In this document: positions 1 through 64,000 of the stretch, one piece after another
How positions within the stretch are numbered: the stretch's first letter is position 1
How the letters are laid out: each line of letters starts with the position of its first letter
Origin: a virus
DNA: 64,000 nt
Reading direction: 5' to 3' (one strand)
Virus record (IMG/VR): IMGVR_UViG_3300023176_007894
Coordinates: 46,946 to 110,945 of that record
Program-made: the position numbers and the translations under genes
Notes under the pieces: model-generated
Told to the model about the DNA's origin: nothing
Databases searched by the model: none
What the model saw: only the letters and a program-made list of their open reading frames with translations

Positions 1-1125
1 TCCGAGCAAGTCGAGCTTGTTAAAGCTATGGCTTCGAAAAATAGAGAAGTTGCATATGAAGCTCAAACAGCACTGGCTGAATTTATTGGTCCAGTATTGG
101 CCGAAGTTGTAAACACAGCTCCTACGGTTAGCAATATGTTTACTTCTCTTCAGTTCAATGCAGACGAAAGTCCAAGCATTCCTTTGGATCTTTATCACGA
201 TATTACTGATGAAGACTACATCCAAGTATGGAGTCAATCTGTACCAGGAGGACTTCCTACCAACCAAGTTGCTCCATCGCAAAGCGAGCTTAAGTTCACA
301 ACTTATACTCTTGACAGCGCATTGAGCTTTGATAAGCGTTACGCTTCTCGTTCGAGACTTGATGTTGTTAGTAAAACATTTACCCGTATGGCTCAAGAAA
401 TTCTTCTCAAGCAAGAAAAAACTTCGGCCACTATGGTAATGACTGCTTTGGCTAACGCTTCCACAAACAGCGAGCAACATGTTATCCGTTCTGCTCAAGC
501 AGGAAGGTTCTTGCTTTCCGACCTCAACAAGCTGTTCACTAAATCCAAAAGGATTAATTCCGCTTGGAATGGTGGAACTCCAGCTGAAAGACGCGGTCGT
601 GGAATCACAGATCTGCTTGTTTCGCCAGAGATTGTTGAAGAAATCAGAGGATTGGCTTACAACCCAATCAACACCAAAGGTGCTGATGGAAGTGCTCCAT
701 CTGGCAATACTAATGGTTTGGCTGCATCCGACAGCGTTCGTGACGCAGTTTTCAATAGCGCAGGAATCCCAGAATTCTATGGAGTATCAATCCAAGAGTA
801 CAATGAAATGGGAGATGGCCAAGCATGGAATACTGTATTCTCTGCAGCCGCAGGCTCAACAACATATGCAGATAATTACTCTGTCGCCCAAAACGGTGGT
901 GCAGCACAGGCAATTCAAGCCGGAGAAGAAATTCTTGTCGGTGTTGACTTGTCTCGCGAGTCGATGATTCGTGCAGTTGCTACAGACTCCGAAAATGGAG
1001 CAGAGTTTAATCTCGTCGCGGATGACCAGTTTGCAACTCGTCAGTCGAAAATCGGTTATTACGGATCCCTTGAAGAAGGCCGTATGATTATCGACGACAG
1101 GGTTCTTCTTGGACTTCTTGTTTAA
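1..1125 (+). CDS. Major capsid protein (5'-truncated; frame open from base 1)
   Basis: Frame is open upstream of ATG28 (SEQVELVKAM). Size, composition, C-terminal KIGYYGSLEEGRMIIDDR, a strong terminator and the phage context fit an HK97-fold capsid protein. Confidence 0.75.
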   Translation, partial: SEQVELVKAMASKNREVAYEAQTALAEFIGPVLAEVVNTAPTVSNMFTSLQFNADESPSIPLDLYHDITDEDYIQVWSQSVPGGLPTNQVAPSQSELKFTTYTLDSALSFDKRYASRSRLDVVSKTFTRMAQEILLKQEKTSATMVMTALANASTNSEQHVIRSAQAGRFLLSDLNKLFTKSKRINSAWNGGTPAERRGRGITDLLVSPEIVEEIRGLAYNPINTKGADGSAPSGNTNGLAASDSVRDAVFNSAGIPEFYGVSIQEYNEMGDGQAWNTVFSAAAGSTTYADNYSVAQNGGAAQAIQAGEEILVGVDLSRESMIRAVATDSENGAEFNLVADDQFATRQSKIGYYGSLEEGRMIIDDRVLLGLLV

Positions 1126-1149
1126 TTTTTAATTAAACCAAATCCCCTT

Positions 1150-1182
1150 AAATCCACCCTGGGCAACTGGGGTGGATTTTTT
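1150..1182 (+). terminator. Intrinsic terminator after capsid gene
   Basis: AAATCCACCCTGG-GCAA-CTGGGGTGGATTT hairpin with a GNRA loop, ending in a T-run. Confidence 0.85.
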
Positions 1183-1232
1183 ATTTACAAATGTTATTAT
1201 AATGTGTACTAAAATAAAAGGAATAAGGTATT

Positions 1233-1649
1233 ATGGCAAATCAAAAAAAATCGCGCAAGACTTTGGCTTCGAAGGGCTCGGAAAAAGCTAGCACTCCAAA
1301 GCTTGAAGATCTTCAGCAAACTACAGGCAAAAGCTACGAGGATAAAGTAGCTAGAGCAAAAGAACTGGAAGAAATTCTAGGGATTCCTAAAATAAGCCCA
1401 TTTAAAACTCATGATCGAGAAGTTTTTGCAAGCATGATCAAAGATATGAATTTAACAGATTTACAGGCTTTCGCTGTAAAGGTGGGGATTTTTCCTTCTG
1501 GTAATAAAACAATTTTAAGAAATAAAATCAAAAGGGCTTTTGAGTCTAGTTTGGTTGGACAGGGAAGTGTCCAAGTGATGGGTGATCCAATTAAGTTGGA
1601 CCCGTCCAATCCAGAACACAAGAAAGTTATTGACTATCTAGGAGGATAA
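1233..1649 (+). CDS. Hypothetical protein (head gene region)
   Basis: 138-aa ORF with SD-like AAGGAATAAGG and a GTGTA motif at 1204. Confidence 0.6.
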   Translation: MANQKKSRKTLASKGSEKASTPKLEDLQQTTGKSYEDKVARAKELEEILGIPKISPFKTHDREVFASMIKDMNLTDLQAFAVKVGIFPSGNKTILRNKIKRAFESSLVGQGSVQVMGDPIKLDPSNPEHKKVIDYLGG

Positions 1650-1653
1650 AGTT

Positions 1654-2178
1654 ATGGCTCATGATCCTCATCCAGAAACAATTTTAGGTCAATTGGCATT
1701 AAAGATTTACGATGAAGAAATTGGCCAGTATACCCAAGGAACGGAAAGAACAACTGAAATTGTATTAATTTCTGGATGGCTAGAGGGTCATTTGGGCGAG
1801 CTTAATAATTTGATTTATACTTCTTTTAGTGGAGACAACCCGCAAGGCTTTTTATTGGAAGAGCAAGCTATTATAAGGGAAATGTATGTTTCCGAATATA
1901 ATCGAAAGAAAGAGAGGGCTGCCCTTCGAAGAATGGACGGCGAAGGAGATACCATCAATTGGCAAACTATACAAGAAGGAGATTCTGTTATTAAAAGGCA
2001 AATTGATACATCAAATCCAACCCCAAAGCTCTACCATCAGGCATATCTTGCGTCACAAGAAAGAATGAAAGAGCTAATATATGCTTATAACATGTATAAA
2101 GCAAGTCCAAGACAAATTGTTGGAAAAGATTCTGATGAAGCCCCAAGCATGACGGGCATTTATCAAAAAACTGTGTAA
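1654..2178 (+). CDS. Putative head-completion/neck protein
   Basis: 174 aa, helical, with a beta-hairpin-like WQTIQEGDSVIKR. Function inferred from its position two genes after the capsid. Confidence 0.4.
   Translation: MAHDPHPETILGQLALKIYDEEIGQYTQGTERTTEIVLISGWLEGHLGELNNLIYTSFSGDNPQGFLLEEQAIIREMYVSEYNRKKERAALRRMDGEGDTINWQTIQEGDSVIKRQIDTSNPTPKLYHQAYLASQERMKELIYAYNMYKASPRQIVGKDSDEAPSMTGIYQKTV
2173..2177 (+). promoter_or_regulatory. GTGTA putative late promoter
   Basis: 10 nt before ATG 2188. Confidence 0.6.
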
Positions 2179-2187
2179 ATATATTGT

Positions 2188-2703
2188 ATGGAAGAAAATG
2201 CTAACAATCAAGAATTAGAAAATACATCTAAAAGAATAAAATCCGAGCTATACCATATTTGGAAAAAAGCAAAGAGACTGTTTGAACTAATCGGGCAAGA
2301 CAGAATGCTTGAAGATTGGGTTCAAAAAAATATAAATTCTGCGCACAATAATTTAGATGAAGCTTTAAGGTTTGTTGAGTATGAAGAAATTTTTCCTCAG
2401 AAAAAAAATGAAGACGTTGATCCAGATGAAGGAAAAAATAATTTTCTTTCAAATCAAGACAAAAGGTATCCAGTTCCTGCCGAATCAGAAAACGGAGATC
2501 AATTTATCACTCGTTGCATATTAGATGCAAATATGAAAAAACGATACCCTGTCCAGTCTGATAGGTTCAACGCTTGTATGGTAATTTATACAGAAAATAA
2601 AAATAAACCTTCAGATACCGGAAATCCTGGAGAAAAATTCGAAGACCCTATGTCTTCAAAAGAGCCCGAAATTAAAGATCCGATTAAGCCAATTCTTCCT
2701 TAA
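2188..2703 (+). CDS. Hypothetical phage protein with two small phage domains
   Basis: The LEDWVQKNINSAHNNL helix resembles a domain in 21929..23356. It also has a PVPAESENGDQFITRC...RFNACM motif. Confidence 0.6.
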   Translation: MEENANNQELENTSKRIKSELYHIWKKAKRLFELIGQDRMLEDWVQKNINSAHNNLDEALRFVEYEEIFPQKKNEDVDPDEGKNNFLSNQDKRYPVPAESENGDQFITRCILDANMKKRYPVQSDRFNACMVIYTENKNKPSDTGNPGEKFEDPMSSKEPEIKDPIKPILP

Positions 2704-5170
2704 TTGAATATTTTACCGAGCCCCCGCTAAAACCAAATGAAATAGTTTGATCGTGGGTTAATTTTTTCCCCAAAATTAGCTCCGCCAATTTATTTTCGAT
2801 ATGGGTCTCTATTAGCCTTTTCAGTGGTCTGGCGCCCATTTTTTCTTCAGAAGAAAGATCTATAATCATTTGCACAAAAGATGCAGTCATTTTTATGGAT
2901 ATATTCTTGTTGGATAATTTATCCTCAATTTTACTGATCTCTAATTTTACTATTTTTTTCAGGTCTTCTTTTTTGAATTCTTCGAATACAACAATATCTG
3001 TTAGTCTGTTTATGAATTCTGGCCTAAAGAAACTTTTTAATTCGTCTTTGATTATATTCTGAGGGCGATTTTCTTCTTGTTGCGAAAAACCTATGGCTTG
3101 TTTTGAAAGCTTTTCTCCTCCGACATTGCCTGTTAGTATAATTATACAATTATTAAAATAAACTTTTCGACCAGAGTTATCTGTCACAAAGCCTTCTTCT
3201 AAAATTTGTAATAATATGTTTATTACGTCTGGATGGGCTTTTTCTATTTCATCGAAGAGTACGACACTGTAGGGATTTTTTCTTACTCTTTCTGTTAATA
3301 TACCCCCTTCTTCGTAACCTACATATCCTGGAGAGGCTCCTGTTAGCCTGCTTGCCGTAATTTTTTCAGAATATTCGCTCATATCTAATTGAATAAGATT
3401 TGAGGAGCTGCCATATATAAATTCAGATATGCATTTTGCGGTATATGTTTTTCCTGTTCCTGTTTTTCCAACAAGAAGGAAGCTTCCTACGGGCTTGTTT
3501 TTGTCTTTTAATCCTGACTTTGATCGAAGTATAGCTTGACTCATTTGTTCAAGTGCTTCTGATTGTCCAATAATCCTTGATTTAAGATTTTTGAATAACC
3601 CTAAAATCTTTTTAGAGTCTTTTGCGGACATTTCTGAAGCGGGAACTCCGGTTCTAGAGGATACAACTGCATAAATATCTTCCTTTGATACCTTGAATTT
3701 ATTTTTGATTGTTTCATTGGCCCATTTTGTAATGACCTGATCGTATCTTTCTAATAAAATAATTTGAGTATCTTCAATAATGCTGTAATCTTCATTTGTA
3801 GATTGCATAGTGGATTCTTTCATGGCTAACTTTTCAAGTTCTTTTTCTATGTTAACAGCTTCTTGGGGTCTCTGTATATTTTTAATTTTAACTTTTGACC
3901 CAGCTTGGTCCATGATATCAATTGCTTTATCTGGAAATTGTTTATCTAATATATATTTTTCAGATAGATCGATAATCAAATCTATGATTTCTTTAGAGTA
4001 AGATATGCTGTGGAAGCTTTCGTATTTTTTCTTTACTCCATTTAGTATTTTTCTTGTTTCTTCTTTAGTTGGCTCTTTTACTTTGATGGGTTGAAATCTT
4101 CTGTCCAGCGCTCCGTCTTTCATGATGCTTTTCTTGTACTCTTCTTGAGTGGTCGCTCCAATGCATTTAATTTCTCCTCTTGCAAGCAATGGCTTGAGTA
4201 GATTTGCTGCATCCATGCTACCCTCTGCGCTACCTGCGCCAACTAATGTATGTATTTCATCTATAAATAAAATTATACTCTGGTTCTTTTTTACTTCCTC
4301 TATGATATTTTTAAGCCTCTCTTCGAATTGACCTCTATATTTTGTACCAGCTATTAGTGAGCCTAAATCCAATGAGAATATAATTTTCCCTAAAAGAAAG
4401 TCTGGGCACTCGTTATGTACTATTTTTTGAGCGAGACCTTCTACGATAGCTGTTTTTCCTACCCCTGGATCCCCAAGTAGAATTGGATTATTTTTGGTTC
4501 TTCTGCATAAAATTTCGCAGACGTCACTTATTTCTTGCGTTTTGCCAACTATGTTATCGAATTTTCCCTGAGCTGCCTTTTCGCAGAAGTTGACTCCAAA
4601 TTTGTCGAGTGTGGGCGTATTTGTAGATATTGAGCTAACTTTAATTGATTTTTTAGGGCTAGGCTTTTCTTGTACATTTCTTTCGTTAGAAATATGTAAA
4701 TACTCTCTTACTTCTGCAATGACGTCGTCTTCCGAAGAGTTAAAAAGCCTAAAGTAAAATGGAACAGGAGAGTCTTCATATTTCAAGAGAGCCAATAGCA
4801 TATGTTCTAGACCAACATATTCATGTCCAAGCTTATAGCTTATTGATGCGGCAACTTTCAAAACCAAATGAAAGTGCTCGTCGTAAACGGGCTCATATGA
4901 TTCATCAAATTTGTCAGAATTTTTCTCATCTAAGAATTGCTCTTTGTTTTGGCGCTCGAGGGATTCTATAATTTCTTCCTTTAATGATTTCTGGTCTATA
5001 TTTAATAAATATAAAATCTCACTAAGTATTCCCGCGCTAAGTTTAACCATGCCGTAGAATAAATGTTCTAAGTTTACATAGTCGCTATAATACTCTCTTG
5101 CTATTTTTTTTGCTTCGTTGATTGCCTGTTGCGCTCTTGGCGTAAAGTTTGGCTTAGGTTTCATTGTCAT
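2684..5170 (-). CDS. clpC: ClpC/ClpA-type AAA+ unfoldase (Clp protease ATP-binding subunit)
   Basis: N-terminal Clp repeats (EHLFYGM, EHMLLALL), Walker A GDPGVGKT and GKTGTGKT, Walker B FIDEIH and LFDEIEKAH, short middle coil and IGF loop. The start may be the second Met (5164). Confidence 0.92.
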   Translation of the reverse strand: MTMKPKPNFTPRAQQAINEAKKIAREYYSDYVNLEHLFYGMVKLSAGILSEILYLLNIDQKSLKEEIIESLERQNKEQFLDEKNSDKFDESYEPVYDEHFHLVLKVAASISYKLGHEYVGLEHMLLALLKYEDSPVPFYFRLFNSSEDDVIAEVREYLHISNERNVQEKPSPKKSIKVSSISTNTPTLDKFGVNFCEKAAQGKFDNIVGKTQEISDVCEILCRRTKNNPILLGDPGVGKTAIVEGLAQKIVHNECPDFLLGKIIFSLDLGSLIAGTKYRGQFEERLKNIIEEVKKNQSIILFIDEIHTLVGAGSAEGSMDAANLLKPLLARGEIKCIGATTQEEYKKSIMKDGALDRRFQPIKVKEPTKEETRKILNGVKKKYESFHSISYSKEIIDLIIDLSEKYILDKQFPDKAIDIMDQAGSKVKIKNIQRPQEAVNIEKELEKLAMKESTMQSTNEDYSIIEDTQIILLERYDQVITKWANETIKNKFKVSKEDIYAVVSSRTGVPASEMSAKDSKKILGLFKNLKSRIIGQSEALEQMSQAILRSKSGLKDKNKPVGSFLLVGKTGTGKTYTAKCISEFIYGSSSNLIQLDMSEYSEKITASRLTGASPGYVGYEEGGILTERVRKNPYSVVLFDEIEKAHPDVINILLQILEEGFVTDNSGRKVYFNNCIIILTGNVGGEKLSKQAIGFSQQEENRPQNIIKDELKSFFRPEFINRLTDIVVFEEFKKEDLKKIVKLEISKIEDKLSNKNISIKMTASFVQMIIDLSSEEKMGARPLKRLIETHIENKLAELILGKKLTHDQTISFGFSGGSVKYSIKEELA

Positions 5171-5175
5171 AATTT

Positions 5176-5180
5176 TACAC
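5176..5180 (-). promoter_or_regulatory. GTGTA putative late promoter (clpC)
   Basis: 11 nt before ATG 5164. Confidence 0.6.
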
Positions 5181-7742
5181 TTATTTCACCTCGGACATCT
5201 TCATATAAATTTTTTCGTCCAAAATTTTTATAGAATCAATAAATAATATATCTTCACTTTTTCGTCCATATGTGACTACAATATTCTTTTTTGATGGGGT
5301 TTTGTTTGTCTGTTTTTCAAAATATCTATCATAGAAATTACCTCTTCTTGAGTTTAGGAGCATGGCATCATATCTTCCGCTTTCATCAGATATAGAAAGC
5401 TTCATGTATTTATTACCATTTCGGGAAGTTCGCTTTATGCAGTCTTCAACAACTCCGATAAATCTGCCTTTTTCATCAAGATCCATGATCTTTAGATCTG
5501 ACGAGTCTTTTAGTGAGGAGCTCCCGTCAGAAAAGCAGGTTTTCAATTTCGAACTATGACTGTAGCCTAAAAGCTGAGTTTCAAAATACCAATTTGCGAA
5601 ATGCTCATATTGTCTATTTTTGTCATAAATGCTTTTGTAGACATCGTACTTTTTCTTAAATGTTTTAAATCTAGATTCCTTCATTACTGGCTTGCCGTCA
5701 TCAGCAATTAGATTTTCATTTTTTGCATCGACTATACAGTTGAGGAGCTTATACTCATATTTTTCTCCCAATTGAACAAAATTTCTTTTTTCTCTTTCTG
5801 TAAGTAGATTAAAAGACTGCGCCTCTAGTACCATCAGTGACCTGTTTTTCCCTTTACTGCCTAATGCTCCGGCTTGAATTAATGCAGAAAGAACTCCTAT
5901 ATTGAGCCCTGCCTGTTTCGCGGAGAGAAATATATCATATTTGGTTGGGGTTTCAGAAGACCTAAAGTCTCTAAGTGCTTGCAGGGATTTTTCGCTAACT
6001 CCTTTGATGCTGTTTAGTCCAAACCTAATGTCTTTTCCTTCTATGGAGAAATCCATTTTAGAATTTGCGAGGTCTGGAGATAATAATTTAATATTAAAGG
6101 AGTCTAATTCTTTTGAAATTTTACTTATTTCTTCTTGTGGGGATGGCTCATATTTGGTCATCTTCAATAAAGATAGAAAAAATTGTTGTGGATGATTAAA
6201 TTTAAGGTATGCTGTCCATGCAGCAAGAACAGAATAACTAAGGGAGTGTGATTTATTGAAAGAATAGTTTGCGCTATCCTCTGCGACGCTCCATAATATT
6301 GTTCCAATGTCTGGACTCAGTCCTCGCTCACTTACTTTTTGTTCAATCTTGGCTTTCCAGGCAGGCATTTGATCCACCTTTTTCTTTCCAACAATGCGCC
6401 GAAGCTGCTCTGCTTCATCAAGCGTGAATCCAACCTTCACCGCCATTTGCATAAGCTGCTCTTGATAGAGTGGAATTCCACCTGTATAATCTAATACATC
6501 CGAGAAAAACTCATGAATAACTTGGGCTTCTTCGGTTTCCACATAGGTTGCATAATTGTCTAAAAATTCGAGAGCTCCTGGGCGACCAATCGCTACAACC
6601 GCACTAAGCTGCTCGAGGTTTTGTGGCTTGATTTTCTTGCAAACCCTGTAGTTGGTATCAGATTCTAATTGAAACAATCCGTGAGGTGCTCTTAGGGCCT
6701 GTAATGGCTTGAATACATCTGCGTTATGAAGATCAATGTCATTGCAATCAATTCCAAGGCTTTTGCATACATCATAAATCACACTCAAAGTGCGCAATCC
6801 TAGAATATCAAATTTTACCATCAGCTCCGATACCCAATTCATGTCGTATCCTGTCACCAATGTTCCATCATTTGATGTTTGAATAGGGCAAATGTCCGTC
6901 ATTGTATCAAACGAAATCGCGATTCCGCTTGGGTGAACACCTGTGTTTTTATTTAGCCCTTCAAGTTTCAATGCAATATTAAATACTTCTGGGTTTTGCG
7001 CGGCCCAATCTGTAAACTTTTCGCTTTCTTCAATAGCGTTGCGCAAAGGCACTACCACTCCAAAACGTTTTGGGATTGTGTCACTAACTTCGTTTACTTG
7101 CTGCTCTGTAAATTCCCCAACAATCTTGCCGCATTCCTTCACGCAAAGCTTTCCGCTGAGAGTGTTTAGCGTTAGTATCTTTGCGGTTCTGGCGGGATGC
7201 TTGCGTTCGATATAATCAATAACTTCTGCGCGGCGTTCGTAAGCGATATCGTTATCCACGTCTGCAAGTAAACTGCCATCAAGATATGTGATTCCATCTT
7301 GTTCGATCTTGCGAGCCCTGCTTTTAGAAACGAATCGTTCAAAGAATAGATTATATTCCACAGGATCAACATTTGTTACTCCGATTAAATAGAGTACAAG
7401 AGATCCTGCGGCACTACCACGACCCGGCCCAGTGGGAATATCGTTTTCATGACAAAAATTAAGAATATCCCAGTTTAAAAGAATATAATCAATAAAACCA
7501 AGTTCTTCCAGAATGGCGAGCTCTGATTTTGCGCGATCAAAGTATTCTTTCTTGTTATCAAACTTATCGATTCCGCGATCATAGACGCCCTTGTGGCAGA
7601 GTTTGCGAAGAAACTCGTAGTTGCTCACATCTGGAGAGCACTTAAGCATTTTATAATACTTTTCTTCGATTTTAATGTTAGGCAATCGAACGCCTGGGGG
7701 AACACATCCCTCGTAACTTTTAAATTCTTCGATAAAACTCAT
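5181..7742 (-). CDS. dnaE: DNA polymerase III alpha subunit core (lacks PHP domain)
   Basis: GPGRGSAAGSLVLYLIG, FFERF, DVDND, KFDILGL, YQEQLM, YSFNKSHS and a C-terminal OB fold. Start 7742 overlaps the upstream stop (ATGA). Confidence 0.93.
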   Translation of the reverse strand: MSFIEEFKSYEGCVPPGVRLPNIKIEEKYYKMLKCSPDVSNYEFLRKLCHKGVYDRGIDKFDNKKEYFDRAKSELAILEELGFIDYILLNWDILNFCHENDIPTGPGRGSAAGSLVLYLIGVTNVDPVEYNLFFERFVSKSRARKIEQDGITYLDGSLLADVDNDIAYERRAEVIDYIERKHPARTAKILTLNTLSGKLCVKECGKIVGEFTEQQVNEVSDTIPKRFGVVVPLRNAIEESEKFTDWAAQNPEVFNIALKLEGLNKNTGVHPSGIAISFDTMTDICPIQTSNDGTLVTGYDMNWVSELMVKFDILGLRTLSVIYDVCKSLGIDCNDIDLHNADVFKPLQALRAPHGLFQLESDTNYRVCKKIKPQNLEQLSAVVAIGRPGALEFLDNYATYVETEEAQVIHEFFSDVLDYTGGIPLYQEQLMQMAVKVGFTLDEAEQLRRIVGKKKVDQMPAWKAKIEQKVSERGLSPDIGTILWSVAEDSANYSFNKSHSLSYSVLAAWTAYLKFNHPQQFFLSLLKMTKYEPSPQEEISKISKELDSFNIKLLSPDLANSKMDFSIEGKDIRFGLNSIKGVSEKSLQALRDFRSSETPTKYDIFLSAKQAGLNIGVLSALIQAGALGSKGKNRSLMVLEAQSFNLLTEREKRNFVQLGEKYEYKLLNCIVDAKNENLIADDGKPVMKESRFKTFKKKYDVYKSIYDKNRQYEHFANWYFETQLLGYSHSSKLKTCFSDGSSSLKDSSDLKIMDLDEKGRFIGVVEDCIKRTSRNGNKYMKLSISDESGRYDAMLLNSRRGNFYDRYFEKQTNKTPSKKNIVVTYGRKSEDILFIDSIKILDEKIYMKMSEVK

Positions 7743-8383
7743 ACTTCTACTTCCCATATCATTTTCTTAAATACTTCATAATTGACTCGAATATCATACA
7801 GTGCATCGTGTAATTTTTTCTCATCAAAGTCAACATCAAAATCTTTACAGCACTGTTTTAGATTGCAGCTTAATCCTCTTTCGATGAGATGATTGAGTCG
7901 ATATTGCCATGCCAAAAAGTTGTCATCTTTGTCTAAGCGAATACGTTTCTTGAGGGCTTTTGCAAGACAGAGTGTGTCTACAAGATGTTCAGTATAACTA
8001 AAATCTGTTTTTGCTTTTGGGTTAACGAGCTTACGATGAATGTTATGCATATAAACATCAAAGCCTAGAAGATTGTGTCCAACCTTTAGGTAGCTGTCGT
8101 CGTACAGATATTTCTCGAAGTGATCAAGCGCTGCTTTTGGGCAAGTTGCGCGCTTTTTGTATTTTGCTTCAGTAAAGCCTGTGATTTTCGCAGCATCAGG
8201 AGACACATTGAGCTCATCCCATTTGAGCCAATAATCTTTTTGCTCAACAATCTTGTTGTTTTCGATAACAAGGAATGCGAGTTGCCATGGCTTGTTGTGT
8301 GTAATTAGATTAAGGTTGCAAGTTTCGTAATCAAACAACAGATACTTTTTATTTTTTTGAAATCTAAGCAGTGATTCTTTCAT
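7739..8383 (-). CDS. DEDDh 3'-5' exonuclease (Pol III epsilon-like)
   Basis: ExoI FDYET, ExoII GHNLLGFD, ExoIII HDALYD. Confidence 0.88.
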   Translation of the reverse strand: MKESLLRFQKNKKYLLFDYETCNLNLITHNKPWQLAFLVIENNKIVEQKDYWLKWDELNVSPDAAKITGFTEAKYKKRATCPKAALDHFEKYLYDDSYLKVGHNLLGFDVYMHNIHRKLVNPKAKTDFSYTEHLVDTLCLAKALKKRIRLDKDDNFLAWQYRLNHLIERGLSCNLKQCCKDFDVDFDEKKLHDALYDIRVNYEVFKKMIWEVEV

Positions 8384-8886
8384 TTTAAGTCTGGTCTTTC
8401 TTCGTTGCCATAGTTTATTAATAACTCTTGGCCTTTTTTAATTTTTTGGTTTGTTTTATATCTGAATAAAAAATCTTTGTAGTCTATTGAACAGTCTACG
8501 TTGTTGCGTTCAGAGTGATTATATATCATTCCAAATCCTAAAACAGTTGCGGTAGAAAAAATTTCAGAAATATCTTCGTAACCTAGTTCTTTAATCTCTT
8601 CGAAAAAAGAATTTCGAACTTCTTCATCGTCAATCATCAATTTGAAAAAGCTCTGAAAGTTAAGGCGTTCGTTTTCTTCGTGTGATAGTTTATCATTGTA
8701 GAATAAAGTGAAGACATATCTTGCTAATTCTTTGTCTTGCATGTCTTTCGCGCATCCAGATATTATAAAATGACATTCTTCTATAATCTCTCCCGCGTCT
8801 AAGTCTTGGGCTGCAAAAACGCCCCTTCCTTTTAGGTTTGATTTCTTAACAACAATTTTTGTTGGAGCGATAAGTTCGTCTTTCAT
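8380..8886 (-). CDS. SET-domain lysine methyltransferase
   Basis: KGRGVFA, IYNHS and GQELLINYG motifs. Start 8886 from ATGA overlap. Confidence 0.85.
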   Translation of the reverse strand: MKDELIAPTKIVVKKSNLKGRGVFAAQDLDAGEIIEECHFIISGCAKDMQDKELARYVFTLFYNDKLSHEENERLNFQSFFKLMIDDEEVRNSFFEEIKELGYEDISEIFSTATVLGFGMIYNHSERNNVDCSIDYKDFLFRYKTNQKIKKGQELLINYGNEERPDLK

Positions 8887-9638
8887 ACTTTCTCCTTCCA
8901 GCTTTCGAAGCAAAATTCATTGCTGCCAAAGTGGTCTAAGTTTGGTTTTGATAGTGTTTTGTTTCCAAAGCTCCTTCCAGTTATACATTTATAGGTCTGC
9001 AAGGCGCTGACGTCTTTTTTGTTTTTATAATATATGCTTTTCGTTAGTTCTATTTTAAATTTTTCTCCAGCAAAAGCTCGGACCCTTTCACTTAACATAC
9101 GGTCAAACGGAAGAGAATTATCTTCAATGAAAAATACGGGGTCAAAGTGCGCAAAATTGGGTGTGCAGTTTGCGAATTTCATGGTATTGTTATAAATAAA
9201 CGAATCATAAAATGGTACTGCAAGCATAAGGTCTTTTTTGTTCCAGTGTTTTTTGAGTATTTTCGCATCTACCGAATTAAAATTATCTGTAAAAGCTTCG
9301 CTGAAAATAGAATTTAATCTTTTGCATCCGCTTGAGTTTTTTGCAAAAATAATAATTTTGTGGGCAGATTGATGCGATTCCTCTTTCGGGTTGACAGAAG
9401 CATTTTCTCTCATGTCTATGCGCAGCCCAAATATCAATTTAATATCCATTGATGACGCTATCTTGTTTGCTTGCAAGAATCCAGTAAGAGAATCTTCTAC
9501 TAAAATAACCTCTTTTAATCCGTTTTCTTTGGCGATTGAAAAAATACTATCTGCACCGCCTTCTTTCTGTGTAATTGGATTATCCAGAGTTAATATGCTT
9601 TTGCCGATAGAGAAGTGACTTTTAAATAACGCTAACAT
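8883..9638 (-). CDS. Stand-alone PHP domain of DNA polymerase III alpha
   Basis: FKSHFSIGKSIL, IKLIFGLRI and IIFAKNSSGCKRL match the DnaE N-terminal PHP domain. ATG 9638 is 7 nt after a -10 box. Confidence 0.8.
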   Translation of the reverse strand: MLALFKSHFSIGKSILTLDNPITQKEGGADSIFSIAKENGLKEVILVEDSLTGFLQANKIASSMDIKLIFGLRIDMRENASVNPKEESHQSAHKIIIFAKNSSGCKRLNSIFSEAFTDNFNSVDAKILKKHWNKKDLMLAVPFYDSFIYNNTMKFANCTPNFAHFDPVFFIEDNSLPFDRMLSERVRAFAGEKFKIELTKSIYYKNKKDVSALQTYKCITGRSFGNKTLSKPNLDHFGSNEFCFESWKEKV

Positions 9639-9645
9639 GGCATAT

Positions 9646-9674
9646 ATACTAACAGAAAAACAATTTCCTGTCAA
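9646..9674 (-). promoter_or_regulatory. sigma70 promoter of Pol III operon (leaderless)
   Basis: TTGACA-17-TAGTAT-7 nt-ATG. Confidence 0.8.
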
Positions 9675-9707
9675 GGAATAAAAGTTATTCACGAGGTGCG
9701 ATAAATG

Positions 9708-9736
9708 TTGACAGTATCGCTGTGGGATGTTATTAT
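9708..9736 (+). promoter_or_regulatory. sigma70 promoter of nrdA
   Basis: TTGACA-17-TATTAT with extended TG; ATG 11 nt downstream. Confidence 0.8.
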
Positions 9737-9747
9737 TTTAGAGTTAT

Positions 9748-12207
9748 ATGAATATCAAAGTAAAAAAAAGAAACGGTAGACTTCAGGAGTTTAATGTAGA
9801 AAAAATTAATGCAAATGTTGAGCGTGCATGCGACTCAATTGATGACGTGTCTGTTAGCGAAATAGTGCTTGATGCTCAGCTTCAATTGTATGATAAAATT
9901 ACTACTAGCGAAATTGACAAGGCCTTAATCTTAAGTGCGCGCGAAAAAATTGAAAAGGAGCCGAATTATAGCTATGCAGCAGGCAGGTTGCTGCTGAATA
10001 CGGTATACAAGGAGGTTTTTAAAGAGGGTGTTGATTCTGACATCTTCAGGCTTCAATATAGGAAGAGCTTCATTCAGGGTATTAAAAAATTAGTGGATTG
10101 CAATAGGCTTAGCCCTAGAATGCTCGAGTTTGATTTGCAAAAGTTATCTGAAGCAATAAAAATTAGAAGGGATCTCAGGTTTAAATATCTTGGAATACAA
10201 ATTTTGACAGATAGATATTTTATAAGAGAAGATGGTAAAATTATGGAGGCGCCGCAGTCTTTTTGGATGAGGGTTGCCATGGGGCTAGCCCTAGACGAAG
10301 AAGACAAAGATCAAAAGGCTATTGAGTTTTATGATTTATTTAGCAAGTTTTTGTATACTTCTTCAACTCCAACTCTTTTTAACAGCGGAACAATTAGGTC
10401 TCAGCTGAGCTCTTGCTATCTTAATACTTTTGATGACAGTATTGACGGCATCTTTGACGGTGCTTGGCAAGAAGCTAGAAAATCTAAATATGCAGGGGGT
10501 TTGGGTCTAGACGTTACTCCGTTTAGATCTACAGGGTCTCATATTCAAGGGACTAATGGAATATCAAGTGGATTGGTTCCTTGGTTAAAGATATTTAATG
10601 ACCTATTGGTCGCAGTTAATCAGGGCGGAAAAAGACCTGGTGCGGGCTGTGCGTATCTTGAGCCTTGGCATTTAGATTTTGAAGACTTTCTAAACTTAAG
10701 AAGGAATACCGGAGACGATAGATTAAGGTGTCATGATATGAACACTGCATCTTGGATTCCCGACGAATTTATGCGAAGAGTTCAAAATGAAGGTGATTGG
10801 TATTTTTTCGACCCCAGAGAGGCAGATTTACATGATTGTTTTGGAGAGGAATTCGATAAAAGATACAATGAATTAATTGATCTTGCCGAAAATGGTCATA
10901 TCGATAATTGGAGGAAGATGCCCGCAAAAGAACTTTGGAAAAAAATGCTTAAGGTATTATTTGAGACCTCTCATCCGTGGAACACTTTCAAGGATCCGTG
11001 CAATATTAGATATACAAATCAGCACGAGGGTATTGTGCATAGTAGTAACTTATGCACTGAAATTACGCTTCACACAAAGTCCTCAAAGTACGATAAGGGA
11101 GAAAAAACCGAGATTGGAGAAACCGCAGTCTGTAATCTCGGGTCAATTAATTTATTAAACCATCTGAATGAAGATGGTAATGATATTGATTACATTAAGC
11201 TCGAAAAAACAATTCACACTGCAATTAGAATGCTTGACAATGTGATTGACTTAAATTTTTATCCAACAGCAGAAGCTTCTAAATCAAATTTAAGAAACAG
11301 ACCTATAGGGTTGGGACTTATGGGTCTACACGATGTATTGCATGTTAAAAATATTCAAATTGACAGTGATGAAGCTGTAGAATTTAGCGATAAACTATTT
11401 GAGTTCTATTCAATGCATGCTATATATGCAAGCTCTATTTTGGCTAAAGAGCGTGGCTCATATCAAACCTACGAAGGATCTCTTTGGCATGGCGGAGTTT
11501 TCCCAATAGATTCTTACAATAATCTCATGGTTTACAGAGGTAAGCAAGAGGTGCCCGAAGAGTCAGTTACGGGTAAACCCTTAACCGGAAAAGGGCAGAC
11601 TCTTAAAGAATGGCAAAAAGTAAGGGTTCATGTAAATAAGCACGGTATGAGAAACTCAAATGTTATGGCTATTGCCCCAACAGCCACTATTGGATATATC
11701 AATGGCATTGAGCAAAGCATAGAGCCAAATTTTTCTGTATTATTTGTATATGAAAATAAAAGCGGCAATTTCTTTATAACGAATGAGCATTTTATTAATG
11801 ATATGAAGAATGCAGGTTTGTGGAATAGTGAGGTTGCAAAGCTAGTTAAAAATGTTGATGGAGATCTTTCATTATTGAATGGCGATATCCCATCAGAATT
11901 AAAAGAAAAATATAAAACGGCTTTTGACAGAGATATGTTCAAATTGATTGAAGCTAATGCGGCAAGACAAAAATGGATGGATCAATCTATAAGTTTTAAT
12001 TTATACAACAAGTCTACTTCATTAAAATATTTAAATGACATTTATATGGCTTGCTGGGAAGCTGGGCTAAAAACTACATATTATTTAAGAAACCGTGCGG
12101 CATCTAAGGTAGAAAAATCTCACGAAGATAAACCTAAGAGCGAAGAAGCAACCGCATGCAGTATTGAGGCAATGAAGAATGGTGGTATTTGCGAAAGCTG
12201 TCAGTGA
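9748..12207 (+). CDS. nrdA: Ribonucleotide reductase class I alpha subunit with ATP cone
   Basis: VKKRNG ATP cone, TPTLFNSG, SSCY, SNLCTEI, VCNLGS, APTAT, LKTTYYLR and C-terminal CESCQ. Confidence 0.96.
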   Translation: MNIKVKKRNGRLQEFNVEKINANVERACDSIDDVSVSEIVLDAQLQLYDKITTSEIDKALILSAREKIEKEPNYSYAAGRLLLNTVYKEVFKEGVDSDIFRLQYRKSFIQGIKKLVDCNRLSPRMLEFDLQKLSEAIKIRRDLRFKYLGIQILTDRYFIREDGKIMEAPQSFWMRVAMGLALDEEDKDQKAIEFYDLFSKFLYTSSTPTLFNSGTIRSQLSSCYLNTFDDSIDGIFDGAWQEARKSKYAGGLGLDVTPFRSTGSHIQGTNGISSGLVPWLKIFNDLLVAVNQGGKRPGAGCAYLEPWHLDFEDFLNLRRNTGDDRLRCHDMNTASWIPDEFMRRVQNEGDWYFFDPREADLHDCFGEEFDKRYNELIDLAENGHIDNWRKMPAKELWKKMLKVLFETSHPWNTFKDPCNIRYTNQHEGIVHSSNLCTEITLHTKSSKYDKGEKTEIGETAVCNLGSINLLNHLNEDGNDIDYIKLEKTIHTAIRMLDNVIDLNFYPTAEASKSNLRNRPIGLGLMGLHDVLHVKNIQIDSDEAVEFSDKLFEFYSMHAIYASSILAKERGSYQTYEGSLWHGGVFPIDSYNNLMVYRGKQEVPEESVTGKPLTGKGQTLKEWQKVRVHVNKHGMRNSNVMAIAPTATIGYINGIEQSIEPNFSVLFVYENKSGNFFITNEHFINDMKNAGLWNSEVAKLVKNVDGDLSLLNGDIPSELKEKYKTAFDRDMFKLIEANAARQKWMDQSISFNLYNKSTSLKYLNDIYMACWEAGLKTTYYLRNRAASKVEKSHEDKPKSEEATACSIEAMKNGGICESCQ

Positions 12208-12482
12208 TGGCAACCAAGGAAAAATATTTTAAATCATATCAGGAAAGTTTGCTTCGCGCAAACTTGATTAGAAAAGAGCTAATGTTCTTATATTCAGATA
12301 TAGAGTCAAGGAATTATTTTAAGAATAGAAAAAATGCCGAAACTGCATATATAGCAACTATAGAACAGTTGATTAACAAGGGATACGCATATCTCAGCCT
12401 TAATCCTGAGTCAAAAACTACAATACAGGTATCATTAGATATCGAAAAATACTCAAACATATTAAAAAACTTAAAGTCATGA
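12207..12482 (+). CDS. Hypothetical protein between nrdA and nrdB
   Basis: 91-aa ORF whose ATG overlaps the nrdA stop (TGATG). Confidence 0.5.
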   Translation: MATKEKYFKSYQESLLRANLIRKELMFLYSDIESRNYFKNRKNAETAYIATIEQLINKGYAYLSLNPESKTTIQVSLDIEKYSNILKNLKS

Positions 12483-12490
12483 ACTAAATC

Positions 12491-12519
12491 TTGACTTTTG
12501 TCGTTATATATGTTATAAA
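12491..12519 (+). promoter_or_regulatory. sigma70 promoter of nrdB (leaderless)
   Basis: TTGACT-17-TATAAA with extended TG; ATG 7 nt downstream at 12527. Confidence 0.65.
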
Positions 12520-12526
12520 TATATCT

Positions 12527-13540
12527 ATGAATGATAAAACAGGAGAACTTCTCACAAACAATATCGCTGGTGTAAATAGGATCTTACCTCATAAACACAA
12601 ATTTGCATGGGATTTATTTTTAAAAAGTTGCGCAAACAATTGGATGCCTACTGAGATCAGTATGCAAAATGATATTAAACAATGGAAAAATGATGAAATT
12701 TCAGAGGATGAAAAATTACTTGTTAAACGTTGTCTTGGATTTTTTGCTGGAAGTGAGTCTTTGGTTGGTAATAATCTTTTGCTTTCTGCCTTTAAATATG
12801 TCACGGACGCTGAGTGCCGCCAGTACATCTTGCGTCAAGCTTTTGAAGAGAGTCTTCACAACCTTACGGTAGTATATGTTTGCGACAGTTTAGACTTAGA
12901 TATCGAAGAGGTTTTTGCTGCTTACGAAACCATACCGAGCATCAAAGCAAAGGATGATTTCTTGATGAGTATAACCAATGATATTAGCAGGCAGGATTTT
13001 AATCCCCATACAAAAACAGGAAAACAAGAAATCTTAAGAAACTTTTTAACATATTGGATTGTCTGCGAAGGAACATTTTTCTTTAGCGGGTTTGCAATGC
13101 TCTTGGCTCTCGGAAGACAAAACAAACTTCAGGGAATTTCTGATCAGATTAAATATACCTTGAGAGACGAAAGTTCTCATATCGCATTTGGAACATATTT
13201 AATTAATACATTAATCGAGCAAAATCCATCTATATGGACAAAAGCAATTCAGGAAGAATTTGTAGAGCACATGAAAAAAGCCGTAGAGCTCGAAATAGAA
13301 TATGCTCATGATGTGCTGCCCACAGGTATTCTTGGTCTAAACGCCGATATGTTTGTTGATTATATGCATTATATTGGTAATCGCAGGCTCGAAGCAATTG
13401 GATTGGATTACAGATTTCCAAGCGACAAAAATCCGTTTCCTTGGCTAAGTGAAGTTGTAGATGTTCAGGCTATGGGTAACTTTTTTGAACGCAGGGTTCG
13501 AGAATACCAGCAAAGTGGCGCTTTAGAAGACGATTTTTAA
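12527..13540 (+). CDS. nrdB: Ribonucleotide reductase beta subunit with class Ic-like signature
   Basis: FFAGSESLV, EESLH, CEGTFFFSGF, DESSH and NFFERRVREY. Confidence 0.95.
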   Translation: MNDKTGELLTNNIAGVNRILPHKHKFAWDLFLKSCANNWMPTEISMQNDIKQWKNDEISEDEKLLVKRCLGFFAGSESLVGNNLLLSAFKYVTDAECRQYILRQAFEESLHNLTVVYVCDSLDLDIEEVFAAYETIPSIKAKDDFLMSITNDISRQDFNPHTKTGKQEILRNFLTYWIVCEGTFFFSGFAMLLALGRQNKLQGISDQIKYTLRDESSHIAFGTYLINTLIEQNPSIWTKAIQEEFVEHMKKAVELEIEYAHDVLPTGILGLNADMFVDYMHYIGNRRLEAIGLDYRFPSDKNPFPWLSEVVDVQAMGNFFERRVREYQQSGALEDDF

Positions 13541-13544
13541 ATTA

Positions 13545-14816
13545 TTAAAGCAAGCTATACAATGGAGGCTCTCCATTGGAAATTTTAAAAGGTCTGCCGC
13601 TAGGAGAAAATAAAGTTTTAGATAAGCTTAATCCCATAGCATAAGCAATAGTTGCATTAATAGATTCTATGCCAACTCCATTTTCCTCAACATAATGTCC
13701 ACGCTTATCGGATTGCCCATATACTTGTCCGCCTTTAATTCCTCCTCCTGCAAAGAGCGCACTAAAAGAAGATGGATGATGATCTCTACCGTTTCTTCCC
13801 GATTTAATCTCTGGAGTTCTTCCAAATTCGCTAGCTACAACAACCATTGTGTCATTAAGTAGCCCTCTTGTATTTAAATCTTCGAGGAGCGCACTTAACC
13901 CTGAATCTAAGGTTGTAGCTTTGTCTTCTAGTGATCCAAAAACATCATTATGCATGTCCCATCCTCCATAAACAACCTCGACAAATCTCACTTTACTCTC
14001 TACTAATCTGCGAGCGAGCAAACAGCCTTGTCCGAAATTATTTTGTCCATATTTTTCTCTAATGGATTCTGGTTCTTTAGTTAAATCAAATGCATCAAGA
14101 TCTTTGCTCTTCATCAGTTTGATTGCATTATCGTAAAGATCGGAGTATGCTCGAATTTGTTTTTGAGGAAAAGATTTTCCGAAAGATTGATTAAATGATT
14201 TTGCAATATCAGTTCTTTGTTTATATGTTTCTTCGTCAAGATATGAGCTTTTTTTAATATTTTGAATACCTGCATTAGGGTTGCCTAATGGAAGTGGTCC
14301 ATATTTGCTCTCTAAAAATCCTGCCCCTAAAATTCCGCTTCCACCATTAATTTTAACATTATCTGGAAGAGTAAGGTTCAGTTTTTGAGACATTCTGCTA
14401 ACCCAGCTGCCCATGCTAGGATGAATAATTGTTCCTCGTTTTTGGTAAGAGGTGTGAAGTAAATAATTAGCTTGCTCGTGCGCACCTTGGTTTGTGTTTA
14501 TTGATCTAACTAGTGAAGCTAAATGCATTTGCTTAGATGTTTTAGGTAACCAGTGACCAAGCTGAATTCCGTCTGCAGAGGTATTAATAGCATTAGTTTC
14601 TCCCATAACGTCTTTGTTTTCGGGTTTTGGGTCAAATGTATCTATGTGGGTCATACCTCCAGCCATGTATAAAAATATAATATGCCTTGCCGTTGGTGTC
14701 CTTTTGGGTTGCTCTGATACTCCAAGCAGTTCTGAAGCGCTAAAAATTGCATTAACTCCGAGTAGAGATCCAGCTAGTTGCTTTGCAAAAATTCTTCGTG
14801 AAGATTGATTATTCAT
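13545..14816 (-). CDS. DUF1501 family protein, Tat signal
   Basis: SRRIFAK Tat motif; YMAGGMTHIDTFDPKP, GWDMH, SEFGRTP, GRDHHP, AGGGIKGG. Confidence 0.9.
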   Translation of the reverse strand: MNNQSSRRIFAKQLAGSLLGVNAIFSASELLGVSEQPKRTPTARHIIFLYMAGGMTHIDTFDPKPENKDVMGETNAINTSADGIQLGHWLPKTSKQMHLASLVRSINTNQGAHEQANYLLHTSYQKRGTIIHPSMGSWVSRMSQKLNLTLPDNVKINGGSGILGAGFLESKYGPLPLGNPNAGIQNIKKSSYLDEETYKQRTDIAKSFNQSFGKSFPQKQIRAYSDLYDNAIKLMKSKDLDAFDLTKEPESIREKYGQNNFGQGCLLARRLVESKVRFVEVVYGGWDMHNDVFGSLEDKATTLDSGLSALLEDLNTRGLLNDTMVVVASEFGRTPEIKSGRNGRDHHPSSFSALFAGGGIKGGQVYGQSDKRGHYVEENGVGIESINATIAYAMGLSLSKTLFSPSGRPFKISNGEPPLYSLL

Positions 14817-14825
14817 ATAAAGGTA

Positions 14826-14830
14826 TACAC
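14826..14830 (-). promoter_or_regulatory. GTGTA putative late promoter (DUF1501)
   Basis: 9 nt before ATG 14816. Confidence 0.6.
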
Positions 14831-16108
14831 TTATTTGATTAATTCTTCAATGACTCTGCCTCCGTCAACAATTTCCATAGGTCTATCACCAGGAGCCATC
14901 AACTCTTTATCTGCATTTATTCCAATTTGATTGTAAACTGTTTTTGCATAATCCATTGGTGAAACGGGATTATCTTCTACGGTGGTTGCAAAAGCATCAC
15001 TAGATCCATAAACAAAGCCTTGTTTGATTCCTCCTCCGGCAAGAACGCTACTGAAAACTCTGGGCCAATGGTCTCGGCCAGCATCTTTATTAATTTTAGG
15101 AGTTCTTCCAAATTCACTATTCACCATCACTAGGGTGCTCTCGAGAAGACCTCGATCATCTAAATCAGAAATAAGAGATGCTAGCGCTTGGTCGAGAATT
15201 GAACCCTGCGTGCTGAATGCGTTTTCTATATTTTGATGATGATCCCAGCCTCCATAGGTTAATGTTACCAATCTGACTCCTGCCTCAACAAGCCTTCTTG
15301 CCAAAAGCATTCTCATGCCAGCTTGATTTTTGCCATATTTTTCTTTAATTGACTCGCTTTCTTTTGATATATCAAAGGCTTCTCTAGCTTTAGGGCTGCT
15401 TATCATTTGGTATGCATTTTGATAAAATGTATCCATTGAAGATAATGCATCACTTTTTTCGAAAGAATTAAAATCTGATTCTATCATCTGTAAAAGACTT
15501 CTTCTTGAAGAAAATCTATTAAAGTCAATTCCTCCTGGAAGCTCTAGGTCTCTGACTTTAAAGTTAGAGTTGGCGGGGTCGCTTCCAAGGCTAAAGGGAG
15601 AATATCTAGAGCTTAGATAACCAGAGCCTGCATACTGATTGGGCTGATTAGGAATGCAAACGTAAGGTGGTAAATTTTCTCTGCCTCCTAATTCGTGAGA
15701 TATAACAGAACCATAACTTGGATACTGTATCGCTGGGCTAGGCTTGTGGCCATTGAACATATTATGCGTGCCTCTTTCATGCGCTGCTTCTCCATGGGTT
15801 AGGCTTCTTACTACAGATATTTTATCTGCAATGTTGGCCATGTTTTTCATATTTTCGCTAAATTGAATACCTGGAATTTTTGTATCAATTGCCGAGAATG
15901 GTCCTCTGTATTCAAGCGGAGCATATGGTTTAGGATCCCAAGATTCTTGATGCGCCATTCCTCCTGGTAGATATATATGTATAATTGATTTTGCAGGCCC
16001 ATCTATTGTTGGGTAATATTTTGCTTTTGCAATAGATTCTTGTTCAAGTAAATATGGAAGTGAAAGAATGCCTGCGCTTCCTATTTTAATAAAGTTTTTT
16101 CTATTCAT
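14831..16108 (-). CDS. DUF1501 family protein (second subtype)
   Basis: NRKNFIK Tat-like motif; LPGGMAHQESWDPKP, GWDHH, SEFGRTP, GRDHWP. Confidence 0.9.
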   Translation of the reverse strand: MNRKNFIKIGSAGILSLPYLLEQESIAKAKYYPTIDGPAKSIIHIYLPGGMAHQESWDPKPYAPLEYRGPFSAIDTKIPGIQFSENMKNMANIADKISVVRSLTHGEAAHERGTHNMFNGHKPSPAIQYPSYGSVISHELGGRENLPPYVCIPNQPNQYAGSGYLSSRYSPFSLGSDPANSNFKVRDLELPGGIDFNRFSSRRSLLQMIESDFNSFEKSDALSSMDTFYQNAYQMISSPKAREAFDISKESESIKEKYGKNQAGMRMLLARRLVEAGVRLVTLTYGGWDHHQNIENAFSTQGSILDQALASLISDLDDRGLLESTLVMVNSEFGRTPKINKDAGRDHWPRVFSSVLAGGGIKQGFVYGSSDAFATTVEDNPVSPMDYAKTVYNQIGINADKELMAPGDRPMEIVDGGRVIEELIK

Positions 16109-18141
16109 TGTATAAATATAAATTCATGAGTGTTTAATAATATCCAAGATACATGTTTAAATCCATTTTTTTTATCTATAATGGGCTTTAACTCTTTTAG
16201 CTCTTTTGGGTTTGGTTGACGACCTAATATTGATAAGAATGCACTAACAATCTGATCGTTGATTGTTTTTTCTCCTTCAATAAATTTCATAAAATCTGCA
16301 TTTTTATTGTTTAGTATATTTTTTTCAACAAAACCGTTTAATAAATTTAAGACTTGAGTTGTGTTTGGCTCAAAGTTGCTGTTTTCGATTTGCTCTTTAT
16401 CGCTTCCCCCAAATTGTCTTATCAGGTGTCCTCCTGGGGCTGGATATGGTAAGTAGCTACTTCGTATTAAGGATTTGTCTTTAAATTTTTTATTATCATT
16501 TTTTTCTTCTGATAATATCTGTAATAAATTTCGATTTTCTGGATGCATTTCGACAAGTCTTTTGAAGTCGTTATATATTGCTGTAGAGTTTAAGTCTTTG
16601 TATCTATTGTAAATGATTGAGTAGTCTTGATTATTTTGAATATAGAGTCTTTCTTTGGAGTCGATATTATTATATACTAGCGTAACTAAAGAGTCCCAGA
16701 TTTGTTCGCCAGTCATTCTGCGCAATGGGGGTCCGGCGAAATGAAAATTTTCAATACTGGCGAAGTCTTCCTTGAAGCTTTTGCGCGAAAAAAGATCTGT
16801 GCTTAAAAGTATCCTTTTGAATTCTTTGGTGTCAAAGTCTAGGCTTATTATCAATTTTTCAATGAACTTTAATAACTCTGGGTTGCTTGCAATTGTTTCA
16901 TCGGTCATGGTGTCGATTGGTTCAATTAATCCAATTCCGAAAATTCTTTTCCATAATCTGTTGCTAATAACTGTTGCAAATCTTGGATTGTCTTCGCTTG
17001 TGATCCAATTCGCAAAAATAATTCTGCTATTATCATTATCTTTTGGTAATGAAATATTTGGAGTAAATATTGATTTAGCGTAAACCAAATCTCCTGGATC
17101 GCCATCGCTCTCTGCAAAATCTTTAGGAAGTTTGATTTTCCCTGTGCCGTTGTTCTCTATTCCAAATTGCAGGGAATCTCTAACTTGGTTTCTCCAGTTA
17201 TTAAAAAGTCCTGATTTGGGATCTCCATCTGTTTGTATTGCCCTGCTTAATTTACCGATTTTTTTACTTTGTTCGTTAATTCTTACTGCCCCAATGCCTG
17301 ATGTAAAAGCCGTCATTTCATAAAATTGTTTTTGAGTCCATTTATCAAACGGGTGATTGTGGCACATTGCGCACTGAAGTCTTGTTCCTAGGAATATTCT
17401 AATTGTATGCGATAAATGATCTGGCTGCATGCCTCTGTCTCTGAGGTAAAAACTGATTGCGGCACTATCATTTCCGCCGTACAGTTCACCGTTACTAGCT
17501 ATCAAATCTCTGACCATTTCGTCATATGGCTGATTTGATTCTAGACTCCTGCGAATCCATTGTCTGTATGCAACCCCGAGATTAATGTTGGTTCCGTCTA
17601 GTCTGTCTTTTATTCTTAGCAGGTCGCTTAACCAGTTTAATTCATTATTTATGTATCCAGGGTGATCTAATAATTCTTTTATTAATTTTTGTTTTTTCTT
17701 CGGGTCTCTACTCTCGGTATACTTAGTGAGTTCGTTTTGAGTTGGAATGCGCCCTAATATGGTTAAATATATTCTTCTTGTAAATTCATAATCATCTGTT
17801 TTTTGCGTTTTAGAAACTTTGAGCGTTTTGAGTTTTGCATTTACTAAGGAATCAATGTGGCTTGCAAAAATTGCTATAGATTTTTCATTAACAGGGGTTG
17901 GTAATTTTTTTAGGCCGCCATGTCTATTTGTGGCATGGTAAAGCTCAACTAAATTTTGAGTTTCAAGCGTAAAAAAACTAATCGGTACTCGAAAAAGCTG
18001 TAGGTCGCTTTCTTTCTTTAATAATACATGTGTCGCGTTCGCTTCGATAATTTGTGCCTTTATTACGCGTCCGTCTTTGTATACTATATCTCCGCCGAAA
18101 CAAAGCAGGGAAGAGGTTAAAAATAATAATAAATGTTTCAT
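16105..18141 (-). CDS. DUF1549/DUF1553 (PSCyt2/PSD1) protein with CxxCH haem motif
   Basis: Signal peptide MKHLLLFLTSSLLCFG; FTRRIYLTILGRIPT, FLGTRLQCAMCHNHPFDKW, NRLWKRIFGIGL, RRMTGEQIWDS, LLNTHEFIF. Confidence 0.88.
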   Translation of the reverse strand: MKHLLLFLTSSLLCFGGDIVYKDGRVIKAQIIEANATHVLLKKESDLQLFRVPISFFTLETQNLVELYHATNRHGGLKKLPTPVNEKSIAIFASHIDSLVNAKLKTLKVSKTQKTDDYEFTRRIYLTILGRIPTQNELTKYTESRDPKKKQKLIKELLDHPGYINNELNWLSDLLRIKDRLDGTNINLGVAYRQWIRRSLESNQPYDEMVRDLIASNGELYGGNDSAAISFYLRDRGMQPDHLSHTIRIFLGTRLQCAMCHNHPFDKWTQKQFYEMTAFTSGIGAVRINEQSKKIGKLSRAIQTDGDPKSGLFNNWRNQVRDSLQFGIENNGTGKIKLPKDFAESDGDPGDLVYAKSIFTPNISLPKDNDNSRIIFANWITSEDNPRFATVISNRLWKRIFGIGLIEPIDTMTDETIASNPELLKFIEKLIISLDFDTKEFKRILLSTDLFSRKSFKEDFASIENFHFAGPPLRRMTGEQIWDSLVTLVYNNIDSKERLYIQNNQDYSIIYNRYKDLNSTAIYNDFKRLVEMHPENRNLLQILSEEKNDNKKFKDKSLIRSSYLPYPAPGGHLIRQFGGSDKEQIENSNFEPNTTQVLNLLNGFVEKNILNNKNADFMKFIEGEKTINDQIVSAFLSILGRQPNPKELKELKPIIDKKNGFKHVSWILLNTHEFIFIQ

Positions 18142-18142
18142 G

Positions 18143-19807
18143 TTATTGTTTGATATGTTTTCCGTCTGTAAGTCCTGCGCTGTATGCATTTAAATCTATG
18201 CCAACTTTTTTACTTGCATCGAAAATTAATTTTAAATAATACTCTGGCGATCCATTGTCTTGCGCATGATATTCATCGCTAAAAACAATTCCGCTTTTGT
18301 TTTTTATTTCTGATCTATTTTCCAAGAAATGGTATTTTTTGAGATTATCGTCTTTGAGGTAACCTTGTCCTTGCCAAGCGTTTTCGACAAATTCTTTAAA
18401 AGATCTTGAAAATACTTTGTCTCCAACTTGAAACATAATTCCTCTATATAAGCCTTTATGTGAATCCAGTTTTGATTTAAGTTGGTTAAGATCTTTTGTA
18501 TAATTTTCTTCGGGGTTCTTGTTGAAATTTGGCAAATGGTAGGAAGGTTGAGCTTCATCTTGAAAAACAAAAGCCAAAACATTGTCTTTGTCTGCAGCTT
18601 GCGAAAAAAATCGAAGCGTTCTTTCTCCTGAGCTATCTATTATGCTGACTCTTTTAGAATAAAGAGATTCGTCATTGTTATAATATGGAAGAAGCGCATC
18701 TTTAAGTATTGTGTTTTTCATAATCTCGAGCTGCTTTCTTGTTTTTAATATACTTCCACTACCATCGACATGCATCATGATGTGAAGCTGGCCATTCTTT
18801 GGCAGGTCTTTGTAGTAGACTCCACCATTGCCCCCACCTAATCCGTAGCCATTTTTTTTCCCAATTCCTAATTTTTCAATGATATATCCTTGTGTTAGTC
18901 CAGCTGCACCTCCTGCACCAGCTCCTCCTATTAATCCTCCGACTCCACTTGATTCATATAGCTCCGAAGTTTGATCATTGTATCCAGAACCAATGCCTCC
19001 TAGTGCAGGAACAGCTTTGCCGTTTGACATGGCTTCACCTATTCCTGCGCTTAACCCAGCTCCTGATCCTGCGCCTGCGCCTATTGCAGAAGAGCCGATT
19101 CCTGCCCCTACTCCCTGACTTGGGTAATTATATGCATAAAGTTCTCCAGCCTTTGACGATTTAGAATTTTTTATTTCTCCACTATTTAATTTAAAATCTC
19201 CGAGCTCTGAATTATCTTGGTCGGGAACTAAATTCATTTGTGAAAAATCAACACCCGCACTATCTTCGTTATTTCTTTTTTTATTTAAATTGTTTTGGGC
19301 TATGTTTTTATCTTCAAGGCCAATATCTTTGAGCCTCCTATTTAGTAGTCCAGGATCGGCTTCGATTGACTCTATAGAATTGCCAACCACATCATGACGA
19401 CGATGGCCAAAATTAACATTATCTCTAGTATGAATTGAATTTTCATTTAAAATTGTATTGTTGGTTCTTAAATTTATATCATCAGTATATACAGTGCCAC
19501 TATAATCTTTTGTGTTTATTGTTGATATTGCTCTGCTGTTATATACATGTTCTTCATTTGCCTGTTTTTCTCGTATGGATCCATGTAAATAATCTTTATA
19601 TATAATATCTTTATTTTCATGAATTATTCTATCAACATATACTATTTCTTTGGAAAAATTTGATTCGTGCTTTGATTGATCTCTCTCGACAAAATCAATT
19701 GATTCGTTAGGGGATTTTGTAATTAATGAAATTATCAGTATAAGAAATAAGATAAAAATAATGTATGCAGAAATAAGATTTGAGAGCGCGACGTTTTTGT
19801 TTTTCAT
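18143..19807 (-). CDS. Membrane-anchored Gly-rich protein with C-terminal vWA-like domain
   Basis: N-terminal TM helix, long Gly-rich linker and MIDAS-like DxSxS (HVDGSGS). Confidence 0.6.
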   Translation of the reverse strand: MKNKNVALSNLISAYIIFILFLILIISLITKSPNESIDFVERDQSKHESNFSKEIVYVDRIIHENKDIIYKDYLHGSIREKQANEEHVYNSRAISTINTKDYSGTVYTDDINLRTNNTILNENSIHTRDNVNFGHRRHDVVGNSIESIEADPGLLNRRLKDIGLEDKNIAQNNLNKKRNNEDSAGVDFSQMNLVPDQDNSELGDFKLNSGEIKNSKSSKAGELYAYNYPSQGVGAGIGSSAIGAGAGSGAGLSAGIGEAMSNGKAVPALGGIGSGYNDQTSELYESSGVGGLIGGAGAGGAAGLTQGYIIEKLGIGKKNGYGLGGGNGGVYYKDLPKNGQLHIMMHVDGSGSILKTRKQLEIMKNTILKDALLPYYNNDESLYSKRVSIIDSSGERTLRFFSQAADKDNVLAFVFQDEAQPSYHLPNFNKNPEENYTKDLNQLKSKLDSHKGLYRGIMFQVGDKVFSRSFKEFVENAWQGQGYLKDDNLKKYHFLENRSEIKNKSGIVFSDEYHAQDNGSPEYYLKLIFDASKKVGIDLNAYSAGLTDGKHIKQ

Positions 19808-19838
19808 GATTTAAATGGTAGCTTTCGGAACAATTATT

Positions 19839-19843
19839 TACAC
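19839..19843 (-). promoter_or_regulatory. GTGTA putative late promoter (vWA-PSD1-DUF1501 operon)
   Basis: Directly after the terminator T-run; 31 nt before ATG 19807. Confidence 0.55.
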
Positions 19844-19869
19844 AAAAAAGCCGCCCGAAGGCGGCTTTT
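19844..19869 (-). terminator. Intrinsic terminator (possibly bidirectional)
   Basis: GCCGCC-TTCG-GGCGGC-TTTTTT on the minus strand, directly followed by GTGTA. Confidence 0.85.
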
Positions 19870-19891
19870 GTGTTTGGGGTTAGGCTTAAAT

Positions 19892-20131
19892 CTATCCCTT
19901 ATCAGAGCTAGGCTTTAAGAGCGCTACAAGCAGAAGGAGCGTAATGACCCCTGCAAGTGAAGCGCCTTCTCCAACGAACCCTAGTACGACATCCTGAAGG
20001 TTGCCGATGACGTTAATAGGAGCTCCTTCGCCAAAGACGACTTGAGCTACGACCAATAGGCCGATAATCGACAGGAGAACACTTGTGACTCCTCCTGCGT
20101 ACGTTTTAATCGTATCGATTGTATTTTTCAT
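19892..20131 (-). CDS. Small membrane protein
   Basis: 79 aa with two hydrophobic segments, co-transcribed with the porin-like gene. Confidence 0.65.
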   Translation of the reverse strand: MKNTIDTIKTYAGGVTSVLLSIIGLLVVAQVVFGEGAPINVIGNLQDVVLGFVGEGASLAGVITLLLLVALLKPSSDKG

Positions 20132-20135
20132 AAAT

Positions 20136-20792
20136 TTAGAAGTTTACAGAGATTCCAAGACCAATAACGTATTCTTCAGAAATGAGATCTGAGTCAACTC
20201 TTGTAAGGTCAAAAGAAGCTACTGCATTTTCAGAAATTTTTCTGGAAACACCAAGTCCTGTAGAATAGTATGTTTCGTTTTGAGAATTAGAGAGATCTGT
20301 ATTTCCTACAGAGCCTCCGATTGCCAAATCTCCAACACCTACATCAATAGAGTGGGATAGACCAAGCTCATAGGTATACAACGAATCTTCTAGATTGCGG
20401 AAGACGGATAATTTTGGCGATAGAAATGTGTTAATTTCAAAACTGATCTCTGCCTCCAATAAAGTATTACCCGGAACATCTTCCACGTGATTTAATCCAA
20501 GATAAGCTTTAAAAAGTTCATTAGCAAAGCTTTTAGAGGCTCCTCCTGCGATAATATACGAGTCAGATCCGCTGCTGGATACTGATTGATTTGTAAATGC
20601 TCCAACAGAATAGTTTAGACCCAGCACTTCTCCATTTACTCCAACCGAAGCCTGAATTGCTTCTTCTGAATTTAGGGCTCCTCGAAAAAAGTAGTCTGAG
20701 GCGTACCGAGTGCTTAGCGAATAATTTTCTGCCGAAGCGACGTTAATAAAAACTCCCAAAAGGGTAGTAAGGATTAGTTTTGTTGTCTTCAT
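20136..20792 (-). CDS. Outer-membrane beta-barrel, Gcw_chp/TorF-like putative porin
   Basis: Signal peptide, YASDYFFRG...AIQ N-terminal motif, amphipathic strands and terminal Phe. Confidence 0.72.
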   Translation of the reverse strand: MKTTKLILTTLLGVFINVASAENYSLSTRYASDYFFRGALNSEEAIQASVGVNGEVLGLNYSVGAFTNQSVSSSGSDSYIIAGGASKSFANELFKAYLGLNHVEDVPGNTLLEAEISFEINTFLSPKLSVFRNLEDSLYTYELGLSHSIDVGVGDLAIGGSVGNTDLSNSQNETYYSTGLGVSRKISENAVASFDLTRVDSDLISEEYVIGLGISVNF

Positions 20793-20808
20793 AAGATTTA
20801 AAAGTTAT

Positions 20809-20837
20809 ATTATACTAATTTGATAAGCAAATGTCAA
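20809..20837 (-). promoter_or_regulatory. Perfect-consensus sigma70 promoter
   Basis: TTGACA-17-TATAAT. Confidence 0.9.
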
Positions 20838-21220
20838 GAGATTTTTATTCTTGAGCTTGTTTTATCTTTAAGCTTTGGTATATTAATGGTCAATATACCG
20901 TCTTGCATTTTGGCGGAAATATTCTTTGCATCCATATTGCTTTCGAGCTTATACTTGTTTTTGAAGGGGTCGTCAAATATTTCTTGCTTGATATATTTTT
21001 TGCACTTTTTATTTTCAGGCTCATGGCAAATATGTAATACATTTTCTATTACATCTATCGTAATATCTTTCTTTGATAGACCGGGCGCTTCTATTTCAAT
21101 AGTGGTTGAGTTTTCGTCTTGAAAGATGTTGCAATTTTTTCGTGAGGTTTCAGGTTGATAATAAAAATTATCGAATATTGAATCGAATATTGAGTTATTG
21201 TTTTTAATGTAATATGACAT
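20834..21220 (-). CDS. Small heat-shock protein Hsp20
   Basis: IEAPGLSKKDITI...ISAKMQDGILTINIPK alpha-crystallin domain; SD AGGAG. Confidence 0.88.
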   Translation of the reverse strand: MSYYIKNNNSIFDSIFDNFYYQPETSRKNCNIFQDENSTTIEIEAPGLSKKDITIDVIENVLHICHEPENKKCKKYIKQEIFDDPFKNKYKLESNMDAKNISAKMQDGILTINIPKLKDKTSSRIKIS

Positions 21221-21307
21221 TTTGTCTCCTTGTGTTTTAGTTGTTTTAAAGTATTGTGTAAATATGTCTCAAAAATCACTTGATCTTTGAGCTTTCAATA
21301 CTATAGT

Positions 21308-21324
21308 TGCTATAACTGTGCCAA
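21308..21324 (-). promoter_or_regulatory. sigma54-type (-24/-12) promoter upstream of hsp20
   Basis: TTGGCACAGTTATAGCA matches YTGGCACGNNNNTTGCW with exact GG/GC spacing. Confidence 0.6.
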
Positions 21325-21984
21325 TTAATTTTTAAATAAAAACGGTCTCCACTCTTCTCGTTCCTTTTGAAAGGCGTGAAAAAAATGCCAAGGAGTGCAG
21401 GGTTTTAATTCTTCACCTTTGTAGTTTTTATATGGATATAATGCCGCTTTTTTTGAATTGCAGCTATGGCATGTTATTGTTACATTGAAACTATCTTTTG
21501 TTCCGCCCATGCTTTTGGGGTATATGTGTTCTATACTCATATCTTTTATCGTTTTCTTTTCTCCGCAAATCTGGCAGCGACCTTTATATCTATCATAAAG
21601 ATACCTTAGGTTCGGTTTTTCTTTTGTTTGGTAAACCCATTTTGCTGTAGTCAATAAAATTGTTGGTACTGGATATAGCCTGTTGCATGCATTTAGGAAT
21701 GGTTGAGACTCGTAATATGTTGAGCGATTTGGGTTTATCCATTCTTCCCATGTTAGAGGTTCACCACTTGCGCATAATACTTTCACTGTGTTAAGTTTAT
21801 CTTGGTTTGATCCACAGGATATTAATTTCCTTACTCCTTCTTTGGCCGTTGTTATATTTATGGGCGTCCAGAAGTGAGATAAAATTAAAACAATTCTATC
21901 CTTGCTACTGCAACAATATGAAGAAGAATTAATTATTTTTCTTTTTGTCGTGATGACCGCCTTTTGAGGAATTAGGCTTTTCAT
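21325..21984 (-). CDS. HNH endonuclease
   Basis: RCQICG...SIEHIYPKSMGG...NVTITCHSCNSKK. Start uncertain. Confidence 0.8.
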   Translation of the reverse strand: MKSLIPQKAVITTKRKIINSSSYCCSSKDRIVLILSHFWTPINITTAKEGVRKLISCGSNQDKLNTVKVLCASGEPLTWEEWINPNRSTYYESQPFLNACNRLYPVPTILLTTAKWVYQTKEKPNLRYLYDRYKGRCQICGEKKTIKDMSIEHIYPKSMGGTKDSFNVTITCHSCNSKKAALYPYKNYKGEELKPCTPWHFFHAFQKEREEWRPFLFKN

Positions 21985-23356
21985 GGGTATAGCCCATTTT
22001 CTTCATTGCAAGGTGATCTTCGTAGGTTTTGGCCATATAGGATTTTCCTGTCTTTGGATCATACATAGCATGGGGTTTGAATTTTTCATGCTCTGCAGAT
22101 TGAGCTTTTTTGATTGCGTCTTTTGATGGATAATCTTTATCTCCAGGCTTTGCTGGCTTATAATTTTTGCCCATGCGTTTCTTTTTGTCTTGAATGTTTT
22201 TCCAGAGACTAGAATAATTCTTTTTTTCTTTTGTTTCGGAGGCTAAGCTACCATACATAAGGTAATCGTATACAGCCTCAATAAAGTGTTCGGCTTTAGA
22301 TATTTTATCTTGCGCCCAGGCCATCAGGTTATAGTCTTCAGGCATTTCTGAAATTTTATTTCTTATAGCTTCTGATTGCATAGATATCTTTGCGAGTTGA
22401 CCTTCCGCCATACTTTTCTCGTGGTCTTCCTCTTGGGAGTTTTGTTCTGGCATATCATTTTCCATGTCGGAGTAGTCTTCGTCCATGTACGATCCTTTCG
22501 TATAGTCTGTAACTGATTTTTTGGACTCCCACATTTTGCAAGACCAATATCTCGCTTTCGTTTTTGGTCCGGGATTCGCGCAATTATGACGAGCCCTGAA
22601 GTTTTTTCGTCTATTTGGGTCATCCCTTTTGATCTCCATATTGGGATCTCCAAAATTTACTTTCACGACATTACCTTTTTCGTTTTTTACATAAACAGAA
22701 AATTTCTTCGGTCCTTTTGGGGTTCTAAAAGGCTTGTTTAGTTTTTTGCCTTTGTTCGATTCTGCCGCCCAAATTTCTTCGTCAATGATTTCCTCGAATC
22801 CTAGTTGGTCAACTTCGATAAAAATCGTACTCCACATTTCTTCGGTAAATTCAGGATCTTCTTCAAGCTTGTAATTATAGATATCTAATTTCGCTTCAAT
22901 CAAGTCCTCTTCCGTGAAGATATTTTCTTCGTCCCTCACTCCGTCATCTATTAATACGGCTGCAGACGCTTTAGCTACATCTTGATCTGCTTTTCGATAG
23001 CTGTCTTTCACTTTTCCTCCTCTAACCATTTTTAAAAACATGTTAACTCTCGCCATTGCCCATTGACCTCTAGTTTTTCCTGGGCGATGACTGGAAGAAA
23101 ATGCGCCTGCCCCCCTGCGATATACTTTCTTAAGCTGAGAAAGGGTGACTTTTTTGCTATATTTTTTGTTGTGCTCAGAAACCTTTGATTTTAAGGATTC
23201 TAAAACTTTATCTGAAAAAGTTATTTTGCTTCCCTTTTCTCCTGCGCTTCCAGGTTTGTTTTTGTCTGAACCTTTTTTTTGTTCGGATTTTTTTGCGGGT
23301 GTTTGCGCTGAACTTTTTGGCCCAGGACGTTTAGCTGAGTGAGATTCGTTTTCCAT
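21929..23356 (-). CDS. Multi-domain basic/acidic phage protein (possible internal head protein)
   Basis: Chain of small phage domains: LKKVYRRGAGAF..QWAMARVN, VKVNFGDP..FRARHNC..ARYWSC, MAEGQL..WAQDKI, FKPHAMYDPKTG. Confidence 0.6.
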   Translation of the reverse strand: MENESHSAKRPGPKSSAQTPAKKSEQKKGSDKNKPGSAGEKGSKITFSDKVLESLKSKVSEHNKKYSKKVTLSQLKKVYRRGAGAFSSSHRPGKTRGQWAMARVNMFLKMVRGGKVKDSYRKADQDVAKASAAVLIDDGVRDEENIFTEEDLIEAKLDIYNYKLEEDPEFTEEMWSTIFIEVDQLGFEEIIDEEIWAAESNKGKKLNKPFRTPKGPKKFSVYVKNEKGNVVKVNFGDPNMEIKRDDPNRRKNFRARHNCANPGPKTKARYWSCKMWESKKSVTDYTKGSYMDEDYSDMENDMPEQNSQEEDHEKSMAEGQLAKISMQSEAIRNKISEMPEDYNLMAWAQDKISKAEHFIEAVYDYLMYGSLASETKEKKNYSSLWKNIQDKKKRMGKNYKPAKPGDKDYPSKDAIKKAQSAEHEKFKPHAMYDPKTGKSYMAKTYEDHLAMKKMGYTHEKPNSSKGGHHDKKKNN

Positions 23357-23358
23357 GG

Positions 23359-24393
23359 TTATTTATTACACAATAAATTGTAATCATTTTCGTACATTTT
23401 TTTAACAAGACCCTTGAAGTCTGTTTTTCTCTTCCAGCCTAATTCTGATTCCGCCAAAGAGGGGTCTCCGCATAGTTTGTGAACTTCTGCAGGTCTGAAA
23501 AACTTGGGATCTACTTCAAAAATTAATTGGCCATCTTCAGTATAATATTTTTCATTTTCACATTCTCCGGATTTTTTATATTTGATTCCTGCAAAGAAAA
23601 GCGTTTGATCTAGGAATTCTCTAACTGTGTGCATTTCGCCGCTAGCAAGTACGTAGTTTTTTGGGGATGATTGATTAAGCATAAGCCAAACCCCTTCCAT
23701 GAAATCTTCTGCATCGCTCCAGTCTCTTTTCGCCTCTATGTTTCCCATTCTCAGGGGCTCAAATTCTTTATTTGATTCTAGGGAAATTTTTATTTTTGCA
23801 ATTGTGTGACTAATTTTTCTCGTAACAAAATCCAAACCTCTTCTGGTTCCTTCGTGGTTAAACAACCATCCTTGTACTGAGTAAAGGCCGTAAGACTCTC
23901 TGTAAACCCTTACTATGTGTCTTGCAGCACACTTTGCTGCTCCATAAGGGCTTTGAGGTCTTAACGGATGCTCTTCATTTTGAGGTGTGCAGATCACATC
24001 TCCAAATTCCTCACTACTTCCTGCATTGTAGAATCTACAATGAGGAGAAAATCTTCTAATTGATTCTAGGATATGTAATACCGAATTAGAGTCTGTTTCC
24101 CAAGTTTGTATGGGGTAGTTCCAGCTGCCAGCGACAAAAGATTGGGCAGCAAAGTTAATAAAATAATCAGGTTGTATATCTATTACTACATCACGCATAC
24201 TGTGAGCGTCATTTAAGTCCATGTCTATTAATTTAAATCTACTCTCATTTTCAAGATGCAAGATGTTTTCGTGGTTTTTCACGCTTAGTCTTCTTGCGGT
24301 TCCGTAGATTTTGTGTTCGGTATTTTTTAAGAGATAGTCTACCATGTGGCTACCGTCTTGTCCTGTTATTCCAGTTACTATAATTTTTTTCAT
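23359..24393 (-). CDS. gmd: GDP-mannose 4,6-dehydratase
   Basis: TGITGQDGS, AAQSFV, SSEEFG, SPYGAAK, LFNHEG, KRDW and FRPAEV. Confidence 0.93.
   Translation of the reverse strand: MKKIIVTGITGQDGSHMVDYLLKNTEHKIYGTARRLSVKNHENILHLENESRFKLIDMDLNDAHSMRDVVIDIQPDYFINFAAQSFVAGSWNYPIQTWETDSNSVLHILESIRRFSPHCRFYNAGSSEEFGDVICTPQNEEHPLRPQSPYGAAKCAARHIVRVYRESYGLYSVQGWLFNHEGTRRGLDFVTRKISHTIAKIKISLESNKEFEPLRMGNIEAKRDWSDAEDFMEGVWLMLNQSSPKNYVLASGEMHTVREFLDQTLFFAGIKYKKSGECENEKYYTEDGQLIFEVDPKFFRPAEVHKLCGDPSLAESELGWKRKTDFKGLVKKMYENDYNLLCNK
23367..23371 (-). promoter_or_regulatory. GTGTA putative late promoter
   Basis: 10 nt before ATG 23356. Confidence 0.6.
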
Positions 24394-24803
24394 TTTAATT
24401 TTAAAATACTATTTTCTGTTGCATCGGTCATTGGTTGAGGGAGGGATCCCTCGTTAATTTTGAAGTACCCCCATTCATCATGCTCTATTGCATCCTTTGC
24501 AGATAATGAGGGAAACATAAAGTCGTCGACTTCTGTTTGAAATACGATAAAATATTTATCTCCTTCAATTAAATATTCATCCAGAAAAGAAACTTCTCCT
24601 GTTATGTCTATAGCTGTTTCTTCTTCAAATTCTCTGATAGATGCAGCCTTCGGGTCTTCGTTTGGCTCAATCATTCCACAAGGCATAGACCAATACCCCG
24701 CTAAATTAGCTGCTACTCTGGATCTGCGGCCAAGAAGAACTAAGCCATTAAAAGTCATTAATAACCCTGCGGCAAAATAGTTTTTATGATTAAAGGAATT
24801 CAT
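24390..24803 (-). CDS. NUDIX hydrolase
   Basis: PCGMIEPNEDPKAASIREFEEETAI Nudix box. Confidence 0.82.
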   Translation of the reverse strand: MNSFNHKNYFAAGLLMTFNGLVLLGRRSRVAANLAGYWSMPCGMIEPNEDPKAASIREFEEETAIDITGEVSFLDEYLIEGDKYFIVFQTEVDDFMFPSLSAKDAIEHDEWGYFKINEGSLPQPMTDATENSILKLK

Positions 24804-25857
24804 TTATTTTGCTTTTATTTTCCCAGTGCGGGCATCCTTTATATTCCATTTTTACAATTTCTTCATTATCTTCTGCGCTTAATAAATGCTTCTCTTCAAT
24901 GAATGCTGTTTTTTTAATATTTTTTTCTTTATCTATTACGGCATAATATTCCATGGGTTTCCTGAATGGACATATAAATGCTTTTATTGGCTGGCCATTT
25001 TTATCTAGGACAGGTTCTCCTTTGGACATTTTAAATCCGTCTTTACCGCATGCAAGCGGACCGCCGAATGTGCCATCTTTTGGGAAATCTTGGTTTGCTG
25101 CAAAGTTTGATCTAGCACAATTGTCGTCGAATCCATCGATATATTTTTGAAATTCTGTCAATTGATACTCAAAACCTTCTAGTTCATCGTCTGAAATTTT
25201 GTCCATTTTTAAATACCCTTTTCCGGGATCTCCAAAAATATCTTTTTCCAGATCAAAGCGCAAGAATATAAATTCACTCTGAGGCTTACTTTCTGGCATT
25301 ATGTGCTTGGTTGCAAGGCAGTATATGAGGTTCTGTAAATTATCCGAAATCTCTTTTCCCTTGAAAACTGATTTACTGCTTTTGAAGTCTCTAATAATAA
25401 CGGAATTATCTTTGTATACGAACATTTTATCTATATAGCCCCTGATCGCATACCTCTTCTCGCCATCGTTAATTTCTAGGTCAAAAAACTTTTCAGATTC
25501 TGCTTCTACGGGGGCATCTTCAGAGTCTCCAAAAAAATCGTATCTCAATCCGTTGACAATCATTTCATCGATAAGCTCAAGATTTTCTTGATCGTTGACA
25601 TTTAGCTCTTCAGCTTCTTTTCTTACTTGTTCAGAAACAATTTTGGTATTCCAGATTGTTCCGTCTTTAACGATTTTGTTAAACTCCCTCTTGTGTTTAT
25701 CTCCAAGTAGCTCGAAAACATTGTGACATATAGTTCCCCTGCTAGCTCCATCATTTCGCGCTTCTGGAAGTTTTAGTTTATACTTGCACCAATAGGTCCA
25801 CGAGCATTGCTGTGCGGTTTTAATTCTGCTTGCGGAGAGCCTTGTGAGTTCAGTCAT
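24790..25857 (-). CDS. PD-(D/E)XK exonuclease (RecB/AddB/Cas4-like)
   Basis: LSASRI..CSW, GTICHNVFE, GYIDK, IRDFKSSK, Q..IY and C-terminal Cys cluster. Confidence 0.8.
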   Translation of the reverse strand: MTELTRLSASRIKTAQQCSWTYWCKYKLKLPEARNDGASRGTICHNVFELLGDKHKREFNKIVKDGTIWNTKIVSEQVRKEAEELNVNDQENLELIDEMIVNGLRYDFFGDSEDAPVEAESEKFFDLEINDGEKRYAIRGYIDKMFVYKDNSVIIRDFKSSKSVFKGKEISDNLQNLIYCLATKHIMPESKPQSEFIFLRFDLEKDIFGDPGKGYLKMDKISDDELEGFEYQLTEFQKYIDGFDDNCARSNFAANQDFPKDGTFGGPLACGKDGFKMSKGEPVLDKNGQPIKAFICPFRKPMEYYAVIDKEKNIKKTAFIEEKHLLSAEDNEEIVKMEYKGCPHWENKSKINEFL

Positions 25858-26884
25858 CGATTATAATTGATTTATTTTTTAATAAAGATTTTGGAATAGA
25901 CTTGATTGAGTCAAGAGTTGACAATATCCGAGACCTTTGGGCTTGTTGGTCGATAGATAGTAGTTTTTCATTCCATTTTTTAAAGTCGTTTTCATTCATA
26001 TCACCAAAATCATTTTTAATTGGAAGGCAGATATTAATTTTTTCTTTATCAAAGAAATTTAATAATTTTAAATAATTTTTTACGCTAGCCTCGAGGCCTT
26101 TATTTCTCGATGATTGGCTATCATTGTTTAATGATATTACTATATTACTTGGGTTGAAAGAAAGTGTTGAACATATTAATTTTGTACTTATTTCAAGACC
26201 AAAGGTAACTAAAACATTGAAATATCCAAATTGGTTTAACATCAATAAATCTCCTATACTTTCAACAAATATAACTTGGTCTTTTTCTTGAATTGCATTA
26301 GATGTCAAATCATTTACGTATAGTGGGTATATCCATGATTTCTTTCTTCCTATATGTTTCCATTTTGGCCTGCCTTCATAGCGAGACATATCCCTGCCGG
26401 AAAAGCCATAGATTTGTTTGTGTTCATTATAGACAGGAAATACAAATCGTTTGTTTAGTTTTCCATTTGTTGCGAATCCTCCTTTAAGGTTTTTAAGCAC
26501 TTCGTCAGAAATGCCCTTATCATTATAGAATTTATAATGAGGAAGCAATTTTTTAAGACAGTCCTCTGGGTATATTTCGTCCATTTCTAATTTTTGTTGA
26601 GATGTAATTTTTTGATACATTGAGCCCAAACTTTCTTCTTCGTCAATGTATTTTTTGATTTCATTTTTATCGTTTGTTCCGAGGGTAATTTCGACCAATC
26701 TTTTGAATGGTGAAAATTGACTATTCTCTACATGATCTTTCCATACTCCTGTATTTTTATATATTTGTATTGCTGTTTTGTTGTCGCCATTTCTAAAAAC
26801 AGCATTAGTCTGCCAATACTGGCCCCTGTCGAATAATTTATATCCGAGTCTGTCGAGACAGTCTTTTATTTTTTCTGGTGACAT
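25850..26884 (-). CDS. DnaG-like DNA primase (TOPRIM)
   Basis: RFVFPVY, YGFSGR, PKWK, FVESIGD and LNND; adjacent to DnaB. Confidence 0.8.
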   Translation of the reverse strand: MSPEKIKDCLDRLGYKLFDRGQYWQTNAVFRNGDNKTAIQIYKNTGVWKDHVENSQFSPFKRLVEITLGTNDKNEIKKYIDEEESLGSMYQKITSQQKLEMDEIYPEDCLKKLLPHYKFYNDKGISDEVLKNLKGGFATNGKLNKRFVFPVYNEHKQIYGFSGRDMSRYEGRPKWKHIGRKKSWIYPLYVNDLTSNAIQEKDQVIFVESIGDLLMLNQFGYFNVLVTFGLEISTKLICSTLSFNPSNIVISLNNDSQSSRNKGLEASVKNYLKLLNFFDKEKINICLPIKNDFGDMNENDFKKWNEKLLSIDQQAQRSRILSTLDSIKSIPKSLLKNKSIIIDD

Positions 26885-28398
26885 TATAAAGTAGGGGCTT
26901 CGTCTAGGAAGTCTGTGATTGCTTCGACTCCTTCCGAGTTAAGATGTTCGACCAGATCATTTAGGTCACCTTTTTCGTCGATGTTAAAATTTTCCATATG
27001 CAGGTTAATGTAATTTTTCCTTTTGCTTCCATCGGGCATTTCTACTGGTTGAATCGCTCTGTGAACATTTTCGCCCAGCCACCTGTATTTTAGGCATATC
27101 AGTTTATGCGTTCCAAAGCCTTCGGGCTCTGCCTGAATTTCATCCATGGTCTTTTGCCTTAGTAGGAAAAGGTGTGAACAAAATTGGGTTATTTGGTCTG
27201 ATAGCGATACGATACTTTCATCGTCAACTATGTTTTCAGATCTTCTGTTGTTTGTAATTCCTAATCGGTTACTCTGTACACTTGTAAGCATTGAGACGCA
27301 TGGGCCATCATTAAAGGAAAGTTCTTTCTGAATCAATTGTTTGAACCTATCTACCATTCGTCCCACAGCCTCCCACGAGCTTACTCCGTTTTGTTTTTCG
27401 TATGTCGTTTTAATATAATCGAAGCTAAAGATCATTTGGTTTCCTCGGCCCACTTCGGAGAAGTAGAACCTTCGGATAGTATTAACTAGATTTTCTACTG
27501 ATTGACCTGCGACGTTATAGTAATAAAATTTTAAGTTTTTAATTTTTAGCCAAGTGTCTCTTACTTTTTTTACCACCTCATCACCTGCTTGTCGCCACCT
27601 GCCTGTTTCCAAGAGATTCATGGGTACTCCTGAGAGTGCAGAGCACTGCCTGATTATCAATTCTTCTTTGCTCATTTCCCCATTATCAAAATGCAGTACG
27701 GGTACATTATTATTCATTGAGGATACTTTTGTGCAAAAATCCATGCAAAATTGCGTTTTACCAACTCCTGCTCTTGCTACAACAACGGTAATGTTTCCTG
27801 GCCTGAGGAGCGAGCCATACAATTCATTAACTCTTTGATGCGGCCCCATGAGCCCAAATTGAGAAATGGGATTATTTCCCCTCTCCTCGATAAATTCTTC
27901 CATTTGTTCGAAAAGGTTCTCCGGTTTTTCTGCTCCGCACTCATAGAAATTTATTTTATCATTGTAAATTTTATCGGCGGTAGATATAATTTCAGAAAAC
28001 GATTGAGTGTTGTTCGCTGACTGCATTGCTTTCGCTACCTCAAGGGATGCCTCATATATGTCTCTTCGGGCGGTAATTTTCTTTAGCTCTTTAGCTGCCT
28101 TAATAACCCCTTCTTGGGATATTTGTCTCATCGATAGTCCTTTAATGTAATCTGCGATGTTTATGTTGTCTTCAAAAGACATTCCTAAGGAATCAACCCT
28201 TTGACTAAGAATTATTTCATCTACAGATTCTCCATTTTCTAGAGACTGCCTTAAAACGCAATATATGGTTTTGTTGACTATAGAATTTTTCTCAAAAAAA
28301 TCTTTTTCCGAAACAAATGCAGCGATAAGAGGATAAGATTCTGGATACTTTATTAATCCCGCGAGGAGATGTTGCTCTAGTTCATATGAATATACCAT
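26884..28398 (-). CDS. dnaB: Replicative DNA helicase DnaB
   Basis: VARAGVGKT Walker A, GEMS, FDYI, VQSNR and an N-terminal DnaB domain. Confidence 0.88.
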   Translation of the reverse strand: MVYSYELEQHLLAGLIKYPESYPLIAAFVSEKDFFEKNSIVNKTIYCVLRQSLENGESVDEIILSQRVDSLGMSFEDNINIADYIKGLSMRQISQEGVIKAAKELKKITARRDIYEASLEVAKAMQSANNTQSFSEIISTADKIYNDKINFYECGAEKPENLFEQMEEFIEERGNNPISQFGLMGPHQRVNELYGSLLRPGNITVVVARAGVGKTQFCMDFCTKVSSMNNNVPVLHFDNGEMSKEELIIRQCSALSGVPMNLLETGRWRQAGDEVVKKVRDTWLKIKNLKFYYYNVAGQSVENLVNTIRRFYFSEVGRGNQMIFSFDYIKTTYEKQNGVSSWEAVGRMVDRFKQLIQKELSFNDGPCVSMLTSVQSNRLGITNNRRSENIVDDESIVSLSDQITQFCSHLFLLRQKTMDEIQAEPEGFGTHKLICLKYRWLGENVHRAIQPVEMPDGSKRKNYINLHMENFNIDEKGDLNDLVEHLNSEGVEAITDFLDEAPTL

Positions 28399-28404
28399 GA
28401 TTGC

Positions 28405-28433
28405 ATGGTATCATATATACCTTAATAAGTCAA
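28405..28433 (-). promoter_or_regulatory. sigma70 promoter of dnaB operon (leaderless)
   Basis: TTGACT-17-TACCAT with extended TG; ATG 6 nt downstream. Confidence 0.75.
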
Positions 28434-28438
28434 GAAGT

Positions 28439-28717
28439 TTATTCGTCTTCTTCTCCTAAATCCGATGGAAAGTCGAGTTTTAAATCGTGAGAGTCGGCTT
28501 GATCAAGATATTGCTCAAGAGCTTTACGCAAGCCCATTTCGATTATGCCGGAATTAGCTTTTGTAACAATCGAGGGGATACCTTCTTGATTAACGTATGC
28601 CAGTATAAACCCACTATCCCCGTCTGTTTTCCCAGTGCATTCAAAAATTTGAGTTAGTAGGTTTTCTGGCAAATTAAATTTTTCTAAATTTTCTGGGTCA
28701 ATTTCGTCGTCGTTCAT
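28439..28717 (-). CDS. Hypothetical acidic protein
   Basis: 92-aa ORF with GTGTA 9 nt upstream. Confidence 0.6.
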   Translation of the reverse strand: MNDDEIDPENLEKFNLPENLLTQIFECTGKTDGDSGFILAYVNQEGIPSIVTKANSGIIEMGLRKALEQYLDQADSHDLKLDFPSDLGEEDE

Positions 28718-28726
28718 AATTTATAT

Positions 28727-28731
28727 TACAC
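28727..28731 (-). promoter_or_regulatory. GTGTA putative late promoter
   Basis: 9 nt before ATG 28717. Confidence 0.6.
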
Positions 28732-28734
28732 AAA

Positions 28735-29145
28735 TTAAATATTCGATGCAAGATTATCAAAAAATGATTCTGAAGTCATGTCTTTTTGATAGATCTCGAT
28801 TAAGTTGATTTCGTTGATTTCACAGAATTTTAATTTCTCTTGATCTCTTCTTAACTGATTGATATAATTTATTTTGTTGGATCCGTGAAAATGAGGGACA
28901 TATCTATTATGCTGTTCTCCTTGAACTTCTATTGCTATTTTTTTATTTGCATTATAAAAATCTAGAGATAGTTTTGTTCCTGCAACAGGAAATTCTTCAA
29001 AGACAATTTGGTTTTTCCAGTATTGTTCTAGGAAAGTTTTAACTCTTCTTTGAAGCTTGCTGCGGCTTGGCCCAGACCAATTAATTAAATATTTTTTTGG
29101 CTTTACTATTCTGCGTATTCGACCTGTAAGGGTTTTAAATTGCAT
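28735..29145 (-). CDS. DUF559/Vsr-like PD-(D/E)XK endonuclease
   Basis: EEFPV..LSLDFY..IAIEVQGEQH..RDQEK..CEINEINLIEI. Confidence 0.72.
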   Translation of the reverse strand: MQFKTLTGRIRRIVKPKKYLINWSGPSRSKLQRRVKTFLEQYWKNQIVFEEFPVAGTKLSLDFYNANKKIAIEVQGEQHNRYVPHFHGSNKINYINQLRRDQEKLKFCEINEINLIEIYQKDMTSESFFDNLASNI

Positions 29146-30241
29146 TAGATAGATTTTTAAAATCTTCGTAAAGAAACTGTACGAGTTTTTCGTTTTCTTC
29201 CAGAAAGTCTATAATTTTTTGTTCGCCTTGAAATTTTTCTGGTATCTCAAGGTCGTTCGTTGAGAGCTCTTTGATTAAATCATCTGAAACGGAAATCCAG
29301 GCGCCCTTCTTGTCAATTAGTTTGAATAAATAGAGCATGTCTAATACTTCCCTTGCAAGCCAAACAGAAGAGCCATTTGTTTGCCCATATTTTACAGGAT
29401 ATCTAACTTGAGATCCGGTCTTTTCGTTGGCGCTTTTTCTAAATCTTATTTTACAATAATGGCCTATTGGGTCTCCTTTGTCTTCTAGCTTAGATGCGCT
29501 TGGGTTTTTAAACAAAATATCAGAGGTATATCTCTCTTCGAATTCTAGTATGTAATTTGCGTAGTGTTTAATTGCATTTCCACCAGCCTGTTTTGTTTTT
29601 GGGCCACCTCTAGAGGCATAGGGGTTTGTGGCAACTTCTACCCGAACTTGGCTAGTCAAGATCATTGTGTGTCCCATCTTGCTAATTGGTAGTACCATTT
29701 TTTTTAAGAACACAGATGTTATTAATGCGCCTCCGGCGACCTGCTCAGATTCTGAGAATGGCTTGTCTATATCGCCAATTCTGCATAGAGCATCCACGCT
29801 ATCAATGATGAACATATATTTTTTTCCAGATTCATTATTGAATACTAGCTCTCTAATTAGCTCGAAGACTTTTTCGAATATATTACAGTCAAAGCAAAAG
29901 AATTTTTCTGGCTCCAAACTAATTCCAGATCTCTTAAGCATTTCAGGGCTAAGCCTGCCCTCGCTTTTAATGTAAATTATCATTCCGTCTTTTTCGAAAT
30001 GCTTTTGAAAGTTTCTTGCGAAAGATAATGCGCAACTAGTTTTACCTCCTTCATTTATGCCTGTAAATCTGTGTGCGCCCGATGGAAGTCCTCCGCCTAG
30101 TGCCATGTCTAAGTTTAGGCTACCGCTAGAAATTTTATAATCTTCACAGTCAAAAAAATTGTAATGATATTTTTGATTATCTTTGTCAGACAAGAAATTT
30201 GATATTTGATCCGTAGTGTTAACTGTTTTTGTTTTAGCCAT
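29135..30241 (-). CDS. RecA/UvsX-like recombinase
   Basis: ISSGSLNLDMALGGGLP, GINEGGKT, IIDSV, SQVR and GGNAIKHYA. Confidence 0.9.
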   Translation of the reverse strand: MAKTKTVNTTDQISNFLSDKDNQKYHYNFFDCEDYKISSGSLNLDMALGGGLPSGAHRFTGINEGGKTSCALSFARNFQKHFEKDGMIIYIKSEGRLSPEMLKRSGISLEPEKFFCFDCNIFEKVFELIRELVFNNESGKKYMFIIDSVDALCRIGDIDKPFSESEQVAGGALITSVFLKKMVLPISKMGHTMILTSQVRVEVATNPYASRGGPKTKQAGGNAIKHYANYILEFEERYTSDILFKNPSASKLEDKGDPIGHYCKIRFRKSANEKTGSQVRYPVKYGQTNGSSVWLAREVLDMLYLFKLIDKKGAWISVSDDLIKELSTNDLEIPEKFQGEQKIIDFLEENEKLVQFLYEDFKNLSNAI

Positions 30242-30566
30242 CTATAAAGTCTTTAATTGTTTTTGTCTTCTTCTTGTATATTTTATCCTCTCCAGCTTTT
30301 TCTCCAAGTTGAATCGTGTTTTTTTCTGGAATTTTGTATTTAAATTCTCTGTATTTTTTTCGTAACATTTTTAATCCAGCTTCTGTTTTTATCACCGCAA
30401 GGGAGGGGTATTTTTGCGGGCGCATCTTTGCCCAGAAGTCTTGGTCTGGAAAAATGGACATCAAGTCATTTAGTAGCTTCATTTCTTTTGCCCAGAAAAT
30501 CCTTTTTTGATTCTTGGGCTCTACTACCAATTTCTTAATAAGGTCTCTTTTGTTTATTTTTTTCAA
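30234..30566 (-). CDS. Hypothetical basic protein
   Basis: 110 aa, TTG start 8 nt after a -10 box. Confidence 0.55.
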   Translation of the reverse strand: MKKINKRDLIKKLVVEPKNQKRIFWAKEMKLLNDLMSIFPDQDFWAKMRPQKYPSLAVIKTEAGLKMLRKKYREFKYKIPEKNTIQLGEKAGEDKIYKKKTKTIKDFIDG

Positions 30567-30574
30567 TAAACATT

Positions 30575-30603
30575 ATTTTATCACGAGATTGCCTAAAAGT
30601 CAA
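30575..30603 (-). promoter_or_regulatory. sigma70 promoter of recA operon
   Basis: TTGACT-17-TAAAAT with extended TG. Confidence 0.75.
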
Positions 30604-32573
30604 GATATAAAATTATATTCTGGTCGACTTTTCTTATAAGCTCTATTGTCTAGTCGCTCGTTCAGGTATTTTTTGATATTTGTATTAAAAACTTTTTGTA
30701 ATAGCGGGCCTTGTCTTTGGGGGCATATTTCATCTATTTCGCAAGATATTGCTTGACAGTTTAAGATTTCTGATTCACTAAAATCGTTTTCTTTTATGAA
30801 CTGATGAGTTCCCCCAAGGTTGGATTTCACTAATACCGCAAATTTTCCGTCGGGCATTTGTTTTTTAATAGTATAGCTATTTGTGTTCTTTTCTGCGAGT
30901 AGTTTAAGGTTTTCATTTTTTTCCTCAAGCTCTTTAATGTATTCAGAATTCTTTTCGTTTGAAGATTTTAATTTTTCAAATTCTTCCACAAGAGGCGATC
31001 TCGCGCTTAGAAAATCCTTTAAGTCATTAATTTCTTTTAGTTTTGATTGTATTTCTTCTCTGGTTTTGGATAATTCTAAGATATTATTAGAGCCTTCGTT
31101 TTTAATTGCTTTATATTCTTTGAAGATTTTTTTCATTTCTTCAAGATGTTGATTGGATTCAGACTCTTTTCTTTCTATTTCAGAGTGGCAATGCTGAAGG
31201 TCTGAGATTTCTTTTGATAATTGTTCTTTTTGGGAGTTTAGCATTTCAATTTCCAGGTCCAAATCTGAGTGGTCTTCTTTTTCAAGTTTTGACTTCTCGG
31301 CTTCTATTTTTAGTTTTCGCGCGGCTTCTTTGCTTTCTGAGATTTGTTGGTTATATTTCTTGATCTGATTTTCGCGGATCTCAATAAGCTCGAGTTCTTG
31401 ATCTAGGTCTTTTTTTCTTTCTTCGAGTTGAAGTTCCTGCTCTTCGATTATTTTTGTCTCTATAGCAATTGATGATTGTTTTTGAATAATATCAGACTCT
31501 TCTATTTTCATAGATGGAAAATATTTTACAAGGCTGATATGTGCAGCAAGAACAAGGAGAATAGCAAGAGGGTCAAACACAAAAATTAATATAATTATTA
31601 CAATTCTTACCGCTTGACCAAGATCAAATGCGACCCCGAAAATATCCGAGATTAATTCTGCGACATATTTAACTGGTCCTATTTCCGCCTCAAGCTGCAT
31701 TGAGCCATCGTTATAGTCGAATTTTTCAACTTCAAACTGCTCTATTCGGTTTAATGCGTCGGTAATGTTTTTATTTAGGCCTTCTATGCGTTCCACAGAT
31801 GAAGATGATTTATAAGAGTCTTCTTGGTAGCTTTCGATTTTTTTGCGAATGTCTTGAATTAATAATTGATTTTGATCCCGAGATTTAGAAATTCTTTCTT
31901 CTGCAGAGTTAATTTTTGATTCAAGAGAAGTTCTTTCTTGAACCTGGGATTGCTCAATTTCTTTTATTTTTTCTTTTTTGCTGGAAAATAATCCTCCTGA
32001 TTTTGATTTTTCTTCATTTAAAATCGAATCTAATTCAGAGATCCTTAGTCTGGCATCAGAGATAATTTTATTGTCGATAGCTAAGTTTTTGTCGAGCTCT
32101 GCATTTATTTGTGCAATTTTTTGCTTTTCAATTTCTATATTATCTGAACTTTTATCCCCTTGTGATTCCTGTGCTTGCTTTTCTTGTTCGATTAATTCTT
32201 TTTGACGAGCAATGTAATCTTGCTCTCTTAGAATTTTAGAGTCAACTTGAGATATCATTGCTTGAGATTTTTGTGCCTGCTGCTCATGCTCAATATGGGA
32301 CTTTGATAAAAATCCAAAAATACCCATGCTGGTTATGCCCATAAGTACGAAAATTGCAAATAGCAGATACCCTTTGATTGACCTTGGGGCGTTACCCCAG
32401 TTTTTATGTAGCCAAAGGGCCGCAATAATTTTTCCTATTTCTAAAGCTACCCCCATGCATACAACTGCATATATAGAGCCTGGGAAAATTGTAGCTAGTC
32501 CGATAATGCTAAAATACGCAGCAATACAAGAAATACTTAATGCTGAGATTAAGGTGGTAACCGCAAAGATCAT
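30600..32573 (-). CDS. Membrane protein with long coiled coils
   Basis: Three N-terminal TM helices (AAYFSIIGL, ITSMGIFGFLSK), coiled coil, TM segment IFVFDPLA and a second coiled coil. Confidence 0.7.
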   Translation of the reverse strand: MIFAVTTLISALSISCIAAYFSIIGLATIFPGSIYAVVCMGVALEIGKIIAALWLHKNWGNAPRSIKGYLLFAIFVLMGITSMGIFGFLSKSHIEHEQQAQKSQAMISQVDSKILREQDYIARQKELIEQEKQAQESQGDKSSDNIEIEKQKIAQINAELDKNLAIDNKIISDARLRISELDSILNEEKSKSGGLFSSKKEKIKEIEQSQVQERTSLESKINSAEERISKSRDQNQLLIQDIRKKIESYQEDSYKSSSSVERIEGLNKNITDALNRIEQFEVEKFDYNDGSMQLEAEIGPVKYVAELISDIFGVAFDLGQAVRIVIIILIFVFDPLAILLVLAAHISLVKYFPSMKIEESDIIQKQSSIAIETKIIEEQELQLEERKKDLDQELELIEIRENQIKKYNQQISESKEAARKLKIEAEKSKLEKEDHSDLDLEIEMLNSQKEQLSKEISDLQHCHSEIERKESESNQHLEEMKKIFKEYKAIKNEGSNNILELSKTREEIQSKLKEINDLKDFLSARSPLVEEFEKLKSSNEKNSEYIKELEEKNENLKLLAEKNTNSYTIKKQMPDGKFAVLVKSNLGGTHQFIKENDFSESEILNCQAISCEIDEICPQRQGPLLQKVFNTNIKKYLNERLDNRAYKKSRPEYNFIS

Positions 32574-32577
32574 TTTC

Positions 32578-32811
32578 TTAAGGTATTTGGTAGTTCGAGT
32601 TGGGCGGCTGTTTTTTGTTTGAGGGATCTACTATATTAATGTTTACTCTATTCGAGTTTGCATAGTATCCTCCATTATCATTTGGATAATACATTTTTTC
32701 GCCTTTTTGCGTTGCAGGACTTATTTCCTGTTGAGAAGGATAATTATATTGAGAAATATTTGTGTCTCTATTATCATTCGGATATCTGAAATTTGGGTCT
32801 GAGCTATTCAT
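32578..32811 (-). CDS. Hypothetical N/P/Y-rich protein
   Basis: 77-aa ORF overlapping the stop of the upstream gene. Confidence 0.45.
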   Translation of the reverse strand: MNSSDPNFRYPNDNRDTNISQYNYPSQQEISPATQKGEKMYYPNDNGGYYANSNRVNINIVDPSNKKQPPNSNYQIP

Positions 32812-32971
32812 TTTCTATTTTGATTGTTATGACTTGTCCGTTGTCTAGTTTTATAACTTGGAATTGGGCTCCATCCTCAGGGCCACCAATTTCTTCGTAT
32901 TTTTTAATGATGGTTCCTGGTATTTCGCCAAAGCTGGTCGTTACTATACATCTTTCTTCTTCATTTTTCAT
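32804..32971 (-). CDS. Hypothetical small protein
   Basis: MKNEEERCIV...; ATG 10 nt after GTGTA. Confidence 0.55.
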   Translation of the reverse strand: MKNEEERCIVTTSFGEIPGTIIKKYEEIGGPEDGAQFQVIKLDNGQVITIKIENE

Positions 32972-32981
32972 TAATAATATA

Positions 32982-32986
32982 TACAC
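32982..32986 (-). promoter_or_regulatory. GTGTA putative late promoter
   Basis: 10 nt before ATG 32971. Confidence 0.6.
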
Positions 32987-33013
32987 GTATATAAAATATT
33001 TATATATTCATTA

Positions 33014-33063
33014 AAAGTCTAAAAGTTAACTTTCGACTTTACTTTAGACTTTGTGTGGACTTT
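33014..33063. repeat. AAAGT/ACTTT repeat array with inverted repeat between divergent genes
   Basis: 2x AAAGT then 5x ACTTT. AAAGTCTAAA (33014-23) pairs with TTTAGACTTT (33043-52). Central AAAGTTAACTTT palindrome. Confidence 0.7.
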
Positions 33064-33064
33064 C

Positions 33065-33069
33065 GTGTA
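33065..33069 (+). promoter_or_regulatory. GTGTA putative late promoter (portal)
   Basis: 9 nt before ATG 33079. Confidence 0.6.
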
Positions 33070-33078
33070 TTATACAAG

Positions 33079-35061
33079 ATGAGCAAAAGGAAATATATCA
33101 AAAGGTCGGATTATTGGAATAAATTCGATAAGCCTAATCCTGATGTTCTGCAACAATCCTTGCACTCAAATGCTTCAGTCCCAATATCTTCTGGGGAGCC
33201 TTATTATTTAGAGTCAACTGCTAATTATAATAGGAACGCTCCAGCGGATGGATCAACTGGAAGTAGGAGAAATGCGATACATAAAAAAACAAAAGATTTT
33301 AGGTTCGCAAACATTGAGTCGGGATTGTTACCATATACTTATGGTTCCGATGGAGTAGATGTCAGGCAGGCTATTGAATTATGTCAGAAGGCATATGCCA
33401 ATGTATCTGTTTTTAGAAACGCAATAGACGTAATGTCAGAGTTCGCTAACTCTAATTTATATTTAGAGGGAGGAACTAAAAAGTCTCAAGACTTTATATA
33501 CAAATGGTTCGAGAAGATTAATTTATGGAATTTGAAGGACCAGTATTTTAGAGAGTATTACCGTAGCGGTAATATATTCCTGTATAGAGTCGACGGAAAA
33601 TTTTCTAAAAGTGACTTCGAGAAATTGAGTAAAATATACGGTGCAAGCGCAAGTTTGGCTCCGGGTAAGTTACCTGTTCGCTACATTCTTTTAAATCCTT
33701 TTGATATAGTAGCAACAAGATCCAGCTCATTTGAAACAGGAGCTTACGAAAAACTTTTATCCGAGTATGATTTAGAGAGATTAAGAAATCCCAAGACAGA
33801 ATACGATAAAGAAATATTTGATTCACTGGATCCCGAAATTAAGGAGAGAATAAAATCTGGTCAGTATAACTCAGATGGCTTGAAGGTGAAGTTGGATTCT
33901 AATCAACTTTTGTATTCTTTTTATAAAAAGCAAGACTACGAACCTTTTGCTATACCTTTTGGGTATCCAGTGTTGGATGATATTAATTTCAAGATCGAGC
34001 TTAAGAAAATAGATCAAGCTGTTTGCAGAACTATAGAAAATGTCATACTTCTAATAACTATGGGGGCGGAGCCTGAGAAGGGTGGGATTAATCCTCATAA
34101 TATGCAGGCTATGCAAAATCTTTTCAAAAATGAAAGTGTTGGAAGGGTTCTCGTGAGCGATTTTACTACAAAAGCTCAATTTGTTATACCTGACATAAGT
34201 AAGGTTGTTGGACCGGCAAAATACGAGGTTATTAATAATGACATAAAAGAAGGTTTGCAAAATATTATCGTTGGAGACGAAAGATATAGTAATACTCAGG
34301 TGAAGGCTCAAATATTCTTAGAGAGACTTAAAGAATCTAGGAATGCTTTTATATATGACTTTCTTCAGCCGCAGATAAAGATGGTCTGCAAGAACTTAGG
34401 GTTTAGGAAATATCCTATTGTTAAGTTCGAAGAAACAGATATAAAGGATGAGGTTCAATTGCAGAGAGTCGCAACAAGATTAATGGAGCTAGGAATACTT
34501 ACTCCAGAGCAAGGAGTTAATGTTATAAAGAAAGGGGCATACCCTAATTCCGAAGAGCTTGTTCCTGCCCAAAAAGAGTTTATAGAAAATAGAAAAGAGG
34601 GCATGTTTAATCCTATAGTTGGTGGAGTGCCAATGATTGAGGATGATGCAGGGGGCGATTCTATTCCTGAGGTTAAAAGCCGCCAGGAAGTTGGTAGACC
34701 TGTAGGCACTTCAGAAATACCTCAAGAGAACTCTAGCGCAAAGGAAGAGATGTATAGCAGAGAAGATCTTCAGGATGTAATTTATGAGTCGGAGAAGTTA
34801 AGAGAGTTCGCTTATGCGGAAATGAAAAAAAGTTCAGGCAAGAAAAGGTTAAGTAAGGCTCAAAAATCTTTATTGGATGAGCTTTGTAAATCTGTGATTA
34901 TATCTTCTGAAAATGATGACTGGGAATCTTGTTTGTCTGATTGCATAATTAATCGAGAAAAAATTGGTTCTTTGGGTCAATTGAGTGGAGTTTCTGATAT
35001 AGCATCTGAACATAATTTGGATCTATACTCAGCTTCACTTCTTTATCATAGCAAGAAATAG
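33079..35061 (+). CDS. Portal protein
   Basis: AYANVSVFRNAIDVMSEF, FREYYRSGNIFLY and KKQDYEPFAIPFGYPVL are portal-like. ATG 9 nt after GTGTA. Confidence 0.72.
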   Translation: MSKRKYIKRSDYWNKFDKPNPDVLQQSLHSNASVPISSGEPYYLESTANYNRNAPADGSTGSRRNAIHKKTKDFRFANIESGLLPYTYGSDGVDVRQAIELCQKAYANVSVFRNAIDVMSEFANSNLYLEGGTKKSQDFIYKWFEKINLWNLKDQYFREYYRSGNIFLYRVDGKFSKSDFEKLSKIYGASASLAPGKLPVRYILLNPFDIVATRSSSFETGAYEKLLSEYDLERLRNPKTEYDKEIFDSLDPEIKERIKSGQYNSDGLKVKLDSNQLLYSFYKKQDYEPFAIPFGYPVLDDINFKIELKKIDQAVCRTIENVILLITMGAEPEKGGINPHNMQAMQNLFKNESVGRVLVSDFTTKAQFVIPDISKVVGPAKYEVINNDIKEGLQNIIVGDERYSNTQVKAQIFLERLKESRNAFIYDFLQPQIKMVCKNLGFRKYPIVKFEETDIKDEVQLQRVATRLMELGILTPEQGVNVIKKGAYPNSEELVPAQKEFIENRKEGMFNPIVGGVPMIEDDAGGDSIPEVKSRQEVGRPVGTSEIPQENSSAKEEMYSREDLQDVIYESEKLREFAYAEMKKSSGKKRLSKAQKSLLDELCKSVIISSENDDWESCLSDCIINREKIGSLGQLSGVSDIASEHNLDLYSASLLYHSKK

Positions 35062-35070
35062 GGTTATAAA

Positions 35071-35679
35071 ATGGGAGCGTTTGAAACCTTTGTAAATGCT
35101 AATTTAGGTATCAGGAAGCCTTTGATATCTGACGCTGGACATCCTTCGGGAAGTCTCCAGGCTGCGGGTATAATAGGTTCGCAATATATAGATTCTTCTA
35201 CAAATGAATTGTACGAAAAAACTGGCGAGAATAATATTCTAGATTGGAAATTCATAAGGGTTTTGGGTTCTGCGCCCACAAGTACCGGAATTGTTACCAC
35301 TAACGAGCTTCAGGTCGCTTCGGGTGAATTAGATTTAAAAATTCAACAGACGGGACTTTCTTTAAATAATCAGATATCTGGTGTTCAGTCTCAAATTTCT
35401 AATGCAGAAAATCAAACGCTTTCTTATTCATTCTCTATTCCTAGCGGGGCTTATAGAGAGGCGATTTCATTTAATTCTCTTGGTAATACAGTAAATTACT
35501 CAAGCGCTCCTACGGTTGTAACATCGATGAGATTTAATTCTTTACCTGAATATATTTATTCTCATGTAAATTATAATATAACAAATACAGGATTTTATGT
35601 AGCCTTTACTGATGAAATTGATAGTAATGATGCATTTTTGGATATTATAATTAATTCGGAATCATCCAACATATCTTAA
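35071..35679 (+). CDS. Virion fibre-like protein with C-terminal H-lectin-like domain
   Basis: GSQYIDSSTNELYEK, short coiled coil and YSSAPTVV..NITNTGFYVAF. Confidence 0.55.
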   Translation: MGAFETFVNANLGIRKPLISDAGHPSGSLQAAGIIGSQYIDSSTNELYEKTGENNILDWKFIRVLGSAPTSTGIVTTNELQVASGELDLKIQQTGLSLNNQISGVQSQISNAENQTLSYSFSIPSGAYREAISFNSLGNTVNYSSAPTVVTSMRFNSLPEYIYSHVNYNITNTGFYVAFTDEIDSNDAFLDIIINSESSNIS

Positions 35680-35687
35680 TAAAAATA

Positions 35688-35692
35688 GTGTA
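35688..35692 (+). promoter_or_regulatory. GTGTA putative late promoter (fibre)
   Basis: 10 nt before ATG 35703. Confidence 0.6.
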
Positions 35693-35702
35693 ACAAAATA
35701 GA

Positions 35703-38700
35703 ATGACTACAAAAAATTTAATTCCAAGAAACAGTGGCGAGGGAGAGATAGGTTTAGCCTCGAGACCCTGGGGCATTGCTAATTTTAAAACGGGGGAGTT
35801 TGATGATTCTCTTAAAGTAAATGGATTAAATGTAGTTAATGAGTACAATTTAAATCAAACTGGTGCGTCACTAAAATCAGATATCGATCAAATTAGCGGG
35901 GCTTTAGCGGATCTCGAGGAAAGTCCCAGTATTGCGATATTGTCTGGCAACTTAAATCAAACTGGTGCGTCACTAAAATCAGATATCGATCAAATTAGCG
36001 GGGCTTTAGCGGATCTCGAGGAAAGTCCCAGTATTGCGATATTGTCTGGCAACTTAAATCAAACTGGCGAATTAATTCAATTACAAATTGATCAGATTGT
36101 TAGCGGGGGAGGGTCCGCTAATTATTCCACTCTCCAGGTCACCGGTAGTAGTCAAATTGGGCAAAATTTAACTGTTTCTGGAGATACCCTTCTCAATGGA
36201 TTAAATGTAATAGGAGACCTTCATGTTTCTGGCAGAATTTTCCAAAGCGGCAATATATTTGAAGGAGGAGGCGCGGGTGGCTCAAATTATTCTTTCCAGA
36301 CAAACCTTTCTTCCGGTCAGTCTGTATATAGCATTACTTATCCAACAACTTTTGTTGCTCCGCCCAAGATATCTACTACCCTCGAAATAGATGGAGACGG
36401 ACCTATTATACCTTATGCTATATCTGGAATTGGCACAAGCTCGTACAGTGTCATCTTTTCTAAAGTGATACCGAATAATAACTACACAGTTCAAACTTTA
36501 TTCGGTGGATCGGGACAATTTACTTCGTTTGCTGGAACCGGTGATGCAAGTTATTCCACTCTCCAGGTCACTGGTGGCACTCAAGTTGGGGGAAATTTGA
36601 CTGTTTCTGGGGGCGCTATTATTAAAGGTGATTTGACTGTTGAGGGTAATAATATATTTGCGCAAACCTCAACTGTCTTAGTTGAGGATAAAAATATAGA
36701 GTTAGCTGTTCCTGCCAGCGGTCAAGCTCCTTCTGATGTGGCCGCAGATGGAGGAGGAATAACTTTAAAGGGGTCTACAGATAAAACTATCACATGGACA
36801 CAGCTAACTAATTCTTGGGATTTTAGTGAAAATATCGGAGTTGGAGACGGTAAATATATTTTTACGGATACTCTTCAAGCTAGAGATTTGGATGGACTTC
36901 GGTTGGCTGATGGCTCAGCAAATTTAGGAATATTTATCAAGGATGGAGGTAACGTAGGTATCGGCACTACAAATCCTGATAGTAAATTACATGTAATAGG
37001 AGACCTTCATGTTTCTGGCAGAATTTTCCAAAGCGGCAATATATTTGAAGGAGGAGGCGCGGGTGGCTCAAATTATTCTTTCCAGACAAACCTTTCTTCC
37101 GGTCAGTCTGTATATAGCATTACTTATCCAACAACTTTTGTTGCTCCGCCCAAGATATCTACTACCCTCGAAATAGATGGAGACGGACCTATTATACCTT
37201 ATGCTATATCTGGAATTGGCACAAGCTCGTACAGTGTCATCTTTTCTAAAGTGATACCGAATAATAACTACACAGTTCAAACTTTATTCGGTGGATCGGG
37301 ACAATTTGTTTCTGCCGGCTCCGCTGGTGGCTCTGGATTATGGAGCTTAGCAAATTCTCAGAATATATATTATACAGGTGGAAATGTTGGTATTGGCACT
37401 ACAGCTCCTGCTGCAACTCTAGATATAGATGGGGGAATTCAGTTTGCTGGACACATATTACCCGCAGCCAATTCTCAATATGATTTAGGTTCTGCAGAGA
37501 AGAAAATTAGACATTTATTTCTGAGTAGTAATTCTCTGTATATTGGCGGAGAGGGAGATAATACAGGGGTTAGCATTTCTGCGGATAGTGGGGATAGAAT
37601 AGTTTTTCCAAGCGGAATTAGTTTTGGTGGACAATCAATCATAAATGACGGCGCAACATTTATTGGATCAGAAAATCAAGGATTTACTGTAAGAAATTCA
37701 TCTAATGATAAGGATAACTTGATTATAAAAAATGATGCGACTGCTTATTTTCGAGGTTTTGTTGGAATTGGCACCAGTAATCCAGGCGCCCCATTAGACA
37801 TTGAAAGTACTAGCGATAACATGATTCAACTGAATCAAGGAGCTGGTGCACCGTGGAATTATCTATCATTTTCCCAAGAAAATATCTTAAAGGGTGTTGT
37901 TGGAAGCATAGGTTCTGATAATCAAACCTTAAGTGGAGCTTTGTCTCTTACCGCATATAACGGAGAAAACTTAACGTTTCGAACTTCTGCGGGGGTAAGC
38001 GCTGAAGCTGCTCGAATGACAATACTAAATTCTAATGGCAATGTTGGTATTGGTACTTCGAATCCTAGTTCAAATCTTGAGATCAAAGGGGGTTCGCAAC
38101 CATTTGCTATTTACGATTCGAATGATGAGCAGAAATTGCGCATATATACTGCTAGCAATGGAACTGTCGTAGCATTGACTGATGGGGGAAATGATATTAT
38201 TCGATTGGACGGTAGGATTGGTAGTCCAAACGATTCTTATTTTAACGGTGGCAATGTTGGTATTGGAACGACTAATCCTAGTGAAACTCTTGAGGTTCGC
38301 ACCATAGCTGCTGCAGGTACTGGTCAGGCAGGACGAACCGCAAAATATAATGCAATGTCAATCTTCACAGAAACCAATAGCTTTACTCCTTATAACGGTT
38401 TTGGTGGAGGAATTGTATTTAATAATCAAACATATTTTAATGGGGATGTTTATACGAGCGCTGGAGTTTATGGAGGAATTGGCGATAATTCAGTTCTCAG
38501 TGGTGTGGGTGGACACCTCGCTTTTCACACATCAGATACAAAAACTGGTGATCTTACTGAAAAAGTGCGAATTGGCCCTGATGGCAATGTTGGTATTGGT
38601 ACTACGGTTCCTTATTATAAATTAGATTTAGTTGCTAACGATAATCAATATGCCGCGCGCCTATCTAGCTTGATCAATCCCAATCCTTTTGGCCTTGTAG

Positions 38701-39215
38701 TTCAATATAATTCGGGGTTTAGTCCAACCGCTGGTAATTATTTTATAGATTGTGTGCTGGGTAGCACTAAGAAGTTTAGCGTTGAATCAAATGGAACTGT
38801 TAGGGCTAATGGTACTCAATTAACCTCTGATGATCGCGTCAAGCATAACGAAGAGATTATTACTGGGGCGATTAATGCTATTCAAAAAATCACTCCTAAA
38901 AGGTACATAAAAACAAGTAAAATTTACGATCACGATCACAACTTTGAACTTGATTTTAATGGTAATCCAATCGATGAAAACGGCGAGCTTGTTCCTCATA
39001 AAATTGAAGCGGGTGTGATAGCTCAAGAAGTTTTGGGGGTTGATGAATTAAAATTTACGGTGGGGCCAGAATTAATTAACGAATCAGGTGATCTTACTTC
39101 TTTGTATTCTTTAGATTATAATAGTTTATCCGTTTATGCTATAGCAGCAATCCAAGAACAGCAAAAAATGATCGAAGACCTAAAACAAGAAATCCAACAA
39201 CTTAAAAATAATTAA
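35703..39215 (+). CDS. Tail fibre/spike with C-terminal peptidase S74 intramolecular chaperone
   Basis: Repeated GNVGIGT..P motifs, VEDKNIEL..ADGGGI, TSDDRVKHNE, GVIAQE, LDYNSL..AIQEQ. Confidence 0.85.
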   Translation: MTTKNLIPRNSGEGEIGLASRPWGIANFKTGEFDDSLKVNGLNVVNEYNLNQTGASLKSDIDQISGALADLEESPSIAILSGNLNQTGASLKSDIDQISGALADLEESPSIAILSGNLNQTGELIQLQIDQIVSGGGSANYSTLQVTGSSQIGQNLTVSGDTLLNGLNVIGDLHVSGRIFQSGNIFEGGGAGGSNYSFQTNLSSGQSVYSITYPTTFVAPPKISTTLEIDGDGPIIPYAISGIGTSSYSVIFSKVIPNNNYTVQTLFGGSGQFTSFAGTGDASYSTLQVTGGTQVGGNLTVSGGAIIKGDLTVEGNNIFAQTSTVLVEDKNIELAVPASGQAPSDVAADGGGITLKGSTDKTITWTQLTNSWDFSENIGVGDGKYIFTDTLQARDLDGLRLADGSANLGIFIKDGGNVGIGTTNPDSKLHVIGDLHVSGRIFQSGNIFEGGGAGGSNYSFQTNLSSGQSVYSITYPTTFVAPPKISTTLEIDGDGPIIPYAISGIGTSSYSVIFSKVIPNNNYTVQTLFGGSGQFVSAGSAGGSGLWSLANSQNIYYTGGNVGIGTTAPAATLDIDGGIQFAGHILPAANSQYDLGSAEKKIRHLFLSSNSLYIGGEGDNTGVSISADSGDRIVFPSGISFGGQSIINDGATFIGSENQGFTVRNSSNDKDNLIIKNDATAYFRGFVGIGTSNPGAPLDIESTSDNMIQLNQGAGAPWNYLSFSQENILKGVVGSIGSDNQTLSGALSLTAYNGENLTFRTSAGVSAEAARMTILNSNGNVGIGTSNPSSNLEIKGGSQPFAIYDSNDEQKLRIYTASNGTVVALTDGGNDIIRLDGRIGSPNDSYFNGGNVGIGTTNPSETLEVRTIAAAGTGQAGRTAKYNAMSIFTETNSFTPYNGFGGGIVFNNQTYFNGDVYTSAGVYGGIGDNSVLSGVGGHLAFHTSDTKTGDLTEKVRIGPDGNVGIGTTVPYYKLDLVANDNQYAARLSSLINPNPFGLVVQYNSGFSPTAGNYFIDCVLGSTKKFSVESNGTVRANGTQLTSDDRVKHNEEIITGAINAIQKITPKRYIKTSKIYDHDHNFELDFNGNPIDENGELVPHKIEAGVIAQEVLGVDELKFTVGPELINESGDLTSLYSLDYNSLSVYAIAAIQEQQKMIEDLKQEIQQLKNN
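35850..36067 (+). repeat. 102-bp tandem repeat (34 aa), about 2.1 copies
   Basis: TTAAATCAAACTGG recurs at 35850, 35952 and 36054. Confidence 0.9.
36205..37307 (+). repeat. 317-bp direct repeat (36205-36521 and 36991-37307)
   Basis: Apparently identical copies at offset 786. The ORF track shows identical antisense ORFs at 36282 and 37068. Confidence 0.92.
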
Positions 39216-40299
39216 AAATGAAAAACTTATCATCATCAGAGGCTGAATTTTCAGTAATAAATGCCGATAATTCAGATGGACTACAACTCAAAGCGGGAAG
39301 CAATTCAGGAATATTTATTAAACAAGGGGGGATTGGCATCGGCACGCAAAATCCCGTTTACCCATTGGATCTAGTAGGAATTTTTCGTGTATCGAGCGGC
39401 CAATCTTGGTTTAGGCAAGACAGCACCACATCAACTATTTATGCGCAACAATATGGCTCTGGACCCGTTGGTATATTTCTGGGTGGTGACGTAGGTATTG
39501 GAACTGCAAATCCCGATAGTAAATTACATGTAGTTGGCGACCTTCATGTTTCTGGTAAAATTTTCCAAAGCGGCAATATATTTGAGGGAGGGGGCGGAGC
39601 TGGAGCTAGTACGCCAACCTATAACACGCTTAACGTCACGGGCAGCACTCAAATTGGGCAAAGTTTAACTGTTTCTGGGGATACTTTTATTGATGGAGAT
39701 CTCACGGTAAAAGGAGATAGTTTTGTTATCGAAACAGAAACTTTAAGAATTGAAGACAAAAACATAGAACTTGGAACAACTTCTACGGGTACAGCCACTG
39801 ATGTAACCGCAGATGGGGGTGGAATTGCTTTGCACGGAGACACTTTAAAAACCATTGCTTTCGACAATTCTACAAAATCTTGGATTTCTAGTGAAAATTT
39901 TGGCACAGCGAACGGAAAACATCTATTCACAGACAGCCTTTTTGCTAGAGATTCAGACGGACTTCGATTAACTGATGATGCAGGTAGCTTGGGCATTTTT
40001 ATTGCAGATGGTGGACATGTTGGTATTGGTAACAGTAATCCAAACGCCCCATTAGACATTGAAAGTACTAGCGATAACATGATTCAACTGAATCAAGGAG
40101 CTGGTGCACCGTGGAATTATCTATCATTTTCCCAAGAAAATATCTTAAAGGGTATTGTTGGAAGCATAGGTTCTGATGATGAAACCCTAAGTGGCGCTTT
40201 ATCTCTTACTGCATATAACGGAGAAAACTTAACGTTTCGAACTTCTGCAGGGGTAAGCGCTGAAGCTGCTCGAATGACAATACTAAATTCTAATGGCAA
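37787..40299 (+). repeat. About 255-bp near-identical cassette shared by two fibre genes (37787-38041 and 40045-40299)
   Basis: APLDIESTSDNMIQLNQGAGAPWNY...TILNSNG in both proteins, with about 8 nt differences. Confidence 0.88.
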
Positions 40300-41644
40300 C
40301 GTAGGTATTGGAACTGCAAATCCCGATAGTAAATTACATGTAGTTGGCGACCTTCATGTTTCTGGTAAAATTTTTCAAAGCGGAAATATATTTGAAGGAG
40401 GAGGCGCGGGTGGCTCTGGATTATGGAGCTTGGCAAATTCTCAGAATATATATTATACAGGTGGAAATGTTGGTATTGGCACAACGGATCCGTATGGTAA
40501 TCAATGTAAATTGGATGTATATTCTTCATTGGGCGACTCTTGCGTTCACGTACGAAATGCTGCGCAGGAATTAAGGATAGATCAGAATAGCATAAGGTCT
40601 TACACTAATAACGATTTGAGTTTTTTCTCCTCTGGAAATCAGGGACAATTATATTTAAAGAAAGACGGTAAGGTTGGTGTTGGTACTACGACTCCTAATG
40701 CGAACCTTGATGTAGTTGGCAATAATAATGTAGCAGGTTCCGAAGGCTACATTAAAATCAGTAATAATACACATGGTGACGCTGGTTATATAGGTTACGC
40801 CCCTGCGTTAGTAAATGGTTCAAATAGCCAGCAACTTGCAATAAGGTCGGCTGCGAGCGGAATAGTATTTTCTGTTGGGAGTAACGAAAAAATGCGCGTT
40901 GATTCTAATGGCAACGTAGGTATTGGTACTACAAATCCAGATGGCCAGCTACATGTGCAATTTACTACAGGTGCATATGCTATCTTGGATTATGCTAGCA
41001 AAGGGTATGGCGGCACTACCAGTAACGAGGTTGCGTTTACCTATGGTAATAAACTACATCTTGGTGCGGTAAATAGCTCAAGCAACCCTCAAGTTACCAT
41101 GTCACTTTTAAAAGATGGCAAGGTTGGTATTGGTACGGTGAGTCCGGCTCAACAACTAGATGTATATGGAAATATTGCGGTTAATGGAAGCACTGTTCAT
41201 ACTTCGGACGATAGAATCAAGCATAACGAACAGTTGATCACCGGAGCGCTATCTGTACTTGATAAAGTGACTCCGAAAAAATACATTAAAACGCTTGATA
41301 TGTATGAGGCTGACCACAATTTCGACTTAGATGAAAATGGTTTGCCAATTGATGTTAGTGGAAACCTGGTGGAACACAATATAGAGGCCGGAGTTTTAGC
41401 TCAAGAAATTTTAACAATACCAGAACTCGCATTCGCGGTAACTCCCGAGAGAATCGGAGAAAGCGGTGTTGTTGCAGGGCCACACGGATTGGATTACAAT
41501 AGTTTATTTGTGTATTCCATTGCGGCAATCAAGGAGCAGCAAAATTTAATAGATGAATTAAGGTTAAAAAATAATAATCTTGAATCAATAGTTTCTGGAT
41601 TAAATAATGATCTTCAATCTATAATTTCTGGATCTTCAAATTAA
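39218..41644 (+). CDS. Second tail fibre/spike with peptidase S74 chaperone
   Basis: GxVGIGT repeats, IEDKNIEL, TSDDRIKHNE, GVLAQE and LDYNSL. Confidence 0.85.
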   Translation: MKNLSSSEAEFSVINADNSDGLQLKAGSNSGIFIKQGGIGIGTQNPVYPLDLVGIFRVSSGQSWFRQDSTTSTIYAQQYGSGPVGIFLGGDVGIGTANPDSKLHVVGDLHVSGKIFQSGNIFEGGGGAGASTPTYNTLNVTGSTQIGQSLTVSGDTFIDGDLTVKGDSFVIETETLRIEDKNIELGTTSTGTATDVTADGGGIALHGDTLKTIAFDNSTKSWISSENFGTANGKHLFTDSLFARDSDGLRLTDDAGSLGIFIADGGHVGIGNSNPNAPLDIESTSDNMIQLNQGAGAPWNYLSFSQENILKGIVGSIGSDDETLSGALSLTAYNGENLTFRTSAGVSAEAARMTILNSNGNVGIGTANPDSKLHVVGDLHVSGKIFQSGNIFEGGGAGGSGLWSLANSQNIYYTGGNVGIGTTDPYGNQCKLDVYSSLGDSCVHVRNAAQELRIDQNSIRSYTNNDLSFFSSGNQGQLYLKKDGKVGVGTTTPNANLDVVGNNNVAGSEGYIKISNNTHGDAGYIGYAPALVNGSNSQQLAIRSAASGIVFSVGSNEKMRVDSNGNVGIGTTNPDGQLHVQFTTGAYAILDYASKGYGGTTSNEVAFTYGNKLHLGAVNSSSNPQVTMSLLKDGKVGIGTVSPAQQLDVYGNIAVNGSTVHTSDDRIKHNEQLITGALSVLDKVTPKKYIKTLDMYEADHNFDLDENGLPIDVSGNLVEHNIEAGVLAQEILTIPELAFAVTPERIGESGVVAGPHGLDYNSLFVYSIAAIKEQQNLIDELRLKNNNLESIVSGLNNDLQSIISGSSN

Positions 41645-42324
41645 TCATTAAGTTTTTTTTGATTTTTTGTTATCAATTCAAATATTTGTGCTCTCATGTT
41701 TTTATCTGAGTAATACCATCTGTACATTGCGTCATTTTTGATTTGATTGATTTGATTATTCATTTTTGATATTTCTTTTTTTAATTGAGAGATAAATTCT
41801 GGGGTAATTGTTTTTATTTTTACATTTAGCTCTAGTGCTACTTGTAATATTTTCCTGAAGTTTCCATTTTGCTTTCCTTGAACTGCTTCGTTATAGAGGT
41901 CAAGCTTTTCCTCGGCGTCGTCTTTGGATAGATTTTTATTTAGATCTGGGTGTGTTTGACGAACAATTTCTCTGAATAAATTATTCATTTCATCATTTGA
42001 CAGCTCAGTGGATTTATCTTTTTTATCTGGAACTGACTGAAATGGATGTTCGATATTTTTTTCACTACAATAAGCGAGCATCTCTGCGATAAACTGTCTT
42101 CTTATGGAATCAAATTCGGTTACTAATTCTTCATGCTCAATATTTAAATAGATTGCTTGATGTCTAAGCTTTTTGAATTGCTTACTCAATTCTTTTTCTG
42201 CAATGGATTTTTGATATTTTACTGGCAAATTTTCTTTTGAAAATTTTTTGTTTTCTGGACGATGCTTTCCGAGTTCATCCTTTTCTTTGGAAAATAATTT
42301 TTTAAACAAATCTTTTGGGTTCAT
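41641..42324 (-). CDS. J-domain (DnaJ-like) co-chaperone
   Basis: LFREIVRQTHPDL..LYNEAVQ contains the HPD motif. Confidence 0.72.
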   Translation of the reverse strand: MNPKDLFKKLFSKEKDELGKHRPENKKFSKENLPVKYQKSIAEKELSKQFKKLRHQAIYLNIEHEELVTEFDSIRRQFIAEMLAYCSEKNIEHPFQSVPDKKDKSTELSNDEMNNLFREIVRQTHPDLNKNLSKDDAEEKLDLYNEAVQGKQNGNFRKILQVALELNVKIKTITPEFISQLKKEISKMNNQINQIKNDAMYRWYYSDKNMRAQIFELITKNQKKLND

Positions 42325-42333
42325 ATTTTATTT

Positions 42334-42338
42334 TACAC
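42334..42338 (-). promoter_or_regulatory. GTGTA putative late promoter (J-domain)
   Basis: 9 nt before ATG 42324, just after a terminator. Confidence 0.6.
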
Positions 42339-42340
42339 GC

Positions 42341-42368
42341 AAAAAAAAGGCGATCCCGAAGGATCGCC
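42341..42368 (-). terminator. Intrinsic terminator
   Basis: GGCGATCC-TTCG-GGATCGCC-TTTTTTTT, followed by GTGTA. Confidence 0.9.
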
Positions 42369-42398
42369 AGAAGATAAATAATATCTTTCTCGTTAGAA

Positions 42399-43361
42399 TC
42401 AGTCTGCAACCGATGCGAAGATTTCAACTGTGTAGTTAGCTGAAGGCAATGCATCTGCGAATGATACTGTGCATGCGCTTGTCGAAACAGCTGTAACCAT
42501 GCATGCGATAATTGGGTCGCTTGCACTTGTGCTTTTAAGAACTGCGATGACAGCTGGTGTACTGTCGAAGGTACGGCCGAATGAAATCGAACCGGAATCT
42601 TGTGCGGAGGAGCTTTGAGAGACAGATTTAGCAACAACGTCATTTCCTTGGTCTTGAGCGTGAAGACTCGAGATGTCTACGCTAAGATCGGATTCGTTTG
42701 TTACGTCTTGAGCGTGAAGGCTCGAGATGTCTACGCTAAGATCGGATTCGTTTGTTACGTCTTGAGCGTGAAGGCTCGAGACATCAACGCTAAGATCAGA
42801 CTCATTAGCTACGTCAACAGCTTGAAGGCTGGAGATGTCGCTGTCAAGACTTGCGTCTTTTGTTGAGCGATTGAACTCTTCAGTTGTAAGTCCAGCTTGA
42901 AGGCTGGAGATATCGACGCTAAGATCGGATTCGTTAGCTACGTCAACAGCTTGAAGGCTGGAGATGTCACTGTCAAGACTTGTGTCTTTTGTTGAACGAG
43001 CGTTTGCTTCGTCTGTGATTCCAGCTTGAAGACTGGAAACGTCAACGCTAAGATCAGACTCATTCTTTACATCAACAGCTTGAAGGCTGGAGATGTCTGT
43101 ATCAAGACTTGTGTCTTTTGTCGAACGAGCGCTCTCTTCAGCTGTGATTCCAGCTTGAAGGCTGGAAACGTCAACGCTAAGATCAGACTCGTTTTTTACG
43201 TCAACAGCTTGAAGGCTGGAGATGTCTGAGTCAATCGAGGCACGAGACATGTGTGTTGTACTACCATCTGCACTTTTGATTTCAAAAGCACCAGGAGTAC
43301 TCGATTCAAGGCGGAGATTACCGCCAAGATTTAATGTTTCGGTACGGAAGATTTTTGCCAT
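42399..43361 (-). CDS. Coiled-coil fibre protein with tandem repeats and H-lectin-like tip
   Basis: DISSLQA/DVSSL 18- and 25-aa units; C-terminal ISFGRTFDSTPAV..VSTSACTVSF. Confidence 0.7.
   Translation of the reverse strand: MAKIFRTETLNLGGNLRLESSTPGAFEIKSADGSTTHMSRASIDSDISSLQAVDVKNESDLSVDVSSLQAGITAEESARSTKDTSLDTDISSLQAVDVKNESDLSVDVSSLQAGITDEANARSTKDTSLDSDISSLQAVDVANESDLSVDISSLQAGLTTEEFNRSTKDASLDSDISSLQAVDVANESDLSVDVSSLHAQDVTNESDLSVDISSLHAQDVTNESDLSVDISSLHAQDQGNDVVAKSVSQSSSAQDSGSISFGRTFDSTPAVIAVLKSTSASDPIIACMVTAVSTSACTVSFADALPSANYTVEIFASVAD
42650..43230 (-). repeat. 129-bp (43-aa) and 54-bp (18-aa) tandem repeats
   Basis: GCTTGAAGGCTGGAGATGTC recurs at 42820, 42949, 43078 and 43207. Confidence 0.9.
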
Positions 43362-43398
43362 ACAATAATTATATACCGGTCAAAAATAAAAATGGGAA

Positions 43399-46398
43399 CT
43401 ACGAATTGTTCCAGTAGCTCATGAATATTTTCTTTAATTGATGCGGGTACGCCATGAAATGTAATATAAATGTCTCGCTGTTAACTAATCTTGGATCTGT
43501 ATTGAATTCGTTCATTTCAAAAATTTTTCTATTGAATCCTGCTTCATCTGATTTTTTTAAAATTCCACAAAGAACTTCTTGATCTCCTCCGCTTGAATAG
43601 AGCGAGGATTTGTCTCCATTAAAGTCGCGCCATCTTTTGATTAAGTTTTTTGTATAGGTATGAGATTTAAAAAATAACACGCCGCTATTTAACATGGAGT
43701 TGCCGCCAATGTCTTTCGTGGCTAAAATAAACTTTTTTGGTGATTTGCTTATTATTTCCTCGAGTTTTTTATTTGGGTTAAAGATTAATGTGTCAGAATC
43801 CATCCATATTATGTATTCGTGGTCATCAATATGATTTAGTAGCGCTTGAGCCTTGGACCAGTTTGGGTTAGATTTTTTTTCAAGTTTTTCGCGGTAAATA
43901 TAAAATGTATAACCTTGTTTTTCGCAATATTCTTTTATGGAGTTTTCTGAGTGCGTTGCATAATCTGCTATTTCTTTCGTGTACAAACTAACTATTGCAA
44001 TTTTTTGATTAGCATTATATGTGTCAAATTTATTCTCGGGCGGTTTTAATTCAGGTATTTCGTGAGCAATATAATTGAAGAAATTATAATCTTTGAAATT
44101 TTGCCATTGATTTTTTAAGCTAATAAATTCTTTAGCTTTTTCACTAAGTGAGAAGTTTGTGTTTTTAGTTTCCAAATTAATTGATTCGTGTTTTTTTCTG
44201 GTATCATCATTCCAATGGGTGACGTTGTAGTGGTTATAAAAATCTGCTTTATCTTTTTCAAATTGTTCCATCGAGAAATCAGAATTTTTGTTTCTGAATA
44301 AAATGTGATTACCTGGGCCTGACTCGCGGTATGTTTTCATATGCTGGCAATTGTCAATCTTACGACGAATGTTTTGAAAATACTCTTCGTTTTTTCCTCG
44401 TTCGACAGTTTTACCGCTTAACATTTGACTAACTGAATGCATGTAAGAATATACTGCTAGGAAGAATAAATTTTTACCTTCTCTACGATATTTTAAGTTA
44501 TTTGCAATCGCTCGGCCGATTAAAGGGTTTTTTGGGCAAGTTAAAATAAAATCTTGAGAGAAATCAATATCTTGAAATGTAGGTAAAACTATTTTGCTTT
44601 TGGGGTTTATTATTTCAGATAAGGGCGTATCGATATATCTATCAATATCGATGTAAAGTCCTCCTTCTTGATAGGTTTTTAAAAGCCTCCAGAGGTCTGT
44701 TTTTTCGGTAATTTTTTTATTTTTAATTAGATTCCAGTCTTCTAGGCTAATTGAGTCACGCAACATTTTATCGATATCTTCGTCGTTGTAAATTTCCATC
44801 TCCCAGCCTGGATTTAGTTTTAATAAATTAGCGATTCCTTTTTGAATTAATGGTTGGTTGGAAGTGATTACATTTTCGTCTTTCCACGATATGTGGATTT
44901 TGTTTGTAATTTTTTTACTTTTAAGTTCTTGCAAAAACGGGAATTCTATCTCTTCCTTTACCCACCAATCTAAGCTATAATCATTCCTATTGACGCAGTT
45001 CGGGAAATCTAGGCCTTTTATTGGATATGCGCAATCTAGCTCGCTCGAGCAGACGCCCTTTCTAATGAAAGAAATTTCCATAACGCTTGGGACTTCAAAT
45101 TTTCTTTCCACCCAATTATTTGCATGCATGTGAAAGATGTCATAATATTCTAAAATTAATTCTAATACATGGTTCTTGTTTTCGTAGTTGTAATAATTAG
45201 GATTATTTAATCCATGAAACTCAATGCACATCATGGAGAAACAGTCATTTATTAATTTTATATTTTTTTCAATTACTGGATATTCGTGGCCCTCGATATC
45301 CATTTTTAAAATCATGTTCTTTTTATTGATGTTATTGTTTATCGACAAATGTGAGCGTAAATTATCTGCAGTCAAGTTTTCTTTTTTGAATACAAGTCTT
45401 GGATTTTTTGATTGTTCTCGCTCAATTGTGCCGTCAAACATAAATACTGTCTTGTTATTATTAGCGCACTCTGCATCAAATGAGTCAGAATTTTCTGAAT
45501 CATCTATTCCATAAGAATATACTGTATCGCAATCGTTAAATATTTCTTGAAGTAATACATAGCCTCCATCTCCCTCTGCGCCAATTCTTTTTTTGATTAG
45601 ATTAGTTTTTAGAGGTATCAATAATTCGGTGAGACTTTTATTGTTTGATAATTTTTTATTTTTGTTCAACTCAAACTTTTCTTGTGCATATCTCAAATCT
45701 GAATTCTTATCTATTTCCGTATTGTCATTTTCTTCGTGCAGTTGATATGCCATTAAGGGGTTTAAGTGGTAAATAGAGTCTGGGGAGGAAAATATTTTAT
45801 TTTTATTAAAAAAGTTTTGCATGAAGTTGTCTAGGGCTTGGTCTATCCCTTGTTGTTCTGCCCATTGGCATAAGAGGGAGGCGGCTTGTTTACTTAATAT
45901 ATATGAGCTTGCATTCATGTGCCAAAAATGATCGTCCTTAGAGAAGAAGCTGTTTCTTTTAATATTAAAAAAATAATCGTTATGCTTTTGTAGAACTTTG
46001 TGATAGTGAGGCTTATTCCATGGCTGGCAACCACCTAGGTATATTAGGTTGTAATCGCTGGGTATGTGCCTGCTGAAAACTTGATTCCAGAAGTTGGTAA
46101 ATCCATTTTTAAAAACCGCGTCGTCTTCTAGTATTAAGTAATTATCAGCACCTTTATCTAATGTCAAGCGTTTCCATAATCTGTAATGGCTAAGGGCGCA
46201 CGCTATTTCTGCTTTTGTGAATTTTTCTAGATTTTTACCAAATATTTTTTCTATTTCTTCGTTCAACTCTAGGTTTTTTGCGTCAATAGCAGGAAACCTT
46301 TCTGCTGAAAATGGTAGATTTTTGTTTATATGTTCTAATCTATCTTTTCGACGATCGAGGTTTATAAAAAAAGCTTTACTTATTTTATTTAATGTCAT
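43399..46398 (-). CDS. Four-domain glycan enzyme: GT25 + FkbM-like methyltransferase + GT32(DXD) + GT34-like
   Basis: INLDRRKDR/ACALSH/ILEDD; GDGGY/SYGI/KMDIEG; DLWRL..GGLYIDID; WSKAQAL..WMDSD..NSGV..GDQ. Confidence 0.8.
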   Translation of the reverse strand: MTLNKISKAFFINLDRRKDRLEHINKNLPFSAERFPAIDAKNLELNEEIEKIFGKNLEKFTKAEIACALSHYRLWKRLTLDKGADNYLILEDDAVFKNGFTNFWNQVFSRHIPSDYNLIYLGGCQPWNKPHYHKVLQKHNDYFFNIKRNSFFSKDDHFWHMNASSYILSKQAASLLCQWAEQQGIDQALDNFMQNFFNKNKIFSSPDSIYHLNPLMAYQLHEENDNTEIDKNSDLRYAQEKFELNKNKKLSNNKSLTELLIPLKTNLIKKRIGAEGDGGYVLLQEIFNDCDTVYSYGIDDSENSDSFDAECANNNKTVFMFDGTIEREQSKNPRLVFKKENLTADNLRSHLSINNNINKKNMILKMDIEGHEYPVIEKNIKLINDCFSMMCIEFHGLNNPNYYNYENKNHVLELILEYYDIFHMHANNWVERKFEVPSVMEISFIRKGVCSSELDCAYPIKGLDFPNCVNRNDYSLDWWVKEEIEFPFLQELKSKKITNKIHISWKDENVITSNQPLIQKGIANLLKLNPGWEMEIYNDEDIDKMLRDSISLEDWNLIKNKKITEKTDLWRLLKTYQEGGLYIDIDRYIDTPLSEIINPKSKIVLPTFQDIDFSQDFILTCPKNPLIGRAIANNLKYRREGKNLFFLAVYSYMHSVSQMLSGKTVERGKNEEYFQNIRRKIDNCQHMKTYRESGPGNHILFRNKNSDFSMEQFEKDKADFYNHYNVTHWNDDTRKKHESINLETKNTNFSLSEKAKEFISLKNQWQNFKDYNFFNYIAHEIPELKPPENKFDTYNANQKIAIVSLYTKEIADYATHSENSIKEYCEKQGYTFYIYREKLEKKSNPNWSKAQALLNHIDDHEYIIWMDSDTLIFNPNKKLEEIISKSPKKFILATKDIGGNSMLNSGVLFFKSHTYTKNLIKRWRDFNGDKSSLYSSGGDQEVLCGILKKSDEAGFNRKIFEMNEFNTDPRLVNSETFILHFMAYPHQLKKIFMSYWNNS

Positions 46399-47497
46399 CT
46401 ATTAACTTGGAATATATGTTTATATTTTTATCCTCGAATGGGCTGAATTGCTTTAGGCAGGAGCGAGCTTGCTCGGTGTATTCATTTAGGGTTTTTTCGT
46501 GATTGAGTATAGCATTATAAAGTTGATTTGCTCCCATTTTAATATCGTGCTGCTTGTAGTAATAACCTACATCACATAAGCTTGGACAATTGTGAATTAG
46601 TGGAAGGCCCATGTAGAGTTGCTCGAAATTAGCGTAATTAAATTCACAATCATTCTGATGACTAACTATAGTACTACCAAATTTACTTAATGCGTCCAGG
46701 GATCCCCATCTGTTATTAAAAAAGCAGAAATCTTTTTTGTTTAAAATGTTTAATCTTTTTGCAAAATTTTCAAAATACTTTCTAGATCTTATTCTTTCAG
46801 CGCAAAAGATGTTGATCGCGCTTAATGTATTTTGCCTTTCTGTTTCTAGTCTCTCGCAAATCATTAATGGAACAAGGCATGTTTTTACGGGGTTTATGTT
46901 TGGTTCAAAAACACAAACTTTATTTGCGTAGTCAGCCTTAAAGAAAGGGTTTAGGTTTTTTCTCTTCAAATCTTTTATTTTATCCTGAACGAAAGACGGT
47001 TCCCAAATCATGGGGGTAATAACGACATTATCTATTCCGTAGTAGGTCTTTATATATTCGATTCCTGAAGCGTGATGAGGTAGAATCCATAATTGGTCAA
47101 CATATTCGCTAACATTTTTGGGATTTAACTGTATTTCATAATTCTTATATCTTTCGTCAAATAATAGATTATGTGTGTCTATATATAATTTATGACCAAA
47201 ATGAGATATGATAATTTTTAGATTTGGGTTTCGTTCTTTAAGTTCTTTATATGTTTTAAGTGGAATATCATAGCCTGCGATAATTAATATATCAAGATTT
47301 TCGCTTTTATCTGAAATGAGATCTTGCAACAACATTCCCTGGTGATTGAAGTGCATTCTATTTTTTGGAATGTCTTTAGTAATGTAATAACATTCATGAC
47401 CTATTCTTTTAAATAAATCATAAAGAAAAACTATATTTTGTTGCATTCCGTTTGCCCAAAAAGCAATGGACATATCAAGTGTGATTCCTATTTTCAT
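46385..47497 (-). CDS. DUF2827-like protein (probable GT-B glycosyltransferase)
   Basis: FWANGMQQNIVFL, VFEPNINPVK, SHQ, PLIHN and GYYY. Confidence 0.7.
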   Translation of the reverse strand: MKIGITLDMSIAFWANGMQQNIVFLYDLFKRIGHECYYITKDIPKNRMHFNHQGMLLQDLISDKSENLDILIIAGYDIPLKTYKELKERNPNLKIIISHFGHKLYIDTHNLLFDERYKNYEIQLNPKNVSEYVDQLWILPHHASGIEYIKTYYGIDNVVITPMIWEPSFVQDKIKDLKRKNLNPFFKADYANKVCVFEPNINPVKTCLVPLMICERLETERQNTLSAINIFCAERIRSRKYFENFAKRLNILNKKDFCFFNNRWGSLDALSKFGSTIVSHQNDCEFNYANFEQLYMGLPLIHNCPSLCDVGYYYKQHDIKMGANQLYNAILNHEKTLNEYTEQARSCLKQFSPFEDKNINIYSKLIDDIK

Positions 47498-48570
47498 GAC
47501 AATAATTTTTTATATTTTTCTATAACAAGTGGGTTTTTGGGTGAGTATCGATCTAAAATGATCTGCGATTGTTTTTTGTATTCTTCTAAATTTTGATCGT
47601 GGTAAGTTAGCGCAAGCCTGAGGGCGTCTGCACCTTTTTTGGTGTCATATTCAGGGTAATAATATCCAGCGCCCTTAATGTACTCAGAGTTATGAACTAG
47701 CGGAATATTGAAGTATAGGGCCTCTAAGTATGTATAATTTAATCCGTTAAGCAGTTGATTTGAGAGAGAGACGCTTACGTCTTCGGAGAATACTTTGCTG
47801 ATCGTTGTTCGAGATAAGTAGTTAATTAATCCTGCTTTTTGGATTTCTAATTGCCACATTAAGGCTTTAAAATAATTCTTATCTCTTAGTTTTTGAGAAC
47901 AATAAACATTGCATTTATTAAATAAATCTTTACTTTGGGAATATAGCTCCTCAATTATCATTATTGATGGCAGGCAGTGTTTAGTTACATTTAAATTTGG
48001 TTCAAATATTCCTATGTTTTTTTCTTTATCTTTTGAGTAAAAGCATGTTTTTCCTTCTTTATTCCAAATTTTTTCATGAATATCCATGTATTTAGGATCC
48101 CATATATATGGAATTTCAAAAACTTTTTCCGATTTGTAGTATGTTTTGAAATACGGTACTGAGAATTCATAATGAGGTGACAACCAGTTTTCGTCAACTC
48201 TATAATCAATCAAGGGGCGAGTATGATCCCAGTTAGACTGTTCTATATCTGCCAACAATCTATTACCGTAGTGAACATATATATTCTTGCATTTTGGGCA
48301 AATGTCTTTGATTGTATCTATACTTTTCTTCGATAAAACCCAACCGGTTTGTAGTACTGCGTATAGGTCTTGGCAGTACTCAGGTATTTCGTGTTGTTCG
48401 AGTATTAATGTGTCTGTCGGCGGGTCTATGCATTCTTCTACGTTATGGTTAACTACAATTAAGGGGGTAAATCCTATATCTTTTAGAAGCTCAGAAAGGA
48501 AAACTATATTCTGCTGTAAGCCGTTTGAGAATATACCTTTTTTGAAATTGGCGGTAAGCAATATATTCAT
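47494..48570 (-). CDS. DUF2827-like protein (paralogue)
   Basis: FSNGLQQNIVFL, IFEPNLNVTK, LNYTYLE, PLVHNS and GYYY. Confidence 0.7.
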   Translation of the reverse strand: MNILLTANFKKGIFSNGLQQNIVFLSELLKDIGFTPLIVVNHNVEECIDPPTDTLILEQHEIPEYCQDLYAVLQTGWVLSKKSIDTIKDICPKCKNIYVHYGNRLLADIEQSNWDHTRPLIDYRVDENWLSPHYEFSVPYFKTYYKSEKVFEIPYIWDPKYMDIHEKIWNKEGKTCFYSKDKEKNIGIFEPNLNVTKHCLPSIMIIEELYSQSKDLFNKCNVYCSQKLRDKNYFKALMWQLEIQKAGLINYLSRTTISKVFSEDVSVSLSNQLLNGLNYTYLEALYFNIPLVHNSEYIKGAGYYYPEYDTKKGADALRLALTYHDQNLEEYKKQSQIILDRYSPKNPLVIEKYKKLLS

Positions 48571-48580
48571 AATTATGATT

Positions 48581-48585
48581 TACAC
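48581..48585 (-). promoter_or_regulatory. GTGTA putative late promoter (DUF2827/GT operon)
   Basis: 10 nt before ATG 48570. Confidence 0.6.
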
Positions 48586-48590
48586 GATAA

Positions 48591-51188
48591 TTATTCAGAA
48601 ATTATAAATGTTGCTGGATTTAATACTGAAGTATTTGCAGAGCGATTAAGTTTGTCTAGATTAAATACAAAACCTCCATCTGTATCGGTTACCCCAAGAG
48701 AGTTACAAACTGTAAATTTATTATTTACATCGTAGGTATTATTGAGCTGAATTCCGTCTGCGTACGACTGGTATGTGTAAATTGTTCCTCCATTCGCAGC
48801 CGTACCTCCTTCGGATACATTTTCAAAATTTAAATTACTTACATTAGAAACAGTGGTTCCTATCGGAGCTAATCCTGCCCCTAAGCTTGTTGGGGAAGCT
48901 ATGATTGTTCTTTCTTCAAAACCTTCTAATGTATAGGTTGGATTTGTAGAAATTGAGGTTGTTGATATGTTTGCTAGATTTGTTGCGGACACCTGCCAAT
49001 TAAATGTACCTTTTGTATCTGAGTCTGTGACCGTGATTGAGTATGAGTTACTATTTTTACCTGTGCCCGAACTATTTTGAGTAAGTGAAGACGGATTAGT
49101 TTGGCTCGAGTCGGTTCCAAGTGTTGGATTGCTAAGCATTAATTGAGAGCTAACTAAATTAAACTGATCAGAAATTCCTGCAGCAGAACTACTTAATTTT
49201 GATGCGAGATTTGTGATTGATAATATTAATGGGGTGTTTGCTATATTTACAATTTTATATGATTCAATTGTGGCGCCATTTGATAATTTTGTTGCAGATA
49301 TTTTAAAATTATTAACTCCGCCATCACCGTCAATATTGTATCCACCATTTAGGTAGTCTGTATTTTTATTTGCTTCAAATGTTGTTGAATTTGAAATTGT
49401 AAGCTCGGAGTTTGGAGAGGAGTATGAGATTGTATCAAAATTTGATACAGAGTTTGAGACTGTCGCTGACTCTGTTGATTTAATCGCTTGTTGGGAGGCC
49501 GGGTATGTTACAGAAGAAATCTGAACTAATGGTATGCTTGCGTTGTTTATTTCTGCTGAATTTGTGGATGTAAATGTGTCGCTGGTGGTGCTGAAGTTGT
49601 TTCTTGCTCTAAAGTCAGCCGTTTGACTTCCGTCTCTAGATCCATCTCCAAGTGTCCCGAAGACATTGATCGGTACTATGAATTTAAAGCTACCATCGCC
49701 TAGTGTTGTTTTGGTATAGGAAGAAATGTATGATGTTTGAGAGCCGTCAGAAAGTCCGTTGTTTAATACTGATATAGATATATCGTTTATTGATACCCCA
49801 TTTCCGTCGATATAAACCTCTGATTCAACCGTATCTCCAGCTTTCAACTCCCCTGTTCCTATGATATTAGGGGATGTTGCTGAACTAGCAGTTTGATTGA
49901 CAGTTGCTCCAGTTATAACTGGACCGTTAGCTATTTTAATTTTTACGTTTTCTGTGTCAGTTGCTCCATTTCCTGTCCTGTAGACATATATTGTTAAATT
50001 GTCTGAGTTATTATATATACCACTAACATATGATACTGTTTTGCTTGTTTCGAAAAGATTTTTATTGTTTATTGAGATAAGATTATCCAGCTCTGTATAT
50101 TGAATAAAATCAGTTCCACTATTCCAATTACTAATTGAATTTGATAATATGACTGATTCCCCTTCTCTTAATCCATCAGATCTACCGTTGTAGTTGGTAG
50201 GGTCCGTGGCTGATATAATCGGGTATGTTTGATCTAAATCTCTTGTGCCACTTCCGTGGGTAAATGAATCTGATCTTATAGCTTGTCCTGTTGATCCAAA
50301 GCTGTTTATTGCTTGAATAGCTACTCCCTGAGATCCATTATTTGAAGATACCGTAATTGGTATCGTCGCTCTATAGGTTCCGCTAATATTTGATAAGGGG
50401 TAATTCGTGAACCCTATTTCTTCTGCTATTCCTGAGTTTAAAACTTTAATTAGAGATACATCATTTGTGTTAAAGTCTGCATAGACATTTATTTGATCTC
50501 CTTGTTTTAGGTGGGTCGACCCTAGTAGTTCGCCAGGCTTGGCTGTTGCATTTTCTATTGAATCTATAAATATATTGGTTGCCTCGGGCCCTGCTCCTAA
50601 TTCATTTAGGGGTAATGTGATTGTTCTGTTATTTGCTCTGCCGGTTATAGCATTCAAGCCTACTGCGTTAAAGTTATCTATGTAACCAATAAATCTTCTT
50701 GTGTGAGAGCCGAGTTCCTGTATGTTTTGAAATGGTATTTTTTGGTCATTAATGTAAGCCTCACCCATGTAGTCATCATTAGGTCCATCCCACTGGAGTT
50801 CCACCCTTAGGTCTGCTGCCGAGGCTACCGTGACACCTGATAGATATAAGTTGGTGCTCGGGGTTTGATAGAAGGTTTTTTCAGTAATTCCGTTATTATC
50901 AGAAACATCGGAAAAGAATAAAAATTCTGCAGACCCCGACAATGTTTGTTCTATGGTAGTTCCACCTCCTCCAAGTAGACCTGTAATCTCTACGCCATTA
51001 ACTGTTAGTCCATTTGTGAAATTACCACTAGCAAATTCAACGTCATCTGTGGTTCTTACATTTTGGTCCATGGAGACAAGTAGTCCGCCGAAATACAAAT
51101 TATCAAAAACACCTGTTGCCCAGGCTTTTTGTATTTTACCTACTCCGCCTTCACCGCTGTTTCTTGGAACTAGATTTCTTGTAGCCAT
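48591..51188 (-). CDS. Large S/T/N-rich virion structural protein
   Basis: Beta-rich, 865 aa. N-terminus MATRNLVPRNSGEG is shared with fibre 35703. Confidence 0.6.
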   Translation of the reverse strand: MATRNLVPRNSGEGGVGKIQKAWATGVFDNLYFGGLLVSMDQNVRTTDDVEFASGNFTNGLTVNGVEITGLLGGGGTTIEQTLSGSAEFLFFSDVSDNNGITEKTFYQTPSTNLYLSGVTVASAADLRVELQWDGPNDDYMGEAYINDQKIPFQNIQELGSHTRRFIGYIDNFNAVGLNAITGRANNRTITLPLNELGAGPEATNIFIDSIENATAKPGELLGSTHLKQGDQINVYADFNTNDVSLIKVLNSGIAEEIGFTNYPLSNISGTYRATIPITVSSNNGSQGVAIQAINSFGSTGQAIRSDSFTHGSGTRDLDQTYPIISATDPTNYNGRSDGLREGESVILSNSISNWNSGTDFIQYTELDNLISINNKNLFETSKTVSYVSGIYNNSDNLTIYVYRTGNGATDTENVKIKIANGPVITGATVNQTASSATSPNIIGTGELKAGDTVESEVYIDGNGVSINDISISVLNNGLSDGSQTSYISSYTKTTLGDGSFKFIVPINVFGTLGDGSRDGSQTADFRARNNFSTTSDTFTSTNSAEINNASIPLVQISSVTYPASQQAIKSTESATVSNSVSNFDTISYSSPNSELTISNSTTFEANKNTDYLNGGYNIDGDGGVNNFKISATKLSNGATIESYKIVNIANTPLILSITNLASKLSSSAAGISDQFNLVSSQLMLSNPTLGTDSSQTNPSSLTQNSSGTGKNSNSYSITVTDSDTKGTFNWQVSATNLANISTTSISTNPTYTLEGFEERTIIASPTSLGAGLAPIGTTVSNVSNLNFENVSEGGTAANGGTIYTYQSYADGIQLNNTYDVNNKFTVCNSLGVTDTDGGFVFNLDKLNRSANTSVLNPATFIISE

Positions 51189-51197
51189 CTATTTTAT

Positions 51198-51202
51198 TAC
51201 AC
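51198..51202 (-). promoter_or_regulatory. GTGTA putative late promoter
   Basis: 9 nt before ATG 51188. Confidence 0.6.
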
Positions 51203-51211
51203 TATTGATTA

Positions 51212-52033
51212 TTAAAAGGATATTTCATCCGTAAAAGCTTCTGGGCCCGTATTGTATCTCCAAAAATTATTTCTTAATTCTAGATCTGTTTGATTCCTTA
51301 AAATCCACATCGTGTCCGAAATTAGCGGGGAATTGCTAGGAACTAGATCGCCATCACTATCTAATTCAAAAGCTTCTTCCCCTGCGTATTGACCATTTGA
51401 GTCAAAAAGGGTATGTATTCTATAATTATCATTTGGAAGCCTTTCTGGAAACACTACAAAGTAAGAACCTGTGTTTATTCCTGATACTATATAGTCAACT
51501 ATCTTCCCTTCACCTGTAACTTCTAGTGTGGAATTGATTTTAGGTATAGAATCAAAAGAGGATGGAAATGTTATTTCGTAGGTGAAATCTCCCGAATTTA
51601 AATCTGTAAAAAATGAATAGGTTTGTCCGTCGGCCTCTAGCTCACCTACTGTAACTGCGAGATTATCAATTCTTTCTTGTAATCCTGATATTTGAGCGTC
51701 GTGAATTTCATCTTTAGCTAGTAGCCCTGAGATTGCAGGGTATATGTCTACCCCGTTCACTATTAAAGGGCCTGTTACATTAAGCACTTCAAAGTTTCCA
51801 GATGATCCAGAGAGGGATTCTGTTATATTAAGTACTTCAAAGTTTCCAGATAATCCAGTGATTGAATCTTGATTCGATCCGCCGGAAAAACCGCTTATAT
51901 TTTTTGCGGTTATTGTATCTACAATAAGTTCCTTATCCTTTATTAATACGAGAGGGTCTAGGTGGTTATCACCTATGATATATTCATTATTCCCAATTTT
52001 TTTAATTGGGTAATTTGTTTGAAAGAAATGCAT
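51212..52033 (-). CDS. Fibre-like protein with H-lectin-like domain
   Basis: Short coil, then YSFFTDLNSG..ITFPSSFDSIPKI, homologous to the module in 35703..39215. Confidence 0.6.
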   Translation of the reverse strand: MHFFQTNYPIKKIGNNEYIIGDNHLDPLVLIKDKELIVDTITAKNISGFSGGSNQDSITGLSGNFEVLNITESLSGSSGNFEVLNVTGPLIVNGVDIYPAISGLLAKDEIHDAQISGLQERIDNLAVTVGELEADGQTYSFFTDLNSGDFTYEITFPSSFDSIPKINSTLEVTGEGKIVDYIVSGINTGSYFVVFPERLPNDNYRIHTLFDSNGQYAGEEAFELDSDGDLVPSNSPLISDTMWILRNQTDLELRNNFWRYNTGPEAFTDEISF

Positions 52034-53061
52034 TAGATTAGCAGACCTCCGGTTACTTTATATGTTATTGAATAAGTGAGGGTGTATCCTGATATAGTGT
52101 GTGGTCTTTTTACGAAAATTCTTCCGGCTTCATCATTGTTGATTTTGACACCGAAATCTGGATCTAAATATAGAATGTCATCGGTTTCTGGCGATACGGG
52201 TTCTGAATTTAAAAATCTTCTATCTGCAGTATGGAATTGTAGTGGATACGGAGATCTATTGAATAATGTAACGTGATCCACCAAGCCTCTTTCATAAAGT
52301 TTATTATAGTCTTCTAGCTCATAGGAATTTATTAAGCTTGCCCCGCTATTTTCTTGCCTTAAGCCAAATCTAGTGTCGGTATGAAAAACGTATTTATAGT
52401 CTTGATCTCTATTATTACTAGTTTCTTCTGACATTAAGAAGTACTCTGGGTGACCAGTCTCTGGATTATTATCAAATTGCCTTGCACTGCTATAATATGT
52501 TCCGTATATATCTGACATTAATGATCTATCTTGCCCATAGGTTACTCCGGAACTAATTCCATATCTTATGTCATCAGGTATATTTTCAAGCAGTATAAAG
52601 TCTTCTTCGATTTTCTGAGTGACGGTTTTGGTTCTTAATTTGAACTGCTGTACATTATCTGGGTTGAGATTGATTTTCCCAGTTATTCCAACATTGCCCT
52701 CTATATCTTTGAGAGCTCCAGATATTCCAGATAACAACCTATGGGTTTCTGTATCGTGGTCTATGTCGACTCCAGTATGGATATCGTCAAGTAAGCCAGA
52801 TATTCCGGATAATAACTTATGAGTTTCTGTGTCGTGATCTAGGTCAACACCAATATGAATGTCTTGCAGTACTCCGGTGAGGTCACGAACTGCATCAGAT
52901 ATTCCAGATAAGCTATCTTGAATTTCTGAAAAATTAAGAGGTTCCCACCTGCCTGATAAGCTATTCCATTTGTATGAAAAATTAGGCTGCGGAGATAGGT
53001 GGTCTAATTTTGTTATATCCGTATATAACGGATTATTTTTGTAGTCTTCTGGGTGTGACAT
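52033..53061 (-). CDS. Hypothetical virion-associated protein with 26-aa repeat
   Basis: DIHxGVDxDHDTETHxLLSGIS twice (78-bp period, 52718-52873); GTGTA upstream. Confidence 0.55.
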   Translation of the reverse strand: MSHPEDYKNNPLYTDITKLDHLSPQPNFSYKWNSLSGRWEPLNFSEIQDSLSGISDAVRDLTGVLQDIHIGVDLDHDTETHKLLSGISGLLDDIHTGVDIDHDTETHRLLSGISGALKDIEGNVGITGKINLNPDNVQQFKLRTKTVTQKIEEDFILLENIPDDIRYGISSGVTYGQDRSLMSDIYGTYYSSARQFDNNPETGHPEYFLMSEETSNNRDQDYKYVFHTDTRFGLRQENSGASLINSYELEDYNKLYERGLVDHVTLFNRSPYPLQFHTADRRFLNSEPVSPETDDILYLDPDFGVKINNDEAGRIFVKRPHTISGYTLTYSITYKVTGGLLI

Positions 53062-53073
53062 CGCAGAAGATAT

Positions 53074-53078
53074 TACAC
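53074..53078 (-). promoter_or_regulatory. GTGTA putative late promoter
   Basis: 12 nt before ATG 53061. Confidence 0.55.
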
Positions 53079-53085
53079 AGAAAAC

Positions 53086-53430
53086 CTAGTCTCTGTCTAA
53101 GTGGTGTTTAATACCATTTCTCTTTTTGCTATATTCTTGGAAATATTTTTTTTGTACTGGATCAAATCCTAGCTTGTTTTTTCTTTTTTCGCTCATTTCT
53201 TTGCTTCTGTCCATTAGTTCTCCATAAGTTCCTTTTGTGGAGCCTGTTTTTTCCAGAAACTGTTTATTGCTAAATGGGTCTATGTTTGCATCTATGCTGG
53301 CATTAGGAGAAGTGAATACTCTATTCCACTTTATCCCTTCTGAATCTATGTATACATGATCTTCATTCATGCCTTGAAGAATATCTTTTGTTTCTCCAGT
53401 TTCAGGGTGTTCGTATGTATATAGAGGCAT
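53086..53430 (-). CDS. FmdB-like small protein (Cys-less)
   Basis: MPLYTYEHPETGE start typical of the FmdB-like family. Confidence 0.5.
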   Translation of the reverse strand: MPLYTYEHPETGETKDILQGMNEDHVYIDSEGIKWNRVFTSPNASIDANIDPFSNKQFLEKTGSTKGTYGELMDRSKEMSEKRKNKLGFDPVQKKYFQEYSKKRNGIKHHLDRD

Positions 53431-54488
53431 TATTGTAGTAGTTTTTCTAGTGTTTTATCGTAAGAGAACTTGTCCTTAAGTTTTTCTCCTTCAATGTTTT
53501 TAATCTTACACTTGGTTTCTGCTTTTTCCATTGCAGAAATAAACTCATCATCATTAAATGTATATATATTGCCCTGATTGAAATCAGTACCTTCTTTGAA
53601 GAATACATTGTCGTATACCGGCTCCTTGCCGTCTGGTTCAATTAGTATGCAATTATCTTTAGTCGCCCAGTCCTTATGGCTAGTTGAGTTTAGAACTATA
53701 CTCCACTTTCCTAGGCATGAGGCATTAAACGATGGAAGATTCCATCCTTCTGCGCCACTCATTCCACCTAGATCGATATCTATCGAATTAATATAATCAT
53801 TTACCTGTGCGTTCTTCGGAAGAAATGGTAAAAAATTTACGTTTCCGTATCTTTTTCCTTCAAGCATTTGAGAGATAGCGGCTTCCATTTGCTCTTTTTT
53901 GTAGAAAGGGTTTGTTATACAACAGGTTAATTGATATTTATAATTGTTTCCATATTTCTTGATCCAGCATTTTATGATTTTTTCAGTATGCTTTCTTTTT
54001 TCAAATTTACCCATTAGTCCGAAATGTATTTTATCTGTCATATAAGACTTTTCTGTTTCAAAGAAGTCTTCGTCAAAGCCAAGAGGAACGTATCTTGAAT
54101 TGCCCCCAAAAGCTTTTGATGCGTAAGAACTACTAAAAACCATATCGTCTTGCATGTTGGCAATATTCCTCTCGCTTTCAGTGGGTTGGTCTAGTTCGTA
54201 AAATGTATACAGGGTCTGCTTTGAGGATATTCTATTCTCCGCTCCATTTAAATGCCACATTTGAAGGGTTGTTAAATCCTTATCGAGTTTTTTATATCTT
54301 GAATTTATGGATTCTTCCATCCAGCTTTTAAATTCACTGTTTTCGAGATTGTAAGCGGATACATCTGGATTCCCTGTTGGAAATAAAGCTACATCCATAT
54401 TCTTCCTAAACATTGCTTTTATTAGGTTGAATGATACATTCCCGAAGGAAAGAGAATTTATTGGTCCTTTATATATTATTCTTTTCAT
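53430..54488 (-). CDS. Glycosyltransferase (GT-B, GT4-like)
   Basis: YVPLGFD, MGKFEKRKH and AEGWNLPSFNASCLGK. Confidence 0.72.
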   Translation of the reverse strand: MKRIIYKGPINSLSFGNVSFNLIKAMFRKNMDVALFPTGNPDVSAYNLENSEFKSWMEESINSRYKKLDKDLTTLQMWHLNGAENRISSKQTLYTFYELDQPTESERNIANMQDDMVFSSSYASKAFGGNSRYVPLGFDEDFFETEKSYMTDKIHFGLMGKFEKRKHTEKIIKCWIKKYGNNYKYQLTCCITNPFYKKEQMEAAISQMLEGKRYGNVNFLPFLPKNAQVNDYINSIDIDLGGMSGAEGWNLPSFNASCLGKWSIVLNSTSHKDWATKDNCILIEPDGKEPVYDNVFFKEGTDFNQGNIYTFNDDEFISAMEKAETKCKIKNIEGEKLKDKFSYDKTLEKLLQ

Positions 54489-54862
54489 TAAAATGGAATA
54501 TCTGCGAACTCATCCTCTTCTTCTTGAGTCTGGCTTTGTGTTTCACCCTCGTTGGTTTCTTCGGACTTATCTAGGAAGGTAACTAGGTCTGCAACACAGT
54601 AAATCTTGCTTCTTTTTTCTCCAGCTTTTGAGGTCCATGTATTCAGTTTGATCCTTCCCTCTATTAAGACTTTCCTTCCTTTAGATAGGAATCTAGAGCA
54701 ATTATCTGCAGTTTTATTCCAGGTCTCTATGTCAATATATGTTACGGTTTTGTCTAGCTTGTTGTTGATCGCGACACTAAATGTACAAACTTTTTTGCCA
54801 GACGAGACTTCCTTAATGTTTGGGTCGTTCGTTAAATTTCCTAATATTATTAATTTGTTCAT
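54488..54862 (-). CDS. ssb: Single-stranded DNA-binding protein
   Basis: MNKLIILGNLTNDP, LSKGRKVLIEGRI and acidic DIPF tail. Confidence 0.93.
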   Translation of the reverse strand: MNKLIILGNLTNDPNIKEVSSGKKVCTFSVAINNKLDKTVTYIDIETWNKTADNCSRFLSKGRKVLIEGRIKLNTWTSKAGEKRSKIYCVADLVTFLDKSEETNEGETQSQTQEEEDEFADIPF

Positions 54863-54867
54863 TTCGT

Positions 54868-55455
54868 TTAGTTTTCTTGTAGTTCTTCGTTTACATACTT
54901 TACTGCAGAGTTATGTATGTTTATGCATCCTTGTATGCTTAATTTTAATTTGTTTCCTATTTTTTTCCACGGCATAACCTTATTTTTTGAACCAACAATA
55001 TATCTCATATTGAATATTTTCTCAACTCTTTTGTCTGGGTGTGATGAAATTATCTTTAAAACCTTATTAAATAGATCTTTCTCGATAAAGTCTTCAATAT
55101 TGTTTTCTCCGTGGGTTTCTGTTTTAATGTTATCTATAAAGTCGATCGGTAGCGATGGCCTTCTTTTGTTCCTGTTGTATATATTAAGACACATCCATTT
55201 CGTTTCATTTCCTAGGTATGTACTGAATTTAGCTCCCCTAGTTTCATCAAACTTTACTGCAGCCTTGTATATCCTGTATTGTTTATCGTTAATTAACTCA
55301 TCCCTATCTATGAAAGGGCTATCGCTAGATGAAAAAGCGTTTACCATATCAAGGTAAATGCCGCTATGCCTTTCAGTTAATTCTGATAAGCTTTTGGATA
55401 CATCATTATTAGACTGTATATTATTTATTAAATCTTGATCTGTAAGCTCTTTCAT
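54868..55455 (-). CDS. Phage-encoded sigma70-family sigma factor
   Basis: Region 2 IYKAAVKFDETRGAKFSTY; region 4 HTH WKKIGNKLKLSIQGCINIH. Confidence 0.75.
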   Translation of the reverse strand: MKELTDQDLINNIQSNNDVSKSLSELTERHSGIYLDMVNAFSSSDSPFIDRDELINDKQYRIYKAAVKFDETRGAKFSTYLGNETKWMCLNIYNRNKRRPSLPIDFIDNIKTETHGENNIEDFIEKDLFNKVLKIISSHPDKRVEKIFNMRYIVGSKNKVMPWKKIGNKLKLSIQGCINIHNSAVKYVNEELQEN

Positions 55456-56000
55456 AGGATTTTTTTTAGTGTTTTTTCTACGGTTGACCTAATACTGTCG
55501 CAGTTAAGGCTATTAAAATTTCTCCACTTTAAATTTATCATGGATTTGCTTTTTAAGATAGGGTCATTGGCTAACTCTTCTTCGTTAGGGGCCTTGTTGC
55601 CAACTCTTTCTATATGTATACTATGTCCGTTTTTTGAGTGAATCCATTCTATTTCGTTGTCATATCTTACGTCCGTGATGAATACGATGTGGTTTTTGTA
55701 TTTTTTATCGTTTAGTTTATTCTCGACTTTGGATATCCAGCAGTTTTTGTTTATTTTTCTCCTTATGTGTGTGCCGTAACAAACAAGAAATGGTCTTATC
55801 AACTCCTTCTCTTCTGGGTCTTCTGTAAATGCTGAGATTCCTGTATTGCTTTTTAAGAAATTATCGCACTCCAACTTTAGTTCATCCGCGAAAGCAAATC
55901 TAGATGATTCCTGAGATGATTCTTTTAGAATTTCACTTGAGACATTAAAGAAAGAATCCTTGCCACATCTAGCGAGTCCTGATATTCCTATAATTTTCAT
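55452..56000 (-). CDS. Deoxynucleoside monophosphate kinase
   Basis: IIGISGLARCGKD, FAFADELK, YGTHIRR and ITDVRYDNE. Confidence 0.82.
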   Translation of the reverse strand: MKIIGISGLARCGKDSFFNVSSEILKESSQESSRFAFADELKLECDNFLKSNTGISAFTEDPEEKELIRPFLVCYGTHIRRKINKNCWISKVENKLNDKKYKNHIVFITDVRYDNEIEWIHSKNGHSIHIERVGNKAPNEEELANDPILKSKSMINLKWRNFNSLNCDSIRSTVEKTLKKIL

Positions 56001-56003
56001 TAT

Positions 56004-56312
56004 TTATGCTCCGAAAATATATTTAACATTACTTGATAGTTCGTGAAGTCCTGCATTTGCAAGCATCCTTGATACTGAATGGTATTCAACATAGTAATCT
56101 TCATCGGTGAAATCATCCGGCAAATGCTCAAGCTCGTTAATTTTTTGGGTTATCATCACCGATGATAACTTTAATGACTTATCATAAGACTCTAGCATAC
56201 TTACGAGTGACATAGTACAAGCTTCTTCCGCAGAATCAGCCTGAACTACCACACTCCAGTCGGCACACTTTACTATGTATCCACTATTTTTAGTTAAGTC
56301 TAAAATAAACAT
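56004..56312 (-). CDS. Hypothetical protein
   Basis: 102 aa; first gene after a sigma70 promoter. Confidence 0.6.
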   Translation of the reverse strand: MFILDLTKNSGYIVKCADWSVVVQADSAEEACTMSLVSMLESYDKSLKLSSVMITQKINELEHLPDDFTDEDYYVEYHSVSRMLANAGLHELSSNVKYIFGA

Positions 56313-56318
56313 GTCTAG

Positions 56319-56347
56319 ATCTTATCATCTTTCTTACATTTTGTCAA
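56319..56347 (-). promoter_or_regulatory. sigma70 promoter (leaderless) for the kinase-sigma-ssb operon
   Basis: TTGACA-17-TAAGAT with extended TG; ATG 6 nt downstream. Confidence 0.8.
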
Positions 56348-56472
56348 CTTTTATTATTATATATATAAAAAAAATAAGTATAAAAGTAAACCTATATTAA
56401 TAACAACATCCAATTTTTTGTATGTGCGTCGTACATTTTTTTGAATCCTGAATGAGTTTTTAAAGTTCCTTA

Positions 56473-56501
56473 TTGACTTTTGGATCTTGCACTGTTATGA
56501 T
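56473..56501 (+). promoter_or_regulatory. sigma70 promoter (leaderless)
   Basis: TTGACT-17-TATGAT with extended TG; ATG 7 nt downstream at 56509. Confidence 0.8.
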
Positions 56502-56508
56502 TAAGCTC

Positions 56509-56832
56509 ATGAGAAAATTTATACAGGTACCGATGGAGATACAAGAAGATGTTATATCAGGCAAGCTCATAGGTAATGACCTAGTTGTATACAACTACCT
56601 ACTAACGAAAGGATCTCACGGAAAACCCTTTTTCTTCTCCAATGAGAAAATCGGCAATGACCTAGGAGGTATGTCTTACGGAAAAATATCTGCAAGTCTG
56701 GGCAGACTATCAAAAGCCCAACACATAAAAAGAAAAAAAACCTGCAACAAGACATCAACTCAACTATTAACCTTCATAACAAATTCTAAACTTATCAAAA
56801 TCAGAGGAAAGCTTTATGAGAATATCAGTTAG
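56509..56832 (+). CDS. Winged-HTH DNA-binding protein (replication-initiator N-terminal-like)
   Basis: FIQVP..LIGNDLVVYNYL..FFSNEKIGNDLG.MSYGKISASLGRL..HI. Confidence 0.6.
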   Translation: MRKFIQVPMEIQEDVISGKLIGNDLVVYNYLLTKGSHGKPFFFSNEKIGNDLGGMSYGKISASLGRLSKAQHIKRKKTCNKTSTQLLTFITNSKLIKIRGKLYENIS

Positions 56833-57760
56833 GATCGAGGGCGGCCTAGGGGACCATTTCGCCGCAAATAGATTTATACCAGCAATCAAAGAAAAGTATA
56901 AGGGTTGCAAAATCGACTTATTTTCAGATACAGAAGGCAACTCTAATCAATCAGATGTTCTAAAAAAAATGTGGCCCTCTCATTTTGAAAATATATTTGT
57001 TATACCAAACAAGAAGTTCAAAAACTTTAAAATAAAAAGCTCAAACTTTCCAGAAGAATCGCACCCAGGTAATATAAAAAATGTACCAGATGAGATTTTC
57101 AATCAAATGACAGAAAACTATGACAGGTTCTACGACCTACATATCGATTCCCTTGATTGGTTGAACCATGATTACAATTGGCTAAAGTATTTTCATTTTT
57201 TTCCAAAGCCAGAAATAGAATTCAAGGAGTCTTCAAGTGGTGAAAAGTTTATCCTTGCGCATCTTTACGCCAGGGATGACGCAGACTCAAACATGGAAGA
57301 CTGGTACATTAAAAAACTATTATCCAGTATAAGTAGAGAATTTAAAGTTGTAGTACTTTGTGACGAAAACTCAATAAACGCATACCAAGATCTAGACGAT
57401 GACAGTGAGAATATAATATTAAAGCAGGCGTCCATTCATGAAATTTTCGAACTGTCCCAAAACTGCATAGCCATGTTTGGAGTGGACTCGGGGATTAGGT
57501 ATATACCATATCACTTCGGCAAACCCACATTTACTTTCTCAAAATACTGCAACCAGTATGGCAAGGTACAATACTCCTATTTAATCAGGTGGTTATATAA
57601 CGAAAAGTTCGTATTTCCATTACATTATGACGTGAAAAGCGCAGGTCAAATAATCAAGAACACTTTAAAAAATCCAGCTTACAAACTATACCCATTCCTA
57701 CTTGACAACATAGAGCAACTTGTAGCTCAAAGAGATATAACTGAATACATAACATCATGA
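56816..57760 (+). CDS. Glycosyltransferase, GT9-like
   Basis: RIEGGLGD and FGVDSG motifs. Confidence 0.65.
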   Translation: MRISVRIEGGLGDHFAANRFIPAIKEKYKGCKIDLFSDTEGNSNQSDVLKKMWPSHFENIFVIPNKKFKNFKIKSSNFPEESHPGNIKNVPDEIFNQMTENYDRFYDLHIDSLDWLNHDYNWLKYFHFFPKPEIEFKESSSGEKFILAHLYARDDADSNMEDWYIKKLLSSISREFKVVVLCDENSINAYQDLDDDSENIILKQASIHEIFELSQNCIAMFGVDSGIRYIPYHFGKPTFTFSKYCNQYGKVQYSYLIRWLYNEKFVFPLHYDVKSAGQIIKNTLKNPAYKLYPFLLDNIEQLVAQRDITEYITS

Positions 57761-58533
57761 ATATAGCATTATGTTTTAGCGGCAAATTAGGAGATTGGAA
57801 GGAATCAAGAGATTCAATCATTGAAAATATCATCAATCCGCTCAAGCCTGACATTTTCTTTTCTACATGGAAAAATGAAGACTACGATGATTTCGGCATG
57901 TTTTACAAACCAAAAGGGTGGACAGTTCTAGATCAAGAAGCAACTAGTTTTTTTGACATATTTAATTTTAATGTAGAACCAAGTCCAGGCTTACTACCAA
58001 TGTTGCTAGGCATGAAATCAGTATATAAAATTTGTACCCAAAACAACAAGAAGAAATACGACGCAATAATTAGAATCAGGCCAGATATCCAGGTCTTGGA
58101 GCAAATCAAGGTTCATGAGATAAAAGATTGCGTGAAAAATAAAATAATTAGATTACCATATTTTGAAAGCGACAATATCTACAACCACGAAGAAGAATTA
58201 AAAAAAGAATTCTCATTTAGTTTCGTCTACGACAAGGCCTCGCTACCGAATCAAATAAATGATCAAATAGCAGTCGGACATCCCGAGGCAATGAAAAAAT
58301 ATATGACATGCCTAGACAATTATGTTCATGCTGTAAACCTACTCTGGAACGAAGGCTATCCCGAGTATATGATTAAAGTACCAGAATCAGTTTTAACAAT
58401 ATGTCTCAACTTAAAAAACTGCAGATACAAAAAGCTAACAGGAACAAATTCCTTTGGCAACCTAAATACAGTTTTATGCAAAGACGGAAACAAATGGAGA
58501 AATAAAGGACACCACTCCGTTCAATTATCATGA
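57757..58533 (+). CDS. Putative glycosyltransferase-like protein
   Basis: IALCFSG, YDAIIRIRPD and INDQIAVG; located in the glycan cluster. Confidence 0.5.
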   Translation: MNIALCFSGKLGDWKESRDSIIENIINPLKPDIFFSTWKNEDYDDFGMFYKPKGWTVLDQEATSFFDIFNFNVEPSPGLLPMLLGMKSVYKICTQNNKKKYDAIIRIRPDIQVLEQIKVHEIKDCVKNKIIRLPYFESDNIYNHEEELKKEFSFSFVYDKASLPNQINDQIAVGHPEAMKKYMTCLDNYVHAVNLLWNEGYPEYMIKVPESVLTICLNLKNCRYKKLTGTNSFGNLNTVLCKDGNKWRNKGHHSVQLS

Positions 58534-59486
58534 ATATTTTCTTTCCAGATATACATATAACCTTAACCAAAAATTTTGCCAAAGCGGTTGAAAAACTCGG
58601 GCATAACCTAGTATTACCATCCAAGGATTACAAGATATCCCATTTACCTCCACAGAATTGGGTCTGGAATGACAACCATGACAATTCATCCATAGATAAA
58701 CATGGACTGCCAAGCTCGACTAAGTTCGTAAACAATGAGGAGCTTTTTGATTTAAAACCAGAAATCATTTTTGTTACAGCTTTCGAAAACCAATTTGAGG
58801 TAATTAATCATATCTGGGAAGAGGCTAAAAATTGGGGAGCTAAATTAGTATTTTATAGCGGAAATGACTACTGGGATACGGCTTACCCATGGGACATTAT
58901 AGAAAACTATATGCCCGCAGACCAGCTAGCTTCTATTTTATGTAGAAAACATCAAAAGAACTATATTCATTACAGGCCATGGATAGATTATGAAATGTTT
59001 TCATTCGACAAAACCAGTGACTCAAATTCCATAGGAACTTACATTTGCGAATACGAAAAAAATTTTCCAGATGATTTCAAAATATACCAACACATAACAC
59101 ACAATACTCCATTTGACTATATATTATGCGAGAAAAACACTAAGCAAGAAACTGCAGACATAATGAATGAAAGTTTTTGTTCGCTCCACATAAAGAGATT
59201 AGAAGGATATGGTTTCGCTATTATAGAAAGTATGGCCAGAGGCCGTCCAGTCTTCTTCTGGGAACCTCTCACAGTAAACAAAAGCTACCTACAATGGCTA
59301 GAGTTAGGCGTTACTGGATTTACATTCAGAGACATAAATGACTATATTTCTCAAATCAATTTTCTACATCAAGAAGATGATTTTAGGAGAGAATGTCAAT
59401 CAGCTTGCGCTCAAAAAATAAGATCCTTAATAAACAACGAAGAACAAAATGAAATATTAAATAATTTTTTAAACAACTTAAAATAA
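58530..59486 (+). CDS. Glycosyltransferase (GT4-like)
   Basis: EGYGFAIIESMARGRPV and GVTGF. Confidence 0.72.
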   Translation: MNIFFPDIHITLTKNFAKAVEKLGHNLVLPSKDYKISHLPPQNWVWNDNHDNSSIDKHGLPSSTKFVNNEELFDLKPEIIFVTAFENQFEVINHIWEEAKNWGAKLVFYSGNDYWDTAYPWDIIENYMPADQLASILCRKHQKNYIHYRPWIDYEMFSFDKTSDSNSIGTYICEYEKNFPDDFKIYQHITHNTPFDYILCEKNTKQETADIMNESFCSLHIKRLEGYGFAIIESMARGRPVFFWEPLTVNKSYLQWLELGVTGFTFRDINDYISQINFLHQEDDFRRECQSACAQKIRSLINNEEQNEILNNFLNNLK

Positions 59487-60181
59487 TGAAGCTTTTAATT
59501 AATCTCCCAACAAGATCCAGGTCGCAGAAGGCATTCGATATACTTGAAAAATATCAAAACCTTTCTACTTACGAAAATACTCACTACGTAATAAGTTGCG
59601 ACAATGATGACGCAACAATGAATAATTCAGAAATTATATCAAAGCTTAAATCTTTGAAGAATACAAGTGTTGTTTTTAATGAAAATAGAATGATTAAAGG
59701 TTCGATGAAAAGTAACTTTACTACAAAGATATGTGCAATAAACTCAGGAGTAGAGAATCAGGATTTCGACATATGCTTGCTCGCAAGTGATGATATGCAC
59801 CCAGAAATCGAGGGGTACGACTCAATCATTGTCGATGACATGAAAAAATACTTTCCAGACACAGACGGAGTACTTTGGTATAACGACGGCTATCAAGGGG
59901 ACAAATTAAATACCTTATGCATATTGGGAAAAAAGTATTACGATAGATTTGGATACATCTACCACCCGTCCTATATAACCCTATATTGCGATGATGAATT
60001 TACAAAAGTCTCACAAAGATTAAATAAATGCCAATACATTAACAAAACCATAATTAGGCATAAGCATTGGTCCCACAATGACAACACAAATAACCGCGAT
60101 CAACTTGATCAAAAAAATGACCTCTTTGCCGGTCACGATGAACAAAACTTTAGACAAAGATTACAAAATGATTTTGCATGA
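59486..60181 (+). CDS. Glycosyltransferase (GT-A/GT2-like)
   Basis: LPTRSR, DNDD, ASDDM, YCDDE and HKHW. Confidence 0.68.
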   Translation: MKLLINLPTRSRSQKAFDILEKYQNLSTYENTHYVISCDNDDATMNNSEIISKLKSLKNTSVVFNENRMIKGSMKSNFTTKICAINSGVENQDFDICLLASDDMHPEIEGYDSIIVDDMKKYFPDTDGVLWYNDGYQGDKLNTLCILGKKYYDRFGYIYHPSYITLYCDDEFTKVSQRLNKCQYINKTIIRHKHWSHNDNTNNRDQLDQKNDLFAGHDEQNFRQRLQNDFA

Positions 60182-60710
60182 CAAGAAAATAATTTTTGTT
60201 CACGCCCCCAGAACTAGCGGCACATCCATAGAGAACGAAATATTAAGCGACCAGCTCGTACCTGACACACAGAAGCATTTAAGGGCGAGTCAAATCAGAT
60301 CCACTATAAAAGAACAGTGGAATGATTATTTTAAGTTTACTATCGTAAGAAACCCCTGGGATAGAGTAATATCAATGTATCACCAAGTATTCCATCAAGC
60401 CTACGGCATAAGAGGAAACAAACCGCTAGAGTTTTTTCTGCAATATTATAGACCAGCCCCATGGGAGCACGGCATCCAGTGTTCTGATTATGCCGACGAA
60501 GAAATGGATTTGATTATCAAATTCGAAGACAGAGAACATGGATTAAAAAAATTAGAGGAAGCTACTGGATTAAAAATTAACTCGTCCAGGAAATCCAGAT
60601 CTCGCGAGCGAGAGAAAAAAGATTACCGCGAATACTATAATGATTTTACAAAAAACTCTGTAGCCAAATATTTCGCTAAAGATATCAAACTATATAATTA
60701 TTCTTTTTAA
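60168..60710 (+). CDS. Sulfotransferase (Sulfotransfer_2-like)
   Basis: 5'-PSB FVHAPRTSGTS and 3'-PB VRNPWDRVISMY. Confidence 0.8.
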   Translation: MILHDKKIIFVHAPRTSGTSIENEILSDQLVPDTQKHLRASQIRSTIKEQWNDYFKFTIVRNPWDRVISMYHQVFHQAYGIRGNKPLEFFLQYYRPAPWEHGIQCSDYADEEMDLIIKFEDREHGLKKLEEATGLKINSSRKSRSREREKKDYREYYNDFTKNSVAKYFAKDIKLYNYSF

Positions 60711-60711
60711 A

Positions 60712-61581
60712 ATGAAAGTATCTGTAATCAACGGAAACAAAGAAACATTATTCGACAAAATACTAGGAAGGCCATTTTCTAGCAACTTAGATAAAATTGA
60801 ATATACAGACAACCATAAAATTGCAGACGCAATATTAATTCACCTCCACTATCTAAACTGCAATCAAGAATTCGTATCCATATCCGAAAGCCAAGAGTAT
60901 AAAAAATATGGCGAAAAGTGTTTTTGCCTAGCGATGCATGACACACCAAGTTTTGCGTATTCCGACAAAATTTGTCATAAATTCATATGCCAACCTCTTC
61001 TGTCTAGAGAGGAGAACTTAAAATATAAAATAATATCAATACCGCTAACCATGAGGCATTTTGAATATAAAATGACTCGAGACAGAGGCTTCATTACTGA
61101 ATGCAGGAATACAAAAAAAATAAATAACTTTTGCTTTTTCGGGCAGACTGGTTACGCAAGCAGAGATTTGATATACAATAAGGTTCTTCCTAAATTTGAC
61201 AAAGAAATAACCAAGCCAATTTGGCATATACAAAATGAAGAAGACCGAATAGCCTTAAATAAAAATTTCTGCAATAGACTCGCACAATCTAAATACGCCT
61301 TCGCCCCAAGAGGGGCAGGAAGCAGTTCCTTTAGGGCTTACCAATCTATGATGTCAGGAACCGTACCCATTATTTCTGGAATGACTGATTACCCCTTCTC
61401 GGACGAAGTAGACTGGAGTTCATTTGCAATAACAAAAAACATAGATCACATCTCATTATTAGATAAAACGGACAAAGAATATGAGGCTATGAGAAGAATG
61501 TCGATTTCATTTTGGGATCAATATGTTGATATCGAGAATTGTGACAAAATTTTATTCAATAAATATATTTGTGGAAATTAA
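60712..61581 (+). CDS. Exostosin/GT47-like glycosyltransferase
   Basis: SKYAFAPRGAGSSSFRAYQSMMSGTVPII..PFSDEVDW. Confidence 0.75.
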   Translation: MKVSVINGNKETLFDKILGRPFSSNLDKIEYTDNHKIADAILIHLHYLNCNQEFVSISESQEYKKYGEKCFCLAMHDTPSFAYSDKICHKFICQPLLSREENLKYKIISIPLTMRHFEYKMTRDRGFITECRNTKKINNFCFFGQTGYASRDLIYNKVLPKFDKEITKPIWHIQNEEDRIALNKNFCNRLAQSKYAFAPRGAGSSSFRAYQSMMSGTVPIISGMTDYPFSDEVDWSSFAITKNIDHISLLDKTDKEYEAMRRMSISFWDQYVDIENCDKILFNKYICGN

Positions 61582-61607
61582 TGCTTTTATTTCAATAATC
61601 ATATATC

Positions 61608-62273
61608 ATGAATAAAAGATATGGTAGTGAGGAATTGATGAGGCTCTGGTTTGACCTCGACAAGTATAAAGCAAGTAAATGCTGGGAAAGGAATGAGGCG
61701 TTAAAAAACTTAAGACCCTCACTAAACACACTTAAGGGTAAAAAGGATCTAGTGGGAGTTGAATCCGGTATAGGGAGCTGCATAAATTCATTAAATATTT
61801 ACAACAATCTAGACATCAAAAAGCTTTACCTAATTGACGTTAATGATCCGCCTAGAGAACCGGGAACTTCATTAATAAAAAATGATAATATCATTTTCCT
61901 AAAAGGTAATTCAATAGACAAGCTTAATGAAATTGAAGATGAGCTAGATTTTGTATATCTAGACTCTAGCCATGAATTCAATCATTTACTAAATGAAATA
62001 CGAATCATTTATCCCAAGCTGAAAGAAGGAGGGCTCATGGGTGGACACGACTATGAACACATAGGCGTAGTCTCAGCAGTAAACACTCTAATGTTTAATA
62101 TCTGGAGGCAGATTAAACAAAAGCCTGATAATTTCTTTTTCGAATCTTGCAATGACAACCACCCAGGAATGCCTGAGGAATACAGAGATTTTGGATTCCC
62201 AGTGGATTGGTGGCACATCAAAAACAATAACCTACCCAGCGATTTTCAAATAAACGAATTAAGAAATGGCTAG
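61608..62273 (+). CDS. Class I SAM-dependent methyltransferase (Methyltransf_24-like)
   Basis: VESGIG, DFVYLDSSH and LKEGGLMGGHDY. Confidence 0.8.
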   Translation: MNKRYGSEELMRLWFDLDKYKASKCWERNEALKNLRPSLNTLKGKKDLVGVESGIGSCINSLNIYNNLDIKKLYLIDVNDPPREPGTSLIKNDNIIFLKGNSIDKLNEIEDELDFVYLDSSHEFNHLLNEIRIIYPKLKEGGLMGGHDYEHIGVVSAVNTLMFNIWRQIKQKPDNFFFESCNDNHPGMPEEYRDFGFPVDWWHIKNNNLPSDFQINELRNG

Positions 62274-63087
62274 CGTAAAAATAAAAATTTTCATAGTAAC
62301 CTACTTAGGTGAAAAAAGATTACCATTAACACTAGCTTCACTATTTGATAGCGACATTAATGATTTTGATTATGAGGTATATTTGATAAACAATCATAGC
62401 AAACTAGTATTGCCCGAAAAATACAAAAACAAAATAAAAGTACTAAACAATAACCTAAGACCAGATTGGTCGTGCGGTCATCTATCAAGAAATTGGAATC
62501 AAGCAATCATTCATGGATTTAAATCACTAAAAAATCCCGAATGCGACATTCTTGTTTGTAGTCAAGACGATTCTATTTTCAAGCCCGACTGGGCATCAAA
62601 ATGCGTTAGTATACATAATAAATATTCTTTTATACAGAATGGCCACGGAGATCAGTTTCACTCTTATTTACCAGAATCCATTATAAAGACTGGGTTATGG
62701 GATGAAAGATTTTGCAGTTTATTCAGGCAGGCTGCAGATTATTTTTGGAGATGCGTAATGCACAACAGAAAAGGTTCATCAATTCAAGATACAGAACACC
62801 ACAGAGTCATAAACTCAATATTCTTAGATAACCCAGATGAATCTAGAGCTTACTTAGTTGATCCAGATGTTAGAAAAATAGATGGAATTTCATGGAATCC
62901 TGCGGATCGTTTTAATGATTCAATTTCATTAAACCTTCTAATCAAAAAATTCGGATTTGATCCATACCCATGGACGCAAGAAAAGGTAAATTCAATTCCA
63001 TCAAGAACTCTTTGCGATAATTATATCACATACCCTTATTTCGAAAAGGATATAGCTGATTTAAAATCCAAGGGTTATGTAGTATAA
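62266..63087 (+). CDS. Glycosyltransferase (GT2-like)
   Basis: IFIVTY, SRNWNQ, SQDD and GLWDERF. Confidence 0.68.
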   Translation: MASVKIKIFIVTYLGEKRLPLTLASLFDSDINDFDYEVYLINNHSKLVLPEKYKNKIKVLNNNLRPDWSCGHLSRNWNQAIIHGFKSLKNPECDILVCSQDDSIFKPDWASKCVSIHNKYSFIQNGHGDQFHSYLPESIIKTGLWDERFCSLFRQAADYFWRCVMHNRKGSSIQDTEHHRVINSIFLDNPDESRAYLVDPDVRKIDGISWNPADRFNDSISLNLLIKKFGFDPYPWTQEKVNSIPSRTLCDNYITYPYFEKDIADLKSKGYVV

Positions 63088-63088
63088 A

Positions 63089-64000
63089 ATGATCAAAGCG
63101 GTACTATTTGACCTAGATGGAGTTCTAGTAAATTCAAGGGAATTGCACTATCATTGCTTAAATGAGTCCTTAAGGTCTATAGATGAAAAATATGTTATAG
63201 CCAGAGAAGAGCATTTATCAACCTATGATGGACTACCAACAAGCAAAAAGTTAAACAAATTAACAGAGCTCAAAGGATTACCTGAGAATCTCCACGATCA
63301 AGTTTGGAGAAACAAGCAAAAAGCGACTGTAGATTTTATAAATGAAAAAATATCTCCAGATGAAAAAGTAATTTCTATATTAAGAACCTTAAAAGAATCA
63401 GGCTTAAAGATGTGTGTTTGCTCTAACTCGATACGAGAAACCACAAAAATGATTTTATTGAGAAAAGGGCTCATTGAATATATAGAGTTTTACGTAACAA
63501 ACGAAGACGTGAAACACCCAAAGCCCAATCCTGAAATGTATCTAAAGGCCATGATTAACCTAGGTTTAGCACCAAAAGAATGTGTTATTGTGGAAGATTC
63601 TCATATAGGAAGAAAAGCTGCACTACTATCTGGAGCTCACTTATGCGGAGTAATGAATGCAAATGATCTCGAATTATCAAAAATAGAATATATTATAGAT
63701 AAAGCAAATACAAACTCAAAAATCAACCCTAAATGGCAAGGCGGTAAAATGAACATTTTAATTCCAATGGCGGGAGCAGGATCTCGATTTCAACAGGCAG
63801 GCTATACCTTCCCAAAGCCTCTCATAGAGGTAAGGGGCAAGCCAATGATACAAACAGTCGTAGATAACATAAATATCGACGCAAGGCATATATTTATTGT
63901 ACAAAAAGAGCATTACGAATCATACAGTCTAAAAGAGACCCTTGAGATTATATCTCCTGGCTGCGAAATTGTTATTGTTGACGAACTCACTGAAGGTGCA
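63089..64000 (+). CDS. HAD phosphatase fused to sugar nucleotidyltransferase (3'-truncated; absent from ORF track)
   Basis: Hand translation gives MIKAVLFDLDGVL..KPNP..VEDS, continuing in frame into ILIPMAGAGSRF..PKPLI. Open to the window end. Confidence 0.85.
   Translation, partial: MIKAVLFDLDGVLVNSRELHYHCLNESLRSIDEKYVIAREEHLSTYDGLPTSKKLNKLTELKGLPENLHDQVWRNKQKATVDFINEKISPDEKVISILRTLKESGLKMCVCSNSIRETTKMILLRKGLIEYIEFYVTNEDVKHPKPNPEMYLKAMINLGLAPKECVIVEDSHIGRKAALLSGAHLCGVMNANDLELSKIEYIIDKANTNSKINPKWQGGKMNILIPMAGAGSRFQQAGYTFPKPLIEVRGKPMIQTVVDNINIDARHIFIVQKEHYESYSLKETLEIISPGCEIVIVDELTEGA

What the first reader, a model, noticed from the sequence alone, without database searches (positions are those of the whole stretch)
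13545..19843. Phage-encoded PVC-type periplasmic module: vWA anchor + DUF1549/1553 haem protein + two DUF1501 proteins, under phage-type promoters
Seen: four tightly packed co-directional genes. They encode a TM-anchored Gly-rich vWA protein (DxSxS), a signal-peptide DUF1549/DUF1553 protein with CAMCH haem motif, and two different DUF1501 proteins with Tat-type signals and intact GG..DPKP, WDxH, EFGRTP and RDH motifs. The block has the same AT-rich composition as the phage core. GTGTA motifs sit at 19839 and 14826, the same motif that precedes the portal and fibre genes. Known: DUF1501 plus DUF1549/1553 pairs are greatly expanded in Planctomycetes/Verrucomicrobia, have no established function, and DUF1501 is alkaline-phosphatase/sulfatase-like. 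Inference: the phage has domesticated a complete exported metalloenzyme/cytochrome complex and expresses it late. It may remodel the host envelope, assist lysis, scavenge nutrients or modify virions. I am not aware of this module being characterised in phages. A minimal viral copy would be a tractable way to find the function of a major uncharacterised PVC gene family.
Basis: partly seen in the sequence, partly recalled or inferred. Interest (0 to 1): 0.85.

Follow-up and report, generated by a model that had tools for sequence, protein, structure and literature searches.

The report
Phage-borne PVC envelope enzyme module
A large uncultured marine phage, and at least 70 related viral contigs, carry host-derived genes for an exported enzyme pair (DUF1549/DUF1553 protein plus DUF1501 enzyme) that is hugely expanded but unexplained in Verrucomicrobia and Planctomycetes. 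This gives a small, conserved version of that system to study.

Summary
Four co-directional minus-strand genes at 13545-19807 encode a TM-anchored protein with a vWA-like fold, a PSCyt2/PSD1 (DUF1549/DUF1553) protein with CAMCH, and two different DUF1501 enzymes. They sit in a real tailed-phage genome.

The "four-gene complex" reading needs splitting into three parts.
- **Core pair.** The core is the canonical host pair PSCyt2/PSD1 then DUF1501 (P0002 + P0004). In 74 of 78 IMG/VR loci fetched, a PSCyt2/PSD1 gene is followed by a P0004-type DUF1501. Many of these lie beside an RNR-beta gene 89-94% identical to the window's. dN/dS is about 0.05, the family-invariant residues I listed are all kept, and GC3 matches the phage.
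- **P0003.** It is an orthologue (60-73% identity) of the DUF1501 of a different, highly conserved PVC module. It lies between the pair here; one relative has its homologue elsewhere.
- **vWA protein.** It is a phage-lineage gene also found without the module and at varying positions.

An outer-membrane beta-barrel gene lies just upstream (20136-20792), and directly upstream of the pair in about 18 relatives.

The likely host is a marine Verrucomicrobiota lineage near SAG AG-908-P09. Function is unproven. My best guess is periplasmic nutrient-ester scavenging during infection.

I found no paper on these domains in viruses. This scan has already noted phage DUF1501 arrays on other DNA, but without the partner gene.

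The parts
20809..20837 (-). Perfect sigma-70-type consensus (TTGACA-17-TATAAT) upstream of the beta-barrel gene
   Evidence: 12 of 12 matches. Consensus match only; function not shown.
20136..20792 (-). Exported outer-membrane beta-barrel (porin-like) protein, P0155, 218 aa. Its homologue sits directly upstream of the PSD1 gene in about 18 related phage contigs.
   Evidence: Sec signal and C-terminal ...SVNF read. ESM Atlas 0.97 to TorF/Gcw_chp porins. Of 13 homologues, 5 hit Pfam Porin_4 (best 8e-8) and 4 hit Phage_OMP PF24653. The window copy itself has no Pfam hit. Synteny.
19892..20131 (-). Small 79-aa protein with two hydrophobic helices (P0156), unknown role
   Evidence: translation; not studied further
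19846..19869 (-). GC-rich hairpin (AAAAGCCGCC-TTCG-GGCGGCTTTT) with a T-run: terminator-like, separating the beta-barrel unit from the module
   Evidence: Read directly. The consensus scan did not list it.
19839..19843 (-). GTGTA motif 36 nt upstream of the P0001 ATG
18143..19807 (-). P0001, 554 aa: N-terminal TM anchor (about nt 19715-19774), Gly-rich linker, C-terminal vWA-like domain with DxSGS (nt 18146-18835). A phage-lineage gene, not an obligate part of the module.
   Evidence: Translation. 203 representative clusters. AlphaFold model pLDDT 89. vWA matches Z 7-9.3. BFVD hit to a VWFA protein. Found with and without the module.
16105..18189 (-). P0002: Sec-exported PSCyt2 (DUF1549) + PSD1 (DUF1553) protein. 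Probable start at 18141. CAMCH at about nt 17359-17373.
   Evidence: Host partners have the same two-domain architecture.
14831..16108 (-). P0003: DUF1501 enzyme. Its start overlaps the P0002 stop (ATGA). Orthologue of the DUF1501 of the conserved PVC four-gene module.
14826..14830 (-). GTGTA motif 14 nt upstream of the P0004 ATG, in the 14-nt gap after P0003
13545..14816 (-). P0004: Tat-exported (SRRIFAK) DUF1501 enzyme, the cognate partner of P0002. Convergent with RNR-beta (ends at 13540).

Best explanation
**Shown**
- The window is part of a large tailed phage with no close isolate.
- It belongs to a family of low-GC marine viral contigs. One related contig is 211 kb and rated 100% complete by CheckV.
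- Many members carry a host-derived gene pair: a Sec-exported PSCyt2/PSD1 protein followed by a Tat-exported DUF1501 enzyme.
- In the one phage pair where synonymous sites are not saturated, both genes show strong purifying selection. In the window the pair has phage-like composition.
- The window's copy has an extra DUF1501 (P0003), an orthologue of the DUF1501 of a different PVC module, lying between the pair.
- A membrane-anchored vWA-like phage protein lies upstream, and an outer-membrane beta-barrel gene further upstream.

**Inferred**
- During infection of a marine Verrucomicrobiota host, the phage exports these proteins into the envelope.
- The beta-barrel admits a solute. The PSD1 protein binds or presents it. 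The CxxCH may hold a haem or a metal.
- The DUF1501 enzymes belong to the alkaline-phosphatase/sulfatase superfamily (Pfam clan placement, from memory). They have no CxPxR formylglycine motif, and a near-invariant Thr is a possible nucleophile. I propose they hydrolyse an organic phospho- or sulfo-ester.
- This would sustain or boost nutrient supply (most plausibly phosphate) for phage DNA synthesis, in the manner of known phage phosphate-acquisition genes.
- The vWA protein is most likely an independent phage envelope protein.
For: **Phage identity**
- Tail sheath and fibres; split PolIII, RNR, DnaB, primase and RecA-like genes.
- Only distant matches to isolates.

**Conservation in phages**
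- Relatives L118-L135 share core genes at 64-92% identity and carry P0002/P0004 homologues at 57-60% and 71-76%.
- 134 IMG/VR stretches encode a PSD1 relative, and 78 loci were fetched. In 74 of the 78 a P0004-type DUF1501 follows the PSD1 gene, mostly within about 100 nt and at most about 1.8 kb away.

**Selection**
- dN/dS 0.052 (DUF1501) and 0.053 (PSD1), against 0.019 for RNR-beta, on the one pair not saturated at synonymous sites (L122-L124).
- All listed family-invariant H/D/E/R residues are kept in both enzymes.

**Host origin of the pair**
- In five Verrucomicrobiota loci examined, the best or near-best P0004 homologue (47-51%) lies immediately downstream of a P0002-like gene (37-40%).
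- The tree puts the window in a 100%-supported phage clade. Its sister group holds a second phage type plus the SAG AG-908-P09 gene.
- The SAG pair is 70% and 57% identical to that second phage type.

**Other points**
- P0003 is 65-73% identical to Verrucomicrobiota orthologues and groups with them.
- GC3 is phage-like.
- Beta-barrel evidence and synteny.
- The pair lies next to nucleotide-synthesis genes (RNR) in many relatives.
Against: - No substrate, activity or haem binding has ever been shown for DUF1501 or PSCyt2/PSD1. There is no solved relative by sequence, and the only paper that analyses these modules says the function is unknown.
- The superfamily placement of DUF1501 rests on Pfam clan knowledge plus sub-threshold sulfatase and phosphodiesterase matches.
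- The nutrient-scavenging role is argued from context only.
- Beta-barrel adjacency holds in about 18 of about 45 loci of types A and B, and could be mere shared ancestry.
- P0003's signal has R-K instead of R-R.
- Host phylum: for P0004, Planctomycetota homologues are nearly as similar (45-49%) as Verrucomicrobiota ones (49-53%).
Confidence: 0.45

Rival explanations
1. Envelope remodelling or superinfection exclusion. The exported enzymes, the vWA protein and the beta-barrel would alter host surface or periplasmic structures (receptor, glycan, capsule) to block secondary infection, or to prepare the envelope for release.
For: - All six genes from 20792 to 13545 encode exported or membrane proteins.
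- From general knowledge, phage-encoded OMPs and vWA/MIDAS adhesion-type domains are often surface-interaction factors.
- The phage also carries many glycan-modifying genes: GDP-mannose dehydratase and a 999-aa multi-glycosyltransferase.
Against: - The pair is copied from a host family present in 28-116 copies per genome. That pattern looks like substrate-diverse metabolism, not envelope biogenesis.
- The vWA gene is not consistently linked to the pair.
Confidence: 0.2
2. Redox or electron-transfer module. The CxxCH protein would be a genuine c-type cytochrome, and the DUF1501 partner a redox-coupled enzyme that keeps host energy metabolism or periplasmic oxidation running during infection. 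This is the reading of Kamneva et al. 2012 for the cellular modules.
For: - CAMCH is invariant in phage and host partners.
- Tat export of the enzyme suggests a cofactor loaded in the cytoplasm.
- Kamneva 2012 proposes electron transport.
- A PSCyt1 multihaem gene lies next to the closest host pair.
Against: - The phage protein lacks PSCyt1, the only domain here with recognised cytochrome c similarity.
- The phage carries no cytochrome maturation genes in the window.
- The DUF1501 core resembles hydrolases, not oxidoreductases.
Confidence: 0.2
3. All four genes form one obligate complex tethered to the inner membrane by the vWA protein.
For: - The vWA gene is immediately upstream of the PSD1 gene in the window and in six related loci: L211, L217, L223, L224, L225 and L232.
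- It is directly downstream of the pair in L243 and L248.
- Its N-in/C-out topology would put the MIDAS domain in the periplasm.
Against: - A 97-kb relative has the vWA gene but no DUF1501 or PSD1. A 211-kb contig rated complete has it with one DUF1501 and no PSD1.
- Most pair-bearing loci have no vWA gene within 4 kb.
- About 40 more distant phage contigs have the domain and share no other window gene in the 8-kb flanks.
- No vWA homologue lies near the host pairs.
Confidence: 0.1
4. Neutral hitch-hiker or assembly chimera of host DNA.
For: The genes are clearly of cellular (PVC) origin.
Against: - The same junctions occur in contigs from many different IMG/VR records.
- GC3 is fully phage-like, while the host loci compared have 43-60% GC.
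- dN/dS is about 0.05.
- The invariant residues I listed are all intact.
Confidence: 0.02

Closest known systems
Two-gene PSCyt/PSD1 + DUF1501 loci of Planctomycetes, Verrucomicrobia and Lentisphaerae (Kamneva et al. 2012, PMC3542564; PSCyt domain groups in He et al. 2017, PMC5615132)
   Same: - Same domains, same gene order (PSD1 protein then DUF1501) and the same Sec and Tat signals.
- Host homologues at 37-40% and 47-53% identity have the same PSCyt2+PSD1 architecture without PSCyt1.
   Different: - Carried on a phage chromosome with phage composition.
- Diversified into at least three viral types.
- In the window the pair is split by a second DUF1501.
- The phage proteins are at the short end of the size range (594-714 aa in the four copies measured, against 730-890 aa in the three host partners measured).
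Conserved four-gene PVC module: DUF1501 / PPC-type protein / PSCyt1-Big_2-PSCyt2-PSD1 / PSCyt1-WD40 (Kamneva et al. 2012)
   Same: P0003 is 60-73% identical to the DUF1501 of this highly conserved orthogroup. In cells this gene has a large PSCyt/PSD1 gene about 4 kb downstream.
   Different: The phage has only the DUF1501 gene. None of the other three module genes is present in the window.
Phage auxiliary metabolic genes for nutrient acquisition (e.g. cyanophage pstS/phoA and the cyanophage outer-membrane beta-barrel family, Pfam PF24653)
   Same: Host-derived, exported, kept under selection, and placed among nucleotide-metabolism genes. A porin-like phage OMP lies next to it.
   Different: A different protein family with an unknown substrate, and a PVC host rather than a cyanobacterial one. 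No regulatory link to phosphate is shown.
Phage DUF1501 arrays noted earlier in this scan on other DNA (e1-5768669, e1-5928050, e1-5898658)
   Same: Tat-exported DUF1501 genes of PVC origin in large uncultured marine phages.
   Different: Those arrays were reported to lack the PSCyt/PSD1 partner and were assigned to Pirellulaceae hosts. Here the partner is present and conserved, and the host signal points to Verrucomicrobiota. I did not re-examine those loci.
vWA / integrin I-like MIDAS domains
   Same: Predicted fold matches at Z 7-9.3, with DxSGS at the end of beta-1 plus a conserved Thr and Asp in positions suited to a MIDAS.
   Different: No Pfam VWA model hits it. The family is largely viral. 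It has an N-terminal TM anchor and a Gly-rich linker.

Membership tests
DUF1501 (PF07394) | Full-length match to the family HMM above the gathering score | tested here: met
   P0004 366 bits and P0003 389 bits, against a cut-off of 27
DUF1501 (PF07394) | Family-invariant polar residues (H, H, WDxH, D, EFGR, RDH) | tested here: met
   All kept in both proteins, in a 59-sequence phage and host alignment
DUF1501 (PF07394) | Twin-arginine export signal | tested here: inconclusive
   P0004 has SRRIFAK. P0003 has NRKNFIK (R-K), while its relatives have RR. No signal-prediction program was run.
PSCyt2/PSD1 (DUF1549/DUF1553) proteins | Both Pfam domains above their cut-offs, in order, with the conserved CxxCH | tested here: met
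   138.7 and 113.4 bits. C273, C276 and H277 are invariant in 9 phage and host sequences.
PSCyt2/PSD1 (DUF1549/DUF1553) proteins | Covalent haem at CxxCH | not testable with these tools
   Needs haem staining or mass spectrometry. As far as I found, it has never been shown for the family.
Canonical PSD1 then DUF1501 gene pair | Enzyme gene immediately downstream of the partner gene on the same strand | tested here: met
   Met in 74 of 78 viral loci and in 5 host loci. In the window the pair is interrupted by P0003.
Kamneva four-gene PVC module | DUF1501 together with a PPC-type protein, PSCyt1-Big_2-PSCyt2-PSD1 and PSCyt1-WD40 genes | tested here: not met
   Only the DUF1501 orthologue (P0003) is present. 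P0002 lacks PSCyt1 and Big_2, and no WD40 or PPC gene was found in the block.
vWA / MIDAS domain | Rossmann-like vWA fold | tested here: met
   Model pLDDT 89. About 40 of the top 50 VIA-align matches are vWA domains: Z 7-9.3, rmsd 3.1-3.9, 139-177 residues aligned. Foldseek against the PDB gave nothing at E <= 1e-3.
vWA / MIDAS domain | DxSxS motif after beta-1 | tested here: met
   D24 invariant, and S26, G27 and S28 nearly invariant, in 56 sequences. They lie at the end of strand 18-24 of the model.
vWA / MIDAS domain | Match to a Pfam VWA model | tested here: not met
   No VWA family was found for P0001 or for any of 56 homologues.
Phage auxiliary (host-derived) gene | Cellular origin, embedded among phage genes, recurrent in related phages, under selection | tested here: met
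Outer-membrane beta-barrel (Porin_4 / Phage_OMP / Gcw_chp) | Signal peptide, beta-rich body, C-terminal aromatic residue and an HMM match | tested here: inconclusive
   The window copy has the signal and terminal Phe but no Pfam hit. Of 13 homologues, 5 hit Porin_4 and 4 hit Phage_OMP. ESM Atlas scored 0.97 to TorF/Gcw_chp clusters. No fold model was made.

The most novel reading that the evidence does not exclude
A widespread family of large marine phages installs a complete trans-envelope acquisition route in its Verrucomicrobiota host: a porin-like outer-membrane barrel, a PSCyt2/PSD1 binding or redox protein, and DUF1501 hydrolases. If so, the DUF1501/PSD1 pairs, among the largest orphan gene families of Planctomycetes and Verrucomicrobia, would be substrate-specific periplasmic nutrient-ester scavenging systems. 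The phage copy would be the minimal version in which to show it.
Probability: 0.3. Interest if true: 0.85.

Novelty: new variant of a known kind. Interest (0 to 1): 0.7.

Why it matters
DUF1501 and PSCyt/PSD1 genes number tens to over a hundred per genome in many Planctomycetes and Verrucomicrobia: I counted 28-116 DUF1501 matches in each of five genomes. They have had no assigned function since they were described in 2004-2012.

A phage keeps only genes that pay their way during infection. A conserved, strongly selected two-gene version in at least 70 viral contigs therefore has three uses:
- It suggests the pair works as a self-sufficient unit.
- It offers small, cloneable proteins for enzymology and structure work.
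- It adds a new class of phage auxiliary gene in marine PVC hosts, whose viruses are almost unknown.

It also gives a host-linking marker for a large uncultured phage family.

Tried and rejected
- **Whole genome.** None is held for the window.
- **GenBank phages.** P0003 against INPHARED gave no match at all, so no DUF1501 close enough to match P0003 was found in the 50,697 deposited phage records.
- **Tail sheath.** The window's tail sheath was not found in five IMG/VR contigs that carry a P0003-type gene. They are fragments, so this says little.
- **P0001 fold.** The single-sequence fold of the C-terminal domain failed (pLDDT 37) and was redone with an alignment. Foldseek against the PDB with the good model found nothing at E <= 1e-3. 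Only VIA-align showed the vWA signal.
- **Sequence and profile searches.** PDB searches for DUF1501 and PSD1 gave nothing significant. NCBIfam gave nothing.
- **The look-up of encoding contigs.** I used IMG/VR scans instead.
- **AU test.** A test of whether all phage P0003-type copies form one clade did not finish in about 450 s, so one or several acquisitions of P0003 remains open.
- **dN/dS with the window.** Pairs involving the window itself are saturated at synonymous sites. Only L122-L124 is informative.
- **Literature.** Searches on DUF1501, DUF1553 and PSCyt2 together with phage or viral terms found nothing relevant.
- **Rejected.** I rejected a chimeric assembly and a four-protein obligate complex. 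I did not accept "late expression" as shown.

Full report
**1. Is it there?**

Yes. One search lists four minus-strand ORFs at 13545-14816, 14831-16108, 16105-18189 and 18143-19807. They have overlapping or 14-nt junctions.

Pfam:
- P0004 (13545-14816) and P0003 (14831-16108) both match DUF1501 (E 3e-109 and 5e-116).
- P0002 (16105-18189) matches PSCyt2/DUF1549 plus PSD1/DUF1553.
- P0001 (18143-19807) matches nothing.

There are three corrections:
- P0003's signal reads R-K where its relatives have R-R.
- P0002 most likely starts at M17, just after the P0001 stop, which gives a normal Sec signal.
- The vWA assignment is not visible to HMMs.

**2. Is it a phage, and is the block really part of it?**

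The window encodes several phage-type functions:
- A split PolIII-alpha with separate PHP and exonuclease genes, RNR alpha and beta, DnaB, primase, a RecA-like protein and an HNH endonuclease.
- Tail fibres and a tail sheath distantly related to PaBG/phiKZ-type jumbo phages.
- No isolate is close.

Block composition equals that of the core genes. GC3 is 0.25-0.31 for the block and 0.27-0.37 for the core, while the nearest host loci have 43-60% GC.

Eighteen IMG/VR contigs (L118-L135) share the window's replication genes at 64-92% identity. Several repeat the same junctions. A wider scan shows the RNR-beta/DUF1501 convergent junction in about twenty contigs from different IMG/VR records. A chimera is excluded.

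**3. What the four genes are**

*(a) P0002 + P0004 are a canonical host pair.*
- Five Verrucomicrobiota genomes each hold 28-116 DUF1501 matches.
- In the five host loci I fetched, the best or near-best P0004 homologue (47-51%) lies immediately downstream of a P0002-like PSCyt2+PSD1 gene (37-40%).
- The three host partner proteins scanned have the same two-domain architecture.
- A PSD1 alignment matched 134 IMG/VR stretches, and 78 loci were fetched. In 74 of these a P0004-type DUF1501 follows the PSD1 gene.
- The loci fall into three tiers, given as P0002 / P0004 identity:

| Type | P0002 identity | P0004 identity |
|---|---|---|
| A | 55-61% | 69-76% |
| B | 38-40% | 52-57% |
| C | 30-33% | 41-44% |

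- Types A and B both occur beside an RNR-beta gene 89-94% identical to the window's, so they belong to the same phage family.
- In the DUF1501 tree, the window and seven type-A copies form a 100%-supported clade. Its sister (99%) holds type B plus a gene of the marine Verrucomicrobia single-cell genome AG-908-P09.
- That SAG pair is 70% (DUF1501) and 57% (PSD1) identical to type B.

*(b) P0003 belongs to a different orthogroup.*
- It is 65-73% identical to Verrucomicrobiota proteins and 60-66% identical to Planctomycetota proteins. In cells, a large PSCyt/PSD1 gene lies about 4 kb downstream of the orthologue.
- This matches the highly conserved module described by Kamneva et al. 2012.
- P0003 groups with Verrucomicrobiota sequences with moderate support, and pairs with one related phage copy, L123, at 100%.
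- Twelve other viral copies (55-61%) branch outside the cellular clade. Whether all the viral copies share one origin is unresolved.

*(c) P0001 is a phage protein.*
- Its C-terminal 230 residues define a family of 203 representative clusters with no Pfam model.
- With a 56-sequence alignment the domain folds confidently (pLDDT 89).
- VIA-align against 48,161 PDB chains returns almost only vWA domains at Z 7-9.3, including integrin beta I-like, Sec24 trunk, Ku, Rpn10 and VWF A1.
- The conserved D-x-S-G-S sits at the end of beta-1.
- BFVD gives unnamed viral proteins (1e-12) and a virus VWFA protein (2e-4). ESM features point the same way.
- Linkage to the pair is loose. It is present in a 97-kb relative with no DUF1501 or PSD1, and in a 211-kb contig rated complete with one DUF1501 and no PSD1.
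- It lies next to the pair in only about 8 of about 45 type A/B loci.
- About 40 more distant phage contigs carry the domain and share no other window gene in the 8-kb flanks.

**4. An extra neighbour**

The gene upstream, 20136-20792, encodes a 218-aa protein with a Sec signal, a beta-rich body and a C-terminal ...SVNF.
- The ESM Atlas places it at 0.97-0.99 with viral clusters and with TorF/Gcw_chp porins.
- Of 13 homologues, 5 hit Pfam Porin_4 (best 8e-8) and 4 hit the cyanophage outer-membrane barrel family PF24653.
- In about 18 relatives this gene lies directly upstream of the PSD1 gene.
- In the window it has a perfect sigma-70-type consensus upstream. It is followed by a 79-aa two-helix protein and a strong hairpin, after which the GTGTA motif and P0001 begin.

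So 20837-13545 is a 7.3-kb island of six exported or membrane proteins.

**5. Selection**
- For the one pair not saturated at synonymous sites (L122-L124), dN/dS is 0.052 for the DUF1501, 0.053 for the PSD1 protein and 0.019 for RNR-beta.
- All family-invariant polar residues are kept: H53/57, H110/113, D289/287, H291/289, D306/304, E332/330, R335/333, R345/344, D346/345 and H347/346, given as P0003/P0004 numbering.

**6. The GTGTA motif**
- It is depleted overall: 34 sites against 61 expected.
- In at least 10 genes it lies 14-17 nt before the ATG on the coding strand, with no Shine-Dalgarno. These include the sheath, a fibre gene, P0004, a ClpB-like gene and the DUF5824-like gene.
- In relatives it also precedes the PSD1 gene by about 15 or 35 nt.
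- It is a real phage signal, and other notes on this genome flag it separately. Because it also precedes non-structural genes, "late" is not established.

**7. How it probably works**

The shown facts are host-derived origin, export signals, conservation and selection.

The inference is that the phage supplies the infected cell with an extra periplasmic enzyme system, possibly fed by its own outer-membrane barrel.
- From Pfam clan knowledge, DUF1501 belongs to the alkaline-phosphatase/sulfatase superfamily. Here only sub-threshold sulfatase and phosphodiesterase matches support that.
- It lacks a CxPxR formylglycine motif, and a near-invariant Thr (T76/T79) could be the nucleophile.
- That profile, Tat export as in PhoD and PhoX, and the position beside RNR make phosphate-ester scavenging the most attractive guess. 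It remains a guess.

**8. Novelty**
- The cellular modules are known, but their function is not.
- I found no paper on them in viruses and no DUF1501 match in the GenBank phage collection.
- Earlier notes of this scan report phage DUF1501 arrays on other DNA without the partner.
- New here are the conserved partner-plus-enzyme pair, its breadth in one phage family, and the Verrucomicrobiota link.

Noticed in passing
window 1204-53078, both strands: GTGTA is under-represented overall (34 sites against 61 expected). In at least 10 genes it sits at a nearly fixed 14-17 nt before the ATG with no Shine-Dalgarno, which suggests a phage-specific promoter giving very short or no leaders. In relatives, gene cassettes inserted between the PSD1 and DUF1501 genes carry their own copy.
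   Followed up: partly
window 8380-8913 (-): A SET-domain protein (putative lysine methyltransferase) is encoded between the PHP and exonuclease genes of a split PolIII-alpha operon. Homologues occupy the same place in some relatives (L121, L123, L127).
   Followed up: no
window 2684-5170 (-): Full-length ClpB/ClpC-like double AAA+ chaperone (828 aa) carried by the phage and conserved in relatives at 43-68% identity.
   Followed up: no
window 21929-23356 (-); L122, L124, L125, L129, L130: In five relatives, pieces homologous to this 475-aa DUF5824-like protein form a separate roughly 245-280-aa gene inserted between the PSD1 and DUF1501 genes. That is the position P0003 occupies in the window, so this junction looks like a hotspot for cassette insertion.
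   Followed up: partly
window 36487 and 37273 (within fibre gene 35703-39215): Two identical stretches of at least 60 nt lie 786 nt apart inside the 1170-aa tail-fibre gene, indicating an internal duplication.
   Followed up: no
window 23359-24393 and 43399-46398 (-): GDP-mannose 4,6-dehydratase, and a 999-aa fusion of GT25, GT34-like and other glycosyltransferase domains with an FkbM methyltransferase. Together these give the phage a substantial glycan-modification capacity.
   Followed up: no
L113 (SAG AG-908-P09, contig 40) and L018: This marine Verrucomicrobia single-cell genome holds both the closest cellular PSD1/DUF1501 pair to the type-B phage pair (57% and 70% identity) and the most similar P0003 orthologue (73%). 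It is a candidate host lineage for the whole phage family.
   Followed up: partly
window 19892-20131 (-): A 79-aa protein with two hydrophobic helices lies between the beta-barrel gene and the terminator. Its role is unknown; a small membrane protein of the holin or pinholin kind is conceivable.
   Followed up: no
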